From: an archaeon
GTDB lineage: Archaea > Aenigmatarchaeota > Aenigmatarchaeia > QMZP01 > JAFGSV01
Direction of reading: 5' to 3'
DNA: 64,000 nt
Assembly (NCBI GenBank): GCA_028279705.1
Contig: JANQNF010000005.1
Location: forward strand, 2,688-66,687
Every line of letters starts with the position of its first letter. The first letter of the stretch is position 1. Below the pieces are notes generated by a model, which was not told the DNA's origin, made no database searches, and saw only the letters and a program-made list of their open reading frames with translations. The translations under genes and the position numbers were made by a program. Shown one piece after another: positions 1 to 64,000 of the stretch.

Positions 1-2
1 GA

Positions 3-161
3 GACAACATAAAAATCGTGCTCCTAAGAATCACTGGCGGCGGAGTCCGCATCGGAATTGAAGCCCCTAAAGACCTTCCTATTATTCGTGCGGAGTTGAA
101 AGTGGGCGAGATTGAAACCTTAACAAACCTACCCAAGGAGTTAGGAAATGACCTTAACTAA
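3..161 (+). CDS. csrA: CsrA-family RNA-binding regulator; 5'-truncated at the window edge, C-terminal 52 codons present
   Basis: Frame-3 translation DNIKIVLLRITGGGVRIGIEAPKDLPIIRAELKVGEIET... matches the CsrA core (VRIGVNAPKEVSVHREEIY). Stop TAA at 159-161. Confidence 0.6.
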   Translation, partial: DNIKIVLLRITGGGVRIGIEAPKDLPIIRAELKVGEIETLTNLPKELGNDLN

Positions 162-1239
162 GACGGAAAGTTTATTCGTCAATGCCTTGAAGAAGAAGGC
201 ACCCGGTGCTCACAAGAACACTCGGGACAAAGAAGTTGTTATCAGGGGAGGTGGTCTTCCCGATGGTATCTCACGTGGAATTGCCAAGTTCGCTGACTAC
301 AAGACCGGCACGATTGCGAAAGGTAATGCGAAGGGAGCGCAATATATTTCCTTGACCGGCATCGTTTGTGAGCCGACTCAGTATAAGGGTCTCCGCGCGA
401 CCAAGACCATCTACTTCCGTGACACGGCCAACAAGACCGTCGCCGATCAGGTAGACGACTTTAATAACGAGTTGAAGAAACTCGGTTGCGACCTGTCCGG
501 TACGAACGAGGAAGACTGGTTCCGACTGTTGGCCGAAGTCAAGGCGAACGGGACGTACTTTTACTTTCACACCTGGAAAGGCGATCCCACGCCTCAGTTC
601 CCTAACCCGCAAGTCAATACCGAATTTGACGGCGGTGTTGCGGATCTTGCCGATTACGTTGATCCAAATGCGGGCGACGGGGTTGTGGACAACACTACGG
701 CTCCAGCCAGTTCTGGTGCTCAAGAGTTGTCACTCGCAGAACTCGGGGCCGCTGCGGATGCCGGAGACGAGGACGCCGAAGTCAAGCTGACCGAACTGGC
801 CAGCGAGGCTGGAATCGACCCGGCGGAAATCGAAACGTGGACGGAAGTAGCAACCATGTTGGAATCTGCTGATGGTGGATCCAGTAATGGTGAAGCTTCT
901 GTTGATGTCCATGCACTCGGTGCTGCTGCCGACGAAGGTGACGAAGACGCTGCAAGCCAACTCACTGAGATGGCCAAGGCGCAGGACATTGACCCAGACG
1001 CTGTTGAAACGTGGACTGAGGTTGCTACCATGCTCAACGGTGAAGCTGGTGGTGAAGAGTCGTCTGGTGAAATCGTGCCCGAGAAAGGCCAGATGTTCAA
1101 CTACCGAGCGCCAAGAGCTCAACAGGCCGAAACCTGTGAGATCACCGCTGTATTCGCAGGGACGCAGAAGTGCAACCTGAAACGAGTCAGCGATGACAAG
1201 TTGTTCAAGGGCATCCCTTGGGAAAAGTTGGAACGATAG
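148..1239 (+). CDS. Hypothetical acidic protein with an internal ~50-aa tandem repeat
   Basis: 363-aa ORF. Repeat LGAAAD(A/E)GDEDA...ETWTEVATML occurs twice. Start overlaps the CsrA stop. Confidence 0.55.
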   Translation: MTLTKTESLFVNALKKKAPGAHKNTRDKEVVIRGGGLPDGISRGIAKFADYKTGTIAKGNAKGAQYISLTGIVCEPTQYKGLRATKTIYFRDTANKTVADQVDDFNNELKKLGCDLSGTNEEDWFRLLAEVKANGTYFYFHTWKGDPTPQFPNPQVNTEFDGGVADLADYVDPNAGDGVVDNTTAPASSGAQELSLAELGAAADAGDEDAEVKLTELASEAGIDPAEIETWTEVATMLESADGGSSNGEASVDVHALGAAADEGDEDAASQLTEMAKAQDIDPDAVETWTEVATMLNGEAGGEESSGEIVPEKGQMFNYRAPRAQQAETCEITAVFAGTQKCNLKRVSDDKLFKGIPWEKLER

Positions 1240-1311
1240 TCCTCCGCTGAAGATAGGGAACAAACGAGGGAAGGTCTTTGTGACGTGCAATCCAGGGGCT
1301 GAAACTCGGAC

Positions 1312-1803
1312 GTGGATGCACCCACGTCGTTCCTTATCTTCATCTTTTTAGTAGGATCAATTATGGCCAAAACATTTTTTGAAAAAGCAGGAATAGGTTG
1401 TATCGCTAGCGGTATAGGGCTTTCTGTTTTTGTTGTGGTGATTTTCTTTGCTATCTTTGGAAGGTTCTTCCGTGAAGGTAGTAGGATCATTGACAAGACC
1501 ATTGACGCTGATAACGTAATCTATAACTACGAATGGTTCAAGCAGCGTCACCAGGATGTCCAAGCAATCGACACCAAGATCGAACAAGCCAACCAAGCCG
1601 TCAACCAATTCAAGGATGACAACGGTGAGCGTAGTGGTTGGGATATGTTTGACAAGCAGGAGTACGACCGTTTGAACTCGGTTGCTATCGGCCTGCAACA
1701 ACAGCGTGCGGATATTGTTGCTGAGTACAATGCGAGATCACGGATGGCGAACCGAAGTATTTTCAAAGCGGGAGATACTGAACTCCCCGAAACCATTAAC
1801 TAA
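1312..1803 (+). CDS. Hypothetical membrane protein
   Basis: Two N-terminal hydrophobic segments (FLIFIFLVGSIM, LSVFVVVIFFAIFG), then a soluble domain. Confidence 0.5.
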   Translation: MDAPTSFLIFIFLVGSIMAKTFFEKAGIGCIASGIGLSVFVVVIFFAIFGRFFREGSRIIDKTIDADNVIYNYEWFKQRHQDVQAIDTKIEQANQAVNQFKDDNGERSGWDMFDKQEYDRLNSVAIGLQQQRADIVAEYNARSRMANRSIFKAGDTELPETIN

Positions 1804-1816
1804 CCTGAGGAGTCTT

Positions 1817-2347
1817 ATGAAACCTTTAATTCCAGCTTTAATTGTTTGCATCCTATTGTGCGGGTGTGACAAACGAAGAGAAGCAAAGACGCAGATTCAA
1901 GAACAGAATCGTACTGAAGACCAGCAACGAGTACATCTAAAGACTTCACCTCCACCGAAGTTGACCCGTTCCCAAGAACGTCTTAACCTAATCGAAAGAC
2001 TAACCAGATTCAACACTGACTCAAAGGTCAGTTACATCTATCTGGTTAATTACGGAAAGGTGATGGCATTCTATACAGTCAAAGGAAAAGTGTCGTCAGT
2101 TAATTCACTATTGACCACCCCAGACCAGTTGATCAAGCCGAAGAACATATCAGAAAGGCATGTCATGGCTTCTCCTGATCTGGACGGTTCGTACGGTTCC
2201 AACGGGGACGCCGTGTTCTTTTTCACAACCGATGGTACATACGTTGAGTGGAGCGGTGATTACATGCTCTGCGACAAGCCGCTCAAGTTAACTACTCCCC
2301 CAGAGTTAACCATCGACGTTACAGACCAAACTACTGGAGGTCAGTAA
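1817..2347 (+). CDS. Putative lipoprotein
   Basis: ATG at 1817 after GAGG. MKPLIPALIVCILLCGCDK has a signal peptide with a lipobox-like LLCGC. Confidence 0.5.
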   Translation: MKPLIPALIVCILLCGCDKRREAKTQIQEQNRTEDQQRVHLKTSPPPKLTRSQERLNLIERLTRFNTDSKVSYIYLVNYGKVMAFYTVKGKVSSVNSLLTTPDQLIKPKNISERHVMASPDLDGSYGSNGDAVFFFTTDGTYVEWSGDYMLCDKPLKLTTPPELTIDVTDQTTGGQ

Positions 2348-2349
2348 GT

Positions 2350-4404
2350 ATGATTTCGGTTGACACGGAAACTACCGGTCTTGACTTTTATCATGGATGC
2401 GCACCGTTCCTCGTATCCATCTGTGATGAGGATCTCCAAGTTACGACATGGCAGTTTCCGGTCAACCCTCGTACTCGCATTCCCAAGGTTACTAAGCGTG
2501 ACCGGGATGAGATAGAATCCTATCTTGACCAGGACAAGGTCTTACAGAATAGTAAGTTTGACGTCCGTGCGTTACAGTCCATAGGCATCTGTATGGATTG
2601 GGACTGGGAACGCACAGAAGACACACTTATAGCAGGACACCTAGTAGCCAGTGGTGAATCCCACGAGTTGGGAAACATGGCGTTGAAGTACCTGGGAGTT
2701 GACATCAAACCGTTGGAGGAAAACCTACGGCAAGAAGTAATTAAGGCCAGAGCTCTAGCCAAGAAAAAGTATCCTGAATGGCGGCAAGCAAAGGAAGGCG
2801 ATCCGATGATGCCAAGCATGAAAGAAACTGCTTGGAAGGGGGATATGTGGTTACCTCAAGCCTTAGCAAACATGGAGGACTTACCCGAGGATCATCCTTG
2901 GTGGCATGTGCTGCCTGAGTACAACAACGGGGACAGTTCGGTAACCCTCAAATTGTGGGAAGTACAAAAAGAAATTCTACAAGAACGTGGGTTATGGGAA
3001 ATCTACCTAGAACGTAAGAAACTACTGAAGACCACCTACGATATGGAATCTATAGGGATTACCATGAACGTAGAACGGTTGAACGAACTCAATGACAGGT
3101 ATAGAGAAGAGAGTACAAAGGCTGAACAACTGTGTTTGAAACTAGCCGACGGGCACATAGATAAACTTCCAAAAGGCGGAACCAGCAAAGCTCTACGTAG
3201 TGTTATCTTCGATCACTTCAAACTACCTGTAGTAGTGAAGTCAAAGAAGACTCAGGAACCCTCAGTCAATAAAGTAGCAATAGAGCAGTGGATAGCTACT
3301 GTTCCAACAACAGAAAAGTCCTTCCATTTTATTAAAAACCTAAGGGACAAACGCAAGCGTGACACAGCCTCAGGTTATATGGAAGGTTACCTCAAAGTAG
3401 GATTACCCCTTTATGGCCCTTGGTACACTCTATTCCCCTACCTCAATATTACCGGGACTGATACCTTACGATTCAGTAGCAGCAATCCAAATGAGCAGAA
3501 TATTAGCAAACAAGAAGGGTTCAACCTCCGATACATTTTTGGTCCGCGCCCTGGAAGAGAGTGGTGGTCCGGCGATTATAAGAACATCGAGTTGCGGTTG
3601 CCAGCCTTCGAGTGCGGCGAAACTGAAATGGTCAACCTGTTCAACAATCCCGGCGAGCCACCCTATTACGGATCCTACCATTTACTTATCTGTGACGTTC
3701 TTCACCCAAAATGGTTCGGGCAACACGGAACAGACTTCAAAAACAAGTTCGCGTCGACGTGGTATCAGTGGACCAAGAATGGCAACTTTGCTGTCCAGTA
3801 TGGAGCCGTTGAATCTTCGGGTACAGCCGACTTGGCCTACCACGTTCCGGGGGCGCAAAGGAAGATTCAAGGGCGGTTCAAAAAGATCGCGCAGTTGAAT
3901 AAGGATATGATAGCTCATGCGGATGCTCACGGATATGTCACCACAATACCTTCCAAGGGTTTTGACCGCGGATACCCGTTACAATGTACACGAACCGAAT
4001 GGGGCAGAGTCAAACCAACTATCCCATTGAACTACCACGTTCAGGGAAGTGCGATGTGGGCTATGAGCTTAGCTATGAATCGATGTGACAACTTCCTAGA
4101 GCAGTGGAACCAGTCCGAGCTAGGGATAGCCAACACCAGCCAGATAATACAAGAACAGATGGAAGATCAAGCTTACTTCATGATTATGCAAATACATGAT
4201 GAGCTGGTCTTTGACTTCCCAGCCAAGCGTAGTAAGAACTGGGATCCTAAGAATCCAAAGGCTGAGCATCTAGGAAATGCACAGTTGGTACGTGAACTCA
4301 AACAACTCATGGAGCTCTCTGGAGAAGATATGAATACTCCTCTACCGGTCGGCTTCGATTATCACCCTGACACGTGGGACGTAGGCTATGGTATCAGTTT
4401 ATGA
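2350..4404 (+). CDS. Family-A (Pol I-type) DNA polymerase with 3'-5' exonuclease domain
   Basis: N-terminal Exo I motif VDTETTGL. Pol A motif B-like K..NGNFAVQYG and motif C QIHDELVFD. 684 aa. Confidence 0.85.
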   Translation: MISVDTETTGLDFYHGCAPFLVSICDEDLQVTTWQFPVNPRTRIPKVTKRDRDEIESYLDQDKVLQNSKFDVRALQSIGICMDWDWERTEDTLIAGHLVASGESHELGNMALKYLGVDIKPLEENLRQEVIKARALAKKKYPEWRQAKEGDPMMPSMKETAWKGDMWLPQALANMEDLPEDHPWWHVLPEYNNGDSSVTLKLWEVQKEILQERGLWEIYLERKKLLKTTYDMESIGITMNVERLNELNDRYREESTKAEQLCLKLADGHIDKLPKGGTSKALRSVIFDHFKLPVVVKSKKTQEPSVNKVAIEQWIATVPTTEKSFHFIKNLRDKRKRDTASGYMEGYLKVGLPLYGPWYTLFPYLNITGTDTLRFSSSNPNEQNISKQEGFNLRYIFGPRPGREWWSGDYKNIELRLPAFECGETEMVNLFNNPGEPPYYGSYHLLICDVLHPKWFGQHGTDFKNKFASTWYQWTKNGNFAVQYGAVESSGTADLAYHVPGAQRKIQGRFKKIAQLNKDMIAHADAHGYVTTIPSKGFDRGYPLQCTRTEWGRVKPTIPLNYHVQGSAMWAMSLAMNRCDNFLEQWNQSELGIANTSQIIQEQMEDQAYFMIMQIHDELVFDFPAKRSKNWDPKNPKAEHLGNAQLVRELKQLMELSGEDMNTPLPVGFDYHPDTWDVGYGISL

Positions 4405-5275
4405 TCTGGTTGAAATGAATGATAACCTTGTTAATGAATTCATCTATTGGGCAAAGGAACGTCACAGCATACACCTTAAAAGGGAAGCTGGTAAACCTAA
4501 GCCGTGGACCAAGGACCCGATACTCCAACGGTACTTCTTCACTAACCCTTACAGGGAGAATGACAAGACTACCGTATGGTTCCGGGAAACAGTACGAGAT
4601 CCAATTGCTGCCAAGCCTCAGGTCTTCTTTTCTACTGTGTGCTTCCGTTGGTTCAACTACATCCCAACAGGACAAGTACTCCATGATCTACAACTTCTGT
4701 ATGCGTGGGATTGTGAATTAGCTATTGCAAAACTGAACGACATCCTACGATCCGGGCGCAAGGTATTCACAGGGGCGTTTACCATCAGCCCTAGCGGAAG
4801 CACCAAGCCAAAGATCCAGCGTGTATGCGAAGACTACATCCAACCAGTATGGGACGACCTGTCAAGCATCGTTGGCCAACTGTACAAGGCCGACACACTG
4901 AAACGCGCATGGCAAGTTGTATCTTCTCTCCCAGGAATGGCTGGCGGAGGATTCATGGCCTATGAAGTAGTTTCAGACCTGCGGTATACTGAGTTCCTAA
5001 GAAACGCTGAAGACATCAATCTGTGGGCTAACCCCGGTCCTGGTGCCAAGCGAGGACTCAACCGTCTAATGATGAGAGAAATCAAAAGCCCAATCAACCA
5101 ACCATTGTGGGAAGACCAGACCCAGGAACTTCTTAAGATCGTTAATAAACGTCTACCCAAAAATATGCCACGGTTTGAGATGCGTGAAATTGAACACAGT
5201 CTGTGTGAGTTTGACAAGTACCTACGGGCGAGAACCAAGTCCGGCAGAATGAAAAGGAAATACGATGGTGTTTAA
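4388..5275 (+). CDS. Hypothetical protein; possible nucleotide/DNA-base modification enzyme (aGPT-Pplase-like, tentative)
   Basis: 295 aa, overlaps the polymerase stop. Motifs ILQRYFFTNPYRENDKTT, VSDLRYT and NPGPGAKRGL recall the thymine hypermodification pyrophosphorylase-like domain. Recognised from memory only. Confidence 0.45.
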   Translation: MVSVYDLVEMNDNLVNEFIYWAKERHSIHLKREAGKPKPWTKDPILQRYFFTNPYRENDKTTVWFRETVRDPIAAKPQVFFSTVCFRWFNYIPTGQVLHDLQLLYAWDCELAIAKLNDILRSGRKVFTGAFTISPSGSTKPKIQRVCEDYIQPVWDDLSSIVGQLYKADTLKRAWQVVSSLPGMAGGGFMAYEVVSDLRYTEFLRNAEDINLWANPGPGAKRGLNRLMMREIKSPINQPLWEDQTQELLKIVNKRLPKNMPRFEMREIEHSLCEFDKYLRARTKSGRMKRKYDGV

Positions 5276-5489
5276 TTGCAGGTTCCGTGAAGGTCCGTTG
5301 GATGGTAGATTAGCAGAAGTGTCCATTACTGAACCTTTCAAGGTTGGTATGTTCATCACTGTTGAAGGATGCACCTACGAAATCCTCAATGGTGCGGCTG
5401 CTCAACACCACGAGCAGAAACAAGAAGGACATCCTAACTTGGCTGTGAGTGCTAGTTATGTTGATGATAAGAACCTTTCTGGTGTCTGA
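5265..5489 (+). CDS. Hypothetical small protein
   Basis: 74-aa ORF in a co-directional array; overlaps the upstream stop. Confidence 0.3.
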   Translation: MVFNCRFREGPLDGRLAEVSITEPFKVGMFITVEGCTYEILNGAAAQHHEQKQEGHPNLAVSASYVDDKNLSGV

Positions 5490-5808
5490 TCTTCCTTTGG
5501 AGTTGTTCTGTAAGCAGTTGTGTACGTTCAATTCTAAAAAGCTAAAGAAGAGCAGGCGTCATTCTCTTTACTTGGAAAACGTGAAATGGTACAGAGAAGA
5601 CAATGGGTTATTCACAGTGACTGTGAAATTTCTCAGAGGAGAAAAATTCACTTACCGATTTATCAAGGCCGGAGGAACGTTCAGCTATTCTCCTTTCCGT
5701 GACTGCGATCACAGCAAACTGTTGAAAGTCCTAGCAGATAACCAGAGGAAGACCCGTGAAAATATTCAGGTGGAATCAAATCAGGGAAGCCGTAGCGTAT
5801 GCGGTTGA
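5449..5808 (+). CDS. Hypothetical protein
   Basis: 119-aa ORF; start uncertain (alternative ATG at 5458). Confidence 0.3.
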   Translation: MLVMLMIRTFLVSDLPLELFCKQLCTFNSKKLKKSRRHSLYLENVKWYREDNGLFTVTVKFLRGEKFTYRFIKAGGTFSYSPFRDCDHSKLLKVLADNQRKTRENIQVESNQGSRSVCG

Positions 5809-6088
5809 AGACCCTGATAACACCGCTTTGCATTTACATTACTTCATAACGCCTACAGCTCCTGCTTGCTTCAAGAGGGATGTAGGTAGGAGATTACCGA
5901 TTGCTCACTTGTTTGGACAGGACGCAAAACTATTGGAGGCAATAGCAAGACATGCTGGAGTGAACAAAATCGTTATCGAACGTACGAACACTCCTCGCCA
6001 GCACATTGATTTGTGTGGAGCTCCTTTACGTAGAGTGCTTGAGGAGTGTGGCGAGGATATAAACAACTACAGGTTGGAGGAGGACTGA
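5756..6088 (+). CDS. Hypothetical protein
   Basis: 110-aa ORF; overlaps its neighbours; stop overlaps the next start. Confidence 0.3.
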   Translation: MKIFRWNQIREAVAYAVEDPDNTALHLHYFITPTAPACFKRDVGRRLPIAHLFGQDAKLLEAIARHAGVNKIVIERTNTPRQHIDLCGAPLRRVLEECGEDINNYRLEED

Positions 6089-7221
6089 TGAAAGTAGCCA
6101 TAGTCAATTGGCCGATTAATGACGTAGGAGGCATCAACACCTACTGCGAAAACATGATAGCAGGGTTTAGAACTTTGGGAGGGTATGAAGTGGATCTAAT
6201 CCACGCCACACCACAACTCAAGTACAACAATGCGAAACATGGTGAACGGGTGAACCAGACTACCAAGCGAAGGTTCACAATCTTGGAAGGTTATCATTTC
6301 AGTTACAACGACCAGCACGTAACCGAAGCTGTAGATGCTTTGAATACTTACGATCTCGTGATATTCTTGCATCCTAGTCCACATCCTACCAAGGCTGTGA
6401 AAGAACATCCATGTCATTTGAATTGGCAAGCCTTATACAATGAGTTGACCGTTCCTGACTTGGTAATCTTCCACGACGCCAATTGGGCGAAGACGAACTC
6501 GTGGTTTGCTGACGTTGCTGACCGGGTAGATGCAGCACTAGGAGCCCAACATATATTCTTCCCAAGTATTGAGCAGTATCCAGCCAACTGCCCAAAGACC
6601 TGGGAATACTTTCCATTGAACTTAGAGCAGATGTTAAGTGACTCAGCAGAGGAGGACAAGGTAGAACAGGGGATTCTAGCTACTCAGTGGTTAAAGTGGA
6701 AGAACCATCACAAGTTCTTACCAGTCATGCCTCAGATCAAATACCCTATCATGGTGTTTGGTAGCGGTATGGAATATCACAACCTAGCCAAGACCCCGGA
6801 GTTCGCTGAGGCTTTCAACATCGACTACACAACAGACAAGGAGTACAACCCAGACTCTCCACACGAATACCATGGATACGTAGACTATGTGTACGTCATG
6901 GTGGAGATGGCTCGGTCTACCTTTAGTATCGATCTGTCAACTAAGGGTTACACGAACATGACCCATTGGGAGCCGATGGCCTGCGAGACCCTTAATTTAA
7001 TCCACGAAGATGTACTTGCTAACGAGTACTGTGAGATCCCAGACGATTGTTGTATGACATTCAACTTTGGGAATGTTGCCGACGTCATCAACGAAACGAT
7101 GGAAAATCCTGACTGGATTGACAAGCGTGTTACCAACGCTTCCAAGTTCATTACTAAGTGTGACAACGTTCAGGTTGTCAGCCGTATCATGTCCTGGTTA
7201 AAGAAAGAAGGTGTTGTATGA
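6088..7221 (+). CDS. GT-B fold glycosyltransferase; candidate DNA (hydroxymethyl-pyrimidine) glucosyltransferase
   Basis: RBS GGAGGAGG then ATG at 6088. The N-terminus MKVAIVNWPINDVGGINTY...GGYEVDLIHA is a typical GT-B Rossmann start and resembles the T4 alpha-glucosyltransferase N-terminus (MRICIFMARGLEGCGVTKF...GHEVTLVYA). Confidence 0.5.
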   Translation: MKVAIVNWPINDVGGINTYCENMIAGFRTLGGYEVDLIHATPQLKYNNAKHGERVNQTTKRRFTILEGYHFSYNDQHVTEAVDALNTYDLVIFLHPSPHPTKAVKEHPCHLNWQALYNELTVPDLVIFHDANWAKTNSWFADVADRVDAALGAQHIFFPSIEQYPANCPKTWEYFPLNLEQMLSDSAEEDKVEQGILATQWLKWKNHHKFLPVMPQIKYPIMVFGSGMEYHNLAKTPEFAEAFNIDYTTDKEYNPDSPHEYHGYVDYVYVMVEMARSTFSIDLSTKGYTNMTHWEPMACETLNLIHEDVLANEYCEIPDDCCMTFNFGNVADVINETMENPDWIDKRVTNASKFITKCDNVQVVSRIMSWLKKEGVV

Positions 7222-7622
7222 CTCACTATCATGTTACAAGCCTAATCCTAGGAGCGATTCTCACTGTTGGGATTTTCACAGGCTGTTGTGAACAGACTAA
7301 GATGGAACGTTCCCTCGAATACGAAGAAGGGATCAAAAGTCACAACACAGGTATGTCACTTCACGAGAATCCTTACAGCGATGCTGTTGGGAGAAAGGAA
7401 CGGGAACATAAAGCTTACTGGACAAACGGTTGGCTGGACGCCGAGCTCGAAGAACAAGAACACGACGAAGAGTACGAGTCAGAAAGAAACGTAGCTATCC
7501 TCGCTACCATACGTTTGAAACGGTTGGAGAAAGCAGAAGAACGTATTGAAGAGTTGGAAGCCCGTATCAACACTATGCAAGCGTTACAGGAGGAGTTCTA
7601 TGCAACGTTCCGTAACCGTTGA
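7218..7622 (+). CDS. Hypothetical protein, possible lipoprotein with C-terminal coiled coil
   Basis: MTHYHVTSLILGAILTVGIFTGCC has a signal-like segment with Cys. C-terminal acidic coiled coil. Confidence 0.45.
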   Translation: MTHYHVTSLILGAILTVGIFTGCCEQTKMERSLEYEEGIKSHNTGMSLHENPYSDAVGRKEREHKAYWTNGWLDAELEEQEHDEEYESERNVAILATIRLKRLEKAEERIEELEARINTMQALQEEFYATFRNR

Positions 7623-7797
7623 TTATATGTACGATGACAACGAGTGTGATCTTTTTGACAAACTCAAAGAAGTATTGGCAAGCATCGGAGTGGAGGTCGA
7701 GATGGTTGACCCCGATCCACCAGATCTGGAATCGTTAACCATGGAATTCACAAACACACTAGTCGAGGACAACCAGCAGATCGAGCCAGTCGGATGA
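7600..7797 (+). CDS. Hypothetical small acidic protein
   Basis: RBS AGGAGG 7 nt upstream of ATG 7600. 65 aa. Stop overlaps the next start. Confidence 0.35.
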   Translation: MQRSVTVDYMYDDNECDLFDKLKEVLASIGVEVEMVDPDPPDLESLTMEFTNTLVEDNQQIEPVG

Positions 7798-8690
7798 GAT
7801 TATTCAACACCCTATCCTTGGAAATCAACGCACAGTGTAATCGCAAGTGCAAGTTCTGTCCTGTAGCTTACAACACTAGACCTGATGAACGGATGGCTAT
7901 CGGGTTGGTCAACAAAGCAGCAGCGGAGCTTGCTCACCTTAACTACAAAGGGAGGATCGAACTCTACATATACAACGAACCGCTCAAGGACAAAACCTAT
8001 CTGCGACAAGTCACAAAGCTGTTGCGCAAGCACGTCCCTAAGTGTACTCTGATGATTGCCACTAACGGTGACTACATCCGGGACTACACAGACATCATGG
8101 AGATGTATGAGTGGGGGATGAACCAAGTCCTCATTAACTGCTACAGTCCTGGTCTGTATGAACGCCGACAAGTATGGTTCAGTGGATTACCTGCTGAAGT
8201 ACGTAGACACAAGAGCGTGTACGACCAAGGCTTCAAAGGCAAGTGCATACAGATGCTAGACAAGTCTTCTCCCCAGAAGTTTGGTACGGGAATCTTTTCC
8301 TTGACAAACCGTGCAGGTAATATAGACCAGTTCTTACCTGTAGTAGAAGAACCTTTGCAGAAGATGTGTGTGCGCCCGTTCAGGTTACTTAACATTAACT
8401 GGCTTGGACAAGCCTTAGTGTGCTGCCAAGATTACCACGCAGACGTTCCTATCGGGAATTTACAGGACAACACATTAGTAGAACTCTGGAATCATCCGGT
8501 GCTCAATACCTACCGAAAGCATTTATCCGAGAAGGACAGAACTTTACCTCTGTGCAACCAGTGCGACTGTCACTCCGGTGCGTATCCGGGAAATGTGGAC
8601 AAGAGTTTTGGAAAACCAGCCAGTCGCCATGAAATTGCTAACATCCATGCGACCAACGTAAGGAGAAGAAATCGTGCATCTAAAGTTTAG
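7794..8690 (+). CDS. Radical SAM enzyme with C-terminal SPASM/twitch-like Cys cluster
   Basis: CNRKCKFC (CxxxCxxC) at residues 15-22. C-terminal CCQDY...CNQCDC cluster. Start overlaps the upstream stop. Confidence 0.7.
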   Translation: MRLFNTLSLEINAQCNRKCKFCPVAYNTRPDERMAIGLVNKAAAELAHLNYKGRIELYIYNEPLKDKTYLRQVTKLLRKHVPKCTLMIATNGDYIRDYTDIMEMYEWGMNQVLINCYSPGLYERRQVWFSGLPAEVRRHKSVYDQGFKGKCIQMLDKSSPQKFGTGIFSLTNRAGNIDQFLPVVEEPLQKMCVRPFRLLNINWLGQALVCCQDYHADVPIGNLQDNTLVELWNHPVLNTYRKHLSEKDRTLPLCNQCDCHSGAYPGNVDKSFGKPASRHEIANIHATNVRRRNRASKV

Positions 8691-9825
8691 AAACGTTAAC
8701 GAAGCTTTTGATTTCATACTCAAGGGAGTCACAGACGGTAGTATTCCAACGATCGATTCAGGGTCTAGAAACGGAGATGTTGTTCAGATCCCTGAAGTAT
8801 TGACGATCACCTACCTACGTCCTTGGGAGCGAGTTCTGTTTAACAGCGGAAGGGATTGCAATCCGTTCTTTCACCTGTACGAAGCTATGTGGATGCTTGC
8901 CGGTCGGGAGGACGTAGCGTCGCTTGAGTACTTCAACAGCCAGATGGCTCAGTACAGTGACGATGGTAAAGTATTCAACGGTGCTTACGGTAACCGATGG
9001 CGCAACTGGAAAGTACCAAGATGGACTCAAGGACATAATATGTCCGATCCGGACCTACTCTATTGGGAAGGAATAGACCAACTAGAAGTCATTGCGAAGA
9101 ATCTGACCCGGGATAATAACAGCCGACGAGAGGTTCTAGAGATGTGGAGCGTTCACAGCGACCTCCTACGCAACCGTAGTAGTAAGGATGTCTGCTGTAA
9201 CCTTGTAGTCACGTTCCAGATCGTTGATGCGTTCGGGGCTAAGAAGTTGGACATGTCCGTGTTCAATCGTAGCAACGATACGATCTGGGGACTGCTCGGT
9301 GCCAACGTAGTACATTTCAGCTTTCTGCACGAGTGGATGGCTTCTATGTGTGGGGTCAAGATGGGCTTGTACAACCAGATCAGTGTCAATGCGCACTTCT
9401 ACGCTGACAAGTTCACACCCGAAAAATGGATTGGGGATACGACGCCGGATTTGTATCTGGATGCTCTTCCAATAAACCTCACACCCCTTATTGAGGATAA
9501 GAACCAGTGGGAGCGGGACGTACTGACGTTCTGTGAAAATCCATACAACTCAGACAACCCTGAACTGCCGTTCACCCGTAGTCTGAGTAAGAAGTTGTTG
9601 TACGACGAACCGTTCTTTACCAAGGTTGCTATTCCTGCTTGTAAAGCATTCCATGCGCACAAGAATCGGAAGTATGAAGATGCTTTCCGGTTTGCTTCAA
9701 CCATCGAATCAACAGATTGGCAGTTCGTGTGCACAGAATGGTTGATGAAGCGGGAAAGATGGTACAAAGAAAGGATCCGTAAGTCCGGCAACCCATACGC
9801 TAAACTTTCACAACAAGATCAATGA
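8674..9825 (+). CDS. Thymidylate synthase-family enzyme, probably a deoxypyrimidylate hydroxymethylase or methylase, with a ~120-aa C-terminal extension
   Basis: FHLYEAMWMLAG, NGAYGNRWRNW and VCCNLVVTFQ align with ThyA motifs ELLWFLKG, GPVYGKQWRAW and PCHAFFQFYV. The conserved substrate Asn is present in GLLGANVV. 383 aa versus ~264 for ThyA. Confidence 0.8.
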   Translation: MHLKFRNVNEAFDFILKGVTDGSIPTIDSGSRNGDVVQIPEVLTITYLRPWERVLFNSGRDCNPFFHLYEAMWMLAGREDVASLEYFNSQMAQYSDDGKVFNGAYGNRWRNWKVPRWTQGHNMSDPDLLYWEGIDQLEVIAKNLTRDNNSRREVLEMWSVHSDLLRNRSSKDVCCNLVVTFQIVDAFGAKKLDMSVFNRSNDTIWGLLGANVVHFSFLHEWMASMCGVKMGLYNQISVNAHFYADKFTPEKWIGDTTPDLYLDALPINLTPLIEDKNQWERDVLTFCENPYNSDNPELPFTRSLSKKLLYDEPFFTKVAIPACKAFHAHKNRKYEDAFRFASTIESTDWQFVCTEWLMKRERWYKERIRKSGNPYAKLSQQDQ

Positions 9826-10060
9826 GATGATTATCTTCTTGATAGTAATCTGTTGCCAGCTTGCAATAATCGCTTACTTGTTATACGAGATTGATAAATC
9901 AATAAACAGTAAACCCTGAGAGGATGAATAATGCCCTTAACCTCGGACCAGCAACGGGAATCTAAAGCCAAACTCGAAGTCTGGCAAGAACTTTCCAAAG
10001 CTTTGAAGAATCTCAACAAATTCCTAGACCTACTTATCAAAGAAGCGGAGAAGAAAGCTA

Positions 10061-11098
10061 ATGACAACTAGAACCGAACCAGACCTGCGACACCTAGACT
10101 TCCTAGAAAGGGTAGCAGGGCTCGACGTGAACCAAGTTGAAGAGAAGGACCGCAGCTACGGAGGTAGTTGGAAGCGTCGTGGCGGAGTCGGCGTCTTTAT
10201 GATGCTTGCTCGCAAGTGGGACCGGCTTGAAAACATGATGGCCAATCCTCAGGCTCTGGTAGCTGGTCCTAAACATCCAACCAAAGAACAAGGCGAACAC
10301 GAGTGCTTCCTATGGGACAAGTACGATATCATAGGGGCCATAGAATCCCAGATCACTAGAGGTCAAGTTCCTGGTGATGCCCCAGACGGTACGGTCCTGG
10401 CCGAAGTCCGCGACCTGCGCCGTTACCTGTTACTGTTGGAGGCCGAGCTACTCAGCCGCGACCATACTCAAAACGCCAATCCCCATGTCGTTCGAGCTAT
10501 GGAAAGATTAGAAAAGGAAGGCACTGTTGTAGGGGAGGATGCTGTCACCCTGATGCAAAGTCAAGCTGTTGGGAGAAGGGTAGAAGCAGTTCAAGCTTCA
10601 GGATCTAGAACCCATCAGACTGATCATCAATATCGGGTTCAGCAATTCATGGAAAAAGCAGGTCAGGAGATTCCTGACCAACCTACCATCCCTGACTTCG
10701 AAGTACGCAAGCTACGTGCAAGGCTGATCTTCGAAGAAGCAATGGAAACCATTGAGGCGATGGGAATTTCCATACGCCATCACATAGTCCACTCTAATAA
10801 CGAGATTTGGTTGGACTCATTCCATAGCACCTACCGGGTCGAGTTTCTCAATAAGGGGGAATGCGTTATCGAGGACGTTGCCGACGGTTGTGCGGATCTG
10901 TCTGTTGTCAACGAAGGTACGTTACTGGCCTTCGGTATCCGGGACAACCCACTACTACAAGAAGTGGACGAAGCCAACCTACGCAAGTTCCGGGGGGATG
11001 CTCACAGGGACGAAGGGGGTAAGTGGATCAAGCCTTCGGACTGGCAACCACCTAACATCGCCAAAGTATTGGAGGACCAAGGATATGACCCTACCTGA
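10061..11098 (+). CDS. Tandem MazG-like all-alpha NTP pyrophosphohydrolase
   Basis: Two MazG-like segments (SYGGSWKRRGGVGVFMMLARKWDRLE; EVRKLRARLIFEEAMETIEAM...EDVADGCADLSVV with the E..AD..L signature). Confidence 0.55.
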   Translation: MTTRTEPDLRHLDFLERVAGLDVNQVEEKDRSYGGSWKRRGGVGVFMMLARKWDRLENMMANPQALVAGPKHPTKEQGEHECFLWDKYDIIGAIESQITRGQVPGDAPDGTVLAEVRDLRRYLLLLEAELLSRDHTQNANPHVVRAMERLEKEGTVVGEDAVTLMQSQAVGRRVEAVQASGSRTHQTDHQYRVQQFMEKAGQEIPDQPTIPDFEVRKLRARLIFEEAMETIEAMGISIRHHIVHSNNEIWLDSFHSTYRVEFLNKGECVIEDVADGCADLSVVNEGTLLAFGIRDNPLLQEVDEANLRKFRGDAHRDEGGKWIKPSDWQPPNIAKVLEDQGYDPT

Positions 11099-11288
11099 TT
11101 CAAGTGATTTCGATCAAGCAGAAGCTGGAATGCGGATGATAGCAGGTTCCTGGGCAACCATGTATCTAGCTATTGTAGCTAAGGGAGTTCCTGCTGATCA
11201 CGCTATCCAGATGATAGTTGCTTACATCACAGCAATCAACAGCAAACCAAGTACCCCAGAACCACCCAAGTCGGAGGAAGATGAATGA
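11085..11288 (+). CDS. Hypothetical small protein
   Basis: 68-aa ORF bridging the MazG stop and the primase start with overlaps. Confidence 0.3.
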   Translation: MTLPDSSDFDQAEAGMRMIAGSWATMYLAIVAKGVPADHAIQMIVAYITAINSKPSTPEPPKSEEDE

Positions 11289-13480
11289 AGCTCAAGGATG
11301 CGCCAATCAAGTTACGACCGTACCTGTTTCACGGAGTAGAGATGACGTGGCAGGGCAACGACGATGCAATAGCAACCTGTCCATTCTGTACAAAGGAACA
11401 GAAGTACCACATCAGTCAAGCAACAGGCCAGTATCACTGCAAGGTCTGTGGCAAGAAGGGAAACGTATACACGTTCCTCAAACACTTTCACCAAGCTTGT
11501 GATGAGGTCACTGACCCCGACCAGCTACAGGACTTAGCTGAAGACCGAGGGGTCTCGGTTGAAGTCCTGGAGGAGTGGGGAGTGGTTATGTCTTATTTAC
11601 GCCAGGACTGGCTAGTCCCAACTTATAACGAAGAGGGGAAGGTAAATAACCTATATCGTTATACAGAGTTGGACGGTAAGATGAGGCTGCTCTCCACTCC
11701 TACTTTGAGTCACGGTATATTCGGTCTACAACATTACGATCCAACCAAACAGATGGTTGACATTTGTGAAGGACCGTGGGATGGGATGGCTTGGTACGAA
11801 GTGCTACGACGGTACAAGGAATCCCCTAGCGGGCTTCACCGCTGTATCGAAGTAGGAGATTCCTTGTGGGCAACGACCAACGTCATTGCTGTCCCAGGTT
11901 GTGAGGTGTTCCGTGACACTTGGATGCCGCTGTTCAAAGATAAGGACGTGAACTTCATCTATGACAACGACCATCCCCGTAATCTACCTAGTGGGCGCAT
12001 GGTTCCGCCTCCAAGTTACTCAGGTATGGAACGGGCTTGCAACATCTTGTGTCGTGAAGAAACTGCCAACCTCAGTATCATCCATTGGGGTACAGGAACT
12101 CACGACCCACTACGCAAGGACGGGTACGACCTGCGAGATCTTATTAACGACCGCGGATTACCAGCCGTGATTCACACGGTCAGGTCTATGTTATCTTCTC
12201 CCCCAGAAGACTGGGTGGATCCTGAGAATCCAAGCGTGTCTACAGGTGAGTTGCTAGAACCTACTCCTTGTGACAACTTTGTAGAACTCAGGGAGTACTG
12301 GAAGAAGGCACTCAAGTGGACCGATTCATTGGACACCACGTTGGCTGTGATGCTGGCTACAGCCGCGAGTACCAAGTTGCAAGGAGACCAGCTATGGCTC
12401 CGGGTAGTTGGTCCTCCGGGCAGTGCCAAGTCTACGCTCTGCGAAGCGTTAAGTGTAGATAAAGAACACGTACACTCTATCAGTATCCAGAAAGGGTTCC
12501 ACAGTGGTTACCGAGGATCAGGGGCACAGAAGGGGAAAGACTCAAGTCTCATACCCCGAATGGATGGTAAGACCGTCATCACTAAGGACGGGGATACCTT
12601 GCTCAACAGCGCTAATCGTGATCAAACACTTAGCGAGATGCGGGACTTCTACGACGGAACAAGTCGTGCAGAATATAAGAACTTTAAGAAGAGTTCATAT
12701 TCTGGGTTGCGTATCACTTTCATCCTTGCAGGGACGCGATCTCTCTATCGATTGAACAAGTCCTTCTTGGGTGATAGGTTCGTGGACTGTATTATCTACG
12801 ATCGCAAGACAGACTACGACCCTGAGCTCGAGGAGGAAATCCTAGACCGAGCAGCACTGAACGCTCTCAAACGTGTACGGCAGGAAAGTGATGGGACTGC
12901 TGAAAACACTTCAGACCCTAGATTGATTGATGCTATGAAGTATACTGCTGGATATGTTCAGTGGTTGCGCGAGCACGTACAGGAGCGGATCAACAAGGTC
13001 GAATGTCCTGATGATGTACTCCGCCGGTGCCGTGAACTCGGTGTGCTTACCAGTTACATGCGGGCTAGACCGGACAAGGAGCTTGACGATGAAGAACAAG
13101 AAGTCGAGTTGGCCACTAGACTCACCAGTCAATACGTTAGGTTGGCGAACTGTCTTGCCGTTGTACTTAACCGTGATGCCGTGGACAATGTGGTCATGGA
13201 CCAAGTCGTTAAGGTGGCCACTGATACGAGTAGAGGACTCAACCTTAGGATTACCGAGTTGCTCTACTACGCAGAAGACATGGGTATGGAAGCGTCCCGA
13301 ATCGCCCTTCGTCTTAACAAGGGTGATAGTACCGTGCGAAGAGCTTTGAAGTTCTTGCGGGAAATTGAGGTAGTCAAACCAATGTCAGTCAATAACAACA
13401 GTGGGAGTCGTGGTCGCAACCGGCATATGTGGACTCTCACTGATCAAGTCCGTCATTTATTTGAGGCATTACAAGTATGA
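11285..13480 (+). CDS. DNA primase-helicase (CHC2-type zinc finger + TOPRIM primase fused to a P-loop NTPase)
   Basis: CPFC...H...CKVCG zinc finger. TOPRIM motifs DICEGPWDG and YDNDHP. Walker A VVGPPGSAKST. 731 aa. Confidence 0.8.
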   Translation: MKLKDAPIKLRPYLFHGVEMTWQGNDDAIATCPFCTKEQKYHISQATGQYHCKVCGKKGNVYTFLKHFHQACDEVTDPDQLQDLAEDRGVSVEVLEEWGVVMSYLRQDWLVPTYNEEGKVNNLYRYTELDGKMRLLSTPTLSHGIFGLQHYDPTKQMVDICEGPWDGMAWYEVLRRYKESPSGLHRCIEVGDSLWATTNVIAVPGCEVFRDTWMPLFKDKDVNFIYDNDHPRNLPSGRMVPPPSYSGMERACNILCREETANLSIIHWGTGTHDPLRKDGYDLRDLINDRGLPAVIHTVRSMLSSPPEDWVDPENPSVSTGELLEPTPCDNFVELREYWKKALKWTDSLDTTLAVMLATAASTKLQGDQLWLRVVGPPGSAKSTLCEALSVDKEHVHSISIQKGFHSGYRGSGAQKGKDSSLIPRMDGKTVITKDGDTLLNSANRDQTLSEMRDFYDGTSRAEYKNFKKSSYSGLRITFILAGTRSLYRLNKSFLGDRFVDCIIYDRKTDYDPELEEEILDRAALNALKRVRQESDGTAENTSDPRLIDAMKYTAGYVQWLREHVQERINKVECPDDVLRRCRELGVLTSYMRARPDKELDDEEQEVELATRLTSQYVRLANCLAVVLNRDAVDNVVMDQVVKVATDTSRGLNLRITELLYYAEDMGMEASRIALRLNKGDSTVRRALKFLREIEVVKPMSVNNNSGSRGRNRHMWTLTDQVRHLFEALQV

Positions 13481-13779
13481 CTGAGAACAAAGTAACGATT
13501 CTTACGTGTATCCCAGTCAATTGGGACCAGTACACAGACCGAGTCAAGGAAGAGATGATGAGATTGGGTTATGTGGAAGGTAAACCAAAATACATGAATT
13601 CTATCAAGGGATCATGCGATGAGTGTTCGACCGAAGTATTTATTGGTCCCAGTCAACAGGATCTTCTGCCTTGTAAGATCCTGTGCGTAACTTGTGCGGT
13701 TACTCTTATGAACAACCATCCAGACCAATCAAGGATTAGATGTCTAGGAAATGACAACACTATTACAGGGAACAACTAA
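13477..13779 (+). CDS. Hypothetical protein with Cys cluster
   Basis: 100 aa; CDECSTE...CKILCVTC. ATGA overlap with the primase stop. Confidence 0.4.
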   Translation: MTENKVTILTCIPVNWDQYTDRVKEEMMRLGYVEGKPKYMNSIKGSCDECSTEVFIGPSQQDLLPCKILCVTCAVTLMNNHPDQSRIRCLGNDNTITGNN

Positions 13780-14081
13780 TGCCTAGAGTGAAATGCAAAC
13801 ACTGTGGACACCCTCGACCTGACGGGGTTACTACCTACAAGCACTGCGTGAAGTGTAATCAACAAACAGGTATACTGAAAGCAGGTATTACCGTGGACGA
13901 TTGGAAGGTGCCTATCTTCCGGGAGTTACTGGATGGGAACAGCTTTGATTACCAAGTCCACAACGGTCTTACCAAGAAGGACCGTATCATTGTGGTCTGG
14001 TTACAGAACAGTCTGGATGCGCAGACCCTCCACTACTTAACCAAGTCAGCACAGAGAAAGGCTGCTGAACTCAAAAACTAA
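13779..14081 (+). CDS. Hypothetical zinc-ribbon protein
   Basis: CKHCGHPRPDGVTTYKHCVKCNQ at the N-terminus (CxxC..CxxC). Confidence 0.4.
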   Translation: MPRVKCKHCGHPRPDGVTTYKHCVKCNQQTGILKAGITVDDWKVPIFRELLDGNSFDYQVHNGLTKKDRIIVVWLQNSLDAQTLHYLTKSAQRKAAELKN

Positions 14082-14139
14082 AAAGTCCAAACTCCCAAAA
14101 TTATTTTTTACCAATTTCGTTTCAGTAAAATGAAAAATC

Positions 14140-14598
14140 ATGGATAGCTTTCACGGTCTTAACGGGTTCAAGTTGGATTACTATCCGGCGTTTCAACCAC
14201 AGCAATATGCAAACTACACCCCTTCCTCAGCCTCATCTAGTGAGTTCTATGAATCGATGGAGAAGGCTAGAAGACGTATGCAAGAGTTGAAAGCAGGTGA
14301 GAGATACTACATTGAGAGCCACTGCTTCATGCTTCTTAATGAATCTACTATGAGATCCTGGCAGCTACGCATCCATCATCTTACACCAGAACCTAGATGT
14401 GCCTGTCCATTTAATTTCCTGAACGAATACGACAGATGGTTCGAGTGGCAGAAGTTGGTTCAGTTTGAAAGGATGAACACCTTGGAAGCAGCAGTTAAGG
14501 TGACCGGAGTTACCAGGATCTGGGTTATCGAACCTCCCAGGTTCGATCCCCTGTCCGTGATGAGACAACCTTTATGGAGCCCTAAGAATGATGACTGA
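14140..14598 (+). CDS. Hypothetical protein
   Basis: 152-aa ORF; ATGA overlap with the next gene. Confidence 0.45.
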   Translation: MDSFHGLNGFKLDYYPAFQPQQYANYTPSSASSSEFYESMEKARRRMQELKAGERYYIESHCFMLLNESTMRSWQLRIHHLTPEPRCACPFNFLNEYDRWFEWQKLVQFERMNTLEAAVKVTGVTRIWVIEPPRFDPLSVMRQPLWSPKNDD

Positions 14599-15082
14599 CT
14601 GTGAAATCCTTGCAGTCACTGGTCACAGACCTCCAAAGCTAGGGGGGTATGATCTTCTCCTATTTGATTGCCTAGTGCGCTTTGCTGTTACAGAACTCAA
14701 GCAAATCCAACCAGAGTACGTCCTTACAGGTATGGCGTTAGGTTGGGACCAAGCAATAGCGGAAGCCTGTGACAGGATTGGTATCCCGTTCATAGCCTGC
14801 TTACCGCACGACAATCCAGGAAGTAACTGGCCAGACCATAGCCGTGAGTACCTAGACCAGTTACTGAACAAAGCACATGACATCTGGTGGTGTCCGGGAG
14901 GACCGTACGAACCACAGAAGATGCAGATACGTAACGAAACAATGGTGGATGAGTGTGACACGTTGCTTGCCCTGTACGACGGAGAGCCACAAGGCGGAAC
15001 TCATAACTGTGTGAACTACGCACAAATGGAAAGCAACTGCCTAATCATCAACTGTTGGGAACGATGGGAACCCTTTATCTAA
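14588..15082 (+). CDS. SLOG-superfamily Rossmann protein (YpsA/DUF1273- or DprA-like)
   Basis: N-terminal ILAVTGHRPPKLGGYD matches the YpsA-type start (vTGyr..eLgif). A glycine-rich turn MALGWDQAIAEA follows. Confidence 0.4.
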   Translation: MMTDCEILAVTGHRPPKLGGYDLLLFDCLVRFAVTELKQIQPEYVLTGMALGWDQAIAEACDRIGIPFIACLPHDNPGSNWPDHSREYLDQLLNKAHDIWWCPGGPYEPQKMQIRNETMVDECDTLLALYDGEPQGGTHNCVNYAQMESNCLIINCWERWEPFI

Positions 15083-15102
15083 TTAACACTGAGGAAATAA
15101 AT

Positions 15103-15552
15103 ATGGGAATGATAACCGTGAGACTACCCGATACCAAGCACGAAGGTATCAAACTGGCAGCGGAGGACGCTGGCCTAAGTATGAATACTTGGTGCGTTCA
15201 AAAACTCTGCCAAGCCGCAGGAAAGTTTGTGCCTCCTGAACCCCAAGAGATCATTCTAGAAGGTGGTCCTCTGCACAACACTCTTCACCAGACCGAAGAC
15301 ATTGTCACTCATCTGGTACTAGACGAACCAGATCACTTGTACCAATTGAGGGCTGATGAAATTGCTAAGATCAGTCCCGTCCCACCGTTACGAAACCAGT
15401 ACACCTACAAAAGAAGTGGAGAACGCAAGCACAGGTATCCAGCAGAAGGTACAAGAGTTCTAACCCCCATTTTCAAATTCATCTCAGTGAACGTTATTAC
15501 CAATGATGCAGATCTTTCCCCACAAAGTAGTGAACAAGATTCACTGCGGTAA
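15103..15552 (+). CDS. Ribbon-helix-helix (HicB/Arc-like) DNA-binding protein with C-terminal extension
   Basis: RBS GAGGAA then ATG 15103. ITVRLPDTKHEGIKLAAEDAGLSMNTWCVQKL is an RHH signature. Confidence 0.5.
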   Translation: MGMITVRLPDTKHEGIKLAAEDAGLSMNTWCVQKLCQAAGKFVPPEPQEIILEGGPLHNTLHQTEDIVTHLVLDEPDHLYQLRADEIAKISPVPPLRNQYTYKRSGERKHRYPAEGTRVLTPIFKFISVNVITNDADLSPQSSEQDSLR

Positions 15553-16363
15553 CTGTGCCCACGTACTCCGTAAGATGGTCCCAGACCAAGTCATTGATCT
15601 CACAGTCACCAGCCCACCGTATGACGATCTCCGTGCTTACGAGGGGTTCAAGTTTGACTGGCGTAGTATCATCAAGCAACTATGGCGAATTACCAAGATC
15701 GGCGGAGTTGTGGTCTGGGTCGTGGCTGATCAAGTAGAAGACGGTAGTGAGACTGGAACCAGTTTCCAACAAGCTATCTTCTTCCAAGCTGTAGGCTTCA
15801 GACTCCACGACACTATGATCTATCGTCGGGCTCCCAGGTTCCCAGACGTTATCCGCTATCCTCAGTGGTTTGAGTATATGTTCGTGTTCAGTAAGGGACC
15901 ACCCAAAACGTTCAATCCTATTTGTGACCGCAAGAACACTACAGCCGGGACTAAGGGAGGCAACAGACGCCGCGATCCTAAGACCGGTGAAGTTGTAGGC
16001 ACAGGCCAAGAGAAGAACGTTCGTAAGGACTACGGAGCACGTGAGAATATATGGACTTACCTAGCAGGTAGTGCCGAGAGTGAAGACCTGGGACATCCAG
16101 CTAAGTTCCCTGATCAGCTTGCTATGGATCACATCCTAAGCTGGTCTGATCCTGGCGACCTTGTCCTAGATCCTATGTGTGGTAGCGGCACGACCTGTGC
16201 TATGGCCAAGAAAGCCGGGCGCGAATACGTAGGTATTGACATTAGTGAGAACTACTGCCAGATTGCTCGTGGTACAGTGGAGTCTCACCAACTAGCTGCC
16301 GAGTTCGAGACCGGCACACCTTCCTCCCAGAGAAAGCCAATAGGCGGAAAAGGATTACTATGA
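15503..16363 (+). CDS. Beta-class DNA methyltransferase (N6-adenine or N4-cytosine)
   Basis: Motif IV DLTVTSPPY precedes motif I DPMCGSGTT (permuted beta-class order). Confidence 0.8.
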   Translation: MMQIFPHKVVNKIHCGNCAHVLRKMVPDQVIDLTVTSPPYDDLRAYEGFKFDWRSIIKQLWRITKIGGVVVWVVADQVEDGSETGTSFQQAIFFQAVGFRLHDTMIYRRAPRFPDVIRYPQWFEYMFVFSKGPPKTFNPICDRKNTTAGTKGGNRRRDPKTGEVVGTGQEKNVRKDYGARENIWTYLAGSAESEDLGHPAKFPDQLAMDHILSWSDPGDLVLDPMCGSGTTCAMAKKAGREYVGIDISENYCQIARGTVESHQLAAEFETGTPSSQRKPIGGKGLL

Positions 16364-17199
16364 CGACCAGCACTAAAACAGTATGTGAATGTCTTGATTT
16401 GTTACTCCCTCTGATTCCAGAAGACGAACCCATGTACACTGAGTTGAAGTACATGAGGGATAATATCTTCATGGAACTACCTGAGAACACCTTCAGCTTG
16501 ATGCAAGAAACTTACAAGATCATGCAGGAGCACATAACTCCGGGTGGTGTAGAAGACCTGAAACAGTGGGAGCACGATCTATGTGTGCGGTGGAAAGAAT
16601 ACTGGAATCCAACAGGTCAGGAACCTGCTCCTACTCCACCTAACCGGACTGAACAGAAGTATCCGGGCATACATACGTGGATTGCAACGTCTATAGGTCA
16701 AGAGTTCGATCTCGCTGAACCTAACCCTAAGATTATCCACATCGATGACATCGCCCAAGGATTGAGCAACATCTGCCGGTACGCTGGTCAGTGCAACAAG
16801 TTCTACAGTGTAGCTCAACACAGCGTAATTGTTGCCAGGAATGTTCCTAAGGAGTTGCGTCTGCCTGCTTTACTACACGATGCGGCGGAAGCCTACATTG
16901 GGGACATCACAGCACCCCTCAAAAGGATGCTCGGTAACGTGTGGCACGAGATTGAGTGGTCTATTGACGTAGCAATCGCGGAGGCCTTTGATTTCTCCCC
17001 AGAGTTGTTTGACGCCCCCGAAATTGAGCTTGCTGATAAGCGAGCTATGATGGCCGAGGTCAGGGATCTGTTTAATCACAAACCAAACATACCTCCCTAC
17101 GCCGAACCTTTGGAAGAACGCATAAGCCCGATGATCCCGTTCGATGCCCGACATTTATTTTTGGGCGAGCTCAGCAAGTACAGGTGGGAATCAAAGTGA
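16360..17199 (+). CDS. HD-domain phosphohydrolase (YfbR-like 5'-deoxynucleotidase family)
   Basis: ALLHDAAEAYIGDI carries the H..HD...GD motif. ATGA overlap with the methyltransferase. Confidence 0.7.
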   Translation: MTTSTKTVCECLDLLLPLIPEDEPMYTELKYMRDNIFMELPENTFSLMQETYKIMQEHITPGGVEDLKQWEHDLCVRWKEYWNPTGQEPAPTPPNRTEQKYPGIHTWIATSIGQEFDLAEPNPKIIHIDDIAQGLSNICRYAGQCNKFYSVAQHSVIVARNVPKELRLPALLHDAAEAYIGDITAPLKRMLGNVWHEIEWSIDVAIAEAFDFSPELFDAPEIELADKRAMMAEVRDLFNHKPNIPPYAEPLEERISPMIPFDARHLFLGELSKYRWESK

Positions 17200-17249
17200 T
17201 TCCGGTGCTCAATGGCGCTATGTCCATTTTCTCTGAAGATAGTTGGAAA

Positions 17250-17265
17250 CCCCCTGTTAGGGGGG
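17250..17265 (+). terminator. C5-TGTTA-G6 hairpin immediately after the HD gene
   Basis: CCCCC TGTTA GGGGGG inverted repeat 51 nt after the 17199 stop. No T-tract follows, so it is not a classical intrinsic terminator. Confidence 0.3.
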
Positions 17266-17310
17266 TGGAGCTTGGTAACCCCCCGATGGTGGCAATACCG
17301 GGCCAAAACA

Positions 17311-17325
17311 CCCCCTATCGGGGGG
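17311..17325 (+). promoter_or_regulatory. Second C5-TATC-G6 hairpin
   Basis: CCCCC TATC GGGGGG. A twin of the hairpin at 17250. Confidence 0.3.
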
Positions 17326-17342
17326 CTCGTAGCAAACGGGCC

Positions 17343-17356
17343 AAATGTCGCACCTG
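17343..17356 (+). promoter_or_regulatory. Copy of the recurring 14-bp motif AAAT(G/A)TCGCACCTG
   Basis: aaatgtcgcacctg, followed by cgcgtttttcagac. Confidence 0.45.
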
Positions 17357-17472
17357 TATCGCGTTTTTCAGACCCGGCTGGTTATACCCCCCTGCCAAAA
17401 ACGCGAGCCACGTGCGACCCTCCGAGGCCGTGCCGCAACCCCTGTCAGCCAGCCAAAACGGGGGCAATATGG

Positions 17473-17485
17473 CCAACCCGCCAAA
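17473..17485 (+). promoter_or_regulatory. Copy of the recurring motif AAATATCGCACCT
   Basis: aaatatcgcacct, followed ~50 nt later by cgcatttttcagaaac (parallel to the first copy). Confidence 0.45.
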
Positions 17486-17640
17486 TATCGCACCTAACGC
17501 TCGCCCCAATTGGCCGATACCTAGTACGCATTTTTCAGAAACGCGATACACGGCCGATGCTGGCCTGCTAATTTCCGATATTTGCATTTAACCCCGTAAT
17601 ACAGGCCAACCAGCCAAAAGCCTAATGGAAGGAAGGAACC

Positions 17641-17931
17641 ATGGAAAGTAGGAAACCCCCTCAGTATGCAGACGTCGTGGAAGATCGACACTTCCAACAT
17701 AAGGGAGTACGGGTGCACGAACTGGTTGTAAACAACTGGTTCAATACTGGTACGTGTATGGTGATCTGGGCTCGTGAGGAGTTTACGCTTACGGAAGTAG
17801 AGCTTCCTGATGGGTCGGTGGTTCCAAACCCTGTAGCGTATAAAGAAATGCTTCTTCCTATGGGAGAACATTCGTTAGAGTTCGCTAAGAATCGTGTGAT
17901 GAATGCTTTCGATGACCATTGGAATCTGTAA
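17641..17931 (+). CDS. Hypothetical protein
   Basis: RBS AAGGAAGG then ATG 17641. 96 aa. Confidence 0.45.
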   Translation: MESRKPPQYADVVEDRHFQHKGVRVHELVVNNWFNTGTCMVIWAREEFTLTEVELPDGSVVPNPVAYKEMLLPMGEHSLEFAKNRVMNAFDDHWNL

Positions 17932-18131
17932 TGAAAAGGTTTGTCCTACAACACAGATACCAAGACGAAGGTTGGCAACGGTTGAACGGGGAAGAGTATG
18001 ATGAGGAAGCTGAAGCCATACTGGTAGCTGCTCAACTCAGTTGTGATGCTATCTGTTACGGAATGGTAAGAGTCGTGGATACTAAACTTCAACAAGTAGT
18101 AACAACATTTAGCGCAGGAGTGTCAGAATGA
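17931..18131 (+). CDS. Hypothetical small protein
   Basis: ATGA overlap with the upstream stop. MKRFVLQHRYQDEGWQ... Confidence 0.4.
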   Translation: MKRFVLQHRYQDEGWQRLNGEEYDEEAEAILVAAQLSCDAICYGMVRVVDTKLQQVVTTFSAGVSE

Positions 18132-18493
18132 ATTTTGAAGCCCATGTACAGAAGCTAAGACAGGATGCTGCCAAGCAGTTCCGTATGACCTACGGTATGA
18201 ACCTTGAGCAGTGGAATACCATGACCTGGGACGAGTGGCACAAGATCCCTGTCTTTGAGGCTATGCGCCTAGTTCCTCTGGGAGGTAGAATCAGGTTCAT
18301 GAATACTGAGTTGGAAGAATTGTCCTACAGCTATGCTGTGGCCAAGGGTGGAGTATTATTGGGGGTAGATATAGAAGCCCGACCAGACCACCTGTTCAGT
18401 GGAGCAGTCAGGGCAAGTGAAGGTGACGTTGATGATGCGGCACGGGAAGCCATAACGACCCTTATAGAACTCGCATACCTACGAGGTAAATAG
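18128..18493 (+). CDS. Hypothetical protein
   Basis: 121 aa; ATGA overlap. Confidence 0.5.
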   Translation: MNFEAHVQKLRQDAAKQFRMTYGMNLEQWNTMTWDEWHKIPVFEAMRLVPLGGRIRFMNTELEELSYSYAVAKGGVLLGVDIEARPDHLFSGAVRASEGDVDDAAREAITTLIELAYLRGK

Positions 18494-18494
18494 A

Positions 18495-18722
18495 ATGAAG
18501 TTAAAGAACCCAATAGGTTCCTTGAGGGATACTGAAGATGTTGTTGGTTATATGAGAGGGTTGAGGGACTTGGCTGTTAACATGACCGACAAAGCAGGTA
18601 TCACTATGGATAATGAAGCAGCAAATCAGAAACAGATTGAATGTGGAATCTGTCATTATTTAGATATCATCGCTGTAGGGATGATCACGATAGTAGAAAA
18701 TCTACCTGAGAAGAAGTCCTAA
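18495..18722 (+). CDS. Hypothetical small protein
   Basis: 75 aa; last gene of the rightward block. Confidence 0.45.
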   Translation: MKLKNPIGSLRDTEDVVGYMRGLRDLAVNMTDKAGITMDNEAANQKQIECGICHYLDIIAVGMITIVENLPEKKS

Positions 18723-18723
18723 A

Positions 18724-18741
18724 GGGGGTATAAATACCCCC
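18724..18741. terminator. Hairpin between convergent gene blocks (candidate bidirectional terminator)
   Basis: GGGGGTA TAAA TACCCCC lies between the 18722 stop (+) and the 18759 stop (-). Confidence 0.45.
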
Positions 18742-18758
18742 TCTAGGAATGGCGTGGG

Positions 18759-19154
18759 TTAGGATTGGCTAGGAGCAGGTTCCGGCGTTTCCGGTTGTGT
18801 CTCCTCCGGTTCGTACTTGGTCAGTTTGGAAAGATCAAACCCTGTGACCATAACAGCATTGTCAGGGATGCCATCCCATTCCAATGGTTGATCAACATTG
18901 TAATAAACTTCACCACCAACCTTAGCCATGTGCTGGTTCTTGCACAGCGCTAACGCTCCGCCTTCACCATCGATGGCTTCTTGGAGCGTCTTGAATCCTT
19001 CTGTGTGGTGCCCTTTGCTTTTCCAGCGCTCGGCATCACCTAGCTGGCCAGACGGGGGCGGTGCTTCCCAAAGCAAGATGGGATGGTACGTATCCTGTGC
19101 TTCATTGTGAAGTATTAGGATAACCGGGTTGTAAGGAATTGTCGGTACTATCAT
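18759..19154 (-). CDS. Hypothetical protein
   Basis: 131 aa; end of the leftward block. Confidence 0.5.
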   Translation of the reverse strand: MIVPTIPYNPVILILHNEAQDTYHPILLWEAPPPSGQLGDAERWKSKGHHTEGFKTLQEAIDGEGGALALCKNQHMAKVGGEVYYNVDQPLEWDGIPDNAVMVTGFDLSKLTKYEPEETQPETPEPAPSQS

Positions 19155-19423
19155 TTCAAATCCTTTGCTCTATAAACTTTGCCTTTGATTTCCAACCGTA
19201 CGATAGCCCGAAGGTTCACGTTACGGTACTCTTGGAGGTCTGTATCCCATACGGTTAACAGATCCTTATCTTCAGGATCATAGGGCTGTCCTTGCCCTGT
19301 GACCCCTTCCTTAACACCAAGCTGGCATGACATCCGTCTAAGCCTCCCGTTGGTGCGTTTTCTAAACGTACATACGAAAGGCTCATTACCAGCTTCCTTC
19401 CTGATAAATTCACCTACGTTCAT
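19151..19423 (-). CDS. Hypothetical protein
   Basis: 90 aa; ATGA overlap. Confidence 0.5.
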   Translation of the reverse strand: MNVGEFIRKEAGNEPFVCTFRKRTNGRLRRMSCQLGVKEGVTGQGQPYDPEDKDLLTVWDTDLQEYRNVNLRAIVRLEIKGKVYRAKDLK

Positions 19424-19425
19424 TT

Positions 19426-19884
19426 CTACCCCTTCGTGTACGAAACTGTATTAGAATAGAAATCCTCACTCCACTCCCAAACGTCGCGGACGAAACATTG
19501 GAATTCTGCAAAAGTCAAAGTCATCGTTTCCTCGACTTCCCACTGGGCGATGTCGATTGCCGCGTCGTACTCCTTGGAGTAGTTCCTCGGAACTGGTAAG
19601 TGGATCACTTCGGATTGGATCAACTCAATATAGTCTGAAGTTTTACTCTCCGGATCAAAGTCCTCGAGGTCGAGTTGAACTTTTTGGAAATTCTTCTCCA
19701 TACGGGCAAGAGCTGTCTCCTTGGCTTTCTGGAGTTTCGCCAATGCCTGTTCCTGGTATCCAGCAAGAGCTTCCTCATACTGCTGAATATGTTTCTCCCG
19801 GTTAGACTTCAATGTTTCGAGAAGCCGCTCTCGGTCAACTTTGACTTCACGTTTTTTCTGGTCTTGTCGTGCTTGGTTAGCCAT
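19426..19884 (-). CDS. Hypothetical coiled-coil protein
   Basis: 152 aa; charged, heptad-rich N-terminus. Confidence 0.5.
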   Translation of the reverse strand: MANQARQDQKKREVKVDRERLLETLKSNREKHIQQYEEALAGYQEQALAKLQKAKETALARMEKNFQKVQLDLEDFDPESKTSDYIELIQSEVIHLPVPRNYSKEYDAAIDIAQWEVEETMTLTFAEFQCFVRDVWEWSEDFYSNTVSYTKG

Positions 19885-19896
19885 CTAAATTCTCCT

Positions 19897-20097
19897 TTAT
19901 CCATTGTATAGTTCTTCCAGCCTTGCTTCAATCAGCTTGGCTAACTTGGTTTGTAGGGCAGCATCCTTAGTATCGCCGTCCCGGTGAGCAAGACCAGCCA
20001 GTTCATAGGCTTGATCCCGCTTACGTCTTAGGCGAACTACGTTGGTTGAGTTCTTAATTTGTTCCTCGTCCATACTACCTCCAAATATTACCATCAA
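19897..20097 (-). CDS. Hypothetical small protein
   Basis: 66 aa. Confidence 0.4.
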   Translation of the reverse strand: MMVIFGGSMDEEQIKNSTNVVRLRRKRDQAYELAGLAHRDGDTKDAALQTKLAKLIEARLEELYNG

Positions 20098-20422
20098 GGA
20101 TTTGATTAATTGTTACCGACGGGGCTTCCATTAACTCCATTGTATGACTGGCCAGACTGCCGTCATTGACAATAGAGCTAATGAACTGGGAAAATGAGGT
20201 TTCACCCCCTGCTGTAGCATCCTTGAACTTCTCGTGTAAGTCTTCCAGGATCTCAGCCCAATTAGCAGTGTCCTCGTCATCAAACTCCTTACCACCGTTA
20301 GTCACAAACTTATTTACTTCTTGCACCATTGTTTGTCTTTCCATTACCGTTGTGTTGTGGATTTGTTTTGTTAGACCGAACCGGTCTGTGTGCTGGCCGA
20401 CGTCACGTTCCGCCTGGGACAT
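20075..20422 (-). CDS. Hypothetical protein
   Basis: 115 aa. Confidence 0.45.
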   Translation of the reverse strand: MSQAERDVGQHTDRFGLTKQIHNTTVMERQTMVQEVNKFVTNGGKEFDDEDTANWAEILEDLHEKFKDATAGGETSFSQFISSIVNDGSLASHTMELMEAPSVTINQILDGNIWR

Positions 20423-20675
20423 GGCCTGCTCGTTGTATCTGCTGCTCCGCCAGTACCTCCACTAAGGCGTTGGCTCCTGCCCAAAAACAATTCCATAGGA
20501 CTTCCTTGCCCTCATCGTCAAGGTACGTCAGCCCCTCATCCTTCAGGTACTGCTCGAAGAATGGGCGCAGGTTCCCGCTACCCGTCTTCGGTGGTTGGGG
20601 TTGTTGATTCTTCATTTTCTTTCTCGCTTTCTTGCTGGTCCCGCATCTCCGATTGAACATTTGTAAACTCCTCAA
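20403..20675 (-). CDS. Hypothetical protein (start uncertain; alternative ATG at 20615)
   Basis: 90-aa ORF; overlaps the upstream ORF in another frame. Confidence 0.35.
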   Translation of the reverse strand: MRSLQMFNRRCGTSKKARKKMKNQQPQPPKTGSGNLRPFFEQYLKDEGLTYLDDEGKEVLWNCFWAGANALVEVLAEQQIQRAGHVPGGT

Positions 20676-20859
20676 TTGAACGTTGAACTTTGGCTCTACA
20701 AGCAGCTTCGTATAAGGTCTTACCTAGTACCTCACCAACGAACCCTCGCGAAGCATCAAAGTCAAGCTTATCAGTTAATACGAAGTCAGAGATTATGAGG
20801 CTGAAGTCCCCTTTGTACTTTCTTCGTAACTCTTCTCCACCAATAGTAGACATGGTCAC
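20578..20859 (-). CDS. Hypothetical acidic protein
   Basis: 93 aa. Confidence 0.4.
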   Translation of the reverse strand: MTMSTIGGEELRRKYKGDFSLIISDFVLTDKLDFDASRGFVGEVLGKTLYEAACRAKVQRSIEEFTNVQSEMRDQQESEKENEESTTPTTEDG

Positions 20860-21065
20860 CTCGGTCTCTTGGGTATAGCGTCTTCCTTAGGATAGACCCC
20901 ATACTTTGCGTAAAACTTCTTTCTGTACTTGTCCCTCCACTCTTCGTCTGTTTCCTTGGCATCGTTTTCTTCCATCCTACGCATACCCATAACAGTACCG
21001 TAGACAACACCACAGAAAACACAGAAGAAGAGGAATACACCAATTACCATATACACCAGGAACAT
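20856..21065 (-). CDS. Hypothetical small membrane protein
   Basis: FLVYMVIGVFLFFCVFCGVVYGTV is a single TM segment. ATGA overlap. Confidence 0.4.
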   Translation of the reverse strand: MFLVYMVIGVFLFFCVFCGVVYGTVMGMRRMEENDAKETDEEWRDKYRKKFYAKYGVYPKEDAIPKRPR

Positions 21066-21110
21066 TGTTATCTCCTCATGTAACTGACCAGCATAGCGGT
21101 GAAGATAATA

Positions 21111-21653
21111 CTACCCCCCGCTAGGATCAGAAGTACCAGAACGATCATCTTCAGTTCTCCCACTTAATTCGCCGACAACAAGATCCCACAGAGTGGTATC
21201 CCACTCATCCATGACATCATGGGCCAGATCGTTAAGCAGCTTTCCGCGCTGCTCACGGTCCGGGTGTTCTACATTGTTGGCAACGTTGTTGATACACAGT
21301 TGCAGTTCCTTACTCGGTGTCCAAGGACGTTTGAGGCTTTGCTTGATATCAAACTCCTGCACAATTAACATCACCATCGTCTGATAGGTGATCTCAATAC
21401 GCTCGTCAAGCCATGCCCAACGTTTCGCCTGTTTAACCAGAGCCTGTAGGAACTCCGTTTCGGCAGTTTCTTCAATGTAACCTAATAGCTTATCGAAGAT
21501 ACCAGCGACATCCCTGTCGTTAAGTAACTGATCCCACTCCTTAGGATCATCCACAAAGCTGGCCAACCATTCGGCGACCAGCTCACTTTCGGGGTTGTGG
21601 CCTTGAGCAGGACCACAACTAGGACAGTTCGTATCTCCACACATGCAAGGCAT
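21111..21653 (-). CDS. Hypothetical protein with N-terminal Cys cluster
   Basis: MPCMCGDTNCPSCGP. ATG at 21653 is preferred over the GTG at 21656. Confidence 0.5.
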   Translation of the reverse strand: MPCMCGDTNCPSCGPAQGHNPESELVAEWLASFVDDPKEWDQLLNDRDVAGIFDKLLGYIEETAETEFLQALVKQAKRWAWLDERIEITYQTMVMLIVQEFDIKQSLKRPWTPSKELQLCINNVANNVEHPDREQRGKLLNDLAHDVMDEWDTTLWDLVVGELSGRTEDDRSGTSDPSGG

Positions 21654-21656
21654 CAC

Positions 21657-21826
21657 TCATCCTCCTGTACTGTTTGAAACTCAGCAACCAACCGATTGCA
21701 CTCAGGTAGGAAACAGAATAGCTTCAGTATCCCACCCTCATGCATCTCGGCACGTAACGGAGCAGATGTGTGGCAGACTGACCTGAGATGTGCAGGAAAG
21801 TCACCACACAGTTCACAACCATCCAT
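21657..21826 (-). CDS. Small Cys-rich (zinc-ribbon-like) protein, absent from the ORF track
   Basis: 56-aa ORF MDGCELCGD...CFLPEC. Its ATG overlaps the upstream TGA (ATGA). RBS AGGAGG of the next gene lies at its 3' end. Confidence 0.35.
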
Positions 21827-22140
21827 CAATTGAACTCCTTCATGTCAATGGCTGACCCGTCAAAGTCGCTATCAACCTCAAGCAACTTGTGGGTCAAGCC
21901 TGCTATGAAACGGAGGCCAGCGTCAGTGATCTTTTGTGGACCAATGTGGGAAACCAGGACCGATGCTACAAACGATTCCAACAGCAGCATCTGTTCACCT
22001 AGTTCCCAGTCCTTGAACTCACCTTGCCGAACCTCATCAAGCCATGCCCTAACCTTGGGGATCAGGAACTCGTTGGCTTGCCGTGATCTTTCTTTACCTA
22101 TGCTTCCGTCTCTTTCCATTATTCTTCTCCTTTCGACCAA
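21826..22140 (-). CDS. Hypothetical protein
   Basis: 104 aa. Confidence 0.45.
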   Translation of the reverse strand: MVERRRIMERDGSIGKERSRQANEFLIPKVRAWLDEVRQGEFKDWELGEQMLLLESFVASVLVSHIGPQKITDAGLRFIAGLTHKLLEVDSDFDGSAIDMKEFN

Positions 22141-22934
22141 GTTGCTTCGTAGTCTTCTTCAGTGATACGCATGTTCTCGATGACCTCACCGTCCATCCAA
22201 GCATTCCAGGACTTCAGGAACCAATAGATCATTGTTGTAGATGTTACCTTCTCCTTAGCATTCTTGTTCTTAATCAATCTTTCACGGAGAAGGTAAATAG
22301 GTGAAGCTTTCTTCAGGTTGTCCCCCTTCAGTACTCCATGGTAAAACTCGTCAGCGAAGTCCCTGTCAATTCTTCGGCAGATAAGATACATACCTGCCAT
22401 GAGGCCTGGAGGACCCACTGAATTGTTAGCACACGCTGATGCTACAAACTTGACATCGCTCTTCATACGTCGGTACACCTTCAGTCCTTCAGTCAAGGAA
22501 ACCTTCTGTCTGCTGGCTTCCCCGGTTGCACCTTTGTGATACCGTGAATAGTTGTTCACCGCAGCAGCAGCGATAGCCCAATTAGAAACACCTTCAATGG
22601 CCAAGGCATCGGCAAGTGTTCTTCCCTTACCTTGGTCTAGTGAACGGAACGCATCAGGGTGAACGTTGTAGGCTGTGAAGAACGTCAACGGCTTACCAAG
22701 GGCAATCAGCATACCTAGTCGGTGCTGACCATCCACCAAGTTCCCTTCAGCATCAAACTTGAGGGTATCCCCATTGTCTTCTACCCACTCACCAGCACGG
22801 TAGTCTTTCACCAACGTAATAACCCATTTCTCCTTATAGGGTCGATTACAGTGATTGCGGTTGGCGAGGATATCCTTTGCCTCGCTTACGGTGTAGCGAA
22901 CTTTCTTCGCGTTGAGTTTACTACTCATCTTCAA
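22119..22934 (-). CDS. ParB/sulfiredoxin-superfamily protein with DGQHR motif (DndB-like / ParB-like nuclease domain)
   Basis: The LVDGQHRLGMLIA motif is characteristic of DGQHR/ParB-N-terminal domain proteins. 271 aa. Confidence 0.55.
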   Translation of the reverse strand: MKMSSKLNAKKVRYTVSEAKDILANRNHCNRPYKEKWVITLVKDYRAGEWVEDNGDTLKFDAEGNLVDGQHRLGMLIALGKPLTFFTAYNVHPDAFRSLDQGKGRTLADALAIEGVSNWAIAAAAVNNYSRYHKGATGEASRQKVSLTEGLKVYRRMKSDVKFVASACANNSVGPPGLMAGMYLICRRIDRDFADEFYHGVLKGDNLKKASPIYLLRERLIKNKNAKEKVTSTTMIYWFLKSWNAWMDGEVIENMRITEEDYEATWSKGEE

Positions 22935-23340
22935 ACCTCATAAGAGTAACGATTTCGTTTTCAACAATGGACCCCCAACCAAGCTTCTTAATAGAAACCA
23001 GTTCGTGAGCCCGAGCAACCCACTGTCCGTGTCCTTGAACAGCAGCGTCTCGGTTTTCGTAGCGTTGAACAGGATGAGCACCCTGCTTATCCACAATTGC
23101 AGTTTCGTACCCAACGTCGCTTGTAAGAACTGTTGAGACAACCAACCCTGAGGTAACGTCCTTCCCAACAACTTCCTTAGGACCCTGCAACATACGTTCC
23201 GATGTGTCTAGTAGCATCTCTAGACCCTCTTCAAACACAGTCCTATGCTCCTCTTCTGTTAGGTTTTCCTTTTTAGCTAGGTTCCCGTAGCTTTCTTCAT
23301 CCTTACGTTTACCTGACATAGACAAGCTCCTGTATTGCAC
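22921..23340 (-). CDS. Hypothetical protein
   Basis: 139 aa; acidic N-terminus. Confidence 0.45.
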   Translation of the reverse strand: MQYRSLSMSGKRKDEESYGNLAKKENLTEEEHRTVFEEGLEMLLDTSERMLQGPKEVVGKDVTSGLVVSTVLTSDVGYETAIVDKQGAHPVQRYENRDAAVQGHGQWVARAHELVSIKKLGWGSIVENEIVTLMRFEDE

Positions 23341-25168
23341 GGGTTCGTGCTACGTAAATAAGGTTCATCTCCTGTTCTTTCTGCCAGTCACTGGAAGCCA
23401 TTGGATGAGGCATCTCGGCACCTTTCGGTTCCAAGATAAATACCCTGTCCGCTTCCAACCCCTTAGCACGGTGAACACTACTCAACCGTATGCCATCAGT
23501 TTCATCAGTGAAAATAGCGTGAATGCTATCAATCACTTCCTGTATGCTGTTTACATCCCTGCAAAACACCAACAGACACTGATATCTATCCTGTAAGGAA
23601 ATCAACCGAGATTCCCTTGGAGTCTTACGTTCGTTTTCAGCCTTGACCTCAGCTTCGTACCATTCCTTGGCACGTACCTTGAGATCACCAACTCCTAGAG
23701 GTCTAAGGCTTTTCACTAGGTTAACCAAGCCATCACCGATATCCCTACCGATAATCCTGGCCTTTCGCTTCGCCCTAATAAACCTCAAGCACTGGCTGAC
23801 CAGTGGAGCATTCACCCTACTAAGGATCATGTCCTCCGGTCCAACGTTGCGGTGATACCTGTCCCCGTCGTACACATCCCCTGTAACGTTGCCTTCATGC
23901 GCATCCGGCATAGCATGAAAGTCTGGGACGATGTGAACTACTTCGCCCACGATACGCTTCCCACATCTGCGGGTAACGTTGAGCGGCAACACTTCACAAC
24001 CACGGTCGGTGGTTTCCAAGTAGCTTTGCATCCGCGGGATACTGGTAACGTCAGCACCAGCAAATCCATAGATGGCTTGCTTAGGATCACCACACAGGAT
24101 CAACCTTCGGCCTGCACGCTTGGCCAACTCCTGTTGGCACCGGTTCAGGTCTTGGGCTTCATCCACCAATAACAGGTCGAACGGATTAATCTTAAGATCC
24201 AGTACCACTGGTAACCAGATCATATCGTTGTAATCCATACGACCGTCAGCAGGATTCTTACACCGCTCAAGGATAATTGGCACCAACTCGTAGATGTCCC
24301 TTCGGTACTTACCGAGGTCCACATCGTAGTGAGCCACCAAGTTATCCAGCGCTGTGTAGAACGCTGGTGAAGTATAGTCAACCAAGTTCAGTTTACACAA
24401 CCGAACCAAGGATTCCGTACCTGTAACCAGATCGGGCTTACTACGGCGAAGGATGCGGATATCTTCTTCTAGCTCTTCGCTAATAAAATCCGCAACCCTA
24501 CCATTGTCAAGTTCCAACTGGCCAAAGGCTTTGACAATCGCCCTACGTCCAAGACTGTGCATGGTCATCGCAGCGCAGTTCTTCGGCACCTTGGCTTTCA
24601 ACTCCATAGCCACCGATTTGTTAAACGCCACGAACCCGGCACTACTAGACGCGGGCGACTTACACATTTCCTCCCAGATAGCAGCTTGCTGATCACTCGG
24701 AGTAATGCTGACAGGAAAGCCTTTCACCTTCTTCAACCCTTCGATGAGGGTAGTTGTTTTCCCCGTACCTGCACGGGCAACAACGATAAGGTGTGAGGCA
24801 TCATCCTTCTTCTGTTGACTGGCTTTCAGGTTAGCCAGCCATCTACTGTTAACATCCTCAACGTCCTCTTGAGTCATGTTAGCAGGTCTTTCCACAACAG
24901 GTTCTTCTTCCTTGTATACCTGCGAAAGGAGCAAGTCAACCACCTGATCCTTAAGTAGCCTGCCAGCACCACGAATACCGTGGAACGATACCAGCTTCTT
25001 AAGGTCCGCAGCAGTCTGCAATTCCAAGTACTCCTGAAGCTCGGCACGATTGGTAATCGTTTCGATGACCTCGTGGAGCTTCCTGCTCGCTGTGTGGCTC
25101 CTTACTCTTTGGATCTGCTTGGCCATTCGGTACCTCCTTTCTCCCCAAGAGCCTTGACGACTTGCCAC
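23309..25168 (-). CDS. UvrD/Rep-family SF1 DNA helicase
   Basis: Motifs I VVARAGTGKTTTL, II LLVDEAQD, III LCGDPKQAIYGFAGA, V HRAKGLEADRVFIL and VI YVARTRA. Confidence 0.85.
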   Translation of the reverse strand: MASRQGSWGERRYRMAKQIQRVRSHTASRKLHEVIETITNRAELQEYLELQTAADLKKLVSFHGIRGAGRLLKDQVVDLLLSQVYKEEEPVVERPANMTQEDVEDVNSRWLANLKASQQKKDDASHLIVVARAGTGKTTTLIEGLKKVKGFPVSITPSDQQAAIWEEMCKSPASSSAGFVAFNKSVAMELKAKVPKNCAAMTMHSLGRRAIVKAFGQLELDNGRVADFISEELEEDIRILRRSKPDLVTGTESLVRLCKLNLVDYTSPAFYTALDNLVAHYDVDLGKYRRDIYELVPIILERCKNPADGRMDYNDMIWLPVVLDLKINPFDLLLVDEAQDLNRCQQELAKRAGRRLILCGDPKQAIYGFAGADVTSIPRMQSYLETTDRGCEVLPLNVTRRCGKRIVGEVVHIVPDFHAMPDAHEGNVTGDVYDGDRYHRNVGPEDMILSRVNAPLVSQCLRFIRAKRKARIIGRDIGDGLVNLVKSLRPLGVGDLKVRAKEWYEAEVKAENERKTPRESRLISLQDRYQCLLVFCRDVNSIQEVIDSIHAIFTDETDGIRLSSVHRAKGLEADRVFILEPKGAEMPHPMASSDWQKEQEMNLIYVARTRAIQELVYVR

Positions 25169-25329
25169 AAACTGTCGAGAACACCAAGCATCCTTTTCTG
25201 TCTTTGGGTGTTCTCTACATCATTGTCTATAGCTTCCACATTAGCCCGCAAGGTATCTATGTCCCTGCGAGCGAAAGTCATGAGTTCCAACCCTTCCTTT
25301 TGCAGAAGCTCCTCTTTACGTTGATTCAT
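25102..25329 (-). CDS. Hypothetical small protein
   Basis: 75-aa ORF; overlaps the helicase 5' end by 66 nt; start uncertain. Confidence 0.3.
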   Translation of the reverse strand: MNQRKEELLQKEGLELMTFARRDIDTLRANVEAIDNDVENTQRQKRMLGVLDSLWQVVKALGEKGGTEWPSRSKE

Positions 25330-25646
25330 CGTATTCTAAACTCCTCTCCTTGTCTGGTGTCAAACAGTTCATAACACACCCAACAGGTCACGATGAGACA
25401 TGGTACTCCTCCGGGTATGATCATCACCACCCAACAGACGTACTTGAGCGGTATCTCAATCCATGTCTCATCGTAGTTAAGATGGACAAGGTTCCAGGCT
25501 GTGATGCCCAGAAAGATGGTGAACAAGCCAGCAAACAACAGGACAGAGTTAATCGCTATCCATTTGTAGTTGAACGGCTTGCCCGGTATCATTGACTTAT
25601 ACGTCATTACTCCTCTCCTAACGTGTTTGTAACCAAGGTTCAGCAA
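25326..25646 (-). CDS. Hypothetical membrane protein
   Basis: Two hydrophobic segments (AINSVLLFAGLFTIFLGI; VCWVVMIIPGGVPCLIV). Confidence 0.4.
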   Translation of the reverse strand: MLNLGYKHVRRGVMTYKSMIPGKPFNYKWIAINSVLLFAGLFTIFLGITAWNLVHLNYDETWIEIPLKYVCWVVMIIPGGVPCLIVTCWVCYELFDTRQGEEFRIR

Positions 25647-26643
25647 CAGTCTTCACGTAGTACGGTGCTTGGATCTTAATTCCGTTGAACTCGTACTCGT
25701 GTTCAGTCAGCGGCACGCTTCCATCATAATACTTGGCCAACGTCACATCGGTCAAGTCATCGATCTGGAAGTATCCACGACGCATCCACGGACAGTAGTG
25801 GTGATGAGTATGCTTCGCTGGAAGCGTACGATACCGTAACTTGAACGGGTTGCTAGGATCGCCTGGGACCGGGTGTTCAAAGGTAATGAACACGAACGGG
25901 TCTTTCGGTAGGTACAGCATATCCAACTCTTGCCGTGCTTTCACTCCGGCAAAGTAGATAGCCATCATTTCCAACCAATCTTCTCCGGGGTAGATCTTGG
26001 AGTACAGACTGGTATAGTGTTTGATCTGGTCCTCAGTAAACGGCTTCCAGATCAACTGGTTGTGCTGTTCACCCTGTAACAGATCCTTCATTGGACCTAC
26101 TCGTGCCGAGGCAGTACGGTAGAACTGAGTAAGATCATCACCGTAGTCCCCTTCGAAACATACGTACGAATCCTCAAGCATGGTTTCCACCAATACTCTT
26201 AAGGACAGCGCGTAGTGCTCCACGGCTTCTACCTCCGCTTCCATCAAATCCTTTTGGCCTCGGCCGAACAACCACACATCAGCTAGGTTCTCAGCACGGA
26301 ACGTGAACTCCGCCCTTACACCGTAGTCAGCCAGTGTTTGCTGGAGACACTGTAATTGACGAACGGCGAAGAACTCCAACAGGTCGATACCAGCACCTTC
26401 CTCTTGCTTGCGTGCTGCAAACGGAACAAAGAACCGTATGACCTCGTCGTTATCACGGATCACGTTTCTAATTTGTACCTGTACCTCCGGGACAGGCATC
26501 GGGCCGAACCGACGTTGCTTGGTTCCAATGATTTCCCCTGCGATGGCATCAAGCCGAACAGAGGTCTTCACCCCACTAACGGGGAACGCGCTGTATAGCG
26601 CCTGATCAACTAGATCCTCATAGGTACTACCCATTGTTCTCAC
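25618..26643 (-). CDS. Hypothetical protein, 341 aa (largest unknown in the early block)
   Basis: Long ORF with no recognisable motif; His cluster HTHHHYCPW near the C-terminus. Confidence 0.55.
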   Translation of the reverse strand: MRTMGSTYEDLVDQALYSAFPVSGVKTSVRLDAIAGEIIGTKQRRFGPMPVPEVQVQIRNVIRDNDEVIRFFVPFAARKQEEGAGIDLLEFFAVRQLQCLQQTLADYGVRAEFTFRAENLADVWLFGRGQKDLMEAEVEAVEHYALSLRVLVETMLEDSYVCFEGDYGDDLTQFYRTASARVGPMKDLLQGEQHNQLIWKPFTEDQIKHYTSLYSKIYPGEDWLEMMAIYFAGVKARQELDMLYLPKDPFVFITFEHPVPGDPSNPFKLRYRTLPAKHTHHHYCPWMRRGYFQIDDLTDVTLAKYYDGSVPLTEHEYEFNGIKIQAPYYVKTVAEPWLQTR

Positions 26644-27139
26644 TCCAGTGTTGATTTCTGATTTCCGGGTTAAAGCTCCCTACCTTCTTGGCATGGATAC
26701 GAACAAGTCCAGGAGATTCCGGACTAACTTCCCAAGGCTCATCCCACTCCGTAACCTGAGGAATCAGGTCTCTCATAGCCTGTAGCTCCTGCTCATTGGG
26801 CGCACGAACATACTCGCTCTGCTCAGCGCCGTCTCTCTGAACAGAACCGTTGACAGTCCAGATCAACTCATTGTTATCCCCAACTGGTTCCTTGCCAACC
26901 ATGACACGGAGTTGACCGTCGGGCACGTCACAGACATAACGTACTAGGAACGCACCACCGATTGTCATGTGTTGGAGGATCATTTCCGGCGGGGATGAGA
27001 TAGGATGTAGTACCACCCTACTCATCTCCTTCTGTGTGAGATCCTGGTACTTCCTGGCCAACAGCCGCAACGTGACAACGTTGCTAGTGTCGCGAATGGT
27101 TTCCTGGTCCTTGATAAATTCAGCATCACTGATCTTCAT
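26627..27139 (-). CDS. Hypothetical protein
   Basis: Start moved to the MKISDAEF ATG at 27139, which has an AGGAG RBS 7 nt upstream. Confidence 0.45.
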   Translation of the reverse strand: MKISDAEFIKDQETIRDTSNVVTLRLLARKYQDLTQKEMSRVVLHPISSPPEMILQHMTIGGAFLVRYVCDVPDGQLRVMVGKEPVGDNNELIWTVNGSVQRDGAEQSEYVRAPNEQELQAMRDLIPQVTEWDEPWEVSPESPGLVRIHAKKVGSFNPEIRNQHWSENNG

Positions 27140-27422
27140 GAATAGTCTCCTGTGTCCAAAATTGAGGAGGATTCTTACTTTGCCAGTCCTCCACCATATC
27201 TGAAAGCGCACCGTTCACCGCCGTGGTGAACTCCAACATACGCTCATTGTCAGGGGGTCCAACCTTACGTATCTGGTTGGATGTCATCCCGTGGTTTGCG
27301 AGATCAATAAACTCTACGAACTTACGGATCTCAATAATTGCCGGGTCTTCCTGGTACACGCTATGGTACAGATTCCACAACCATCTGGCAGTAGCCTTTG
27401 CATTGAGGGGGATCATGTTCAT
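27126..27422 (-). CDS. Hypothetical protein
   Basis: 98 aa. Confidence 0.45.
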   Translation of the reverse strand: MNMIPLNAKATARWLWNLYHSVYQEDPAIIEIRKFVEFIDLANHGMTSNQIRKVGPPDNERMLEFTTAVNGALSDMVEDWQSKNPPQFWTQETIHEDQ

Positions 27423-27721
27423 AGCTTACCCCTCAGGTTTTCCAAGAACTTGAGGATGCCGTGGGCCTCCCCAAAGTCCCCTTCACAAGCCTCAACCAAC
27501 TTGGCACCAACTTCCAGCCTGTCTTCGGTCAGGATGGCTTGCTGATAGATGGGATCACCACCTGTCTTCCTACGATGGTTGGACATGATGGTGCTGACGT
27601 ACTGAGGAGACACCTCCAGCCCTGCTTCAGTAGCAGCCTGTGCTACTTCCTTAGGTTTGGCATCTGGGTTGTCCTCCATGTAATCCCGTATCCACTCAGA
27701 CTTGTTCGTTTCGCTCATCAC
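27419..27721 (-). CDS. Hypothetical protein
   Basis: 100 aa; ATGA overlaps on both sides. Confidence 0.45.
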   Translation of the reverse strand: MMSETNKSEWIRDYMEDNPDAKPKEVAQAATEAGLEVSPQYVSTIMSNHRRKTGGDPIYQQAILTEDRLEVGAKLVEACEGDFGEAHGILKFLENLRGKL

Positions 27722-28005
27722 CGAGCTCCTGTAGCAAGCTTGGCAATCTCTGGGATAGATACCAATAGGTAATCAAGCGTGAAGAACAAGGCAACAGGTT
27801 CCCAGATTTCCTGTTGTGTTTCGACCAGGACTTCATAACCCTTGGCCGGTTTCCTACGTTCTACACGCACGGTCAACCCCAACAACTCTTCAAGGCTGTT
27901 GTGGTCGGGGGTCATTTCGTTAAGGATAACCAGTTCATCACTGGTCATGCTCTCGGGTGCCAACCCCAATACATGGCACACTTTTTCAAGGTCACCGACG
28001 TACAT
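27718..28005 (-). CDS. Hypothetical protein
   Basis: 95 aa. Confidence 0.45.
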   Translation of the reverse strand: MYVGDLEKVCHVLGLAPESMTSDELVILNEMTPDHNSLEELLGLTVRVERRKPAKGYEVLVETQQEIWEPVALFFTLDYLLVSIPEIAKLATGAR

Positions 28006-28007
28006 AG

Positions 28008-28253
28008 TCAGTCCCTCCTAAAATGGTTGTTGATCCAATACAAACCGAACACCAACAGGAGTATTGAGAATACAGCGTATGTCATTACATTCCCAATCTC
28101 CTGCGATGTCCAGTACTCAGCCAGCAGTATTCTCATCATCCCTTTCCTCCTTTTCTGGACACAACACCTGTACGAACAACAACAAGCACAAACATTGTAG
28201 GAACAACACGCTTGGTTCCCACGGCTCATGGGTCCAGGACCTAATTGTTCCAA
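28008..28253 (-). CDS. Hypothetical small membrane protein with Cys-rich N-terminus
   Basis: CCSYNVCACCCSYRCC, then the TM segment YAVFSILLLVFGLYWI. Confidence 0.4.
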   Translation of the reverse strand: MEQLGPGPMSRGNQACCSYNVCACCCSYRCCVQKRRKGMMRILLAEYWTSQEIGNVMTYAVFSILLLVFGLYWINNHFRRD

Positions 28254-28324
28254 TTAGAAAGTATGCGACTGCGCAGCTATTAACAAGTAGTTTACCTCCC
28301 ATATCAAACCACGCCTTCAATTCA

Positions 28325-28636
28325 TCATTCACTTAATTCCTCCTGTGCTTCTGTTGCTAGTTCCGTAATGGTCTTTACAAAACTGTTAACCAGATGTATC
28401 CTCTCCAAAAGAGGGATACCACATTTACCGAACCAGTCGTACATCTGTTGGCCCAACTCAGAGTCAAGCAGATTGAACATTCCGAAATGAACATCATGCT
28501 CCTGCATCTGGTTCTTACCGCTAGCTTCCACCTCAGACTTGACCTCGCCTATGTCCAGCAGGTTGCATCGGTGCTCAATAGGGTTGATTGATATGGCTAC
28601 CCATATCTCCGTAGGTTCAGGTCTGTTAGCTACCAT
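28325..28636 (-). CDS. Hypothetical protein
   Basis: 103 aa. Confidence 0.45.
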   Translation of the reverse strand: MVANRPEPTEIWVAISINPIEHRCNLLDIGEVKSEVEASGKNQMQEHDVHFGMFNLLDSELGQQMYDWFGKCGIPLLERIHLVNSFVKTITELATEAQEELSE

Positions 28637-29432
28637 CCGTTACTCCTTCCAATTTACGCCTCAATATATGAAGCTCGTGCTGTATGCTCTCACGGTCCTC
28701 AGCGTGCAGGTTAGGATCCCGCAGCTCACTGAGCATACTTTCCATTTCCTGGTGACCGTCGCACTTCCTACGTGCTGTACCGCGGATCACCTTACCATCG
28801 ATTCCGTTCTCACTACAAACACCGCACACCTTTCCATCGCTGTGTGACGTCATTCCACAATACGCACAATCCCTGTGCTTCTTAGGAAGTACACAACCAC
28901 AAGGAGCCTTCTCCTTTGCTAAGGCTTTCTTCTCCTCTTGGTCAGCAATCCATTCCGCCTGACGCTTGGACTCACCATCCACCAACGTTCGGCCACTCGG
29001 CTTATGATATACCTCCCAGGAATACAGGTCGTCGCCGTATCCTCTTCGTACACCATAATGCTTCCTTACTGGTTTACGTGGTTTCCTGTTCTTGCTAACG
29101 CGCCCTAGCCTTGGTCGTGCCAGCGCTGCCTCCTTACGTGTCTTACAAGGACCAGCCACAACTTCCCACAACAAGCCTTTCCGCTTGTCCTTGGGATCAC
29201 GCTTGGTTCCTGCAATCTTGTACCACTCTCCGCGCTTGCCAGCAATACGGCACATCATCTTCATACGGGGTCGGCCTGCAAGGTGCGATACCACGTAGTA
29301 GCCGATTACCCTATACACATCATACACGTTGACAAACCGCCGGTCACTCTTGCTGATGCTCTTCGCCCTGTGAGGCTGTAAGAACTTCAGTTCAATCTTC
29401 TTGTGTGGTAGTAACGTCATGGCCCACCTCAT
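28626..29432 (-). CDS. Arg/Lys-rich protein with C-terminal multi-Cys zinc-binding region; possible degenerate GIY-YIG-like nuclease
   Basis: NVYDVYRVIGYYVV...R...E is reminiscent of the GIY-(10)-YIG..R..E layout. C-terminal CGC...C..C...CGVC...C..H cluster. Confidence 0.4.
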   Translation of the reverse strand: MRWAMTLLPHKKIELKFLQPHRAKSISKSDRRFVNVYDVYRVIGYYVVSHLAGRPRMKMMCRIAGKRGEWYKIAGTKRDPKDKRKGLLWEVVAGPCKTRKEAALARPRLGRVSKNRKPRKPVRKHYGVRRGYGDDLYSWEVYHKPSGRTLVDGESKRQAEWIADQEEKKALAKEKAPCGCVLPKKHRDCAYCGMTSHSDGKVCGVCSENGIDGKVIRGTARRKCDGHQEMESMLSELRDPNLHAEDRESIQHELHILRRKLEGVTDGS

Positions 29433-29772
29433 TACTTACATAGTAAATTCTAGTTTCATCCCAAGTGAATTCAATCCTATATCGGTGCTCGTACATAAAA
29501 CTGAATTCCTGATCACTTATATAAGTGTCCGCACCTTGATGCAACCACCATAAGTTCTTTTCTTTATTCGTATTACTCAACATGCTGATCAAGGCTGTGT
29601 AGTCAATGATCATGTTATCCATGTTTTTCAGACGCTCTTCAGCACCTTCACCCGAACGGTACACATTGAACAACGCTTGCCAGATCTTACGCATACGTTG
29701 TTCAAAGCTTCCATCACGTGTGTGGGAAATGACCAAGTAGATCACCCCCTTCTTAATCGGTTTCATTTTCAT
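29392..29772 (-). CDS. Hypothetical protein
   Basis: 126 aa. Confidence 0.45.
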   Translation of the reverse strand: MKMKPIKKGVIYLVISHTRDGSFEQRMRKIWQALFNVYRSGEGAEERLKNMDNMIIDYTALISMLSNTNKEKNLWWLHQGADTYISDQEFSFMYEHRYRIEFTWDETRIYYVSNEVGHDVTTTQED

Positions 29773-30007
29773 TCCCCCGTAAATGTGCTTGGAGTTCTTC
29801 TACGACCTCAGGTCCAAGGTCGTGAAAGTATAGTTCACACATAATAACCACCAAAGCTTCCAGCTTGGTCTGATCACGTATTAGATCCCTGATGAGATCT
29901 ATTGTTGCTTCGTTGGCCTTCCTCTGTTGGATCCCTTGGTGGACAGTCATCAACTGCTGAGTCATAGGGAACACCAACATAACCAGGATCAATACCCACA
30001 GCATCAC
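29753..30007 (-). CDS. Hypothetical small membrane protein
   Basis: N-terminal TM segment MMLWVLILVMLVFPM. Confidence 0.4.
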   Translation of the reverse strand: MMLWVLILVMLVFPMTQQLMTVHQGIQQRKANEATIDLIRDLIRDQTKLEALVVIMCELYFHDLGPEVVEELQAHLRGNENETD

Positions 30008-30252
30008 ATCACCTCGTGATACATCCAGTAGATGGCTTCTTCAAAATCACGTGCCGTGAACTCCCTACCCGACTCTTTCAAATCAGGGATAAGGGTGTTC
30101 TGTAAGTACGCAATAAACGCCTCCATACTTTCAAACTCAGGCACCCTTAACGGGTCCTCAGCCTCAGCAGCATGGATACTTTCTGCGACCTCGCCAAACG
30201 GCACATCACGCAATTGTTCGCGCTTACGCATTCCACGGTTACTACTCATCAC
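30004..30252 (-). CDS. Hypothetical small protein
   Basis: 82 aa; ATGA overlap. Confidence 0.4.
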   Translation of the reverse strand: MMSSNRGMRKREQLRDVPFGEVAESIHAAEAEDPLRVPEFESMEAFIAYLQNTLIPDLKESGREFTARDFEEAIYWMYHEVM

Positions 30253-30612
30253 TCACTCCGGGATTGGAATAAAGGGGAGCTTCTCGTTGATCAGCAAACA
30301 GATCCTACAATGGGTCATGTTGCACGGTTCATGTAAGGCAGATAGCTCCTTACGAAGGTCACGGATGAGCAGGTACGCTCTCCACAGTATTTCGGCGTCG
30401 GCTAATTCCCCACCCCAAGGAGAAGGAGGATCGGTCTCCCATATAACCTCCTCGTGGCGAGCATCCATCATCCCTAACCAAGCACTCTCATCCCCGTATA
30501 TTTCCTTACATAGGTCTTCAATATTTGTTGACATGTCAGTCCTCAAAGAGTTGGGTGTAGTTGTTGATTTGAGTTGCTGCAACGTGCAGGTTCTCTTCAC
30601 TCCAGTCCGCAC
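30253..30612 (-). CDS. Hypothetical protein
   Basis: 119 aa. Confidence 0.45.
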   Translation of the reverse strand: MRTGVKRTCTLQQLKSTTTPNSLRTDMSTNIEDLCKEIYGDESAWLGMMDARHEEVIWETDPPSPWGGELADAEILWRAYLLIRDLRKELSALHEPCNMTHCRICLLINEKLPFIPIPE

Positions 30613-30907
30613 CTGCCATCAGGTATTGATGCCAGTGTGTTCGGTGAGCCTTCCTCAGCAAATCCCCTTTGCCTTGGAACACGATCCACGCCTTGGTTGC
30701 ACCAACAACGTGGATTTCGTCGGATGGCAAATTCTTCAACTCCTGCACACCCAACGTAGGCATCTGCTCAAGGAACTTTGCCTTGATGGTTTTGACCTGG
30801 ATTAGCTCACGGTCATCCACAGCCGTTACAACACGAACACCGGTTTTGGTTTTGATATCACTACTCATTATCTTCCTCCCAGAAAAGGGTATGGTACTCG
30901 TTTTCAC
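30536..30907 (-). CDS. Hypothetical protein
   Basis: 123 aa; overlaps the downstream gene by 77 nt, so the start may be later. Confidence 0.4.
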   Translation of the reverse strand: MKTSTIPFSGRKIMSSDIKTKTGVRVVTAVDDRELIQVKTIKAKFLEQMPTLGVQELKNLPSDEIHVVGATKAWIVFQGKGDLLRKAHRTHWHQYLMAGADWSEENLHVAATQINNYTQLFED

Positions 30908-30943
30908 TTACGATCGTTTCAATGGGTGCTTTCTGGGGAGAAG

Positions 30944-31276
30944 CTACATGGAGCGTACTTCAGTACTGAACCCCAGTGCCCACATCCCCCGAACAGTAAC
31001 AGGAGGTGAAATCCCGTTGATAAAGATGCCAGCAGCCATTGCGTTAGGGAATTGAATCCCCATTGTGCCCACTTCCCATTCATCCGGCCACTTATCGCCG
31101 TTGAGGTGTATCTCCACCCCATGTGCGTCACACACAATTAACGTCTGCTCATCCACGATACGGAATATAGGGTCGTCTCCATTAGGGAACCTTTCAGCCC
31201 CTTGGAACCCATCCCACATACCATCCGTAAACGGAGTTGCTTCTGCGTGCAAATGATTTCCACTACTCATTTTCAT
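30944..31276 (-). CDS. Hypothetical protein; first gene of the leftward early block
   Basis: 110 aa. RBS GGAAGGAG upstream of the ATG at 31276. Confidence 0.45.
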   Translation of the reverse strand: MKMSSGNHLHAEATPFTDGMWDGFQGAERFPNGDDPIFRIVDEQTLIVCDAHGVEIHLNGDKWPDEWEVGTMGIQFPNAMAAGIFINGISPPVTVRGMWALGFSTEVRSM

Positions 31277-31354
31277 TCTCCTTCCAACACGGAATCTAAA
31301 ACGAAATCAAAACCGAATACAAAAATAAAGTCTTCAACACCAACACGATATTGA

Positions 31355-31402
31355 AAACACAAAATCCAAAATCTTCAATCCAAAAACCCAATTCCAAAAA
31401 TG
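31355..31402. repeat. Phased A-tract repeats (A)ATCCAAAA(A) x3
   Basis: aatccaaaatc / aatccaaaaac / attccaaaaat at ~13-nt phasing, just upstream of the leftward operon. A curved-DNA / UP-element-like region. Confidence 0.5.
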
Positions 31403-31476
31403 ACTTCCGGTGCTCAAAACTGGGTATTCCATTTTCTCAGAGTTCCTCTACCTACCCCTCACAAGGGGGTGTGCAC

Positions 31477-31569
31477 TTCCGCACAGTGCCCTTCCGCACA
31501 CCACCTCATCGGGGGGTGTCAATTCCGCACATGTGCTCCACACGCACACTTCCGTGCCAATACCGCACG
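31477..31569. repeat. Iteron cluster TTCCGCACA x3 plus two variants
   Basis: ttccgcaca at 31477, 31492 and 31523. Variants ttccgtgcc at 31550 and accgcacg at 31562. Confidence 0.5.
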
Positions 31570-31692
31570 TTTCCATTGTGGGCTCCATATTTCCATTTTG
31601 CCGCTATGTGGAAAAATCTGCTCACTATAACTATTCATTTCCAGCGCGCGCCATCCACAAGCGATTTTAGCGGTTAGCAAAGGGAAAACTCC

Positions 31693-31706
31693 ATATATCG
31701 CACCTG
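31693..31706 (+). promoter_or_regulatory. Copy of the 14-bp motif (ATATATCGCACCTG)
   Basis: Matches the copies at 17343 and 17473. Confidence 0.45.
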
Positions 31707-31926
31707 CCGCGCTTTACAGCCAAACGGGGTATATAGCAGGCCAGCCAGTACAGGCCACTAGGGGCGATATTTGCCCTGCCAGCGACCGGGCTGTTGGCCA
31801 GCCACTAGGCCAGCACAGCCAGCCAGCGCAACCCCTAGCAGGTTGCCAGCGTAATATCGTACAGGCTTGCGCACAGTCGCACAGCTATCGCGTTTTTTGC
31901 GCCCCTGTACTTTGTATCGGCTGGCC

Positions 31927-31951
31927 AAAAATCGCACCACGTGCGATATTT
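31927..31951. promoter_or_regulatory. Inverted pair of the 14-bp motif (aaaatcgcacc-acgt-gcgatattt)
   Basis: The two half-sites are reverse complements. A degenerate minus-oriented copy lies at 31764-31775. Confidence 0.45.
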
Positions 31952-31978
31952 GCTGGCCTGTTGCCAGCGCATAAAAAT

Positions 31979-31997
31979 AGCCCGGTAAAACCGGGCT
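31979..31997 (-). terminator. Rho-independent terminator for the 32021..32323 gene (possibly bidirectional)
   Basis: AGCCCGG-tAAAA-CCGGGCT stem-loop. On the minus strand it is followed by a UUUUUA run. 23 nt downstream of the gene. Confidence 0.6.
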
Positions 31998-32020
31998 AAT
32001 GGGCTATTTTTCGTTTTTTC

Positions 32021-32323
32021 CTATTTTCCACAATTGGGGCAAGCGCTTTGGCACCCGGTTTGCAAGGGCAATTCCACGCGCCCACAATGCGGGCAAAGGT
32101 TTTCCAACCAGCCTGTTAGGCTGGCCAATGTGTTAGCCTGTTTGGCTTGCCGTGCTGTTAGGCCAGTACGCAATTCCATAGCCTGTAGGCTTGCGCTATA
32201 CCCGTTAAGCATTTCCAGCAAGTTTTCCAACGCGCTGTACTGGTTGGGGGGTGCTACTTGGTTTTCAATAGCGCCTAGCAATACCTGTGCAAAGTGCTTT
32301 GCAATGTTATTGGTGTTGGCCAT
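32021..32323 (-). CDS. Small protein with C-terminal zinc ribbon (CPHCG...CPNCG)
   Basis: ATG at 32323 (MANTNNIAKHF); a longer alternative start exists at 32374. Has its own terminator. Located in the control region. Confidence 0.5.
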   Translation of the reverse strand: MANTNNIAKHFAQVLLGAIENQVAPPNQYSALENLLEMLNGYSASLQAMELRTGLTARQAKQANTLASLTGWLENLCPHCGRVELPLQTGCQSACPNCGK

Positions 32324-32417
32324 GTTTTGCCCTTGTGTTAGGGGGTGTTGTGGTTGCCTGTTACGTACATACATTTTAGCAACCTGTTAGCCCCTTGCAA
32401 GGCCAGCCAACACGTAA

Positions 32418-32434
32418 TTTCCACTTTGTGGAAA
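32418..32434. promoter_or_regulatory. Perfect palindrome TTTCCAC-TTT-GTGGAAA (candidate operator)
   Basis: 17-bp perfect inverted repeat. Related TGGAAA/TTTCCA sites recur across 31570-31620 and 33614-34520. Confidence 0.5.
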
Positions 32435-32497
32435 ATAGTTGGCTACTAGCATTTTCCATACCAATAGCAAACAATTTTCAACAAAGCACATAAAAAT

Positions 32498-32520
32498 AGC
32501 CCGGTTTTCCTAACCGGGCT
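32498..32520 (-). terminator. Rho-independent terminator for the 32547..32873 gene (bidirectional shape)
   Basis: AGCCCGG-ttttcctaa-CCGGGCT, flanked by ataaaaat and gttttgg. Confidence 0.6.
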
Positions 32521-32546
32521 GTTTTGGTTAATTGGTTGGCTGGCTA

Positions 32547-32873
32547 CTAGCTTTCCTCGCCACCGCGTAAATCGTACCCGCCGTTTTTGTTGGCATGGGC
32601 AATGGTTTTCCGCCCTTGTGGCGTAATGCTGTAGTAGGTTGGGCTGTCCGCACCGCTTTCCAATTCGTATGCGGCGTCCGCCATATTGCCCAATTCCACT
32701 TCCTCGTCGCAAGTTGGCTTGCAACCGTGGCTTAGGTTAATGCCATCGCGTATTTCGCTGGCAGTGCTTTCGCCGTTTTTGGCCACAAATTCCAAAATAC
32801 GCAAGCGTACGGTTTTGGCCTTGGCCTTGGGTGCGGTGGACTTTTTGGCGGTTTTGCTTTTTGCTGTTTTGGC
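32547..32873 (-). CDS. Lys/Ala-rich (histone H1-like tail) winged-helix DNA-binding protein
   Basis: RBS GAGGAG 7 nt before ATG 32873. N-terminus AKTAKSKTAKKSTAPKAKAK, then RLRILEFVAKNGESTASEIRDGI...YYSITPQGRKTI (wHTH-like). Confidence 0.6.
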   Translation of the reverse strand, partial: AKTAKSKTAKKSTAPKAKAKTVRLRILEFVAKNGESTASEIRDGINLSHGCKPTCDEEVELGNMADAAYELESGADSPTYYSITPQGRKTIAHANKNGGYDLRGGEES

Positions 32874-33117
32874 CATTGTTTGGCTCCTCAATAAAACAGG
32901 TGTAACGGGTTGGCCTTTTGCGGCCTAGCTGCCAACAACGTGTTGGCCACTGTTAACCAATATAGGATAAAAACGGCTGTAGGCAATAGCAGGCTACACC
33001 CATTTATCCATTTTTGCCAAAGTATTTTGGATAGCTGGACCTAAGTGCTGTTATAGCAATAGGTTAGGCGCATAGATTATTTTTGCCCTGTACTGGCCAG
33101 CCAGCCAATTTCTACCA

Positions 33118-33344
33118 CTAGCAGGGGGTGTGTAAGCACCGCAAGCCAGCGCTAGCCAGTGGATTTTGATAGGATTTTTCCTTACTGTTAGTAGTTTGGA
33201 AATTGTTATAGTAGGTTTCCAGCGCAGTAAATTCCTGCTCCAGCACCCAACCAAGCGCGTTATTTTCTTTTCCATAACTACGGGTTGCAACTACGGTCCA
33301 TCCATTACGCGCTGTTATGCGTACACCTTTTTCACTAGTGGCCA
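33118..33344 (-). CDS. Hypothetical small protein (weak)
   Basis: 75-aa ORF from the MATSEKGVRITARNGW ATG; weak RBS; within the non-coding-rich control region. Confidence 0.25.
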
Positions 33345-34153
33345 TTTGTACACCTATACCCAACACGGGCGCTAAAGGTTTATCCAACACGGAAAACAAA
33401 CGTTAGCGCGCTAATGCCATTGCAACTATACAAACGTACACTAGCGCGTTGAACAATTGTTTTCACAAACTGTTAACCACCGCTACACTTTGCCGCACAC
33501 ATACCCGCGCTCATTGTATTGTTAGTTGGCAGTGCGCTCCATACTGGTTTTGCGCGTAGCACTTGTGTTCCATTTTACCCGGCAAAACACGGGGTAAAAT
33601 CAACACCAATTAAGTATGGAAAACATAGCGGTTAGGTTACTTAACCACAAACAACAGTACGCATTGAAAACCGTTTGGCCAAACAAGCGTAGGCCAGCAC
33701 TGTTCCCGCAGTGCGCGTAACGGTTGCGCTGTTGTTAATGGGTTGCAATGTTCCTGTGCCATTGCTCCGCATAGTAGGTTGTGTGTTACCTGTTCGCTAT
33801 GCGTTAAGCACCTACACTGTAAGCGGGTATTGAAACCAACTAACCGTATGCAACATGGTTTTCAATAACCACTGGTTGCAACTAAAGCTTTACTGGCTGT
33901 TTTACGCTTTCCACGTGTAGCCTGTATACCAACACCAACACGGCGCAGCATACGTTTCCCCGTATAGCCACGGGGTAGGGTTAGTAGGTTGCCAAAGAGC
34001 AGCATAACATTATAGGTATAACACCCCCTATAGCAAGGCCAGCACGGCAATATAGCAAGCCAGTACAATATCGGATAAAAGGGGCCAAATATCGGATTTA
34101 AGCTACTTTAGCGGCAAATACGGGGTTACCACGGCTTTTTGGTTAGCACGCAC

Positions 34154-34168
34154 CAGGTGCGATATTTA
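34154..34168 (-). promoter_or_regulatory. Minus-oriented copy of the 14-bp motif (rc: TAAATATCGCACCTG)
   Basis: caggtgcgatattta. Confidence 0.45.
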
Positions 34169-34190
34169 CCCCCTTGTTGTCGGTTTTGCC

Positions 34191-34236
34191 TGTATATGTA
34201 TATATAATATATATTTACCATTAAATCCGCTAACCG
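34191..34236. promoter_or_regulatory. AT-rich element (candidate DNA-unwinding element)
   Basis: tgtatatgtatatataatatatatttaccattaaat; about 85 percent AT, against ~48 percent for the window. Confidence 0.4.
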
Positions 34237-34627
34237 TATAGGACCTAAGTTGTTGATAATAAAGTACTTACAGCTACAAGTGGAACATTGTATAGCATAC
34301 TAGCGCCTTCCATATGGAAAAGTGGATACTTGTTATCCTGTAGGGAAAAGTGTTATATGGAAATGGAAAACATACTAACTTCCACATAGTATACTAATGG
34401 AAAACGATATAACTACTTTCCATAGGTGGTGTGCGTTTACAAATCCAAAGCTCAATTTCCACGTGTGGAGCGCAGGGTAAAGTATTTTTCATATAGGGAA
34501 TCCTACACATGAAACACGTATGGAAGTAGTAGTTCAATACTTTTGTTCCATACAGCTAATAACTGTTATGCTTTCGGTTAGGTTTGATGCGATATGTACG
34601 TTATTCACGGGAGTTTTACCCGAACAC

Positions 34628-34656
34628 TTGCCAAGCCTGTCCAGATAGGGTATTAT
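34628..34656 (+). promoter_or_regulatory. Sigma70-like promoter for the rightward late block
   Basis: -35 TTGCCA, 17-nt spacer, -10 TATTAT. 52 nt upstream of ATG 34708. Confidence 0.4.
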
Positions 34657-34707
34657 TTTGACTGTTTTGGTTTCAGCCGATTAATCCCGTTAATCCCGGA
34701 GTAACAG

Positions 34708-34920
34708 ATGGCTAAGAAGGAAAAAGTCAAGATCGCAGTCAACGCTGATACCGTGAGGAATGGTATCTATGCAGCAACCGATATCGGTCGTAAGGATGTC
34801 AAGCATGTCACAGGTACTATCCTGGAGGATATGGGAGACACTATTGCCAAGGTCAAACTCGACAGGGATGGGGATGATCTGGCCAACACATACAATCTAC
34901 GAAAGGAGTGGCTGATCTAA
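34708..34920 (+). CDS. Hypothetical protein
   Basis: RBS GGAG. 70 aa. First rightward gene. Confidence 0.5.
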   Translation: MAKKEKVKIAVNADTVRNGIYAATDIGRKDVKHVTGTILEDMGDTIAKVKLDRDGDDLANTYNLRKEWLI

Positions 34921-35216
34921 TGTTACCACGCAAAGGTGATCCATTTCCAGGAGAAACAAACATGATGCCAAAAGAAGGACAACCGTCCAACCAAGAAGCC
35001 CTCGATGCAGCAGCCCAACAAGGAGCCTGTTGTATGGGACAAGATCCTGCTTGTAAGAATGGGGATAAGCTGGTACTCAGCCTCAACCTTGTACCCGATC
35101 TCAGCAAGCCTGTCAGTTACATGGATGTCAAGAAGCAGCTATTGGAGCAAGCAGCGGCGGCAATTGAGGAGTTCGTTAACAAACACGTTCATCTACAACC
35201 AATCAACGATGGCTGA
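34908..35216 (+). CDS. Hypothetical protein
   Basis: 102 aa. Confidence 0.5.
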   Translation: MADLMLPRKGDPFPGETNMMPKEGQPSNQEALDAAAQQGACCMGQDPACKNGDKLVLSLNLVPDLSKPVSYMDVKKQLLEQAAAAIEEFVNKHVHLQPINDG

Positions 35217-35442
35217 GTTTACCCTCATCAAGTGGCTAGACAGCGCAGGCAAGGACGGGTGGCAACACGAAGATGAGCTACCTGAGCCTTGTGAGATTAC
35301 CACCCTGGGATTCCTGGTGAAAGAAACAGATGACGCTGTCTGGGTGAGTTGTTCCAAAGTAACTAATGGGGAACAGTGGGCTCAGGTGATGGTGATTCCT
35401 ACCTACTGCATCCTAGAACGTTGGGAGGTACAAATCAAGTGA
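35209..35442 (+). CDS. Hypothetical protein
   Basis: MAEFTLIKWLD... start preferred over the longer ORF 35005. Confidence 0.45.
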   Translation: MAEFTLIKWLDSAGKDGWQHEDELPEPCEITTLGFLVKETDDAVWVSCSKVTNGEQWAQVMVIPTYCILERWEVQIK

Positions 35443-35654
35443 CGACCAGCAAGATTATACTCCACGGAAGTGTCCATGACGGTAATGAGCTTACCACAGA
35501 AGCCAGCTTGGAGCACTTCAGAGAATTACCCGATGATCTATACATTCGGATGCAAGGAGTGTATTTCAAGTGTGTGGATGTTGAGGGTAACGATTTTCAC
35601 TTCGAAGTAATACCACCGGATGAGATCCATGATTGTTATTCCGACCGACAGTGA
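35439..35654 (+). CDS. Hypothetical protein (GTG start)
   Basis: GTG at 35439 overlaps the upstream TGA (GTGA). GGGAGG lies upstream. Confidence 0.4.
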   Translation: MTTSKIILHGSVHDGNELTTEASLEHFRELPDDLYIRMQGVYFKCVDVEGNDFHFEVIPPDEIHDCYSDRQ

Positions 35655-35820
35655 CTTCTGGGAATGGCTTGAATCCAACAGAGTGGTTTATTTTGGGAAG
35701 GAGGTGTGCTTTCAAATATCTGATATAGAGGAACCGTTCGAAGACCGTTTGAGAAAGTGTTGCGAGCTGAGGGGAGTACCCTACGTTCCATCTGATCACC
35801 CTGATAGACAGTCCCGATAA
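35620..35820 (+). CDS. Hypothetical small protein
   Basis: 66 aa. Confidence 0.35.
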   Translation: MRSMIVIPTDSDFWEWLESNRVVYFGKEVCFQISDIEEPFEDRLRKCCELRGVPYVPSDHPDRQSR

Positions 35821-35837
35821 AGTAGAAGGAGAACCTT

Positions 35838-36992
35838 ATGTTCAAGAAGTTTATTATTTCAGCGTTGATGGTGTTGGGAGGCCTGTACTCTCTCCCAGAG
35901 AATCATGCGCAGGTAATCGGAGAACCAGGAGTTCACGTTGAGTACCAAGCAGCAGAAGTCAACCTAGCCGAAGGGATGGTATTTCCCCATAAAGCCGGTG
36001 GACAAATCCTGGGAGCAGGTACTGGACCAGCAATCAAGAACAACAATCTGAAGGGGAACACTACTCAGTTCTATTGGCAGGGTGCTACGGGACCTATGAT
36101 GAAGGTGTACGGTTCCCACTACCTCATTGACGGGTTTTCCTTACATGGCCAGTATTGGCAGAACAAGGAGTTAGTTGGTGAGAAAGCTGATATAGGACTT
36201 CTTATTGCCAAGAAGCCGGGTCTAGGGACAGGGAAACACGATATCCGCCGGTTGTATATTTCCAATACAAAGGTTGGGATGCAGTTTGGAGAAACAGAGA
36301 ACGACCACAACTGCGATGAATGCCAGATAGGCTTCTACCAATCCCATCAAAACGATGTAGGTGTCAAGCTGAAAAACAGCATGGCAATGGGACATCACTT
36401 TGAACGGTACATTGGGAAAGGCACCCCAATCCACTTTCAGATAGATGCTGGAGGTAAGGTATCCGTCGATAAGGTATTCATTGTCAAAGGAACCCTGTTA
36501 CACTTCTCAGACGATAACGAGAACAAGTTCACAGGACCTAACAACGGTTCCTTCTGGTTCAGAAGCCTACACGCTGACCAGCAGAGTGGGAGTGATATGA
36601 GGTATCTGGTGATGGAGAGATCCTTACCGCTTCATGTTACCTTTGACGGTGGGCACATTTCCTACGACAAGTATTACCAAGAAGATGCTAGGCTATGTGT
36701 AGCCAAGGGGCCAGCCGTTATCATCTTACGGGATATCAATAATCTTCAACGTGGTATGTTAGGGGGAACCCCAGAGGATAGACCTGGGAATTGGCCTGAT
36801 ACACATCCTACTTATATTGTTGAAAACTGCCGGTTGGCAGGAATGTCGAGTGTAGCGGAGTTGGCAGCACCCGGTTCCACTATTACCATCATAGGTCGGA
36901 GTAATATCCGCCACTGGACTAACGAACTTCTACCAGATGGTACGTTTCACATAGTCCCACCTGAACCCTTTACACCGGGAGGAACAAACTAA
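35838..36992 (+). CDS. Secreted protein, likely right-handed beta-helix (pectate-lyase-like) fold
   Basis: Signal peptide MFKKFIISALMVLGGLYSLPENHAQ. Gly/Asn-rich repetitive beta-type sequence. 384 aa. Confidence 0.55.
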   Translation: MFKKFIISALMVLGGLYSLPENHAQVIGEPGVHVEYQAAEVNLAEGMVFPHKAGGQILGAGTGPAIKNNNLKGNTTQFYWQGATGPMMKVYGSHYLIDGFSLHGQYWQNKELVGEKADIGLLIAKKPGLGTGKHDIRRLYISNTKVGMQFGETENDHNCDECQIGFYQSHQNDVGVKLKNSMAMGHHFERYIGKGTPIHFQIDAGGKVSVDKVFIVKGTLLHFSDDNENKFTGPNNGSFWFRSLHADQQSGSDMRYLVMERSLPLHVTFDGGHISYDKYYQEDARLCVAKGPAVIILRDINNLQRGMLGGTPEDRPGNWPDTHPTYIVENCRLAGMSSVAELAAPGSTITIIGRSNIRHWTNELLPDGTFHIVPPEPFTPGGTN

Positions 36993-37264
36993 TGCAACGT
37001 CGAGAGTTTCTCAGAAACCTGAGAGATGGAATTGCGGGTGTCGCGATCGGCGGACCTGCGGTCCTTACGATCATTTCGTCGAACTCGGGAACAACGACAA
37101 TCACGCAAAGCTACGAAGAATACTGCATTGAACAGTACGGTCATCCCTGTACCACGACCCTCCCACCGGAGTACTTCAAAGATCCTAACTTTGCGGAGTG
37201 GTACGATAACGTAAAAAGAGGAGGAATCAGCTTTGATCGACAGAATCAGAACGATCGTCAATAA
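36992..37264 (+). CDS. Small protein with twin-arginine (Tat) signal peptide
   Basis: MQRREFLRNLRDGIAGVAIGGPA carries the S/T-RR-x-F-L consensus. Confidence 0.55.
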   Translation: MQRREFLRNLRDGIAGVAIGGPAVLTIISSNSGTTTITQSYEEYCIEQYGHPCTTTLPPEYFKDPNFAEWYDNVKRGGISFDRQNQNDRQ

Positions 37265-37721
37265 CTTCCTGGTCGTGGGCTTGTGGCTGACTCTGTTAGT
37301 CTTTGGCTTTACAATCCATGGAAGACCGTACATAGATGCTCTCAATACGCACTTGGCCAATCAGGAGTTCTTCTACTTCTTTGGTGACCTTGCTGTGGGA
37401 GCATTTTGTTTTACCCCGTCTAATATGTTCCTGGTATCTGTGTTATCCTGTTTCATAGGAGCAGAGCTTGCCAGACGTACTGAAGAGGGTGAGATACCTG
37501 TAGAAGAACATCCTAACTATCCACTACTTTGGAAAGACGCTCTGATGCGCGGGTTCGTTTGCTTCTTCAGTGTATTCTTCGTCATAGGTTGGATGGATGC
37601 TCAGAAACTGCTTAACGCTGGCCAAGAGGATTACTTCAAGGCCGTCGGGATGGTAGTCCCAGTCAGTCTCGGAGCCGGGTTCAACCCCAAGAAAATCCCA
37701 GCATTGATTTTTAGGAGTTAA
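37233..37721 (+). CDS. Hypothetical polytopic membrane protein (TTG start)
   Basis: AGGAGGA RBS before TTG 37233. At least four hydrophobic helices. Confidence 0.45.
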   Translation: MIDRIRTIVNNFLVVGLWLTLLVFGFTIHGRPYIDALNTHLANQEFFYFFGDLAVGAFCFTPSNMFLVSVLSCFIGAELARRTEEGEIPVEEHPNYPLLWKDALMRGFVCFFSVFFVIGWMDAQKLLNAGQEDYFKAVGMVVPVSLGAGFNPKKIPALIFRS

Positions 37722-37723
37722 CT

Positions 37724-38536
37724 GTGCCTCCAAAGGAAAACAAAATCAAGGAAGGTGGTAGGGTGAAGAAACCGAAGAAACGCGGTTACGAACCTAAGAG
37801 TCCAGCCGGTAAGAAGCGTGTGATGGAGCGCCGTCGCCGGCGAGGTATTGTTCGTAGGGAGATCCTCAAGGGTAACACCAACGTTACAGAGCTGGCTGAA
37901 AAGCTGGGAGTATCCCGTGGAACTATAAGTAAGGATATGCGTTGGGTATTCCAGCAATGGAAATTTGCTGACGAGAAAATGTTCGTCAACGATCAAACTC
38001 GCCGTGCTGCCCGCGTTCAACAACTTATGGACACCATCAACCGTGCTGTGGAAGCTTTCGAAGACAGTCAGGAGGATGCGGAAAAGGTAGTTACCCACAA
38101 AGTCAACAAGAAGTGCTTCGCCTGCAACGGTACAGGCCTCAAGAGGCTAAACGGGCAGAAAGTACAGAAAAACGGGAGTGCGCAGCGAGAGACTTGTCAG
38201 GAGTGCAGTGGTAAGCGTACAATTGCGGTCGTAACAGAAACTCGTGAAACCAGAGGACAAGCAGGTGATGCAGCATTTCTAAACGTCATTAGATCGTGTG
38301 TAAGGGACATCGCGGACCTTGAAGGACTCCGTACTACGAAGCATGAACATAGTGGCGCTGTGACAACAGATCTGCTTATCCGCTTGGTAGCTGAGTTGGA
38401 AAATACAGGAGACCAAATGATCACTGATGATGCGATAGATGCTATTGCGTACAAGGCTCTAGCCCATCAAAAGTCTCAGGAGGAGGAAGATGAGTTCACT
38501 ACAGAGCAAATCACGGAAGCAGCCGAGAGTCCGTAG
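37724..38536 (+). CDS. Putative terminase small subunit (HTH DNA-binding protein)
   Basis: GTG start with AGGAG RBS. HTH VTELAEKLGVSRGTISKDM. Basic N-terminus; central CxxC..CxxC. Confidence 0.5.
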   Translation: MPPKENKIKEGGRVKKPKKRGYEPKSPAGKKRVMERRRRRGIVRREILKGNTNVTELAEKLGVSRGTISKDMRWVFQQWKFADEKMFVNDQTRRAARVQQLMDTINRAVEAFEDSQEDAEKVVTHKVNKKCFACNGTGLKRLNGQKVQKNGSAQRETCQECSGKRTIAVVTETRETRGQAGDAAFLNVIRSCVRDIADLEGLRTTKHEHSGAVTTDLLIRLVAELENTGDQMITDDAIDAIAYKALAHQKSQEEEDEFTTEQITEAAESP

Positions 38537-38712
38537 GAAAGCATACCTACAAGGACAGGACGCTGCTCGGAACCAGGAACCGGATTCCATTTGTCCTTAC
38601 CGTTCCAAGAATTCTAAGAACCAAGTAGGTAGTTCATTGGAAAGTGAAAATCGACAACTATGGTTCGACGGATATTTGGATTACATATTCCAACAGAAAT
38701 ATGGAGACTAAT

Positions 38713-39033
38713 ATGGAAGTTAGTAGCAGCAAATTCCATGAGTTGATTACTTTCGCCTTGTCAGAGTGTATGGGCGCGAACCCGTTTGACGGGGAACATC
38801 GCCTTGCTATTATGGACGAAGCGGGTGAAGAATTGCTCATCAGCATACCACTAGGACCCGCAGTAAGTTCAATCAAGTGTATTGCTGACTGTCTCCTACA
38901 TTCCCACAGCACAGGAACTATCAAACTAGCAGAGGACTGTAAGATTGCTTTGGAGAACGTTTCCTTCCAGTTGTCCGAGATAGTTGACTACGATGTTTTT
39001 GAACCACCAAGCGACCAGGATGATGAAACGTAG
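38713..39033 (+). CDS. Hypothetical acidic protein
   Basis: GGAGA RBS then ATG 38713; longer alternatives exist from 38644. Confidence 0.4.
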   Translation: MEVSSSKFHELITFALSECMGANPFDGEHRLAIMDEAGEELLISIPLGPAVSSIKCIADCLLHSHSTGTIKLAEDCKIALENVSFQLSEIVDYDVFEPPSDQDDET

Positions 39034-39121
39034 GTAAGGCTCCTCAGGTTTTGGCCTCGTTCGGCTGCCTCCGTGCCGGTTAACAGTCTGGAGTAAATCC
39101 AGCCTACGGAGTTATTTTATT

Positions 39122-40723
39122 ATGGGACTAGACAATACCAGCAAGAAGCTCCAGGAAATCCTGGCAGATCCAGTACGTTTCACAAAGATGTGCTGGCCAA
39201 AGATCAAGCTCTACGATCGTCAGCAAGAAGTTCTTTATTCTGTACGAGACAATATTGAAACGTTCGTACACGCTGCTAATGAAGTGGGTAAGGACTTTAT
39301 TGCCAGTATCGCGGTCGTGTGGTTCTATGCCAGCCGGACTCCATGCAAAGTCGTAACCAGCAGTTCTGGTGAAACCCAACTCAAGTCAATTCTCTGGGGA
39401 GAAATAAACGAGCGCATAGAAACCAGCCGGTTTGAGTTTCCTTTTGAAGTCAAAGACCTACGCATCTACAAGGTTAATTCAGAAGGAAAGAGAGATCCCA
39501 GGTCGTATGTTATTGGGCAAGTGACCAAGGTAGTTGAAAACTTCCAAGGACATCACTTACCTCATGACAAGCCCAGAGTCCTTGCTGTGTTTGATGAAGC
39601 CTCTGGTATTGCTGACCCGTTCTATGAAGCTTGTGAATCATGGGCACACAGGAAGTTGATTATTGGTAACCCGCTCAGCACAACCAACTTCTTTTTCCGA
39701 GGTTGCAAGAAAGGTGATGAGGAAGACCCTGCTGAAAGCGGTGGATTGCTGAAGAAGGTAATTCATATTGACGGCTTAGATAGTCCGAATGTCAAGGTCG
39801 GTAAGAAATGTGAGGAGCTCGGTGTTAAACGGCCTCACCCGATTGTTGTTCCTGGTGTGCTCAGCTACGATGAATACCTACGACGTTCACACAAGTGGGA
39901 TCACGTCAAACGAACCATGCGACTGGATGGACACTTCTACGAAGGTGAAGGAGCCTTACTATTCCCACCTGACTGGTTAGACCTGTGTGAAGAACTGTAC
40001 AAGATCCTCAACCCTTATGGCTACGATACACCCTACAGGAGAGTCATCAACGGCGAAACCCGGAAAGCCAAAGGTATGGGAGTTGACACCGGTGCTGGAC
40101 GTGACTTATCCTGCTGGAGTATTGTTGACAAGCTGGGACTAATTGAACAGATAACGTTAGAAACACCCAACACAATGGAAGTCGCGTCACAGACCATCAG
40201 CCTGATGAGGGACTACGATTTGGAACCCCATGAAATCGTGTTTGATGCTGGTGGTGGAGGTAAGCAGATATCCGACCGGCTAATTGAACAAGGATATAAC
40301 GTTCGTGCTGTGTACTTCGCTGGTTCCCCAAGTCCAGAACGTACCAAGAAGAAGTTATCCACGGCCGAAAAGAAGGATGATGACCAGACCAAACAGGTGT
40401 ACAAGAACAAGCGAGCTGAGCTGTACGGTATAGCCAGCGAACTGTGTGATCCGGGATTGTGCGAAGAATACAATCGTCCTGTGTTTACAATCCCAGAAGA
40501 CCTATACCATTTGCGCCAAGAACTTGCTATAATGCCGAAGCAATACGACAGCGAAGGCAGAATGTTTTTACCACCGAAAGAACGACCTCCCGGTAACAAG
40601 AACCCTGATCTGGTTGTTATTAAGGAAATACTTGGAAGAAGTCCAGACCGTGCAGACAGTCTTTGTTTAGGAATGTATGCTATGGAAGAGTCTGGAGCAC
40701 CACGAGTAGCAGGAGCAGTGTAA
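39122..40723 (+). CDS. Terminase large subunit (ATPase + RNase H-like nuclease)
   Basis: Walker B-like VLAVFDEASGI. C-terminal nuclease segment VFDAGGGGKQ. 533 aa; follows the small subunit. Confidence 0.85.
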   Translation: MGLDNTSKKLQEILADPVRFTKMCWPKIKLYDRQQEVLYSVRDNIETFVHAANEVGKDFIASIAVVWFYASRTPCKVVTSSSGETQLKSILWGEINERIETSRFEFPFEVKDLRIYKVNSEGKRDPRSYVIGQVTKVVENFQGHHLPHDKPRVLAVFDEASGIADPFYEACESWAHRKLIIGNPLSTTNFFFRGCKKGDEEDPAESGGLLKKVIHIDGLDSPNVKVGKKCEELGVKRPHPIVVPGVLSYDEYLRRSHKWDHVKRTMRLDGHFYEGEGALLFPPDWLDLCEELYKILNPYGYDTPYRRVINGETRKAKGMGVDTGAGRDLSCWSIVDKLGLIEQITLETPNTMEVASQTISLMRDYDLEPHEIVFDAGGGGKQISDRLIEQGYNVRAVYFAGSPSPERTKKKLSTAEKKDDDQTKQVYKNKRAELYGIASELCDPGLCEEYNRPVFTIPEDLYHLRQELAIMPKQYDSEGRMFLPPKERPPGNKNPDLVVIKEILGRSPDRADSLCLGMYAMEESGAPRVAGAV

Positions 40724-40929
40724 TGACCGGACCACGTCCAAGCGTAGGTAGCGCTGAAGAGACTTCTAGGACTTGCCTCAAGTGCTTGAATTCCTTCATG
40801 AGCAATCTACCAAAATCAGAGAAGCGTATATGCCCAACGTGCGAGAGATCCAACAAGCGCATCGTTGGGAACTCACATGAGCCAAGATCTAAAGTGGTCC
40901 TAGGCTCCAAAACTAATCTTCCTACATAA
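40723..40929 (+). CDS. Hypothetical zinc-ribbon protein
   Basis: CLKC...CPTC. Confidence 0.4.
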   Translation: MTGPRPSVGSAEETSRTCLKCLNSFMSNLPKSEKRICPTCERSNKRIVGNSHEPRSKVVLGSKTNLPT

Positions 40930-40940
40930 GGAACTTACAG

Positions 40941-41195
40941 ATGGCCAAGGATATCGACCTCCGTCCTACCAAGGACAAAGCCGATAATGAACTTTCAACC
41001 AAGCAGCGCAAGATCCGTGAGCAAGAACAGGAAGCTGCCAGCCGGTTGAAGGGCATGAAGTTCACCGTTGAAATCGAAGTACCACCGCAAGAAGGTGGTC
41101 GTATGTGCAATTTCCACCAGATCGCTGCGTGCTGCACTGCTCAATTCAACAAGGTGATGTCAGAGAAAGTCAACGACTACCTGTCGCAAGAGTAA
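40941..41195 (+). CDS. Hypothetical protein
   Basis: 84 aa. Confidence 0.45.
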   Translation: MAKDIDLRPTKDKADNELSTKQRKIREQEQEAASRLKGMKFTVEIEVPPQEGGRMCNFHQIAACCTAQFNKVMSEKVNDYLSQE

Positions 41196-41199
41196 CGTC

Positions 41200-41895
41200 A
41201 TGGGAATGGTACATAAATTCGGCGCTAATGATGATGTTGACACTGGTTCAGACCCTGAAGATATTTGGGATGTCGGTGGACTGTATTCGTTTCTTAGTGC
41301 CGCGAGTACTTCTTTTGAAGTCTCGTCCGACGATGCTAACGACACGGCTGCTGGAAGTGGAGCTCAGTCAGTCTGTGTAGTAGGGTGTGATGAAAACTAT
41401 CAGCAGGTGACGGAGACCGTTGCTACAAATGGAGTTACTCCTGTCAGTCTGTCTTCTAGTTTTTACAGAGTCTTCAGAGCTTACGTTATTGACGTAGGAG
41501 CTGGTGGAGTCAATGCTGGTAATATTGACATCGCAATCGGTGCTACTGTGTACGCCAGGATTTCGGCAGGTAAAGGTCAAACCCTTATGGCGATTTACAC
41601 TGTTAGCGAAAAAGGTGGATTACTCAAAAACTATCACGCCTCGCTCGCCCGGCAAAGTAATGGAGCAGCAACGATCGATCTTATGACCCGCGAACCTGGG
41701 AAGTCTTGGCGAGTACGGGACGAAGTTGGGTTGCATTCTTCCGGTGGACCTTGGTCTTATGACTTTGGTGAACCAAGTGATCAGGAAGGGATTGTACTTC
41801 CTGCGGGCACAGACGTCAAACTCACCGTAGCAGAAGTCACTGCTAATAACACAACCGTAGCGGCAGGATTTAAGATACGGGAACATTATAGGTAG
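41200..41895 (+). CDS. Hypothetical protein
   Basis: 231 aa; Gly/Ala/Ser-rich beta-type sequence. Confidence 0.5.
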   Translation: MGMVHKFGANDDVDTGSDPEDIWDVGGLYSFLSAASTSFEVSSDDANDTAAGSGAQSVCVVGCDENYQQVTETVATNGVTPVSLSSSFYRVFRAYVIDVGAGGVNAGNIDIAIGATVYARISAGKGQTLMAIYTVSEKGGLLKNYHASLARQSNGAATIDLMTREPGKSWRVRDEVGLHSSGGPWSYDFGEPSDQEGIVLPAGTDVKLTVAEVTANNTTVAAGFKIREHYR

Positions 41896-41901
41896 TTTAC
41901 C

Positions 41902-43539
41902 ATGAGTGAACAAGAAACCAAACGAATGGCTGAAGCTCTCTTAAATGAGGACAGTTACGTTAATGGGGCGTCCAATGGACACGTTCAAGAAGAGCCTGCG
42001 CTGAACATGCGTGATATGGCTTTTCTTTTGAATGAGGTCTTCACATCCCGAACCAAGCTCATGGATAACCTGTTCGACTCCCGTCGAGACATTGATACTG
42101 AGTGCGGTTACCCAAAAACAATCACAGCCGAACAGTTCCGTACTATGTACGAGCGGAACGGTATTGCTGAGCGGGTGGTCAATGTATACCCTGAGGAAAC
42201 TTGGGGGATGGATCCCGTTGTCAAAGAAAATGACAAGGTCAAGGAAACGGACTTTGAGAAAAGCTGGCGCGAGTTAGAGGAAGAGCTTGGCCTGTATGCT
42301 TTTATGGAACGGGCTGACGAACTCAGCGGTATCGGCCGATACGGGGTGATGTTGTTAGGCTTCGACGACGGTCGTGACCTTAAGGAACCGCTACCAGGAC
42401 TCAAGAAAGATGGAACGTTCAGGGAAAACAACAAACCGTTGAAGCTTCTATATGTGCGTACCTTCGATGAAGAATCAGCCAAGGTCAGTAAGTTCAATTC
42501 TGACAAGAACAATCCTCGGTACGGATATCCTGAGGAATACGATATCAAGTTCTTGGAGTACAGTGCTGAACAAACTTCAGAAGGCGGAGAGGCTGTTACA
42601 ACCCAACAGAAAGTCCACTGGAGTCGTATCATCCATATAGCAGACAACCGCAAGAATAGCGAAGTGTTTGCTACCCCCCGACAACAGCCTGTATGGAACC
42701 GGCTGTACGATATTCGTAAGATGTTGGGCGGTTCGGGTGAGATGTACTGGCGTGGAGCATTCCCAGGCATCAGTCTAGAAACGATGCCCGGCTTTGAAGA
42801 TGCTAAGATCGATACAACCACGACCAAGGAACGTATGCAAGACTATATGAACGGTCTTCAGCGTTATATGCTCAATATCGGTATGACTGCCAAGTCACTA
42901 CCCCCGCAAGTGGAAAGTCCTCGAGACTTCTTACTGGTACAACTCCAAGCCATCACAATCACAATCAAAGTTCCGTTGCGTATCTTCTTGGGTAGCGAGG
43001 CCGCGCAATTAGCTTCAGGGCAGGATACCCGTAACTTCAATCGGAGGATTAAACGACGTCAACACAAATACGTAAGCCCGTTTATCATCAAACCATTTGT
43101 TGAACGGCTTATCCAAGTCAAAGCAATTATTGCTCCTTCCGAAACAACAGAGGGAGGCCGACCTAAATTTGAAGTAGACTGGCCTGATATTGATGTTCCT
43201 ACTGAAAAGGACCAAGCAGAGATTGGTGACAAGTGGGCAGCAGCTTTGCAGAAGTACGTTACTTCAGGAATTGAAAAACTCGTGCCCCCACTCGAGTTCC
43301 TTACAATGTTCCTCGGTGTTCCTAAAGACCGGGCCAAAGTCATTGTAGACACGGCTAAGAAGAACAAAGAAAAAGACAAATTAACTGTTGATCCTGCGCC
43401 GGACCCTTCTAACGAGGGTGGTCAGTTTGATCCAGATGGAAACAAAGCTGCAAACATGGGTCAGCGAAACGACAAGAAGAATGCAAGCAAGAAAGATGTA
43501 AGCAAACTTCCTGGCGACAAGAAAGTAGACGCAACATAA
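41902..43539 (+). CDS. Putative portal protein
   Basis: 545 aa; position after the terminase; acidic/basic C-terminal tail. No motif-level proof. Confidence 0.55.
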   Translation: MSEQETKRMAEALLNEDSYVNGASNGHVQEEPALNMRDMAFLLNEVFTSRTKLMDNLFDSRRDIDTECGYPKTITAEQFRTMYERNGIAERVVNVYPEETWGMDPVVKENDKVKETDFEKSWRELEEELGLYAFMERADELSGIGRYGVMLLGFDDGRDLKEPLPGLKKDGTFRENNKPLKLLYVRTFDEESAKVSKFNSDKNNPRYGYPEEYDIKFLEYSAEQTSEGGEAVTTQQKVHWSRIIHIADNRKNSEVFATPRQQPVWNRLYDIRKMLGGSGEMYWRGAFPGISLETMPGFEDAKIDTTTTKERMQDYMNGLQRYMLNIGMTAKSLPPQVESPRDFLLVQLQAITITIKVPLRIFLGSEAAQLASGQDTRNFNRRIKRRQHKYVSPFIIKPFVERLIQVKAIIAPSETTEGGRPKFEVDWPDIDVPTEKDQAEIGDKWAAALQKYVTSGIEKLVPPLEFLTMFLGVPKDRAKVIVDTAKKNKEKDKLTVDPAPDPSNEGGQFDPDGNKAANMGQRNDKKNASKKDVSKLPGDKKVDAT

Positions 43540-43549
43540 GGAGCTTTTT

Positions 43550-43834
43550 GTGGCAGTAATCCTTGACACACCAAACAGTGAGGATCAAGTATCCTCCACT
43601 GTGACTATGACCGGACCTGCAACGTTTCAAGTATCTGGTACGTTTGCAGGATCGGAAGAAATCATTGCCGAGTGTCGTAAGACATCAGGCTCAGTAACTG
43701 ATTGGTATCCAATTGCTGAGTTGTCGTTGATCAATGGTCCTGGTCCTGTTAATATCACGTTGTACGGGATGGACCTCCGATTCAGACTAAACGACTTTGT
43801 AAGCGGGACCACGGAAGTTAAAATAGAGGATTAG
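43550..43834 (+). CDS. Hypothetical protein
   Basis: 94 aa. Confidence 0.45.
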   Translation: MAVILDTPNSEDQVSSTVTMTGPATFQVSGTFAGSEEIIAECRKTSGSVTDWYPIAELSLINGPGPVNITLYGMDLRFRLNDFVSGTTEVKIED

Positions 43835-43836
43835 TA

Positions 43837-44307
43837 ATGTCAAACGACTTATATATTCCTCGGTCATCGATCAACCCACCAATCAGGATGCCGGTGATAA
43901 GAACCTGTCGTTGCAATCCCGCAGCGTTTTCGCCGATAGGACCTGAATTAATCACCAACGGAACTTTCGATGGACAGAGTTCTTCAGGTTGGACGTTACA
44001 AGCTACGTGGTCGGTGAGTGTTTCTGATAAACTTTCAGGCTTGACTGACTTCATTTCAACCTATTATGCAACCCACGATACAGTCCAGTTCGTTGCTGGA
44101 CGTTTGTACAAAGTGCAGTTTGATGTGGATGCAATAGGTGGTGGAGGATTCAACCTACAAATAGGTGGATCCACCGTTTACTCTTTTGCATCAACAGGAA
44201 CTCACACACAGAACATTGTGCCAACCGTAACCGGAGTTCTCCGGTTTGAAAAACTCAGTAATCGAAATATCACACTGGATAATATTTCAGTTCGAGAACT
44301 GTTTTAA
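43837..44307 (+). CDS. Hypothetical protein with carbohydrate-binding-module-like segment
   Basis: ITNGTFDGQSSSGWTLQ is a CBM4/9-type opening. Confidence 0.45.
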   Translation: MSNDLYIPRSSINPPIRMPVIRTCRCNPAAFSPIGPELITNGTFDGQSSSGWTLQATWSVSVSDKLSGLTDFISTYYATHDTVQFVAGRLYKVQFDVDAIGGGGFNLQIGGSTVYSFASTGTHTQNIVPTVTGVLRFEKLSNRNITLDNISVRELF

Positions 44308-44373
44308 CAAGGAACCGAGTAGAAGACCGTCCCCCCTTCTCTCACCGTAAACAAAAGAAGGGAATCACCAACT

Positions 44374-44649
44374 ATGCTGATAGGAGAAATCACCGTGGCA
44401 GAAACCATTCAAGCGGTGATGCTGGTCATAATGACCATTATCTGTGGTAGTGGGATTCCTTGGGCGTTTCAGGTAGGCAAGAGACTAGCTAGTATCGAAG
44501 CCACAATAAAGGAAGGTATCGAACAGAAATTTGCCAACGTTGAAAACCGTCTGGAATCGCACAGTAACAAACTCAACAAACTACACGAAGAACACACCGA
44601 TTTGAAAGTCGAACTAGCAAAAATCGGTAAAGGAGAAAAAGATGTTTAG
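44374..44649 (+). CDS. Small membrane/coiled-coil protein (holin-like candidate)
   Basis: One TM segment AVMLVIMTIICGSGI, then a charged coiled coil. Confidence 0.4.
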   Translation: MLIGEITVAETIQAVMLVIMTIICGSGIPWAFQVGKRLASIEATIKEGIEQKFANVENRLESHSNKLNKLHEEHTDLKVELAKIGKGEKDV

Positions 44650-44854
44650 AAAAGCAATTGTTAATTGGAAAACAACCGTAGGGGGCATAATTGCCGCCGT
44701 GGCTGTTATCCTAAACGAAGTCAATCTGTTTTTCGACAATGATGCTGCCACCAACCCGGACTGGAACATTGTTGTCGCCGCAGTCGCTGCCATCTGGGTA
44801 GCGTTGAATATTCGGGATGCTGACAAATCATCCCAAGACAACGAGATTCGTTAA
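44642..44854 (+). CDS. Small two-TM protein (holin-like candidate)
   Basis: TM segments GGIIAAVAVILN and VVAAVAAIWVAL. Confidence 0.4.
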   Translation: MFRKAIVNWKTTVGGIIAAVAVILNEVNLFFDNDAATNPDWNIVVAAVAAIWVALNIRDADKSSQDNEIR

Positions 44855-44898
44855 TGTCTCGTTAAATTGTTTCTCATTAACTTTGGAAGGAGAGTAAC

Positions 44899-45459
44899 GT
44901 GAGAAATCTGTTTGTTGCGATTATCGCAAGTTTGATGTTCGTTCCGTGTGTAAGCGGTCAAGATGATCTACTGGCAAAAGAACTCGACAGTATTGAAGCT
45001 CAATACAACGAGAGCCAGGAACAGTCCAAGGAAGATAACTCAACCCTCAAGAAAGTCAGTACACCAATCCCACAGGAGGAAGCCGCTCAAGGTACGTTCC
45101 ACCGTACTGTGATCAAAGCAGCTAGGAACAAAGTCAAGTCCGGCGAACTCAGCCGACGGGACTTCATGCGCCTTCGTATTGCCATGATGTCTCCGGCCTT
45201 CCGGGCGCACGCGGAAGACTTTGCCGTCATCCAAATGGCGTTTTCCGATTCGGAGAATGTTCCTGTTACAGAAGACGGTGGAGTTGACCGGACTGCAATT
45301 GACTGGGACGCAATTATTGCGTTCATTGAGAAGTTGATCCCACTGCTGATTCAGATCATCGACATATTTTCACAGATGGGAATGGACACGTCCCACCTGT
45401 ATGACACGCTTCATGCTTGTCTTTTCACTTTGGATCACGCTAAGGCACAGCAAGGATGA
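44899..45459 (+). CDS. Secreted hypothetical protein (GTG start)
   Basis: Signal peptide MRNLFVAIIASLMFVPCVSG. RBS GGAAGGAG. Confidence 0.5.
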   Translation: MRNLFVAIIASLMFVPCVSGQDDLLAKELDSIEAQYNESQEQSKEDNSTLKKVSTPIPQEEAAQGTFHRTVIKAARNKVKSGELSRRDFMRLRIAMMSPAFRAHAEDFAVIQMAFSDSENVPVTEDGGVDRTAIDWDAIIAFIEKLIPLLIQIIDIFSQMGMDTSHLYDTLHACLFTLDHAKAQQG

Positions 45460-46481
45460 TCATCATGTGTAACGAACGTTTAACAATTGAGGAGCTCACA
45501 CAAGACCAGCTCCTACGTGTAAGAACGTGGGAAGACCAGTCTGGTGTACAGGTCCTGGAACTTGAGCGCAACGAAAATGATAAGCTCAGACCTACCCTTA
45601 TCAACGGAAGACAAGTTGATCGTGACGGGTGGCGCGAGGTTGTCAGAATCGGTAATCGTTCTTGCACAGGAACTATTGTCGGCCGGAATGCAGTAATCAC
45701 TGCTGCTCATTGTGGTCGTAATAACAGCCGGAGCACTCTAGAAGTGTTCAAGGACGGTTCACTAGTCCGGTACAACTACCGAATGTTCCATCATCCCCGT
45801 TATCGTGGGCAATCGAACTGGGACATTGCAGTGTTAGCGCTGGACAACGATATCGAGGACGTCTTCTACGCGATTGCTGGAGTCAACTACAACTTCAGGC
45901 AAGGAGCAGAAGTTGACATTCTCGGTTACGGGTGTACGCGACCAGGAGGTGGAGGAGGAAACGATGGCATCCTTCGCTTCGGTGAATCACGAGTTGTGAA
46001 TTTCACTGGAACGGATGTTATCACATCCCACCGTCCTAGCGGAGCGGCTCTTTGCTTTGGTGACAGCGGTGGTCCAATGTTCGCGGACACGTCCGACGCT
46101 TCATTGGAAGACCACAATACGCTAATTGCGGTCAACAGCAAAGGTAACATCCGTGACACGAACTACAATCTACGGCTAGACTATGATGGTGTCGGTGAAT
46201 GGTTGGAGTCAATTGCGAATGCCCGTGATCTGGAAATCTACGGGGTCAATGCTCAACCTGATGAGCCAGATCCCAACCCGGATCCAGACCCAGATCCTGA
46301 TCCAAACCCAGATCCACAGGACCCGTGCGAAGTCTGGGCTCAACTCGCCAAGCAACACCGGGAAACTGCTTTGTACTGGGAGCGTCAAGCTGAGAAGTAC
46401 GAACAGATGTCCGGCAATGGTTGCGGCGGCGACAAACCAAATCCACCGAACGATCCAAGTGATGATCTGTTCGGGCTTTAA
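45456..46481 (+). CDS. Trypsin-like (S1 family) serine protease with C-terminal Pro-Asp-rich linker
   Basis: His motif TAAHCG, Ser motif GDSGGPMF, then a PDEPDPNPDPDPDPDPNPDP run. Ends in DDLFGL. Confidence 0.75.
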   Translation: MIIMCNERLTIEELTQDQLLRVRTWEDQSGVQVLELERNENDKLRPTLINGRQVDRDGWREVVRIGNRSCTGTIVGRNAVITAAHCGRNNSRSTLEVFKDGSLVRYNYRMFHHPRYRGQSNWDIAVLALDNDIEDVFYAIAGVNYNFRQGAEVDILGYGCTRPGGGGGNDGILRFGESRVVNFTGTDVITSHRPSGAALCFGDSGGPMFADTSDASLEDHNTLIAVNSKGNIRDTNYNLRLDYDGVGEWLESIANARDLEIYGVNAQPDEPDPNPDPDPDPDPNPDPQDPCEVWAQLAKQHRETALYWERQAEKYEQMSGNGCGGDKPNPPNDPSDDLFGL

Positions 46482-46494
46482 CAAGGAGGAGAAG

Positions 46495-47166
46495 ATGAGA
46501 ACCTTCTACACTTTGATCACACTTGTGATCTTCGCTCTGTGTCTTGGTCCACAAGCGCAGGGCACTGAACTGTACGGTTTGGGTGATGAACCCGAATCAG
46601 TAACAACTGTTGAACCTCAACCTGATCTGTTCGGTCTTGAAGATCAAGGCTCAGACCAGTTCCTGGGTTACTTGTTTCAACAGCAATGTACCGACCTCAA
46701 CGGTGACGGTATTTGTGACCAGACTGGTCAACCTATGTTTCGCTCACGCATTCTTTCTCCCAGAAGGACGTTCAGTAACAACGATCTTTTTGGAATGAAT
46801 GGCGTAGTGGTTACTAGGATTGAACCAATTCCGGAAGCTAATATCTTTCCTGTTAGGTCTGTGGTCAACCAGTGGGTGTGCCCTTCGGGTAGGCACCTGC
46901 ACACAGAATGGTCTGACGGAAGTAAAACGGTCCAAGACCGATCAGTGGTTACGAGTAGAACCTGGAGTAACGTGAACTCATGGGACACCGGATGGACGCC
47001 TACGAGTTCGTGGGATATGGATGGTGAAGAGTATACTCGTACTCGAAGGAACGCAGTCTACAGCAAAGAGACTGGTAGGTTCCATAGGCGTAACGGTCGG
47101 GCAGTCCTGTTCGACGGTCAGGGTTGGTGGTTAGGAAAAGCCTTCGGGCTTGCTCCACGCCGCTAA
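46495..47166 (+). CDS. Secreted hypothetical protein
   Basis: RBS AAGGAGGAG. Signal peptide MRTFYTLITLVIFALCLGPQAQG. Contains PDLFGLED, echoing the protease C-terminus. Confidence 0.5.
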   Translation: MRTFYTLITLVIFALCLGPQAQGTELYGLGDEPESVTTVEPQPDLFGLEDQGSDQFLGYLFQQQCTDLNGDGICDQTGQPMFRSRILSPRRTFSNNDLFGMNGVVVTRIEPIPEANIFPVRSVVNQWVCPSGRHLHTEWSDGSKTVQDRSVVTSRTWSNVNSWDTGWTPTSSWDMDGEEYTRTRRNAVYSKETGRFHRRNGRAVLFDGQGWWLGKAFGLAPRR

Positions 47167-47263
47167 CCATAGCGAATCAGGGAAGAGTGATGTTATTGGA
47201 GCAACATCATTCGTGAGAGTTCTGGGGACAGGGATGGTCCCCTCCCCCACCGGGAGTGATTGA

Positions 47264-48565
47264 ATGGGTATTAAAGTAGGATCTTTTAATAAGTCCATCC
47301 TACCGGCAACCACGACTAATGTCATAACCGGTCTAGGGTTCGAGCCAGAGTCCTTGATTATTATGATGACAGGTGTTGTTGCTGGAAGTGAAAATGCTCC
47401 TCAAGGAGAAGATGTTCTTCAGTGTGTAGGTTTTAGTGACGGAACAAACCATAGATGTGTTTTTGGTGGATCAGAAGACGGACAACTTACGTCGGACACA
47501 AACCGATACAAGGACCCAGACCAAGTTCTTGCTCTTTATGATCTGGCTGATAATTTAATCTGTGAAGGAACTGTGGCCTTTGATTCTGACGGATTCACAA
47601 TTACTTGGACCACCAATGATGCTAATGCCTATGTCATCAAATATTGGGCTTCGTCTCTTGGGTGCGAAGTAGGAACTCTAGTTCTATCATCCGGAACAGG
47701 TTCTATAACGAAGTCAACAACTAATGTTCCTAAAGCTTTGATGTTTCTTACAGGTAGGAGTACTACTGAGAATTCAATTCTTAGTAATAACTACACGAAT
47801 CTAGGATTTGCCACTGGTACAGCTAATGAAACAGCCCTAACTTCTAGGGATCGAAGTGGTAGAACTTCCATGGACTGTGAACGGTCTTTTTATAACAGTC
47901 GTTGTATTGTGTGTCAGGATTTAGCAGGAACCGCTCTAGATCACGCTGTGGAGTTTACTAGCTTTGATAGTGGCCCAAATGGATTCACGCTTAATAAAGT
48001 TCAATCTGATGCTGAAATAGACGTTTACTATATCGCCTTCTATGAAGGTACTTGGGAAGCAGGATCTGGTACTTCACCGACATCAGCAGGAACAAAAGCT
48101 TTTACGACCAGCTTTGAACCCGACGCCTTATTGGTGTTCGGGAATCATTTGAATACAGTAAACAGCAATGCTACTGGTGGAGGCCCGTTCCTTGGTATGA
48201 TGGATGGTACTACTCAAGGAGCTATTGTATGGTCTTCTCGTCATGCAGCAGGGACTAGTGAAGTCTGGGAGGGAACTTATAACGATGCTGTGTACGTATC
48301 TATTGCAGGTAATGGAGGAGCGGAACAAGTAGTAGCTGACTGGGATTCGTTCAACGCAACGGATTTCACCTTAGACTTTACGACTGTTGATGCTTCAGCT
48401 AGATACTTCGGTTGGCTTGCAGTTAAAGATGAAGACGTGCCGGTACTAGGGACACAACACAAAGCAGGGGAGCTTGTCCCCTACTGCCTATCACCTATGG
48501 GTGGAGGCACTGTACATCCAATTGGGCGCAATAATCGCGCAGAGGAACACATCAAAGCTCTTTAG
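47264..48565 (+). CDS. Hypothetical Thr/Ser/Gly-rich beta protein (possible virion protein)
   Basis: 433 aa. Confidence 0.55.
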   Translation: MGIKVGSFNKSILPATTTNVITGLGFEPESLIIMMTGVVAGSENAPQGEDVLQCVGFSDGTNHRCVFGGSEDGQLTSDTNRYKDPDQVLALYDLADNLICEGTVAFDSDGFTITWTTNDANAYVIKYWASSLGCEVGTLVLSSGTGSITKSTTNVPKALMFLTGRSTTENSILSNNYTNLGFATGTANETALTSRDRSGRTSMDCERSFYNSRCIVCQDLAGTALDHAVEFTSFDSGPNGFTLNKVQSDAEIDVYYIAFYEGTWEAGSGTSPTSAGTKAFTTSFEPDALLVFGNHLNTVNSNATGGGPFLGMMDGTTQGAIVWSSRHAAGTSEVWEGTYNDAVYVSIAGNGGAEQVVADWDSFNATDFTLDFTTVDASARYFGWLAVKDEDVPVLGTQHKAGELVPYCLSPMGGGTVHPIGRNNRAEEHIKAL

Positions 48566-48577
48566 TGGGGTTTATAA

Positions 48578-48898
48578 ATGGGCGCTGTATGGACTGCACA
48601 AACATCAGACGCTACTTCGTCTGAATTTGATATGGATGCCAGCCCTAAGCAAATCCAATTCGTTGGTGATCTTAAGGCTAATGGCGTTCTACAATGTCAA
48701 CGATCCACACGGACTAGTCAGTGGGTTGTTGTACGTGAGTGGAAAGCAGACAACACCGGGGACGGGACTCTTGCCGTTGATGAGTTGTTATACGGGGAAG
48801 TTGTTTCTCCTAACAACAACAAAGTCAGGTTCGTAGTCACAGGTATAACAGGGGTCAGCGGAGCCACTGTTACCGGGGATTTTGGCGGGAACTATTAA
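48578..48898 (+). CDS. Hypothetical protein
   Basis: 106 aa. Confidence 0.45.
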   Translation: MGAVWTAQTSDATSSEFDMDASPKQIQFVGDLKANGVLQCQRSTRTSQWVVVREWKADNTGDGTLAVDELLYGEVVSPNNNKVRFVVTGITGVSGATVTGDFGGNY

Positions 48899-49016
48899 CC
48901 CCCAAAATTTTTAGGATTACCCCCTTGTTTTCTGACCAGACCCCTCGTACAATGTCCCAGGACCAAATTCGTGGGAAACGAGGGTTTTCAAAACGAAGGC
49001 ACTATGGAGGCCAAAC

Positions 49017-50516
49017 ATGGCTTTAAGCACATTTACCTTCAATCTTTCCAATGCCAATCTTCGATACGAAGTATTGGACGGGAAGGAATACCTTGTAGCA
49101 CCTATGGCGATGTTAACCGTAGGTGTCCACAATGGCAGTCAAGGACCTCTGATGTATACAGAGGCAGAACTTTCCAAAGCACCATCGGTGTGGAACATGA
49201 AACCAATTGTGGTTTACCACCCGGAACGAGATGGAAAGGGAATATCAGCCTGTGATCAGGTCATCATCAACAATCGCGGGATTGGTCTGGTGATGAACGC
49301 CAAGTTCGACGGTAAACTTCGTGCCGAAGCTTGGTTGGATGTGAACAAAATGAAGCAGGTTGATGAACGGGTTCTTGTTGCCGTATTGAACAATCAGATG
49401 ATGGAAGTATCTACTGGCCTGTTCAGAGACGAGGATTCCACACCTGGGAAATTTGGCGGGAAGCAATTTGTAGGACACGCCCGGAATATCAAACCGGACC
49501 ACCTTGCTATCCTCCCAGACAAGATTGGAGCATGTTCCATCGCAGATGGAGCAGGACTACTTCAATTGAATGAGTTGGTTGAGAACGCTGAAAGATATGC
49601 GATCAACGCTGAAAGACAACTGGAAACAGCGTTCAGACAAGCCTTGCGGAGGAGTGGGCTTGTTGATAACCAGATGTCTCACGGTAATATCCGTTCAGCC
49701 TTAGCAATGGCTGTTCGGGAGCGTTACACGGACGAGACGTGGATTGAAGATGTCTACGACGATTTTATAATTGTTGAAAACGACGGCGATCTGCTACGAG
49801 TGGATTATTCAGCAGAAGAAACAGCCGTCACGTTAAGTAGCGAGCAACCGGAGAAGGTTGTTCGAGTTACTGAGTACAGAACTGTTGACGGTGCCTTCGT
49901 TGGCAACTCAACAAACGATCCCCCTAACCCAAAGGAGAAAGACATGGGTAAGGAACAGTTGGTAGAAGACCTCATTGCCAACGAAGGGACCAAGTGGACT
50001 GAAGATCACCGGGAGTTCCTGATGGAGACCGATGAAAGTTTGCTTGATAACTTCATTCCTGTGGTCAAGAACGATTCTACCGAACCTTCAAAGAAGCCGG
50101 AAGAAACCGTTGAGGATTCGCCTGCGAACAACAACGAACCGACCGGCCAAGAAGAACCGAAAGTTGTTTCGCTGAATGAGTACATTGAAGGTGCTCCAGT
50201 TGAACTGCAAGACGTTCTACGAAACGGTATCGAAGCTCACCAAAACGAAAAGGAAGCTTTGATCGCCAAGATCACTGCGAACAAGAAGAACAAGTTCGCC
50301 GCTGATACGTTGCAGAACATGGCAATCGCAGACCTCCGCAACCTCGCCCTGTTGGCTGAGGACGAAGAGGAAGGCGGACAAGGTCGTCCTAACTACGCTG
50401 GCCAAGCTGGTTCCACACCTGCGGCCAACCAACAGGACTCGTCCATGCCCGGAGCTATCGTGGACAACGAAGAGCCTTTGAAAATGCCCGAACTGACGTT
50501 TGGCTCCAAGTCGTAA
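49017..50516 (+). CDS. Putative prohead protease/scaffold protein (DUF2213-like)
   Basis: 499 aa immediately upstream of a small protein and the capsid gene. Long acidic coiled-coil C-terminus. Family assignment from memory. Confidence 0.45.
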   Translation: MALSTFTFNLSNANLRYEVLDGKEYLVAPMAMLTVGVHNGSQGPLMYTEAELSKAPSVWNMKPIVVYHPERDGKGISACDQVIINNRGIGLVMNAKFDGKLRAEAWLDVNKMKQVDERVLVAVLNNQMMEVSTGLFRDEDSTPGKFGGKQFVGHARNIKPDHLAILPDKIGACSIADGAGLLQLNELVENAERYAINAERQLETAFRQALRRSGLVDNQMSHGNIRSALAMAVRERYTDETWIEDVYDDFIIVENDGDLLRVDYSAEETAVTLSSEQPEKVVRVTEYRTVDGAFVGNSTNDPPNPKEKDMGKEQLVEDLIANEGTKWTEDHREFLMETDESLLDNFIPVVKNDSTEPSKKPEETVEDSPANNNEPTGQEEPKVVSLNEYIEGAPVELQDVLRNGIEAHQNEKEALIAKITANKKNKFAADTLQNMAIADLRNLALLAEDEEEGGQGRPNYAGQAGSTPAANQQDSSMPGAIVDNEEPLKMPELTFGSKS

Positions 50517-50570
50517 CAGCCATTCCGGTTGTATTAAATTCCAAAGCCATGATATAAGGAGTTACTCTAA

Positions 50571-51020
50571 ATGGCTGACAACAGAAGAATCGTCCTGCGA
50601 GGCCGTGACGAAGGTTACGGAGAAGGTCGCTGCGATGAGGCTATGAGCCCTGGGATGGCAATTGAATTGGCTGCCGATGGTGATTATGACCAAGTGCAAG
50701 CCACTCAAGCTGAAGCATTGAAGGGTGTCGCTGGCCTGATTATCCTCATCGAAGATTCGATGCAAGGAAAAACGGTTGATGACGCTTACGCTGCTGACGA
50801 CGTCATCTTTTTCTATCACCCGGTAAACGGTGAAATCATCAACATCCTGGTCAAGTCAGGTGAAGCGATTGCGGTCGGTGACACCCTTGTGGTGGAAGCC
50901 GCCGGTTCCGGTTTGTTCGTTGAAGCCGCCGGTACTGAAACCCGCTACTGCTTCGAAGCAATGGAAGGACCAGGAACACTTGCCGCCAACGATCACGTGA
51001 AGTGCCGTTGCGTCTGGTAA
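50571..51020 (+). CDS. Hypothetical capsid-associated protein (DUF2190-like position)
   Basis: 149 aa between the scaffold and capsid genes. Confidence 0.45.
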   Translation: MADNRRIVLRGRDEGYGEGRCDEAMSPGMAIELAADGDYDQVQATQAEALKGVAGLIILIEDSMQGKTVDDAYAADDVIFFYHPVNGEIINILVKSGEAIAVGDTLVVEAAGSGLFVEAAGTETRYCFEAMEGPGTLAANDHVKCRCVW

Positions 51021-51066
51021 CCTGTGATTCCGTCATTTCCAATCACACACTACAAGGAAAGGTGAA

Positions 51067-52137
51067 ATGGACTATATCTTGAATGGTCAAGGTTATGGGG
51101 GAGTCGCCCAGACTTTGATGAACAGCGGCTTTGACGTGAACGCACTGCGTCCGTGGAAGTCCAATGAGTGGGATCCTGAGGATCCTAATACTGACCAAAG
51201 AACGTTCCAGACTGTGACTCGTAACGGTAAACCACAAACGATCGTTACGAACGCGCCTGCAACGTTGAGAAAGGACGAGTGGAAACAACTCGACGAGGCA
51301 ATCGTTGAAGCCGCTCAGAAAGAAATGCGTGCCTATGGTGACTTGCTTGCCAACGGCTTGACCTATACCATCCCGAACGGACTTGGAAAGACCGTACTGG
51401 AAACGGAACGTCAAAGCGACCTGACCGATGCTGAAATGAGCATGGACGGTATCCGACGATCGGATGCGGACCGACCTCACTTCGACTTGGTCAACTTGCC
51501 CCTTCCGATTACCCACAAGGATTTCCACTTCACCGCTCGCCAACTTGCAACGTCCCGCGAACGCGGTGCGCCGCTGGATACGTCCACGGCTTCCCTCGCT
51601 GGTCGTAAGGTTGCTGAGTCCATTGAGAAACTGTATCTCGGTGAACTTTCCACCTACGCTTTCGGCGGCGGAACCATCTCGGGTCTGACGAACTTTGCCA
51701 GCCGATTGACCAAGACGCTGACTGCACCAACTTCGGCCAATCACGCTGTGACTGTGAACGAAGTCCTGGACATGCGTGATCTGGCCTACTTGGATAATCA
51801 CTACGGTCCGTTCATGCTTTACTGCTCTCCCGGCTGGGACCAGTACATGGACGAGGACTACTCCACGGCGAAGGGAAGCAACACCCTGCGAGAACGGCTG
51901 AAAGCCATTGACCAAATCCAGGATGTGCGAACCTTGCACTTCCTCAGTGACACTACGTTGCTGCTGGTCCAAATGACTTCGGACATTGTTCGTGCCGTTC
52001 GTGGTATGTCAATCACCACCGTCCAATGGCCAACGGAAGGTGGAATGATGCTGAACTACAAAGTCATGGCCATCGAGGTTCCACAACTTCGGGCAGACTT
52101 CAACAGTAACACTGGTATCGTCCACGGTTCTGTCTAA
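51067..52137 (+). CDS. Putative major capsid protein
   Basis: 356 aa. Position after the scaffold; strong terminator hairpin downstream (52601). Size fits an HK97-fold capsid protein. No motif proof. Confidence 0.55.
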   Translation: MDYILNGQGYGGVAQTLMNSGFDVNALRPWKSNEWDPEDPNTDQRTFQTVTRNGKPQTIVTNAPATLRKDEWKQLDEAIVEAAQKEMRAYGDLLANGLTYTIPNGLGKTVLETERQSDLTDAEMSMDGIRRSDADRPHFDLVNLPLPITHKDFHFTARQLATSRERGAPLDTSTASLAGRKVAESIEKLYLGELSTYAFGGGTISGLTNFASRLTKTLTAPTSANHAVTVNEVLDMRDLAYLDNHYGPFMLYCSPGWDQYMDEDYSTAKGSNTLRERLKAIDQIQDVRTLHFLSDTTLLLVQMTSDIVRAVRGMSITTVQWPTEGGMMLNYKVMAIEVPQLRADFNSNTGIVHGSV

Positions 52138-52170
52138 CCAACAGTTGGACATTAGCTAAAGGAGATTACC

Positions 52171-52578
52171 ATGAGTAGATCTGTTCAAGAACCTGCATCC
52201 CATTCTCCGTTTAAGAATTGGGCGTTCGATAACGCTACGTTCGTCATCGGGGCTGAAGCTGCCAACGTAATTAACGTAGGTATTCAACTCCGATACGGTG
52301 GCGCTGACATCGCAGAACGTTCTGCGGTGCGAATGTATCTTTCAGACGATGCGAATGGGGATTCAATTTCCGCTGCCCCTGATTCAGTAGCAATCGGGAC
52401 CGACGGGGTCATCATTGATCCTTATGCAGCAAGCCAGAGTTTCATGGCAGTATCCGAGTCGGACGGGGATATCGACATTGATATCACCGAAGCTGGTGGT
52501 GCTGACACGTTCTATCTGGTCGTTATCCTACCGGACGGAAGTCTGGTGGTGAGTAGCGCAATTACATTCGCTGCCTAA
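52171..52578 (+). CDS. Hypothetical protein (possible Ig-like decoration protein)
   Basis: 135 aa. Confidence 0.5.
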   Translation: MSRSVQEPASHSPFKNWAFDNATFVIGAEAANVINVGIQLRYGGADIAERSAVRMYLSDDANGDSISAAPDSVAIGTDGVIIDPYAASQSFMAVSESDGDIDIDITEAGGADTFYLVVILPDGSLVVSSAITFAA

Positions 52579-52600
52579 TCCGCGCTGGTCGCACGGGCTT

Positions 52601-52640
52601 GGGGGACTGGGCCGAGCTGGAGTTCAGTCCCCCTTCATTT
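52601..52640 (+). terminator. Rho-independent terminator after the capsid genes
   Basis: GGGGGACTG-15nt-CAGTCCCCC followed by TTCATTTCAT. Confidence 0.5.
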
Positions 52641-52657
52641 CATAAGGAGCCTATCAA

Positions 52658-53017
52658 ATGGCAAAGAAAGAAGCGACAACGGCTGTAGCTGACAAAGCTG
52701 CTCCTGTGTCCAAAACCAAAGCGTATCGGCTTGTGGAAGGAGCCGGAGCGCATAAAGAACTTGACGGAACTGTTTTCCGTCGAGGAGAAGTCATCGAGTC
52801 GGAAGAAAACCTTGTTGAAAAGTACAAGGGAAAATTCGTCGAGGTTGATTCCCAGGCTTGGAACGATGCTCTGGAAGCTGCTGCTGCCAAGCACGTTGAA
52901 AAAGAAAAAGCACGTGAAAAAGCAGCCGCTGATGCTGCCAAAGAACGAGCTCAGCGCGAAGCCGGCGGAAGTAAGCCAGCTACCACGAACAAGCCCAATG
53001 TGGGAAGTGGATCCTAA
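52658..53017 (+). CDS. Hypothetical Lys/Ala/Glu-rich protein
   Basis: 119 aa; RBS AAGGAG. Confidence 0.5.
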   Translation: MAKKEATTAVADKAAPVSKTKAYRLVEGAGAHKELDGTVFRRGEVIESEENLVEKYKGKFVEVDSQAWNDALEAAAAKHVEKEKAREKAAADAAKERAQREAGGSKPATTNKPNVGSGS

Positions 53018-53047
53018 TTCAATTCGCCTGATTGCAGGAGTTGGGTC

Positions 53048-53470
53048 ATGGGTAGGACAACGTACCTAGCGGTAAGTAAGATCACTAAGATCAATACCAG
53101 TATTACTACGGATGCAGCTCCGTTCATAGAAGCGGCTAACTTCCTGGTGACTAAACTGTGTTCCACTGCCACCGACGAAGACGGTGACCTATACCATGAC
53201 GCGACTTCCCTAGAACTTGTTGAACGTTGGCTCGCTGCTCACTTCTATCGTATCCGCGACCCGGAAGCTGATACGAAGAAAGCCGGGCCTGTCACAAAGA
53301 AGGACCAGTACAAAGTGGACCTAGCCCTAGACCAGACCCGATACGGTCAACAAGCAATGGCAATCGACATCAGCGGAGAATTGGCTTCCTGGAATGAGGA
53401 CGTCAAAAGCGGCGATGCTGGTAAGGAAGCCATATTCCACTGGATTGGTACTGACCCGGATGATCTGTAA
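53048..53470 (+). CDS. Hypothetical head-tail joining region protein
   Basis: 140 aa; positional. Confidence 0.5.
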   Translation: MGRTTYLAVSKITKINTSITTDAAPFIEAANFLVTKLCSTATDEDGDLYHDATSLELVERWLAAHFYRIRDPEADTKKAGPVTKKDQYKVDLALDQTRYGQQAMAIDISGELASWNEDVKSGDAGKEAIFHWIGTDPDDL

Positions 53471-53832
53471 TGGTGGAAATAAAACTACCGCTGATGGACA
53501 TTCCCAACAGGGATCAGAAAGCTACGTGGTGGCAAAAGAAGTCTGTCACACAAGGCGGACAGTTCACCTATGAGAATCCTGTCGAAATAGATTGCAGGTG
53601 GGACGATGAGATTATGGAGTTCGTGGATGCCAACAACACCAAGCAATTCAGCAAGGCTGTTGTTTATCCTGACCGTTACATGGAAAACGGTGATATCCTA
53701 ATTTTGAAAGCTCCCCACTTGCTAGACTTCCCCAACGATCCTAAAAAGAACCTGGGATACAGCGAGATACGGAATTTCCAACAGATCCCAGACTACGATC
53801 AGGGTGAAGTCCTGTTCATAGCGATGCTGTAA
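53470..53832 (+). CDS. Hypothetical head-tail joining region protein
   Basis: ATGG overlap; 120 aa. Confidence 0.5.
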   Translation: MVEIKLPLMDIPNRDQKATWWQKKSVTQGGQFTYENPVEIDCRWDDEIMEFVDANNTKQFSKAVVYPDRYMENGDILILKAPHLLDFPNDPKKNLGYSEIRNFQQIPDYDQGEVLFIAML

Positions 53833-54206
53833 TGGCTAAGACCAAATCATTCGTAGAAGTTCTTAACGTCGGTAAGATTAAGAAGCAACTACGTGACCAG
53901 GAAGTCAAATGGTCAAAGCAAAAACTGGCAAAGGGAATGAAAGCCGGTGCCGAGTACCTCAAGGAAAGAAGTCAGGAAGTTGTTCCAATTGCTTCAGGCA
54001 CGCTACACGACAGCGCTTTCACAAGAGTTGAACCAGACTTCCTAGATGTTATTGTTGGTTACACCGCTCACTACGCTGTATTCGTGCACGAAATGCCGCA
54101 GAGTTCTATCAAGGTAAAAGGCAGACGGGCCAAGTTCCTTGAAGAACCTGCAAGAAAACACAAACGACAAATTGCTAAGATCGTTGCGAAGAAGGCACAG
54201 GAATGA
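53832..54206 (+). CDS. Hypothetical head-tail joining region protein
   Basis: 124 aa. Confidence 0.5.
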   Translation: MAKTKSFVEVLNVGKIKKQLRDQEVKWSKQKLAKGMKAGAEYLKERSQEVVPIASGTLHDSAFTRVEPDFLDVIVGYTAHYAVFVHEMPQSSIKVKGRRAKFLEEPARKHKRQIAKIVAKKAQE

Positions 54207-54664
54207 TCCACAGCCCTGCTCAAATCTTAGCCCAACACCTGATTGATCAGGGGATAGGGACTACTCACACTACGACCAGCGACTGGTCAGTGTTTGTGGA
54301 CCATGCTCCAACCCCTGATGACCTTGTGCCAAAGAAGATAATTTCTGTCATCAACCAGACTGCAATCATCCAAGGAAGATACCACAGCAACCGATCAGGG
54401 CAGCAAGGGAAGACAGTAAAGCAAGAAGGGATCCAGTGCGTCATACGATCAGACGATCCCAATGATGCTTGGACCAAGGCTAACGACATAGCAAATAGGT
54501 TTGACGCCATCCTAAGGACCAACGTGACGGTTGAAAAGAGAGATTATCTGGTCCAAAGCGTCACTCTGGTGACTTCAATTGTTTCACTTGGAGAAGACCC
54601 AGAACTGCGGTTGCGTAACTTTTCATTGAACGCAACTGCATCCATTAGACAGAAACCAATATAG
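54203..54664 (+). CDS. Hypothetical tail-completion region protein
   Basis: 153 aa; ATGA overlap. Confidence 0.5.
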   Translation: MIHSPAQILAQHLIDQGIGTTHTTTSDWSVFVDHAPTPDDLVPKKIISVINQTAIIQGRYHSNRSGQQGKTVKQEGIQCVIRSDDPNDAWTKANDIANRFDAILRTNVTVEKRDYLVQSVTLVTSIVSLGEDPELRLRNFSLNATASIRQKPI

Positions 54665-54687
54665 AACATTACTGAAAGGAGAAGTCC

Positions 54688-55110
54688 ATGGCTATCATGG
54701 AAGACGGATTTAGTACAATCATAGCTTTTCCGTCGCACCCATCTGTCGCATTTGAAGAAAAGACCGTAACTCCACCTGGAGTTTCGGGTGGTGGTCAGAA
54801 CGACGTCACCACGATGCGGAATACGACCTGGCGCACGATGGCTCCCAAGAAGCTGAAGACCTTAACGGAATCCACCTTCGAAGCTGCCTACGATCCAGCC
54901 GTTTTCGATGACATCGTGGCGATGGTCAATGACAATCAGTTGATCACGATTACGTTCCCGGATGCTTCGACGCTGGCCTTTTATGGCTGGCTTGATGATT
55001 TCATCCCGAACGCTAACGAGGAAGGAAGTCAGCCCACGGCTAACTGCACCATCCAGATCAGTAACAGAACCGACGCTGGTGTTGAAACAGCACCCGTCTA
55101 CACCCCATAA
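54688..55110 (+). CDS. Hypothetical protein
   Basis: 140 aa. Confidence 0.5.
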   Translation: MAIMEDGFSTIIAFPSHPSVAFEEKTVTPPGVSGGGQNDVTTMRNTTWRTMAPKKLKTLTESTFEAAYDPAVFDDIVAMVNDNQLITITFPDASTLAFYGWLDDFIPNANEEGSQPTANCTIQISNRTDAGVETAPVYTP

Positions 55111-55127
55111 TTGAAGGAGTCTAATAA

Positions 55128-55634
55128 ATGGCTGTAACCCTAACACTTGGTTACCACCTTCAATTCCTGCAAAGGAAGGTTGTAGAAGGTGCTAACGTTG
55201 ACGCCGAGCCGAGGTTTGACCAAAACCTGACACTAGAGTCAGGGACGGTCGTCAATGAACAGGACTTGTTGTGGTATGACATCGGCCGGACACTAGCTGC
55301 ATCGGCCAGTGAGAACCTGGACTTAGCAGGATCTCTCAGTGATCCATTCGGCGACACCATCACGATGGCGAAGCTGAAAGGTATTTACATCCACAACAAG
55401 AACACAACTGCTGGTGACGTTCTACAGTTTGGAAACAATGCGGCCCACGTCCCACTGTTCAGCGCAGTAACTACTTCGTTTGATATTGGACCTGGAGCTA
55501 CGTTCTTCTGGCTTGATCCATCACTGGCTGGAGTGACTGTCACCGCTGGAACAGGGGATATCATATCCCTTGCCGAAACCGGTGCTGCAAACACACTAAC
55601 GTTTGACATCGCTATCTGGGGCACGTCCGCATAG
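55128..55634 (+). CDS. Putative major tail (tube) protein
   Basis: 168 aa; followed by a strong terminator; lies before the chaperone pair and the tape measure gene. Confidence 0.45.
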   Translation: MAVTLTLGYHLQFLQRKVVEGANVDAEPRFDQNLTLESGTVVNEQDLLWYDIGRTLAASASENLDLAGSLSDPFGDTITMAKLKGIYIHNKNTTAGDVLQFGNNAAHVPLFSAVTTSFDIGPGATFFWLDPSLAGVTVTAGTGDIISLAETGAANTLTFDIAIWGTSA

Positions 55635-55644
55635 TGATTTACCT

Positions 55645-55700
55645 AGCCGCACCTGCACCGGGTCGTAGACCTCCCGGTGTGGGAGCGCGGCTATTATTTT
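55645..55700 (+). terminator. Rho-independent terminator after the putative tail tube gene
   Basis: Long imperfect hairpin AGCCGC..CACCGGG-tcgtagacc-CCCGGTG..GCGGCT followed by ATTATTTT. Confidence 0.5.
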
Positions 55701-55741
55701 GGTTGTACCTTCTCCCCAGAAGGTAATTGGAAGGAGTTGAA

Positions 55742-56128
55742 ATGAACGACGTAGCAACTGAACAGGAAGAAGTACTTGAGTTTTCTCTAGTACTCGAAGA
55801 AAAGAAAATTCGCCTGTTTGATGAAAACAAGGAACCACAAGATTTTATCTTGCGGGAACTTACTGGCAAAGAACGAGACAAGTGGATGACCAGTATGGCC
55901 ACTAAGGTCAGCATCGGTAAAGAATCCTCAGTCTCCAACTTTGACGGTATCCAAGCTAACCTGTTAGCCCTCGCCATGCGGTACTCTGGAGGGGAAAGAT
56001 CAGGTGAGGCGCTTTCAGTCACAACGATCCAAAGCTGGCCATCCAAAGTTCAAACCGAACTATTCAAACTGTGTCAAGAAATGTCTGGTCTCGGTGAAGA
56101 TGCAGATGAGAAGGAGGGGGAAGACTAA
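55742..56128 (+). CDS. Putative tail assembly chaperone
   Basis: RBS AAGGAG 5 nt before ATG 55742. Acidic C-terminus. Lies between the tube and tape measure genes. Confidence 0.45.
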   Translation: MNDVATEQEEVLEFSLVLEEKKIRLFDENKEPQDFILRELTGKERDKWMTSMATKVSIGKESSVSNFDGIQANLLALAMRYSGGERSGEALSVTTIQSWPSKVQTELFKLCQEMSGLGEDADEKEGED

Positions 56129-56172
56129 AAGGGGAGGAAGGTTTTTGGTATGACCTTGCTTCCCACCTTAAG

Positions 56173-56481
56173 ATGTCCCCTCAACGTTGTAAGAGGGAAC
56201 ACACGTCCCGGGAGTTTGTTCGTTGGCGTATCTGGTTCAGTAAGAACATTGAAAAAGATACCAAGGAAGATTACCGGGCGGCATCAATTGTAGCTGAAAT
56301 AAGAAGAGGTCAAGTAAAGAATCCCAGAGCCGTTAAACTGGAAGACTGTTTGGTTAAAGTAGGTTACGAAGACGATAAGCGTAAAGGACCTACTTCAACC
56401 ATGTCACCTGAACAAAGGATAGCAGCTTCCAAGGCTAAGTGGTTAGGATTTGCTGGCCTGCAATTGAGTAAGGAAAGTTAG
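56173..56481 (+). CDS. Hypothetical protein in the chaperone position, in the -1 frame relative to the upstream ORF
   Basis: Frame 1 is open from 56110 while the upstream ORF is in frame 2; the overlap is only 19 nt. Confidence 0.4.
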   Translation: MSPQRCKREHTSREFVRWRIWFSKNIEKDTKEDYRAASIVAEIRRGQVKNPRAVKLEDCLVKVGYEDDKRKGPTSTMSPEQRIAASKAKWLGFAGLQLSKES

Positions 56482-59187
56482 ATGGCATTCGAACTTGAAA
56501 AGCTGATCATCCGCCTTCACGGGGATACCAAGCAGTTCAAGACTGAGATGCGTAAAGCTTCGCGCATCATGGACCAAGCTGCGGATTCCTTCGTAGCTGC
56601 TGGTAAGAGAATGACCATCGCCGTATCAGCTCCTCTAGTAGCTATCGGCGCTGCATCCACAAAAGCCTTTGCTGACTTCGATTCTAACATGACGAAGTCG
56701 GCTGCTATCATGCGTGGGCTTACAGGTGAGATGCGTCAGGATATGGAAGATCTGGCCACGGTCATGTCTGATCAAGGCATCCGGTCTGCTTCAGAATTGG
56801 CCGAGGCCTACTTCTTCCTGACATCTGCTGGTTTGAGTACTGAAGAGTCTTTGGCTGCTTTGCCATTGATGACTGAATTCTCAACCGCTGGTATGTTCAG
56901 TCTAGCCCATTCCACTGACTTGGTCACTGACGCCTTTTCAGCTTTGGGCTTCAAGACTGGAACCACAGCAGAGCAAATGGAAAAGATGCGTCGCGTAGCT
57001 GATACGCTTACTGAAGCTAACATGCTCGCGAATGCTACGGTTGAACAATTCTCCATCGCGCTTACCACGAGAGCGGGAGCCGCGATGAAAGCATATAATA
57101 TCGAGGTTGAGGAAGGAGTAGCCGTTCTAGCGGCTATGGCTGACCAAGGGGTTAAGGCTCAACGTGCTGGTACTGAGTTTGACCGCCTTTTGAGGTTGAT
57201 GGCTAAATCAACACTCAAGAATACTGAAGCCCACAGGAAGTACGGCTTTGCTGTATTTGATGAGACGACTGGTAAGATCCGCAAGATGGCAGACATTGTT
57301 GCCAACCTTGAACAGATTACATCCAAGTTGTCAGACACTCAACGTACAGCAGCGCTGGATGCTATGGGCTTCGATGCACGTGTCCAACAAGTGATTCTTC
57401 CACTGTTGGGAACCAGCGAGGCTATCCGTGAGTATCACTCTGAGATGGTTCGTATGCAGGATACGACCCGTGAAGTTTCTGAGAAACAATTAACTTCATT
57501 CGCATCTCAAATGAAGATCCTCCGGAACCAGATACAAAATACCGGAAGAGTTGTAGGGGAAGTTCTGGCCCCATTCCTACAACAACTTACCAAACTCTTA
57601 GCCGACGCAGGGAACGAGTTCCGTAAACTACCTAGATGGATCCAAACCGTATTCATAGCTCTAGGTGTGATCGTAGCTACTGTAGGTCCGCTCCTAGTTA
57701 TGTTGGGAGCTCTAGGAGGAATCATTGCAGGCGTATCAGCAGGACTCAATGTGCTGGCTGTAATCCTTGGTGGTCCTCTGGCCATAGCGTTCCGCACCGC
57801 TGCAATTGCTAACGCGCTATTTAATTCTTCTCTTCGTACTACTGCGGTTCTTCTAGCTGCTTTCGTAGCATTCAAAGTAGGGGAAAGAATCGGTAAGGAA
57901 CTGGCAGAAGCTTTCTTTGGAGCTGAAAGCGGTGCCCGTGCTTTACAGGATCGCATAGACAGACTCAAAGGATTGAACGTAGGTACTATCGCGTTCCAAG
58001 AACGTAACAACATGATAACCAAAACTAATTTGGACCAGATCAAAGACCTTGAAAGGAGAACTGTAGAATACGCAGAAGCAATCAAGTTGGCTGAAAGCAA
58101 CCTTAGAGGACTGGAGTCTAGAGCTAGTGGTACTGCAAGGATGATCGAAGACATGCAGACCTACCAAGGACCTCCGGGTGGTATCTTCTCCTTGCTAGGT
58201 TTGGAAGACTGGTTGGTTAAGACCACCAAACTCCACCGCACAACCGCCGACTTTGAAGCAGAACTTCAAGCACTTAACCAGCAAATCATAAGCCAACAAA
58301 CAGATGTTGAAGGGTTGAAGGATGAGTACTCGAGACTCCAAAATCAGTTGGCTATGCTCGAAGAGCTGATTGACCAAGAGTTGAAGGAAGACATAGAACA
58401 ACTGACCCTTCGTATGAAGGACCAGATTGCAACCTTTGGTATGTCTTCCAATGCTGCTGAAATCTATAGGTTGCAACAGCGAGAGGCTGGTAAGGCTGAT
58501 ATCTTACGACTGCAAGCCTTGAACCTGATGATCGAAGCCCAAGAACGAAATCAGAAAGCTATGGAGGATGCGGCTGAAAAGACCGCAATGATAAACAAGG
58601 AAGGCCGCGACCAAGTAAAACAAATGGAACAACAGGTAAGGTTCTTCCACCTTACAGCCCGACAAGCTCGTATTGCTGAACTCGCTGAAAAGGGAGTGCG
58701 TAGAAGCCGTATCGAAGCGATGAAGCAATTAGACAGAGAGCTAACTCTGTTGGAAAAACGTAAGCAACTAATGGAACGAGGTAAGCAACTCACCAAGCAG
58801 ATGCTGACCCCAACAGAACAGCTCAGAGCCCTACAACAAGAACTCAAGGAACTACTAGAAGCTGGAGCAATCAACTGGACTACCGCTGAACGAGCTGTGC
58901 GTGACTTCGTAGAAAACATGCAGGACGAAGAAATCAAACTCAAAGTTTCTGTAGAAGGTGTTGAAGCTGTTGAAGCTGGTTCAATCGAAGCCTTGACCCG
59001 TTTGCAAGGATTCCAAATCAATGCTCCTGGCGCTACTACAGGAACCGCAAGTAAGACTACAAATGTTAGCGACGACCCACAGTACAAAGAAACTATGAAG
59101 AACCTGTTTGAGTCTGTGGAAGAAGCCGTACAGGAAATGGTAGCTAACGGAACATTGTTAACTGTTGCTGGATTGTCGAGGTTCTAA
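56482..59187 (+). CDS. Tail tape measure protein
   Basis: 901 aa, alpha-helical and Ala/Leu/Gln-rich. Central hydrophobic segment VFIALGVIVATVGPLLVMLGALGGIIAGV. Confidence 0.8.
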   Translation: MAFELEKLIIRLHGDTKQFKTEMRKASRIMDQAADSFVAAGKRMTIAVSAPLVAIGAASTKAFADFDSNMTKSAAIMRGLTGEMRQDMEDLATVMSDQGIRSASELAEAYFFLTSAGLSTEESLAALPLMTEFSTAGMFSLAHSTDLVTDAFSALGFKTGTTAEQMEKMRRVADTLTEANMLANATVEQFSIALTTRAGAAMKAYNIEVEEGVAVLAAMADQGVKAQRAGTEFDRLLRLMAKSTLKNTEAHRKYGFAVFDETTGKIRKMADIVANLEQITSKLSDTQRTAALDAMGFDARVQQVILPLLGTSEAIREYHSEMVRMQDTTREVSEKQLTSFASQMKILRNQIQNTGRVVGEVLAPFLQQLTKLLADAGNEFRKLPRWIQTVFIALGVIVATVGPLLVMLGALGGIIAGVSAGLNVLAVILGGPLAIAFRTAAIANALFNSSLRTTAVLLAAFVAFKVGERIGKELAEAFFGAESGARALQDRIDRLKGLNVGTIAFQERNNMITKTNLDQIKDLERRTVEYAEAIKLAESNLRGLESRASGTARMIEDMQTYQGPPGGIFSLLGLEDWLVKTTKLHRTTADFEAELQALNQQIISQQTDVEGLKDEYSRLQNQLAMLEELIDQELKEDIEQLTLRMKDQIATFGMSSNAAEIYRLQQREAGKADILRLQALNLMIEAQERNQKAMEDAAEKTAMINKEGRDQVKQMEQQVRFFHLTARQARIAELAEKGVRRSRIEAMKQLDRELTLLEKRKQLMERGKQLTKQMLTPTEQLRALQQELKELLEAGAINWTTAERAVRDFVENMQDEEIKLKVSVEGVEAVEAGSIEALTRLQGFQINAPGATTGTASKTTNVSDDPQYKETMKNLFESVEEAVQEMVANGTLLTVAGLSRF

Positions 59188-60158
59188 TGGCTGGCAAAAT
59201 AGAAGGACGAACAGGCTGGTCAGTCCGTAGAACGGATAACGGTCATCGTAATTACTCAGTCAAGCACAAGATTGAAACGACTGATGAAGAAGACGGTCCA
59301 GCAATTGTACTATCAACAGTTGGATTACCCACTGTTGGAAGTGTCTGGGGTTACGGTAACGACCTAGACTCATGGGCATTCTGTCTACCTGAAGCCGAAG
59401 TTAAATTCCTTGGTAAACAAGAAGCCTCTTGCTGGTGGGAAGTGACAAACCACTTCTCAACAGAACCGCAGGAACGATGCCAAACAACTGAGATTGAAAA
59501 CCCGTTAGATGAACCTGACCGGGTTGGTGGAAGTTTTACCAAACTCAAAAAGCAAGCTAAGGTTGACCGCAATGATAAACCCATTGCAAACAGCAGCCAT
59601 GAACTATTCACAGGCTCGGCAACCGAGGTTGATGATAGCCGACCTACGGTGTTAATTGGGAAAAACGTCAGCAGTCTTCCACTAGTCACATTTGCATCTA
59701 TGATTGACACGGTGAACGATGCGACACTGTGGGGTATGGCAGCTAGAACAATCAAGCTGACCAACGTCAACTGGCAAAGAAAACTGTATGGAGTTTGTAC
59801 CTACTACTATATCGTCGAGTATGAGTTTGAAATAAACGCCAACACGTTTGACAAGACTTTGCTAGACATTGGTACAAGGGTTCTAAAGGGGAAGTGGGTT
59901 GATAACAGTTGGGTTGGTCTAGACCCTGATGAAGTCCCAACTGAGAATAACCCGAAGAACCTTAAGAACAGCCAGATCGCAAGCAACTTCATTCAGTACA
60001 AAGACGAAACCGGTCAATTCGGTGGAGACGGAAAGGTGCTTCTCGATGGGAAAGGAAGGCCGCTACAGGATCCGAACGACGACGCTATCACCCTTGGCCC
60101 TTTTGAATACTATCCAGAATCAAACTTCCTGCTGCTCAACATCCCAACCAGCTTATAG
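59187..60158 (+). CDS. Hypothetical distal tail protein
   Basis: 323 aa; ATGG overlap with the tape measure gene. Confidence 0.55.
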   Translation: MAGKIEGRTGWSVRRTDNGHRNYSVKHKIETTDEEDGPAIVLSTVGLPTVGSVWGYGNDLDSWAFCLPEAEVKFLGKQEASCWWEVTNHFSTEPQERCQTTEIENPLDEPDRVGGSFTKLKKQAKVDRNDKPIANSSHELFTGSATEVDDSRPTVLIGKNVSSLPLVTFASMIDTVNDATLWGMAARTIKLTNVNWQRKLYGVCTYYYIVEYEFEINANTFDKTLLDIGTRVLKGKWVDNSWVGLDPDEVPTENNPKNLKNSQIASNFIQYKDETGQFGGDGKVLLDGKGRPLQDPNDDAITLGPFEYYPESNFLLLNIPTSL

Positions 60159-60168
60159 TGAGTCAGAC

Positions 60169-60636
60169 ATGATCGCCAAGATATCAGGTCCGCCAACAAG
60201 AGAACGTGATAGGATTACTCTCAATCTTAATTTCTACCACGAACGAATAGGGGAAAGCCCAACCCCTCACCAAATCAGCTTTGCACAACTGCTTGAAGGG
60301 ACCGACCAGCCATACTCCCGTGAATACAAAATCACAAAGGAATGGAAATCGCTTCCAATCCCTCTAGAGAAGGTTGGTTACATCATCGTCCAAAACTTGG
60401 TAGGCACCAACTACGAAACAATCCCGAGTGATGCTCAAATCGCCACTGACGACAAACGAATTGTTGAACTTACCAGTTCACGAGACGGCGGGTTCTTACC
60501 AAACGATCCCGGAGGCACGCAGCTTATTCCTCCCAGAGGATTGTACGTGGGACAGATGAGTGCTGATTGGGAAGACGTTATGTTCCGCACCCAAGAAGGT
60601 ACAGCGATAATCAACCTTTCTGTGTATCCAAAGTAA
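60169..60636 (+). CDS. Hypothetical tail protein
   Basis: ATG 60169 (MIAKISGPP); 155 aa. Confidence 0.5.
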   Translation: MIAKISGPPTRERDRITLNLNFYHERIGESPTPHQISFAQLLEGTDQPYSREYKITKEWKSLPIPLEKVGYIIVQNLVGTNYETIPSDAQIATDDKRIVELTSSRDGGFLPNDPGGTQLIPPRGLYVGQMSADWEDVMFRTQEGTAIINLSVYPK

Positions 60637-60637
60637 G

Positions 60638-62617
60638 ATGCCATCAAAACTCTATGCTCTTTCCGAAGCGGAACGGGATCTCGTTGAAAAGGCGCTACAG
60701 AAGTTAGCCAAGATCCCTGAGCCTCAGGATACAGAACCAACTCAGCCGCAACCTGGGATTAAGGCAGATGATGTTTATCTAGCCTATCCTCCTTGCGACC
60801 AGTCTATCCCTGCGATGATAGGCGAAGTCCCAGGAGCTATGGAATGTTGTATCTTCCTACTGCACTACGGTGATGATCCCAATGACCCAGAGCAGAGGGA
60901 AATCACACCTATTCTGCTAGGTAAGGACGAAGATGGTAAACCTATTCATATGCGTGAGTGGGTTTATAACATCTATCCTGTTCCCTCGGATCGTAACCGT
61001 TACTTCCAAGTATGGCGTAGTAAGGGTGGATTTTTCTTCTGTGAACGTCCTTCAGGACATAACCAGGAACAAGACACTACTACAACCACAACGTCAACGA
61101 CCACAACTACAATAGAACCGGAACCACAATCATGTGAGGGATTCTGTGAATGGCAATGGAACGACTCCACGAGGACGTGGAATAAGATCGATGATAATTG
61201 CAGCACGACCACATCAACTACTACCACGTCCACCACGATTATCGGTTCCACAACGACGACTACTGAATGCCCTTGTCCGGTTGAGGATAAGTCAACATCG
61301 ACGACGACCACAACAACGTTAGCTCCTCCACCTGAGTGTAACTGCTTGTGGCCTGACTTCTGCGGAACAAACAACGGAGAGATCACATACACGAACTGTG
61401 CTTACGATGCAGATACCGATCCTCCAATTTGCACCACGACAACGACTACATCATGTAACTGCAATACAACCACAACCAGTGAAGTACCTAACTGTGATCC
61501 AGCTTGTGAATGGGTTTGGATTCCACCGGGGCGATGGTGGCCTGTACCTGGGACTCTTCAGTGCCGTAACAAGATTCACTGTAATCCTTGCCCACAGCCT
61601 TCAACGGCTGGTGGTTTCTACTGTGATGAAGACACTACAAATTGTACCATAAAGGATGATCCGCCCCCTCCACCACAGCGATGTAACGATTCTTGCGAAT
61701 GGTGGTGGATACCACAAGTGCAGTCCTGGATTAGGATGACTAACAATTGCAACCCTGCATTGATCAATTGCTATTGTGATCCACCTAGTGACCCACCATC
61801 CAACAACAATGATTGTGTTCCAACTCACACACCTTGCACACTGCACGGCGGAGGGACAACTACTACTCAGGATCCATGCCATCCTTGTTATTCAACAACC
61901 ACGACAACCACTACTGGTGAACCTTCTTGCCAAGCTGAGTGTCGCTGGTTCTGGAACGGAGTAACATGGAACCTGATCACCAACGACTGCCCTACTCGTT
62001 GTCCATGTCCAGACCCTGTGTGGAATGGTACAGTATTCGGGGAAACCACAACCACTGAATGTAGCGATTTTCCAACTACTAGCACAAGTTCAACAACCAC
62101 TACAGCAACTCCAACCGGAGCCTGCTGTGTGCCTGAAATCAAGGATCCATTCAGATGCTTGGATAATATTACCCAGACAAGCTGTGAAGATGTTCTGGGA
62201 GGAACATATCAAGGCGATGGTAGCACATGTCCTGCTGACTGTGGACCTACCTGTGATCCACGACCTTGTAGGTGGGAGTGCATCAACGGACGATGGATAG
62301 AAAATCCACAAGACCAATGTGGAACGTTTGTACCGTGTCACTGTAAGCAACCTCCTGGATTCCCAATATGCCTAGACAATGGTTCTGAGATCTGGATGAC
62401 CTGTGAAGACGGGTTCGGATCCTACGCATCAACGTATGGAGGTTCGGGAACCAAAGCAATCCGTAAAGTTCCTAGGATCATTGTCACCAACAAGATTAAG
62501 ACTCCGGGTGTTCTTAATCAAGACATCACAGTTACGGTTCCTGCGATATCTGTACAACCGATAACCGTTATTCCACCTACTGTACTAGGCGGTGGACAAC
62601 AAGTAGGAGGAAGCTAA
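60638..62617 (+). CDS. Tail fibre / receptor-binding protein with poly-Thr linkers and repeated Cys/Trp-rich modules
   Basis: 659 aa. Modules CEWQWN, CEWVWIPPGRWW, CEWWWIPQVQSW, CRWFWNGVTWN and CRWECINGRWIE, separated by Thr/Ser runs such as TTTTTSTTTTT. Confidence 0.7.
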   Translation: MPSKLYALSEAERDLVEKALQKLAKIPEPQDTEPTQPQPGIKADDVYLAYPPCDQSIPAMIGEVPGAMECCIFLLHYGDDPNDPEQREITPILLGKDEDGKPIHMREWVYNIYPVPSDRNRYFQVWRSKGGFFFCERPSGHNQEQDTTTTTTSTTTTTIEPEPQSCEGFCEWQWNDSTRTWNKIDDNCSTTTSTTTTSTTIIGSTTTTTECPCPVEDKSTSTTTTTTLAPPPECNCLWPDFCGTNNGEITYTNCAYDADTDPPICTTTTTTSCNCNTTTTSEVPNCDPACEWVWIPPGRWWPVPGTLQCRNKIHCNPCPQPSTAGGFYCDEDTTNCTIKDDPPPPPQRCNDSCEWWWIPQVQSWIRMTNNCNPALINCYCDPPSDPPSNNNDCVPTHTPCTLHGGGTTTTQDPCHPCYSTTTTTTTGEPSCQAECRWFWNGVTWNLITNDCPTRCPCPDPVWNGTVFGETTTTECSDFPTTSTSSTTTTATPTGACCVPEIKDPFRCLDNITQTSCEDVLGGTYQGDGSTCPADCGPTCDPRPCRWECINGRWIENPQDQCGTFVPCHCKQPPGFPICLDNGSEIWMTCEDGFGSYASTYGGSGTKAIRKVPRIIVTNKIKTPGVLNQDITVTVPAISVQPITVIPPTVLGGGQQVGGS

Positions 62618-62619
62618 TC

Positions 62620-63087
62620 ATGGCCAGCTTGGTATACACACAAGCTCTAATGGAGATGATGGATGGGACCATCGATATTGATACAGACACCATCAAGTGT
62701 ATGTTGGTTGAAGATGGTTACGTCCCAGACCAGGATGACACTGTAATCGATGACGGGGGCGGTAATGACCCCATTGATCACGAGATCAGCGTCTCAGGAT
62801 ACACCGGAGGATTTGGTGGAGCCGGTCGTAAGACTGTGTCCATTGCTCTCACAGCTAACGATACCAACAACAGAGTTGACATTGGTATTGAAGCCGATCT
62901 CACTTGGTCATCGTTGGGCGCAGGAGCCACAATCGCCGGTGCAATTCTGGTCAAAGAAATCACAAACGATACGCTATCAAGGCTTATCGCTTACTTCGAT
63001 GTTAACGACTTTGCTACTACGGGTGGAGACTACACGTTAGATTTCACACCGTCAGCCAGCGGAGGCAATATTCAATTCCCGCTTTAA
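62620..63087 (+). CDS. Hypothetical protein
   Basis: 155 aa; Asp/Gly/Thr-rich. Confidence 0.5.
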   Translation: MASLVYTQALMEMMDGTIDIDTDTIKCMLVEDGYVPDQDDTVIDDGGGNDPIDHEISVSGYTGGFGGAGRKTVSIALTANDTNNRVDIGIEADLTWSSLGAGATIAGAILVKEITNDTLSRLIAYFDVNDFATTGGDYTLDFTPSASGGNIQFPL

Positions 63088-63138
63088 TCTAGATGCGAAC
63101 TGGATGGTTGGCCAGTTCTAAAACTAATTGGAGGACAT

Positions 63139-64000
63139 TATGAAACTCACAATAGGTATGGCAACCTATCAGGACTACGACGGTCTTCACTTCACCGTCC
63201 AAAGTCTTAGGATGCACAGTAAGATCCACGAGGATGACAACGTTGAGTTGTTAGTCGTGGACAACTGTCCATCTCACAAGGATGCCTCACGCATCAAGCA
63301 ACTCACTGAGTGTACTAATCACGGAGGAAAAATCCGTGGCCGGTACATTCCAATGGAAACACCCGTCGGAACTTCTGCGCCTCGGCAAAGAATTTTCGAT
63401 GAAGCTGAAGGAGACGTGGTGCTCTGTATGGACAGCCATGTCCTCCTTCCAACCGATACACCATCGCGTCTCCTTCACTTCTTTAGTGAGAACCCAGACA
63501 CCCCGAACCTGTATACCGGTCCAATGATCTATGACGGAATGGGTATGATGTCTACCCACTTCGATATGATCTGGCGGTCCGAGATGTGGGGGATCTGGGC
63601 ACATGCTTGGAGATGCAAGTGTGGTCATCCTTTCACAGTGATTAACCCTGAAGATATTGGCAAAGACGATGACAAGCCAATACAATTCCACAGCCTGGAG
63701 TTTGAGGTTAAAAACCACAGACGCAAACGCTGTGCCGAATGTTACCAGCCGTTCCCTGTCAACATCCGTTGGCCAGGACACCAACAAATCCTGAAGCAGA
63801 AGTTCGGGTACACACAAGCTGGTTGGACCGACGACGAACCTATCTTTAAGATCCCTGCTATGGGGTTAGGTTTATTCACCTGCCGGAAAGACGCTTGGCT
63901 CGGGTTCCTTGAAGGTCACAGAATGTTCGGTGGTGAAGAAGGGTACATACATGAGAAGTATGAACAAGCCGGGCACTCTACATTCTGTTTACCGTGGCTC
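63139..64000 (+). CDS. GT2-family (GT-A fold) glycosyltransferase; 3'-truncated by the window end
   Basis: RBS GGAGGA then ATG 63139. KLTIGMATYQDYDGLHFTVQSL start, VVDNCPSHKD and CMDSHV (DxD-like) motifs. Open to the end of the window. Not in the ORF track. Confidence 0.65.

What the first reader, a model, noticed from the sequence alone, without database searches (positions are those of the whole stretch)
31277..34707. 3.4-kb divergent control region: candidate early/late switch and replication origin
The leftward early block and the rightward late block diverge from a region that is about 85 percent non-coding by my reading. It contains phased A-tracts (31355-31402), TTCCGCACA iterons (31477-31569), GCCAGC low-complexity runs (31740-31870), TGGAAA/TTTCCA sites including a perfect 17-bp palindrome (32418-32434), a duplicated TTTCCACGTGT(A/G)G 13-mer (33908 and 34457), copies of the 14-bp motif and a ~45-bp AT-rich block (34191-34236). 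Iterons plus an AT-rich unwinding element plus embedded DNA-binding protein genes is the classical signature of a replication origin and transcriptional control hub. Such a large intergenic region is unusual for a tailed phage.
Basis: partly seen in the sequence, partly recalled or inferred. Interest (0 to 1): 0.7.

Follow-up and report, generated by a model that had tools for sequence, protein, structure and literature searches.

The report
GA/TC-free island in phage control region
The 3.4-kb gap between this phage's two divergent gene blocks is a real control region. Its 2.6-kb core (three tiny genes plus non-coding DNA) has been almost stripped of the dinucleotide GA/TC, possibly to keep it free of the phage's own DNA hypermodification.

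Summary
The listed motifs are present, but the description needs correcting. About 25% of the region is coding. It holds three small leftward genes, and two of them carry their own intrinsic terminators. The "perfect palindrome" is a 7-3-7 inverted repeat, and the A-tracts are not helically phased.

Window 31655-34240 is a compositional island with 90 GA+TC dinucleotides against 324 expected (o/e 0.28). All 1108 other windows of that length give 1.09 ± 0.04. The purge covers both strands, non-coding DNA and synonymous sites. What remains sits in Asp/Glu codons and in the recurring motifs TTTCCA and ATATCG.

The phage encodes a 5-hydroxymethyl-dU thymidine-hypermodification toolkit, and published work places such modifications at TG/TC.

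My best reading (confidence about 0.4) is a divergent regulatory hub. Its core would be kept free of a TC-directed modification, so that only operator-type motifs carry it.

Rivals:
- an imported cassette that keeps a donor's composition;
- hardening against a host attack aimed at TC or GA;
- an origin of replication.

An origin is not excluded. There are three exact iterons, three exact DnaA-box-like TTTTCCACA sites, an AT-rich block and a GC-skew minimum. It is unproven, because these elements are scattered over 3 kb and no initiator gene is present.

The parts
31277..31404 (-). A-rich leader and promoter-proximal flank of the leftward operon. It carries two CCAACACGG-type boxes (31284, 31340). 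Its composition is not purged.
31405..31438 (+). Bipartite 34-nt element TTCCGGTGCTCAA-N10-TCCATTTTCTC. An identical copy lies at 17200-17233. It marks the start of the minus-strand TC purge.
   Evidence: 2 matches, 0 expected
31465..31531 (+). Three direct repeats (21-nt units) ending in exact TTCCGCACA, at 31477, 31492 and 31523. Start-to-start spacing is 15 and 31 nt.
   Evidence: (family D6)
31590..31615 (.). Dyad TTTCCA-N13-TGGAAA. It includes an exact TTTTCCACA at 31607-31615 on the minus strand.
31655..34240 (.). GA/TC-purged compositional island. 90 GA+TC against 324 expected (o/e 0.28). GC and TA dinucleotides are enriched as an arithmetic consequence.
31674..31831 (+). Non-coding segment paralogous to window 17329-17484 (local alignment z = 8.5). 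It contains GGTGCGATAT(T) boxes and GCCAGC runs.
31976..32012 (.). GC-rich hairpin (AGCCCGG...CCGGGCT) with T-runs on both sides. It is the terminator of ORF A on the minus strand (31998-31978) and may act in both directions.
32021..32323 (-). ORF A, 100 aa. Predicted helical protein with a C-terminal CxxC...CxxC zinc ribbon. No credible homologue. No TC on the coding strand, and 6 of 7 GA are in Asp/Glu codons.
32373..32434 (-). Promoter-like site for ORF A (TTGCAA-16-TAAAAT with a TG, 32400-32373). Upstream of it lie a CCAACACGT box (32407) and the 7-3-7 inverted repeat TTTCCAC-TTT-GTGGAAA (32418-32434; exact TTTTCCACA on the minus strand at 32427-32435).
32498..32520 (-). Intrinsic terminator of ORF B: 9-bp stem with 6 GC pairs, followed by a T-run.
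32547..32876 (-). ORF B, 109 aa. Lys/Ala-rich basic N-terminal tail followed by a weak winged-helix signal. GAGGAG ribosome-binding site. 15 of 16 GA are in Asp/Glu codons and there is one TC. No homologue beyond itself.
33118..33345 (-). ORF C, 75 aa, no homologue. Coding status is only moderately supported. Two CCAACACGG boxes (33360, 33384) lie just upstream of its start.
33346..34240 (.). Non-coding right arm of the island, about 0.9 kb. It holds the 13-mer TTTCCACGTGTAG (33908), a promoter-like site on the minus strand (34036-34009), AATATCGGAT repeats (34067, 34088), GGTGCGATATTT (34156) and the AT-rich block (about 34181-34236).
34301..34707 (+). Right flank, the operator and promoter region of the rightward operon. 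It holds a 12-bp perfect palindrome TTCCATATGGAA (34308-34319), tandem TATGGAAA sites, the dyad ATGGAAA-N13-TTTCCAT (34397-34423), the 13-mer TTTCCACGTGTGG (34456) and a promoter-like site TTGCCA-17-TATTAT (34628-34656).
17200..17640 (+). Second, weaker copy of the non-coding element, outside the finding. It has the same 34-nt start, C5/G5 hairpins and two GGTGCGA(T/C)ATTT boxes. GA/TC o/e is 0.56, the only other 300-nt window below 0.6.
4388..5275 (+). 5-hmdU DNA kinase (context for the explanation). It is part of a cluster with PolA (2350-4404), radical-SAM/SPASM (7794-8690), a thymidylate-synthase homologue (8674-9825), a MazG-like pyrophosphatase (10061-11098) and a dNMP phosphatase (16360-17199).

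Best explanation
The region is the phage's divergent control region and has three layers.

1. Two outer flanks, 31277-31650 and 34300-34707, carry the operators and promoters of the leftward and rightward operons.
2. Between them lies a 2.6-kb island with three small leftward genes (two with their own terminator, all three with promoter-like sites upstream) and about 1.8 kb of motif-rich non-coding DNA.
3. Selection has purged the dinucleotide TC from that island on both strands, which reads as GA/TC.

The anatomy and the purge are shown directly. The rest is inference.

This phage replaces T by 5-hydroxymethyl-dU. It carries a 5-hmdU DNA kinase of the family that directs thymidine hypermodification to TG or TC contexts. 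I therefore propose that the island is kept almost free of a TC-directed modification. Host RNA polymerase, regulators and perhaps DnaA could then read it. The few TC left, in TTCC-type operator motifs, ATATCG boxes and unavoidable Asp/Glu codons, would be the only modified or targeted positions.
For: - Size of the purge: 90 against 324 expected (o/e 0.28). 1108 equal-length windows elsewhere give a mean of 1.09, sd 0.043 and minimum 0.94. The purge is unique within the 64-kb window and the further 8.6 kb examined.
- It acts on synonymous sites. Avoidable GA/TC per codon is 0.03-0.09 in ORFs A-C against 0.19-0.47 in every other gene. ATC, CTC, GTC, AGA and CGA codons are absent, and Ser is almost all AGC. 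This points to selection or long equilibrium at the nucleic-acid level, not to protein composition.
- It is equally strong in 1793 nt of non-coding DNA: 57 observed against about 244 at the bulk rate.
- One constraint explains the whole signature. The eight trinucleotides that contain GA/TC are the eight most depleted (0.05-0.39). GC and TA rise as expected arithmetically.
- GC content is unchanged (0.48), which argues against simple TC-to-TT deamination.
- The residual sites are not random. GGAA makes up 25% (p=5e-4) and CGAT 19% (p=1e-4). 33% of TC in the region lie in TTCC against 9% elsewhere.
- The hypermodification toolkit is present: PF18723 at 9e-51, a thymidylate-synthase homologue (phrog_5131, 3e-94), radical-SAM/SPASM, a MazG-like enzyme and a dNMP phosphatase.
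- Literature: hypermodified T sits at TG/TC, and the specificity is attributed to the kinase (PMC6449724, PMC13458397, PMC5889632).
- The island shares its regulatory vocabulary with its unpurged flanks and with 17200-17640: CCAACACGG, TGGAAA dyads, GGTGCGATATTT and the 34-nt element. The closest relatives lack these motifs. This favours purging in place over a recent import.
- Weak support that TC rather than TG is the protected context: among 6-bp palindromes expected at least 6 times, the ten with the lowest observed/expected ratio in the bulk genome all lack TC/GA. CAGCTG is 0 against 13.3 and CTGCAG 0 against 12.2. Five of the ten contain TG/CA.
Against: - The sequence context of this phage's modification is unknown. 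TC is inferred only from the purge itself.
- Three other phages with a 5-hmdU kinase show no comparable island. SH-Ab 15599, experimentally modified at TG, has a minimum TG/CA o/e of 0.89 against a median of 1.19. PhiJL001 shows nothing, and M6 only a mild dip at 3100-3800. Hypermodifying phages therefore do not generally need a modification-free zone.
- The closest relatives deplete TC only on the sense strand. These are L005 (TerL 75% identical) and L013 (PolA 61% identical, with the same kinase cluster). Observed/expected TC is 0-0.2 in L005's early genes and 0.4-0.55 elsewhere, while GA is normal. A double-strand DNA modification does not predict that asymmetry.
- The palindrome test is not significant (Mann-Whitney p=0.27).
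- No known reason requires 2.6 kb, coding sequence included, to be unmodified.
- ORFs A-C have no identifiable function.
Confidence: 0.4

Rival explanations
1. Imported cassette. The island is a horizontally acquired module that sits in a swap hot-spot between the two operons. It still carries the dinucleotide signature of a donor lineage in which TC is purged genome-wide. On this view it has no special function in this phage.
For: - The central region is non-homologous in the closest relative L005. Homology starts only at window position about 37865.
- L005's own central region also differs in composition from its bulk, in the opposite direction.
- L005's early block is a gene-by-gene mosaic of TC-free and normal genes, so both compositional classes circulate in this phage group.
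- Island codon usage correlates poorly with the rest of the window (RSCU r = 0.12-0.17).
- The island proteins have no homologues.
- Two of the genes have their own terminator, and promoter-like sites precede all three.
Against: - No donor is known with a symmetric purge. L005-type genes purge only sense-strand TC and keep AGA, CGA and GGA codons.
- The island shares several specific motifs with its unpurged flanks and with 17200-17640. L005 and L013 lack these motifs.
- The minus-strand purge starts at 31405, outside the symmetric island.
- There are no flanking repeats or mobility genes.
- The model only moves the question of why TC is purged to the donor.
Confidence: 0.25
2. Hardening against a host attack aimed at TC or GA. 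The island holds the first-expressed genes. It avoids the target dinucleotide of a host enzyme that acts on single-stranded DNA or on RNA. Candidates are a TC-specific deaminase, a DarT-like ADP-ribosyltransferase, a CmdT-like enzyme that modifies GA in mRNA, or an endoribonuclease. The avoidance would protect these genes until phage counter-measures are made.
For: - Enzymes with this resolution exist. CmdT modifies GA in single-stranded RNA (PMC11618068). DarT2 modifies the third T of TNTC in single-stranded DNA (PMC11543638).
- The sister lineage shows a strand-specific purge of sense-strand TC, nearly absolute in early genes and partial in late genes. That fits a target on RNA or exposed single-stranded DNA.
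- In the window the minus-strand (sense) TC purge is the stronger one and extends furthest, across 31405-34300.
Against: - Non-coding DNA is purged on both strands as strongly as the genes.
- The retained motifs TTTC(CA) and TATC(G) are themselves TNTC sites, which speaks against DarT2.
- Sense-strand GA is not purged in the relatives, which speaks against CmdT.
- The remaining 60 kb of this phage shows no avoidance at all.
- The host and its defences are unknown.
Confidence: 0.2
3. First reader's model. The main function of the region is a replication origin of the iteron plus unwinding-element type, combined with the early/late switch.
For: - Three exact TTCCGCACA repeats, found nowhere else in the window.
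- An A-rich flank lies 65-170 nt to the left of the iterons.
- All three exact TTTTCCACA sites of the window lie at 31607-32435. They account for 3 of the 7 TTWTNCACA matches in 64 kb. This is a DnaA-box consensus according to PMC4674748.
- The second most AT-rich 46-mer of the window lies here.
- The cumulative GC-skew minimum is at 33-34 kb.
- A duplicated non-coding element could be a second origin.
Against: - The iterons are only 9-nt cores with irregular spacing of 15 and 31 nt.
- The AT-rich block is 2.66 kb from them.
- There is no initiator gene.
- The skew switch coincides with the change in transcription direction.
- The same motifs can equally be read as operators.
- The model does not explain the purge.
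Confidence: 0.15
4. The non-coding parts encode structured non-coding RNAs, with two paralogues at 17200-17640 and 31405-31975. The composition would reflect RNA-level constraints.
For: - Both copies start with an identical 34-nt element followed by a C/G hairpin.
- Folding is more stable than shuffled controls: z = -4.3 for 31405-32015 on the plus strand, -2.3 for 17200-17640, and -3.0 for 33400-34010 on the minus strand.
Against: - The opposite strand folds about as well (z = -3.9), as expected from DNA inverted repeats.
- No Rfam family reaches its threshold.
- No homologues are available for covariation.
- The purge also covers protein-coding sequence.
Confidence: 0.1
5. Artefact: an assembly chimera, or systematic miscalling at modified bases.
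For: The DNA is probably heavily modified, which can bias sequencing.
Against: - Two island proteins (ORF B as P0001 and ORF C as P0003) are recorded identically from two sources, NCBI and Logan.
- The two contigs are different circular permutations of 74,881 and 74,812 nt.
- The reading frames are intact, with in-frame Asp/Glu codons.
- Motifs are shared across the island boundary.
Confidence: 0.03

Closest known systems
Context-specific thymidine hypermodification in 5-hmdU phages (M6, ViI, PhiW-14, SH-Ab 15599)
   Same: The same enzyme toolkit is present here: a 5-hmdU DNA kinase (PF18723), a dUMP-hydroxymethylase-like thymidylate-synthase homologue, radical-SAM, and dTTP-exclusion enzymes. 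Modification in those phages is directed at the dinucleotide level, to TG or TC (PMC6449724, PMC13458397).
   Different: No local zone depleted of the target dinucleotide has been described for those phages. I found none in M6, PhiJL001 or SH-Ab 15599. The context used by this phage is unknown.
Vertebrate CpG islands (an analogy in logic only, from general knowledge)
   Same: A regulatory region differs from the bulk genome in a single dinucleotide that is the target of a DNA modification.
   Different: The sign is inverted. CpG islands keep the target because they are unmodified. This island lacks the target. The cause here would be selection, not escape from mutational decay.
Target-site avoidance in first-entering or early phage DNA (for example, lack of EcoRI sites in the T5 first-step-transfer region; from memory)
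   Same: A local stretch with early-type small genes lacks a sequence that would make it vulnerable.
   Different: Here the avoided unit is a dinucleotide, not a 4-8 bp site. Entry order and expression timing are unknown. The bulk genome does avoid specific hexamers (CAGCTG, CTGCAG), and the island avoids them too.
Iteron-type origins (lambda ori, theta plasmids with DnaA boxes)
   Same: Direct repeats, DnaA-box-like sites, an AT-rich stretch, and a position at the skew minimum.
   Different: The elements are dispersed over 3 kb. The repeats are short and irregularly spaced. There is no Rep- or O-type initiator gene.
Nucleic-acid ADP-ribosyltransferase defences with short targets (CmdT: GA in ssRNA; DarT2: TNTC in ssDNA)
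   Same: They act on exactly the dinucleotide pair concerned, GA and TC. A motif purge would be a plausible escape route.
   Different: The retained motifs are TNTC sites. The purge is symmetric and includes non-coding DNA. No link to such a system is shown.
Phage morons: autonomous promoter-gene-terminator units of atypical composition
   Same: Small ORFan genes, two with their own terminator, of atypical composition, located between conserved blocks.
   Different: They share regulatory motifs with the resident control region. They are embedded in 1.8 kb of equally purged non-coding DNA.

Membership tests
Iteron-type replication origin | Array of at least 3-4 direct repeats of about 17-22 bp with regular, helically phased spacing | tested here: inconclusive
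   Three exact 9-nt cores sit inside 21-nt units that are 71-76% identical. Spacing is 15 and 31 nt.
Iteron-type replication origin | AT-rich unwinding element directly next to the iterons | tested here: not met
   The AT-rich block near 34181-34236 lies 2.66 kb from the iterons. Only a 67% AT, A-rich leader (31290-31400) is nearby.
Iteron-type replication origin | Cognate initiator gene (Rep, O or TrfA type) in or beside the origin | tested here: not met
   No Pfam or PHROG hit for ORFs A-C except a sub-threshold winged-helix match (18.5 bits against a cutoff of 27). No homologues.
Iteron-type replication origin | Origin activity (copy-number peak, autonomous replication) | not testable with these tools
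   Needs marker-frequency sequencing or a plasmid assay.
DnaA-box cluster | Several matches to TTWTNCACA clustered beyond chance | tested here: met
   3 of the 7 matches in 64 kb lie within 830 nt, and all three are TTTTCCACA. My binomial estimate gives p of about 0.004. Binding by DnaA was not tested and the host is unknown.
Divergent operator/promoter switch (lambda OR-type) | Repeated dyad-symmetric operators overlapping back-to-back promoters | tested here: inconclusive
   Dyads lie at 31590-31615, 32418-32434, 34308-34319 and 34397-34423. Sigma-70-like promoter matches are not above chance (6 against 5.9).
Divergent operator/promoter switch (lambda OR-type) | Adjacent repressor/Cro-type HTH genes | tested here: not met
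   No HTH_3, CI or Cro family hit.
Thymidine-hypermodifying (5-hmdU kinase) phages | 5-hmdU DNA kinase | tested here: met
   PF18723 at E = 9.4e-51 for 4388-5275. About 36-41% identity to the M6, PaMx11, Ab18 and PhiJL001 proteins.
Thymidine-hypermodifying (5-hmdU kinase) phages | dUMP hydroxymethylase and exclusion of dTTP | tested here: met
   Thymidylate-synthase homologue (PF00303 1.4e-19; phrog_5131 2.8e-94), MazG-like pyrophosphohydrolase, and dNMP phosphatase (phrog_318, 5e-57). Activities are inferred from family membership.
Thymidine-hypermodifying (5-hmdU kinase) phages | Transferase that installs the final group, and the modified base itself in virion DNA | not testable with these tools
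   No family hit for 6046-7221 or its neighbours. The chemistry needs LC-MS.
Self-modification-free zone (proposed here) | The modified context is TC and the island is hypomodified | not testable with these tools
   Indirect evidence only: the purge itself, and a non-significant trend that palindromes containing TC are less avoided in the bulk genome.
Horizontally acquired moron/cassette | Atypical composition and absence from relatives | tested here: met
Horizontally acquired moron/cassette | No sequence or regulatory ties to the resident genome | tested here: not met
   CCAACACGG, GGTGCGATATTT, TGGAAA dyads and the 34-nt element are shared with the flanks and with 17200-17640.
Described RNA families (Rfam 15) | Match at the gathering score | tested here: not met
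   The best hits are terminator-driven and lie below threshold (Trp_leader 25.3 against 41). No tRNA was found.

The most novel reading that the evidence does not exclude
The island is an engineered-by-evolution "clean background". In a genome whose thymidines are hypermodified at TC, the control region has been purged of TC everywhere except in TTCC-type operators, ATATCG boxes and iterons. The bulky modified base would then act as part of the recognition code for phage regulators, or as a timer that distinguishes incoming, fully modified DNA from newly replicated DNA. The sense-strand TC-free early genes of the sister lineage would be a second manifestation of the same TC-centred conflict.
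Probability: 0.15. Interest if true: 0.85.

Novelty: new variant of a known kind. Interest (0 to 1): 0.6.

Why it matters
If the purge reflects the phage's own TC-directed hypermodification, sequence alone would reveal the modification context of an uncultured phage. It would also show that hypermodified DNA needs, or exploits, unmodified regulatory windows. That speaks to an open question: how transcription and replication machinery read heavily modified phage genomes.

If the purge instead reflects a host enzyme aimed at TC or GA, then this island and the TC-free early genes of the sister lineage are footprints of a defence with dinucleotide specificity. Such a defence could be searched for in the host.

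In either case, local and strand-specific dinucleotide purges are a cheap signal that genome scans could use.

Tried and rejected
- DNA similarity of the region and of the structural genes to 50,697 phage records: no match.
- Protein homologues: ORF B finds only itself. ORF A finds only repetitive low-complexity proteins.
- Pfam and PHROG scans of the island ORFs and their neighbours: nothing usable.
- Single-sequence AlphaFold models of ORFs A and B were poor (pLDDT 61 and 55). Foldseek searches against the PDB gave no hit at E ≤ 0.001.
- Rfam and tRNA scans were negative.
- A relative search with the 384-aa neighbour protein in viral contigs found nothing.
- The 34-nt element was scanned in viral contigs with no hits. 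In metagenome contigs it gave 61 hits, all with an 8-nt spacer, inside an unrelated conserved sequence, mostly from human-gut metagenome contigs.
- TC-to-TT deaminase hypermutation is rejected. GC content is unchanged, and the GC and TA gains follow arithmetically from the purge.
- Restriction-site avoidance as the cause is rejected. The purge is at dinucleotide level, and the island is rich in GGCC, GCGC and CTAG.
- DarT2 (TNTC) avoidance is disfavoured, because the retained motifs are themselves TNTC.
- More distant TerL relatives (51-56% identity: L009, L011, L012, L076-L078) have normal GA/TC and no island.
- A strand-specific structured RNA is not supported, because both strands fold about equally well.

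Full report
**Setting.** The window comes from a tailed phage of about 74.8 kb, known only from two assemblies (NCBI and Logan SRR20820740) that are circular permutations of each other. It has no nucleotide relatives among 50,697 phage records. The large terminase is at 39122-40723 and a UvrD-like helicase at 23309-25168. Genes run rightward from 1 to 18722, leftward from 18759 to 31276, and rightward again from 34708. The finding covers the gap between the last two blocks.

**Checking the observation.** Most of the listed motifs are real.
- TTCCGCACA occurs exactly three times in 64 kb, all at 31477-31531.
- GCCAGC and TGGAAA are 6-7-fold enriched.
- The 13-mer TTTCCACGTGTRG is exact at 33908 and 34456.
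- The AT-rich block is the second most AT-rich 46-mer of the window.
- Cumulative GC skew reaches its minimum at 33-34 kb.

Four points need correcting.
- The 17-bp "perfect palindrome" is a 7-3-7 inverted repeat.
- The A-tracts are 5-14 nt apart rather than helically phased.
- ORF B ends at 32876, not 32873.
- The region is about 25% coding.

**The three embedded genes.** ORF A (32021-32323), ORF B (32547-32876) and ORF C (33118-33345) all lie on the minus strand. A and B are each followed by a strong hairpin terminator, at 31998-31978 and 32520-32498. Promoter-like sites lie upstream of A and B, and a third at 34036-34009 lies about 650 nt upstream of C. Sigma-70-like matches as a class are not above chance in this region (6 against 5.9).

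A by-product of the composition supports coding. GA dinucleotides in A and B fall almost only at codon positions 1-2, in Asp and Glu codons: 6/7 (p=0.007) and 15/16 (p=8e-7). C is weaker at 6/9.

Function could not be assigned.
- ORF B has a Lys/Ala-rich tail and a sub-threshold winged-helix hit.
- ORF A is predicted to be helical with a C-terminal CxxC...CxxC ribbon.
- Neither has a credible homologue or a confident model.

**The main feature: a dinucleotide purge.** From about 31655 to 34240 the dinucleotide GA/TC is almost absent. There are 90 occurrences against 324 expected from base composition (o/e 0.28). The 1108 other windows of the same length have a mean of 1.09, sd 0.043 and minimum 0.94.
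- The eight trinucleotides that contain GA/TC are the eight most depleted in the non-coding part, at ratios of 0.05-0.39.
- The accompanying excess of GC (1.6) and TA (1.17) is what removing GA/TC produces arithmetically.
- GC content is unchanged, so this is not TC-to-TT hypermutation.
- The purge is as strong in 1793 nt of non-coding DNA (57 against about 244) as at synonymous positions. Avoidable GA/TC per codon is 0.03-0.09 in ORFs A-C against 0.19-0.47 in every other gene. There are no ATC, CTC, GTC, AGA or CGA codons, and Ser is almost always AGC.
- What remains is concentrated in GGAA (TTTCCA/TGGAAA motifs, p=5e-4) and CGAT (GCGATAT boxes, p=1e-4). One third of all TC in the region lie in TTCC, against 9% elsewhere.
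- Strand by strand, the minus-strand TC purge runs from 31405 to 34300. The plus-strand purge runs only from 31650 to 34300.

**Architecture.** The two outer flanks are not purged and look like the real divergent operator and promoter regions.
- Left flank: two CCAACACGG boxes, the 34-nt element, the three iterons, and a dyad TTTCCA-N13-TGGAAA.
- Right flank: a perfect 12-bp palindrome TTCCATATGGAA, tandem TATGGAAA sites, a dyad ATGGAAA-N13-TTTCCAT, and a good promoter-like site 50 nt before the first rightward gene.

CCAACACG(G) occurs seven times in the region against once elsewhere, and it lies upstream of all four leftward genes.

All three exact TTTTCCACA sites of the window lie at 31607-32435. 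They are 3 of the 7 matches to the DnaA-box consensus TTWTNCACA in 64 kb. TTTTCCACA is the cyanobacterial DnaA box according to PMC4674748.

**A second copy.** The bipartite 34-nt sequence TTCCGGTGCTCAA-N10-TCCATTTTCTC occurs identically at 31405 and 17200, with none expected by chance. Downstream of it both copies have a C/G hairpin. Positions 17329-17484 align with 31674-31831 (z = 8.5 against shuffles). Both carry GGTGCGATATTT boxes.

The segment 17200-17640 is the only other place in the window with GA/TC o/e below 0.6 (0.56). The element family is therefore resident in this genome, and the purge goes with it.

**Why TC? The phage's own DNA chemistry.** The rightward block at the start of the window encodes the following:
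- PolA;
- a 5-hmdU DNA kinase (PF18723, 9e-51);
- a radical-SAM/SPASM enzyme;
- a thymidylate-synthase homologue of the dUMP-hydroxymethylase type (phrog_5131, 3e-94);
- a MazG-like pyrophosphohydrolase;
- an N6/N4 DNA methyltransferase;
- a dNMP phosphatase.

This is the toolkit of phages that replace T by 5-hmdU and then hypermodify a subset of positions. The literature states that the conversion is sequence-specific (PMC5889632). It reports that resistant restriction sites share TG or TC (PMC6449724). In phage SH-Ab 15599 the modification sits at TG, and to a lesser extent at TC (PMC13458397).

A symmetric purge of TC on both strands is what a zone free of a TC-directed double-strand DNA modification would look like. 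One weak independent hint supports TC as the context. Among 6-bp palindromes expected at least 6 times, the ten with the lowest observed/expected ratio in the bulk genome all lack TC/GA (CAGCTG 0 against 13.3, CTGCAG 0 against 12.2), and five of them contain TG/CA. The overall comparison is not significant.

**Evidence against that reading.**
- M6, PhiJL001 and SH-Ab 15599 have no comparable island, although SH-Ab 15599 is experimentally modified at TG.
- The closest relatives behave differently. L005 (TerL 75% identical, same divergent architecture, non-homologous central region) and L013 (PolA 61% identical, same kinase/radical-SAM cluster) deplete TC only on the sense strand. The depletion is nearly absolute in L005's early genes (0-4 per 400 nt) and about 0.4-0.55 elsewhere. 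Sense-strand GA stays normal.
- Within L005's early block a few genes are not purged, so genes of both compositional classes circulate.

This asymmetry suggests a target on RNA or on exposed single-stranded DNA. It also keeps the "imported cassette" and "host attack" models alive. Known enzymes with matching resolution are CmdT (GA in single-stranded RNA, PMC11618068) and DarT2 (TNTC in single-stranded DNA, PMC11543638). However, the retained motifs here are TNTC sites, and sense-strand GA is not purged in the relatives.

Against a recent import, the island shares its specific motifs with its flanks and with 17200-17640, and L005 and L013 lack them.

**Origin of replication.** The iterons, the DnaA-box-like sites, the AT-rich block, the skew minimum and a duplicated non-coding element are all compatible with one or two origins. 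Against this, the parts are scattered over 3 kb, the repeats are short and irregular, no initiator gene is present, and the skew switch coincides with the change in transcription direction. I leave it at about 0.15 as the main function. It does not exclude the control-hub reading.

**Non-coding RNA.** The left arm folds more stably than shuffled controls on both strands (z = -4.3 and -3.9). The right arm folds somewhat better on the minus strand (z = -3.0 against -1.6). That pattern fits DNA inverted repeats and long leaders rather than a defined structured RNA. Rfam finds nothing.

**Verdict.** The finding is a genuine divergent control region, and the listed motifs largely exist. Its most remarkable property is a 2.6-kb island purged of one dinucleotide across genes and non-coding DNA, in a phage that very probably hypermodifies its thymidines. 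The anatomy and the purge are shown directly. The link to TC-directed modification is an inference (confidence about 0.4) that native-DNA sequencing would settle.

Noticed in passing
window 2350-17199: Complete-looking toolkit for 5-hmdU-based thymidine hypermodification. It comprises PolA, a 5-hmdU DNA kinase (4388-5275), radical-SAM/SPASM (7794-8690), a thymidylate-synthase homologue (8674-9825), a MazG-like pyrophosphohydrolase (10061-11098), an N6/N4 DNA methyltransferase (15503-16363) and a dNMP phosphatase (16360-17199). The transferase that installs the final group was not identified; 6046-7221 has no family hit.
   Followed up: partly
window 17200-17640: Non-coding 440-nt element paralogous to the left arm of the island. 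It has the identical 34-nt start, C5/G5 hairpins and GGTGCGA(T/C)ATTT boxes, and GA/TC o/e of 0.56. The 135-aa ORF listed at 17184-17591 is probably spurious.
   Followed up: partly
L005 1-4800 and 8800-21364; L013 whole: The closest relatives deplete TC on the sense strand only. Many early genes in L005's leftward block have at most one TC on the coding strand. L005's rightward (structural) genes and all L013 genes have o/e of about 0.4-0.55. Sense-strand GA is normal. A few small genes (L005 2287-2580, 3810-4001, 4092-4223) are not purged. I know of no described cause.
   Followed up: partly
L005 5000-7400: The central region of the relative has its own anomaly. TA o/e is 0.2-0.5 against about 1.0 in the rest of that locus, while GA/TC is normal. 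This is the opposite contrast to the window.
   Followed up: no
window, whole (bulk): CAGCTG (0 against 13.3 expected) and CTGCAG (0 against 12.2) are completely absent. GGTACC, ATGCAT, CCCGGG and CCTAGG are near-absent. This looks like avoidance of host PvuII-, PstI- and KpnI-type restriction systems.
   Followed up: partly
window 34708-34920 and L005 7776-8120: The rightward operon starts with very small proteins in both phages. Those of L005 are extremely basic (Lys/Gly/Arg-rich) and are not homologous to the window's first gene.
   Followed up: no
window 14588-15552: A YpsA/SLOG-family protein (14588-15082) and a HicB-like antitoxin domain protein (15055-15552) sit just upstream of the DNA methyltransferase.
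   Followed up: no
L075 12503-14569, 17782-17988 and 21305-21865 (genome beyond the window end): A 688-aa glycosyltransferase and a UDG-family protein lie in the 8.6 kb beyond the window. A second short divergent intergenic region (about L075 17782-17988) shows a small GA/TC dip (0.49 in one 300-nt window).
   Followed up: no
L001 (phage M6) 3100-3800: Mild local depletion of CA/TG (0.66 against a median of 1.02) with raised CC/GG and TA, in a phage reported to modify T at TG/TC. It is small compared with the island described here.
   Followed up: no
TerL homologues P0061, P0076: Terminase relatives at 46-48% identity are annotated in Planctomycetes genomes (Symmachiella dynata, a Planctomycetaceae MAG). 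Helicase relatives are mostly in phages of Bacteroidota. The three DnaA-box-like sites are of the cyanobacterial type. The host remains unknown.
   Followed up: no

What the first reader, a model, noticed from the sequence alone, without database searches (positions are those of the whole stretch)
60638..64000. Mucin-like tail fibre with novel Cys/Trp-rich repeats adjacent to a GT2 glycosyltransferase: candidate fibre O-glycosylation system
The 659-aa fibre alternates poly-Thr/Ser linkers (up to 11 consecutive T/S) with at least five ~25-aa modules built around C-(E/R)-W-x-W. These are likely disulfide-stabilised carbohydrate-binding knobs and do not resemble any family I recognise. Two genes downstream, a GT-A/GT2 enzyme (VVDNC...DSH motifs) is encoded within the tail module. 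Phage-encoded glycosyltransferases that O-glycosylate Ser/Thr-rich virion proteins are known in a few actinophages. The arrangement here suggests the same strategy, or alternatively host-receptor or LPS modification.
Basis: partly seen in the sequence, partly recalled or inferred. Interest (0 to 1): 0.7.

Follow-up and report, generated by a model that had tools for sequence, protein, structure and literature searches.

The report
Mucin-like phage fibre with its glycosyltransferase
An uncultured phage, probably of Planctomycetes, encodes a tail protein with mucin-like poly-threonine stretches, followed closely by an enzyme whose nearest structural relatives are the animal enzymes that start mucin glycosylation; this gene pair recurs in hundreds of viral contigs, so the phage very likely sugar-coats its own fibre.

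Summary
Window 60638-62617 encodes a 659-aa protein (Thr 15.6%, Cys 7.9%) with ten T/S runs of up to 12 residues. It has four significant 23-aa C-x3-C-[ER]-W-x-W hairpin modules and a fifth degenerate one. No Pfam, PHROG, PDB or cultured-phage match was found. Two genes downstream a GT2 starts at 63140 and is cut by the window end. On the full contig it is 688 aa: a GT-A domain, an O-methyltransferase domain and a helical Cys domain.

The glycosylation reading is strongly supported by computation but not proven.
- With the GT as bait, 63 of 70 viral loci have a Thr/Cys-rich ORF directly upstream.
- With an upstream tail protein as bait, the poly-Thr extension and the full-length GT are both present (19) or both absent (23). 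No locus is discordant, but this needs only about three evolutionary events.
- No protein of the module has a transmembrane segment.
- A second GT-A usually follows.
- Genome hits point to Planctomycetota hosts.

Carbohydrate binding by the modules is untested. I rate this a new variant of phage virion glycosylation, interest about 0.72.

The parts
56482..59187 (+). Tail tape measure protein (901 aa); marks the start of the distal tail module
   Evidence: PF10145 E 1.5e-24; phrog_1533 E 1.2e-62
59187..60158 (+). Conserved 323-aa tail protein ('p323'), used as the independent bait
   Evidence: Same position in all loci read. Alignment A4 retrieved 119 IMG/VR loci. No Pfam or PHROG hit.
60169..60636 (+). 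155-aa tail-module protein. The 235-aa ORF listed from 59929 is an over-extension into the previous gene.
   Evidence: Gene call on the full contig, L001 9532-9999; syntenic 146-163-aa genes in L002, L003 and the P0016 locus
60638..62617 (+). Mucin-like Thr/Cys/Trp-rich tail fibre or tip protein, 659 aa (P0001)
   Evidence: 95 homologues share the same composition. Near-invariant Cys and positionally conserved poly-Thr linkers. It is the only ORF in the window with T/S runs.
60638..61072 (+). N-terminal globular domain of the fibre (aa 1-145); inferred tail-attachment domain
   Evidence: Conserved at the N-terminus of at least 50 homologues. pLDDT about 90 for aa 45-140. Also present at this position in poly-Thr-less relatives, as part of proteins of 168-731 aa (mostly 170-310 aa) with ordinary composition. 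No significant PDB fold match; weak OB-fold-like hits only.
61073..62137 (+). Mucin-like region (aa 146-500): poly-Thr/Ser linkers alternating with Cys/Trp modules; inferred substrate of O-glycosylation
   Evidence: T/S runs at aa 147, 189, 204, 219, 266, 277, 407, 419, 470 and 480. Mixed Thr codons. Linkers modelled as disordered, pLDDT below 50.
61133..61201 (+). Module 1 (aa 166-188), CEGFCEWQWNDSTRTWNKIDDNC
   Evidence: Module HMM domain E 5.7e-10; beta-hairpin E169-175/E180-186, pLDDT 92-94
61493..61564 (+). Module 2 (aa 286-309), CDPACEWVWIPPGRWW...
   Evidence: Module HMM E 1.1e-5; hairpin E290-295/E299-302
61682..61750 (+). Module 3 (aa 349-371), CNDSCEWWWIPQVQSWIRMTNNC
   Evidence: Module HMM E 1.8e-8; hairpin E352-358/E363-369
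61928..61990 (+). Module 4 (aa 431-451), CQAECRWFWNGVTWNLITNDC
   Evidence: Module HMM E 2.9e-8; hairpin E434-439/E444-449, pLDDT 90-93
62267..62320 (+). Degenerate fifth module (aa 544-561), CRWECINGRWIENPQDQC
   Evidence: Not significant with the module HMM (E 0.77), but modelled as hairpin E544-549/E552-555 with pLDDT about 90
62620..63087 (+). 155-aa gene inserted between fibre and GT (phrog_644, function unknown); not a conserved part of the module
   Evidence: phrog_644 E 2e-14. Absent from all other loci. 34% identity to phiCbK gp075, which lies next to a lectin-like giant protein.
63140..64000 (+). First 287 of 688 residues of the GT-A/O-methyltransferase/helical-domain protein (P0096; complete at L001 12503-14569)
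63431..63439 (+). D98-S-H100, a DxH metal-binding motif in place of DxD
   Evidence: Invariant in alignment A2 and in all roughly 300 family members aligned. hhalign aligns it to D209-A-H211 of GalNAc-T1. DxH is described as confined to GT27 and GT60 (PMC7185993).
63926..63940 (+). F263-G-G-E-E267, the counterpart of the WGGEN Gal/GalNAc-T motif. The putative C-terminal metal-binding His (W289-x-H291-x-F) lies just beyond the window end.
   Evidence: Invariant. hhalign aligns FGGEE to WGGEN and WNHKF to VGHVF. In homologue P0180 this region gives a weak PF02709 hit (E 0.063).

Best explanation
This is a self-contained virion-glycosylation module of a siphovirus that probably infects Planctomycetota.

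The 659-aa protein is the distal tail fibre or tip protein. It has a conserved N-terminal domain that anchors it to the tail. This is followed by a mucin-like stalk in which disordered poly-Thr linkers alternate with small beta-hairpin modules (C-x3-C-x-W-x-W...W...C) held by Trp packing and disulfides.

The fibre is made in the cytoplasm; it has no signal peptide. There the soluble enzyme encoded next to it acts on it late in infection. Its GT-A domain resembles polypeptide GalNAc-transferases in fold and in the DxH, GGE(E/N) and C-terminal His motifs. I infer that it transfers a first sugar, probably a HexNAc, from a nucleotide sugar onto the hydroxyls of the poly-Thr runs. A second small GT-A (L001 15239-15973) would extend the glycan. 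The O-methyltransferase domain fused to the first GT would methylate a sugar. The C-terminal helical Cys domain is tied to the tail module in general and may dock the enzyme on the fibre or help oxidise its many Cys.

The result would be a stiff, protease-resistant, hydrated 'bottle-brush' fibre.

What is shown: the gene anatomy, the conserved pairing, the joint presence or absence, the catalytic motifs and the structural similarity. What is inferred: the acceptor, the sugar, the order of reactions, the disulfides and the benefit.
For: Pairing with the GT as bait. At least 578 IMG/VR loci encode a relative. Of the best 80, 70 have at least 3 kb upstream, and 63 of those have a Thr/Cys-rich ORF ending less than 1.6 kb upstream. 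Three more have it immediately downstream, and four narrowly miss my thresholds.

Pairing with an independent bait (tail protein p323). Among unique proteins, 19 have both the poly-Thr/Cys extension and the full-length GT, 23 have neither, and none is discordant (Fisher 2e-12).

Pairing with an unrelated carrier. In L245 an unrelated 1254-aa tail protein has a C-terminal poly-Thr region and also sits directly upstream of a family member.

Pairing outside the clade. In the GTDB species genomes (nearly all metagenome bins), GT-only DxH homologues from other phyla have an adjacent same-strand Thr-rich ORF in roughly 40% of loci. The background is 8 of 1461 ORFs.

Unique substrate. The fibre is the only ORF with T/S runs in the window and in L001. 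The runs use mixed codons and keep their positions across homologues at 30-40% identity.

Enzyme.
- DxH, FGGEE and WxHxF are invariant in about 300 members.
- DxH is reported as specific to GT27 and GT60, the polypeptide Ser/Thr O-HexNAc transferases (PMC7185993).
- All of the Foldseek top 50 are ppGalNAc-Ts (E 1e-11, about 365 columns).
- hhalign against a GT27 alignment gives E 5.5e-4 and aligns all three motifs. The control against the neighbouring GT-A gives probability 1.3%.
- The methyltransferase domain matches family-3 O-methyltransferases, including sugar O-methyltransferases. Pfam RMNT_CmcI or Methyltransf_24 hits occur in up to 21 of 40 homologues (12 and 9, possibly overlapping).

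Other points. No transmembrane segment is present in the fibre, the GT, the 223-aa protein (p223) or the second GT-A (p244). The second GT-A (SpsA-like, E 5e-8, DDD motif) is present in 59 of 84 viral loci.
Against: - No glycan has been observed; everything is inferred from sequence and predicted structure.
- On a tree of p323 the joint trait needs only about three changes (one clade plus two nested losses). The perfect 2x2 table therefore reflects few independent events.
- Chromosomal paralogues in Schlesneria have no adjacent fibre, so the enzyme family can have other acceptors.
- The phage also carries a thymidine-hypermodification cluster, so another glycosyl acceptor is conceivable.
- The 'tail fibre' assignment rests on gene position only.
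Confidence: 0.62

Rival explanations
1. The GT and methyltransferase modify a host envelope glycan (lysogenic conversion, superinfection exclusion or receptor masking). The poly-Thr linkers are simply unmodified flexible spacers. The adjacency reflects a moron inserted at the end of the tail operon and then inherited with it.
For: Many phage GT2 enzymes do this (general knowledge). Copies lie in large Planctomycetota contigs, with an integrase near one of them, so lysogeny is likely. The joint presence or absence needs only about three events. Schlesneria chromosomal paralogues have no fibre neighbour.
Against: There are no transmembrane helices and no GtrA- or GtrC-like partners. The gene is on the same strand as, and usually within 100 nt of, the fibre gene in the late operon, across relatives only 33-43% identical. 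Both nested losses of the poly-Thr extension coincide with loss of the GT and methyltransferase domains. The pairing recurs with an unrelated poly-Thr carrier and with GT-only homologues outside the clade. The catalytic motifs are those of polypeptide transferases.
Confidence: 0.14
2. The GT glycosylates another phage target: the hypermodified thymidine of the phage DNA, or another virion protein such as the capsid or tail tube.
For: The window encodes a 5-hmdU DNA kinase, a thymidylate-synthase homologue and a radical SAM protein. Phage GTs that decorate DNA, and GTs that glycosylate capsid and tail-tube proteins of mycobacteriophages, are known (as cited in PMC12619734).
Against: The DNA-modification genes lie about 50 kb away in the replication module, whereas the GT is always next to the fibre. 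No other ORF in the window has T/S runs. The GT tracks the poly-Thr extension, not the phage backbone. The best structural relatives act on polypeptides.
Confidence: 0.08
3. The 688-aa protein is mainly a fibre assembly or chaperone factor, or a virion component. Its C-terminal domain does the essential job, and the enzymatic domains are accessory or inactive.
For: The C-terminal domain of about 100 aa is the only part found in poly-Thr-less relatives, where it lies just after the tail gene. In one homologue this position carries an Erv1/ALR sulfhydryl oxidase domain.
Against: All metal-binding and catalytic motifs are invariant in about 300 members, which argues for an active enzyme. The GT and methyltransferase domains are specifically gained and lost with the poly-Thr region.
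Confidence: 0.06

Closest known systems
Mucin-type O-glycosylation: polypeptide GalNAc-transferases (CAZy GT27) acting on PTS domains of mucins
   Different: Identity is only 15-20%. There is no ricin-type lectin domain, no membrane anchor and no secretory pathway, so the reaction would be cytoplasmic. The enzyme is fused to an O-methyltransferase and a helical Cys domain and carries a Cys4 insertion in the GT domain. The donor sugar is unknown. It occurs in phages and bacteria, whereas all the ppGalNAc-T homologues retrieved that carry an organism name are from animals.
Virion glycosylation in mycobacteriophages (Freeman et al. 2023, known to me only through its citation in PMC12619734)
   Same: Phage-encoded glycosyltransferases decorate the phage's own structural proteins.
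   Different: There the glycans sit on the C-termini of the capsid and tail-tube subunits. Here the candidate substrate is a mucin-like tail fibre. No homologue of this fibre or this GT exists in 50,697 cultured-phage records, which include mycobacteriophages. The host phylum also differs.
Chlorovirus PBCV-1 A064R, a multidomain GT + GT + methyltransferase that builds the capsid glycan (my knowledge; reviewed in PMC9614988 and PMC7019647, listed but not read)
   Same: A virus-encoded, cytoplasmic, multidomain enzyme that combines a GT-A domain with a sugar methyltransferase and acts on a virion protein.
O-glycosylated Thr/Ser/Pro linkers joining small disulfide-bonded carbohydrate-binding modules in fungal and bacterial cellulases (for example CBM1) (my knowledge)
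   Same: Small Cys- and aromatic-rich modules of about 25-35 aa are strung on poly-Thr/Ser linkers, which in cellulases are O-glycosylated and protease-resistant.
   Different: No sequence or fold match of the module to any CBM or other PDB entry was found. Those proteins are secreted, whereas this one is assembled in the cytoplasm. Carbohydrate binding by the phage module is untested.

Membership tests
Pfam Glycos_transf_2 (GT-A fold, GT2-like) | Match to PF00535 above the gathering score | tested here: met
   47.4 bits against a cutoff of 23.3 for the window fragment and 45.6 bits for the full protein; 40 of 40 homologues match
Pfam Glycos_transf_2 (GT-A fold, GT2-like) | Canonical DxD metal-binding motif | tested here: not met
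   The position is D98-S-H100 (DxH) in all of about 300 aligned members
CAZy GT27 polypeptide GalNAc-transferases | DxH motif, Gal/GalNAc-T motif (WGGEN) and C-terminal metal-binding His | tested here: met
   hhalign aligns DSH to DAH, FGGEE to WGGEN and WNHKF to VGHVF. All are invariant in the family. The significance of DxH and the C-His comes from PMC7185993.
CAZy GT27 polypeptide GalNAc-transferases | Closest three-dimensional similarity of the catalytic domain | tested here: met
CAZy GT27 polypeptide GalNAc-transferases | Family-level sequence similarity | tested here: inconclusive
   hhalign gives E 5.5e-4 but probability 30% and 20% identity over 193 columns. An HMMER profile search against PDB does not reach any GT27 chain.
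CAZy GT27 polypeptide GalNAc-transferases | C-terminal ricin-type lectin domain and type II membrane anchor (Golgi lumen) | tested here: not met
   No PF00652 hit in the query or in 40 homologues, although every complete animal enzyme has one. No hydrophobic segment is present (maximum KD19 0.82).
CAZy GT27 polypeptide GalNAc-transferases | Transfer of GalNAc from UDP-GalNAc to Ser/Thr of a polypeptide | not testable with these tools
   Needs an enzyme assay or glycoproteomics
Gtr-type O-antigen conversion (GtrA/GtrB/GtrC) | Membrane-anchored GT2 (GtrB) with flippase and serotype-specific GT partners | tested here: not met
   The GT has no transmembrane segment. Its neighbours are the fibre, a soluble second GT-A and methyltransferases.
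Class I SAM-dependent O-methyltransferase (family 3 / CmcI-like) | Rossmann-type methyltransferase fold and a family HMM match | tested here: met
Mucin / PTS domain | Long Thr/Ser/Pro-rich stretches that are densely O-glycosylated | tested here: inconclusive
   The composition criterion is met (T+S+P 32%, ten T/S runs). Glycosylation cannot be tested here.
Phage tail fibre / receptor-binding protein | Virion tail location and receptor binding | not testable with these tools
   Only positional evidence is available: it is the last large gene after the tape measure, with a conserved N-terminal domain and a variable distal part. There is no PHROG or fold match to known fibres.
Mycobacteriophage virion-glycosylation GTs | Homology to the GTs of cultured actinophages | tested here: not met
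   tblastn of the 688-aa GT and of the fibre against 50,697 phage records gave no match at E 1e-3

The most novel reading that the evidence does not exclude
Phages of Planctomycetota, and some bacteria, carry a prokaryotic, cytoplasmic counterpart of mucin-type O-glycosylation. It consists of a DxH polypeptide glycosyltransferase related to the eukaryotic GT27/GT60 enzymes, together with its own mucin-like substrate. This would mean that mucin-type polypeptide glycosyltransferases are not an exclusively eukaryotic invention, and that this phage lineage builds a true glycosylated 'mucin' as its host-contact organelle.
Probability: 0.3. Interest if true: 0.88.

Novelty: new variant of a known kind. 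Interest (0 to 1): 0.72.

Why it matters
Self-glycosylation of virions by phage-encoded enzymes has been shown experimentally in only a few cases that I know of, and in those the glycans sit on capsid and tail-tube proteins. Here the module is conserved and very widespread: more than 578 loci in IMG/VR and none among cultured phages. It pairs a mucin-like tail fibre with an enzyme that carries the catalytic signature of the animal enzymes that initiate mucin glycosylation.

If confirmed, four things would follow.
- It would give a tractable prokaryotic model and a source of soluble enzymes for mucin-type polypeptide glycosylation.
- It would bear on the origin of the GT27/GT60 clade.
- It would explain how an abundant, uncultured group of aquatic phages builds its host-recognition organelle.
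- It would add a new small disulfide/Trp hairpin module to the known repertoire of fibre building blocks.

It would also flag glycan shielding as a factor in phage-host recognition in Planctomycetota, for which I know of few if any characterised phages.

Tried and rejected
- blastn (distant mode) of the 7.9-kb region and tblastn of the fibre and of the GT against 50,697 cultured-phage records found nothing. The major capsid protein shows only 35% identity to Brevundimonas siphophages.
- Pfam, PHROG and NCBIfam gave nothing for the fibre, p323, the two 155-aa proteins (apart from phrog_644, function unknown) and p223.
- The search for related loci with the fibre alignment failed because no stretch was conserved enough. 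I used the GT and p323 as baits instead.
- Foldseek of the fibre model against PDB gave no significant match (best E 0.41, OB-fold-like).
- phmmer against PDB for the GT, p223 and the phrog_644 protein gave nothing useful.
- The idea that p223 is a sulfotransferase (from its 'CCPRSGS' motif) has no support. The gene is unique to this contig.
- A search for an Erv1-like sulfhydryl oxidase in the window and in all loci found it only in P0180.
- The NAD-epimerase seen in L003 is rare, occurring in three loci, so it is not a conserved part of the module.
- There are no tRNA genes in the window that could hint at the host.
- Literature searches found no description of this fibre family or of a GT27-like phage enzyme. 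The Freeman 2023 paper is not held.
- Cluster look-up gave no names or accessions.
- I rejected a DNA-level microsatellite origin for the poly-Thr runs because the codons are mixed.
- I rejected the antisense 130-aa poly-Val ORF (61000-61392) as a shadow of the fibre frame.
Full report
**1. The observation**

The 659-aa ORF at 60638-62617 (+) is real. Its composition is extreme: Thr 15.6%, Pro 11.4%, Cys 7.9% (52 residues) and Trp 3.2%. It has ten T/S runs of four or more residues, and the longest is 12.

C-[ER]-W-x-W occurs exactly four times. From the composition I calculate about 0.004 occurrences by chance. The full module is C-x3-C-[ER]-W-x-W-x4-6-W-x6-8-C. An HMM built from 129 instances in homologues has the consensus CSGTCKWRWNPTSGTWVLTSDGC. 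It scores four copies in the query as significant and the fifth (aa 544-558) as not significant.

The Thr runs use all four Thr codons in mixed order, so they are maintained at the protein level. No Pfam, PHROG or NCBIfam model matches the protein.

The surrounding genes are tail genes. The tape measure lies at 56482-59187 (PF10145, phrog_1533), followed by a 323-aa and a 155-aa gene and then the fibre. After the fibre comes a 155-aa gene (phrog_644). A GT2 then starts at 63140 (PF00535, E 2.7e-12) and runs off the window after residue 287.

**2. The full locus**

An exact look-up found the same genes on a 74.8-kb Logan contig, L001. There the GT is 688 aa. It is followed by a 223-aa gene and a 244-aa gene, after which the genes switch strand.

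**3. The fibre belongs to a large, unannotated family**

Ninety-five homologues were found. All are unnamed, with Thr 11-24% and Cys 4-11%, and most carry the module.

- The N-terminal domain of about 140 aa is conserved at the N-terminus of at least 50 of them.
- In a 30-sequence alignment the Cys are nearly invariant, and even the poly-Thr linkers keep their positions.
- AlphaFold (mean pLDDT 68.9) models the N-terminal domain and each module with confidence. Each module is a beta-hairpin that starts at the C-x-W-x-W strand. The linkers are modelled as disordered.
- Foldseek against PDB finds nothing significant.
- The module HMM hits 44 of 87 unique Thr/Cys-rich ORFs in the loci I collected, but only 1 of 1608 other ORFs.

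**4. The pairing with the GT is conserved**

In the four loci read first, a GT2 of about 650 aa directly follows the fibre.

I then used the GT alignment alone as bait in IMG/VR. At least 578 loci encode a relative. Of the best 80, 70 have at least 3 kb upstream.
- 63 of these have a Thr/Cys-rich ORF ending less than 1.6 kb upstream.
- Three have it directly downstream.
- Four narrowly miss my thresholds.

I also used the 323-aa tail protein as an independent bait. The fibre's N-terminal domain is found at the same position in all relatives. In many of them it belongs to a protein of ordinary composition, mostly 170-310 aa long. Among unique proteins with enough downstream DNA:
- 19 have both the poly-Thr/Cys extension and the full-length GT;
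- 23 have neither;
- none is discordant.

The honest caveat is that on a tree of the bait protein this pattern needs only about three changes: one clade plus two nested losses.

Two further observations widen the link.
- In L245 an unrelated 1254-aa tail protein with a C-terminal poly-Thr region also precedes a family member.
- In metagenome bins of other phyla, GT-only homologues often have a Thr-rich ORF next to them on the same strand. The frequency is roughly 40% of loci, against 8 of 1461 background ORFs. I did not verify that these small ORFs are real genes.

**5. What the enzyme is**

The AlphaFold model is confident (pLDDT 88.4). The protein has three parts.

The GT-A domain (aa 1 to about 330):
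- All of the Foldseek top 50 PDB matches are polypeptide GalNAc-transferases (E about 1e-11, about 365 columns).
- D98-S-H100, F263-GGEE267, H271 and W289-x-H291-x-F293 are invariant in about 300 viral and cellular members.
- A survey of GT-A enzymes states that replacement of DxD by DxH is confined to GT27 and GT60. These two families share polypeptide Ser/Thr O-glycosylation. The same survey states that a C-terminal His binds the metal in GT27 (PMC7185993).
- I retrieved authentic animal ppGalNAc-Ts, aligned them and ran hhalign. The result is E 5.5e-4, probability 30% and 193 columns, with DSH aligned to DAH, FGGEE to WGGEN and WNHKF to VGHVF. The control against the neighbouring GT-A family gives probability 1.3% over the N-terminal Rossmann part only.
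- HMMER against PDB reaches only generic GT2 enzymes.

I therefore call the domain GT27-like. I do not call it a GT27 member, because it lacks the lectin domain and the membrane anchor.

The middle domain (aa about 400-570) matches family-3 O-methyltransferases, including sugar O-methyltransferases. Pfam CmcI or Methyltransf_24 hits occur in homologues.

The C-terminal domain of about 100 aa is helical and carries conserved Cys. It is the only part of the protein found in poly-Thr-less relatives, where it stands alone or is fused to other proteins just after the tail gene. In one homologue (P0180) the corresponding C-terminal position is occupied instead by an Erv1/ALR sulfhydryl oxidase domain.

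**6. Other parts of the module**

The 244-aa gene downstream is a second GT-A. It is SpsA-like (E 5e-8), 10 of 25 members match PF00535, and it has a DDD motif. It is present in 59 of 84 viral loci.

The 223-aa gene and the phrog_644 gene are unique to this contig. None of these proteins has a transmembrane segment.

**7. Host**

The fibre, the GT and the 7.9-kb tail region have no match in cultured phages; the capsid protein has only a distant one.

In GTDB species genomes, full-length matches fall mostly in Planctomycetota. The taxa include Pirellulaceae, Pirellulales, Planctomycetaceae, Schlesneria, Thalassoglobus and Thermogutta. Several matches lie on contigs of 165-478 kb, and most have a Thr/Cys-rich ORF upstream. 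Schlesneria chromosomes carry paralogues without a fibre.

I infer a Planctomycetota host and a possible host origin of the enzyme. Bin contamination cannot be excluded.

**8. Interpretation**

The best explanation is a phage-encoded, cytoplasmic O-glycosylation of the fibre's poly-Thr linkers. The GT27-like enzyme would initiate it, the second GT-A would extend the glycan, and the fused methyltransferase would methylate it.

The rivals are host-glycan conversion, DNA or another virion protein as the target, and a purely chaperone role. Each is less consistent with the strict adjacency, the joint gain and loss, the lack of membrane segments and the invariant catalytic motifs. None of them is excluded without an experiment.

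The suggestion that the hairpin modules bind carbohydrate remains untested. They may equally be structural rivets.

**9. Novelty**

Virion glycosylation by phage-encoded enzymes is known in mycobacteriophages, on capsid and tail-tube C-termini (as cited in PMC12619734), and in chloroviruses. This case is a new variant in four respects: a mucin-like fibre substrate, a DxH enzyme resembling mucin-type transferases, a GT-methyltransferase fusion, and a new host phylum. I found no description of it in the literature searched.

Noticed in passing
window 4388-5275, 7794-8690, 8674-9825, 10061-11098, 15503-16363: A thymidine-hypermodification gene set in the replication module: 5-hmdU DNA kinase (PF18723, E 9e-51), a radical SAM/SPASM protein, a thymidylate-synthase homologue, a PRA-PH/MazG-like protein and an N6/N4 DNA methylase. 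The phage DNA is probably hypermodified.
   Followed up: partly
window 45456-46481: A trypsin-like (S1) serine protease (PF00089, E 1.6e-18) lies in the head module, between the portal (41902-43539) and the capsid gene (51067-52137). This is an unusual family for a prohead protease.
   Followed up: no
L245 6001-8100 (P0180) and L245 2234-5998: One family member has a C-terminal Erv1/ALR sulfhydryl oxidase domain (PF04777, E 1.5e-13) at the position of the usual helical Cys domain. It follows an unrelated 1254-aa tail protein with 56 Cys and a C-terminal poly-Thr region. This hints at enzymatic disulfide formation for these Cys-rich fibres. No Erv1 domain occurs in the window or in the other loci.
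   Followed up: partly
L001 about 14225-14569 (aa about 575-688 of the GT); for example L193 13436-13918 and L231 11425-11793: The C-terminal domain of the GT protein, about 100 aa with a CxC motif plus a further conserved Cys (DUF6171-like in some members), occurs alone or fused to other proteins just after the tail gene in relatives that lack poly-Thr, the GT and the methyltransferase. Its function is unknown; docking to the fibre or thiol chemistry are guesses.
   Followed up: partly
window 62620-63087: The 155-aa gene between the fibre and the GT (phrog_644) is absent from about 240 related loci. It is 34% identical to phiCbK gp075, which lies directly before a 'putative lectin-like domain protein'. 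It may be a mobile fibre-associated gene.
   Followed up: partly
L117, L124, L128, L130, L131, L136, L141, L142, L146, L147, L152, L153, L158 (GTDB loci): GT-only DxH homologues of about 330 aa, in metagenome bins of Chloroflexota, Thermomicrobiales, Gemmatimonadaceae, Bryobacterales and Proteobacteria, often have a small Thr-rich ORF (13-47% Thr) next to them on the same strand. I did not check whether these are genuine genes or prophage regions.
   Followed up: partly
window 63614-63742 (GT aa 159-201): A Cys4 insertion (C-K-C ... C-A-E-C), probably a zinc ribbon, interrupts the GT-A domain. It has no counterpart in the aligned ppGalNAc-T region. One homologue gives a weak Zn_Ribbon_TF hit.
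   Followed up: no
window 62408-62617 (fibre aa 591-659): The last 70 residues of the fibre are Val/Ile/Pro/Thr-rich with a Gly-rich end. They are not conserved in any of the 94 homologues and are modelled with low confidence. This could be a strain-specific receptor-binding tip.
   Followed up: no
L114 (Schlesneria sp. T3-172 chromosome), L094, L095, L099: Planctomycete chromosomes carry GT-methyltransferase paralogues (about 35% identity, DxH conserved) with no adjacent Thr-rich gene. In L114 the upstream gene is a Ser/Thr-kinase fusion. These may be the cellular source of the phage enzyme.
   Followed up: partly
window 59929-60636 and 61000-61392 (-): Two mechanical ORFs are not genes. The 235-aa ORF is an upstream over-extension of the real 155-aa gene, which starts at 60169. 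The antisense 130-aa poly-Val ORF is the shadow of the poly-Thr coding frame.
   Followed up: yes
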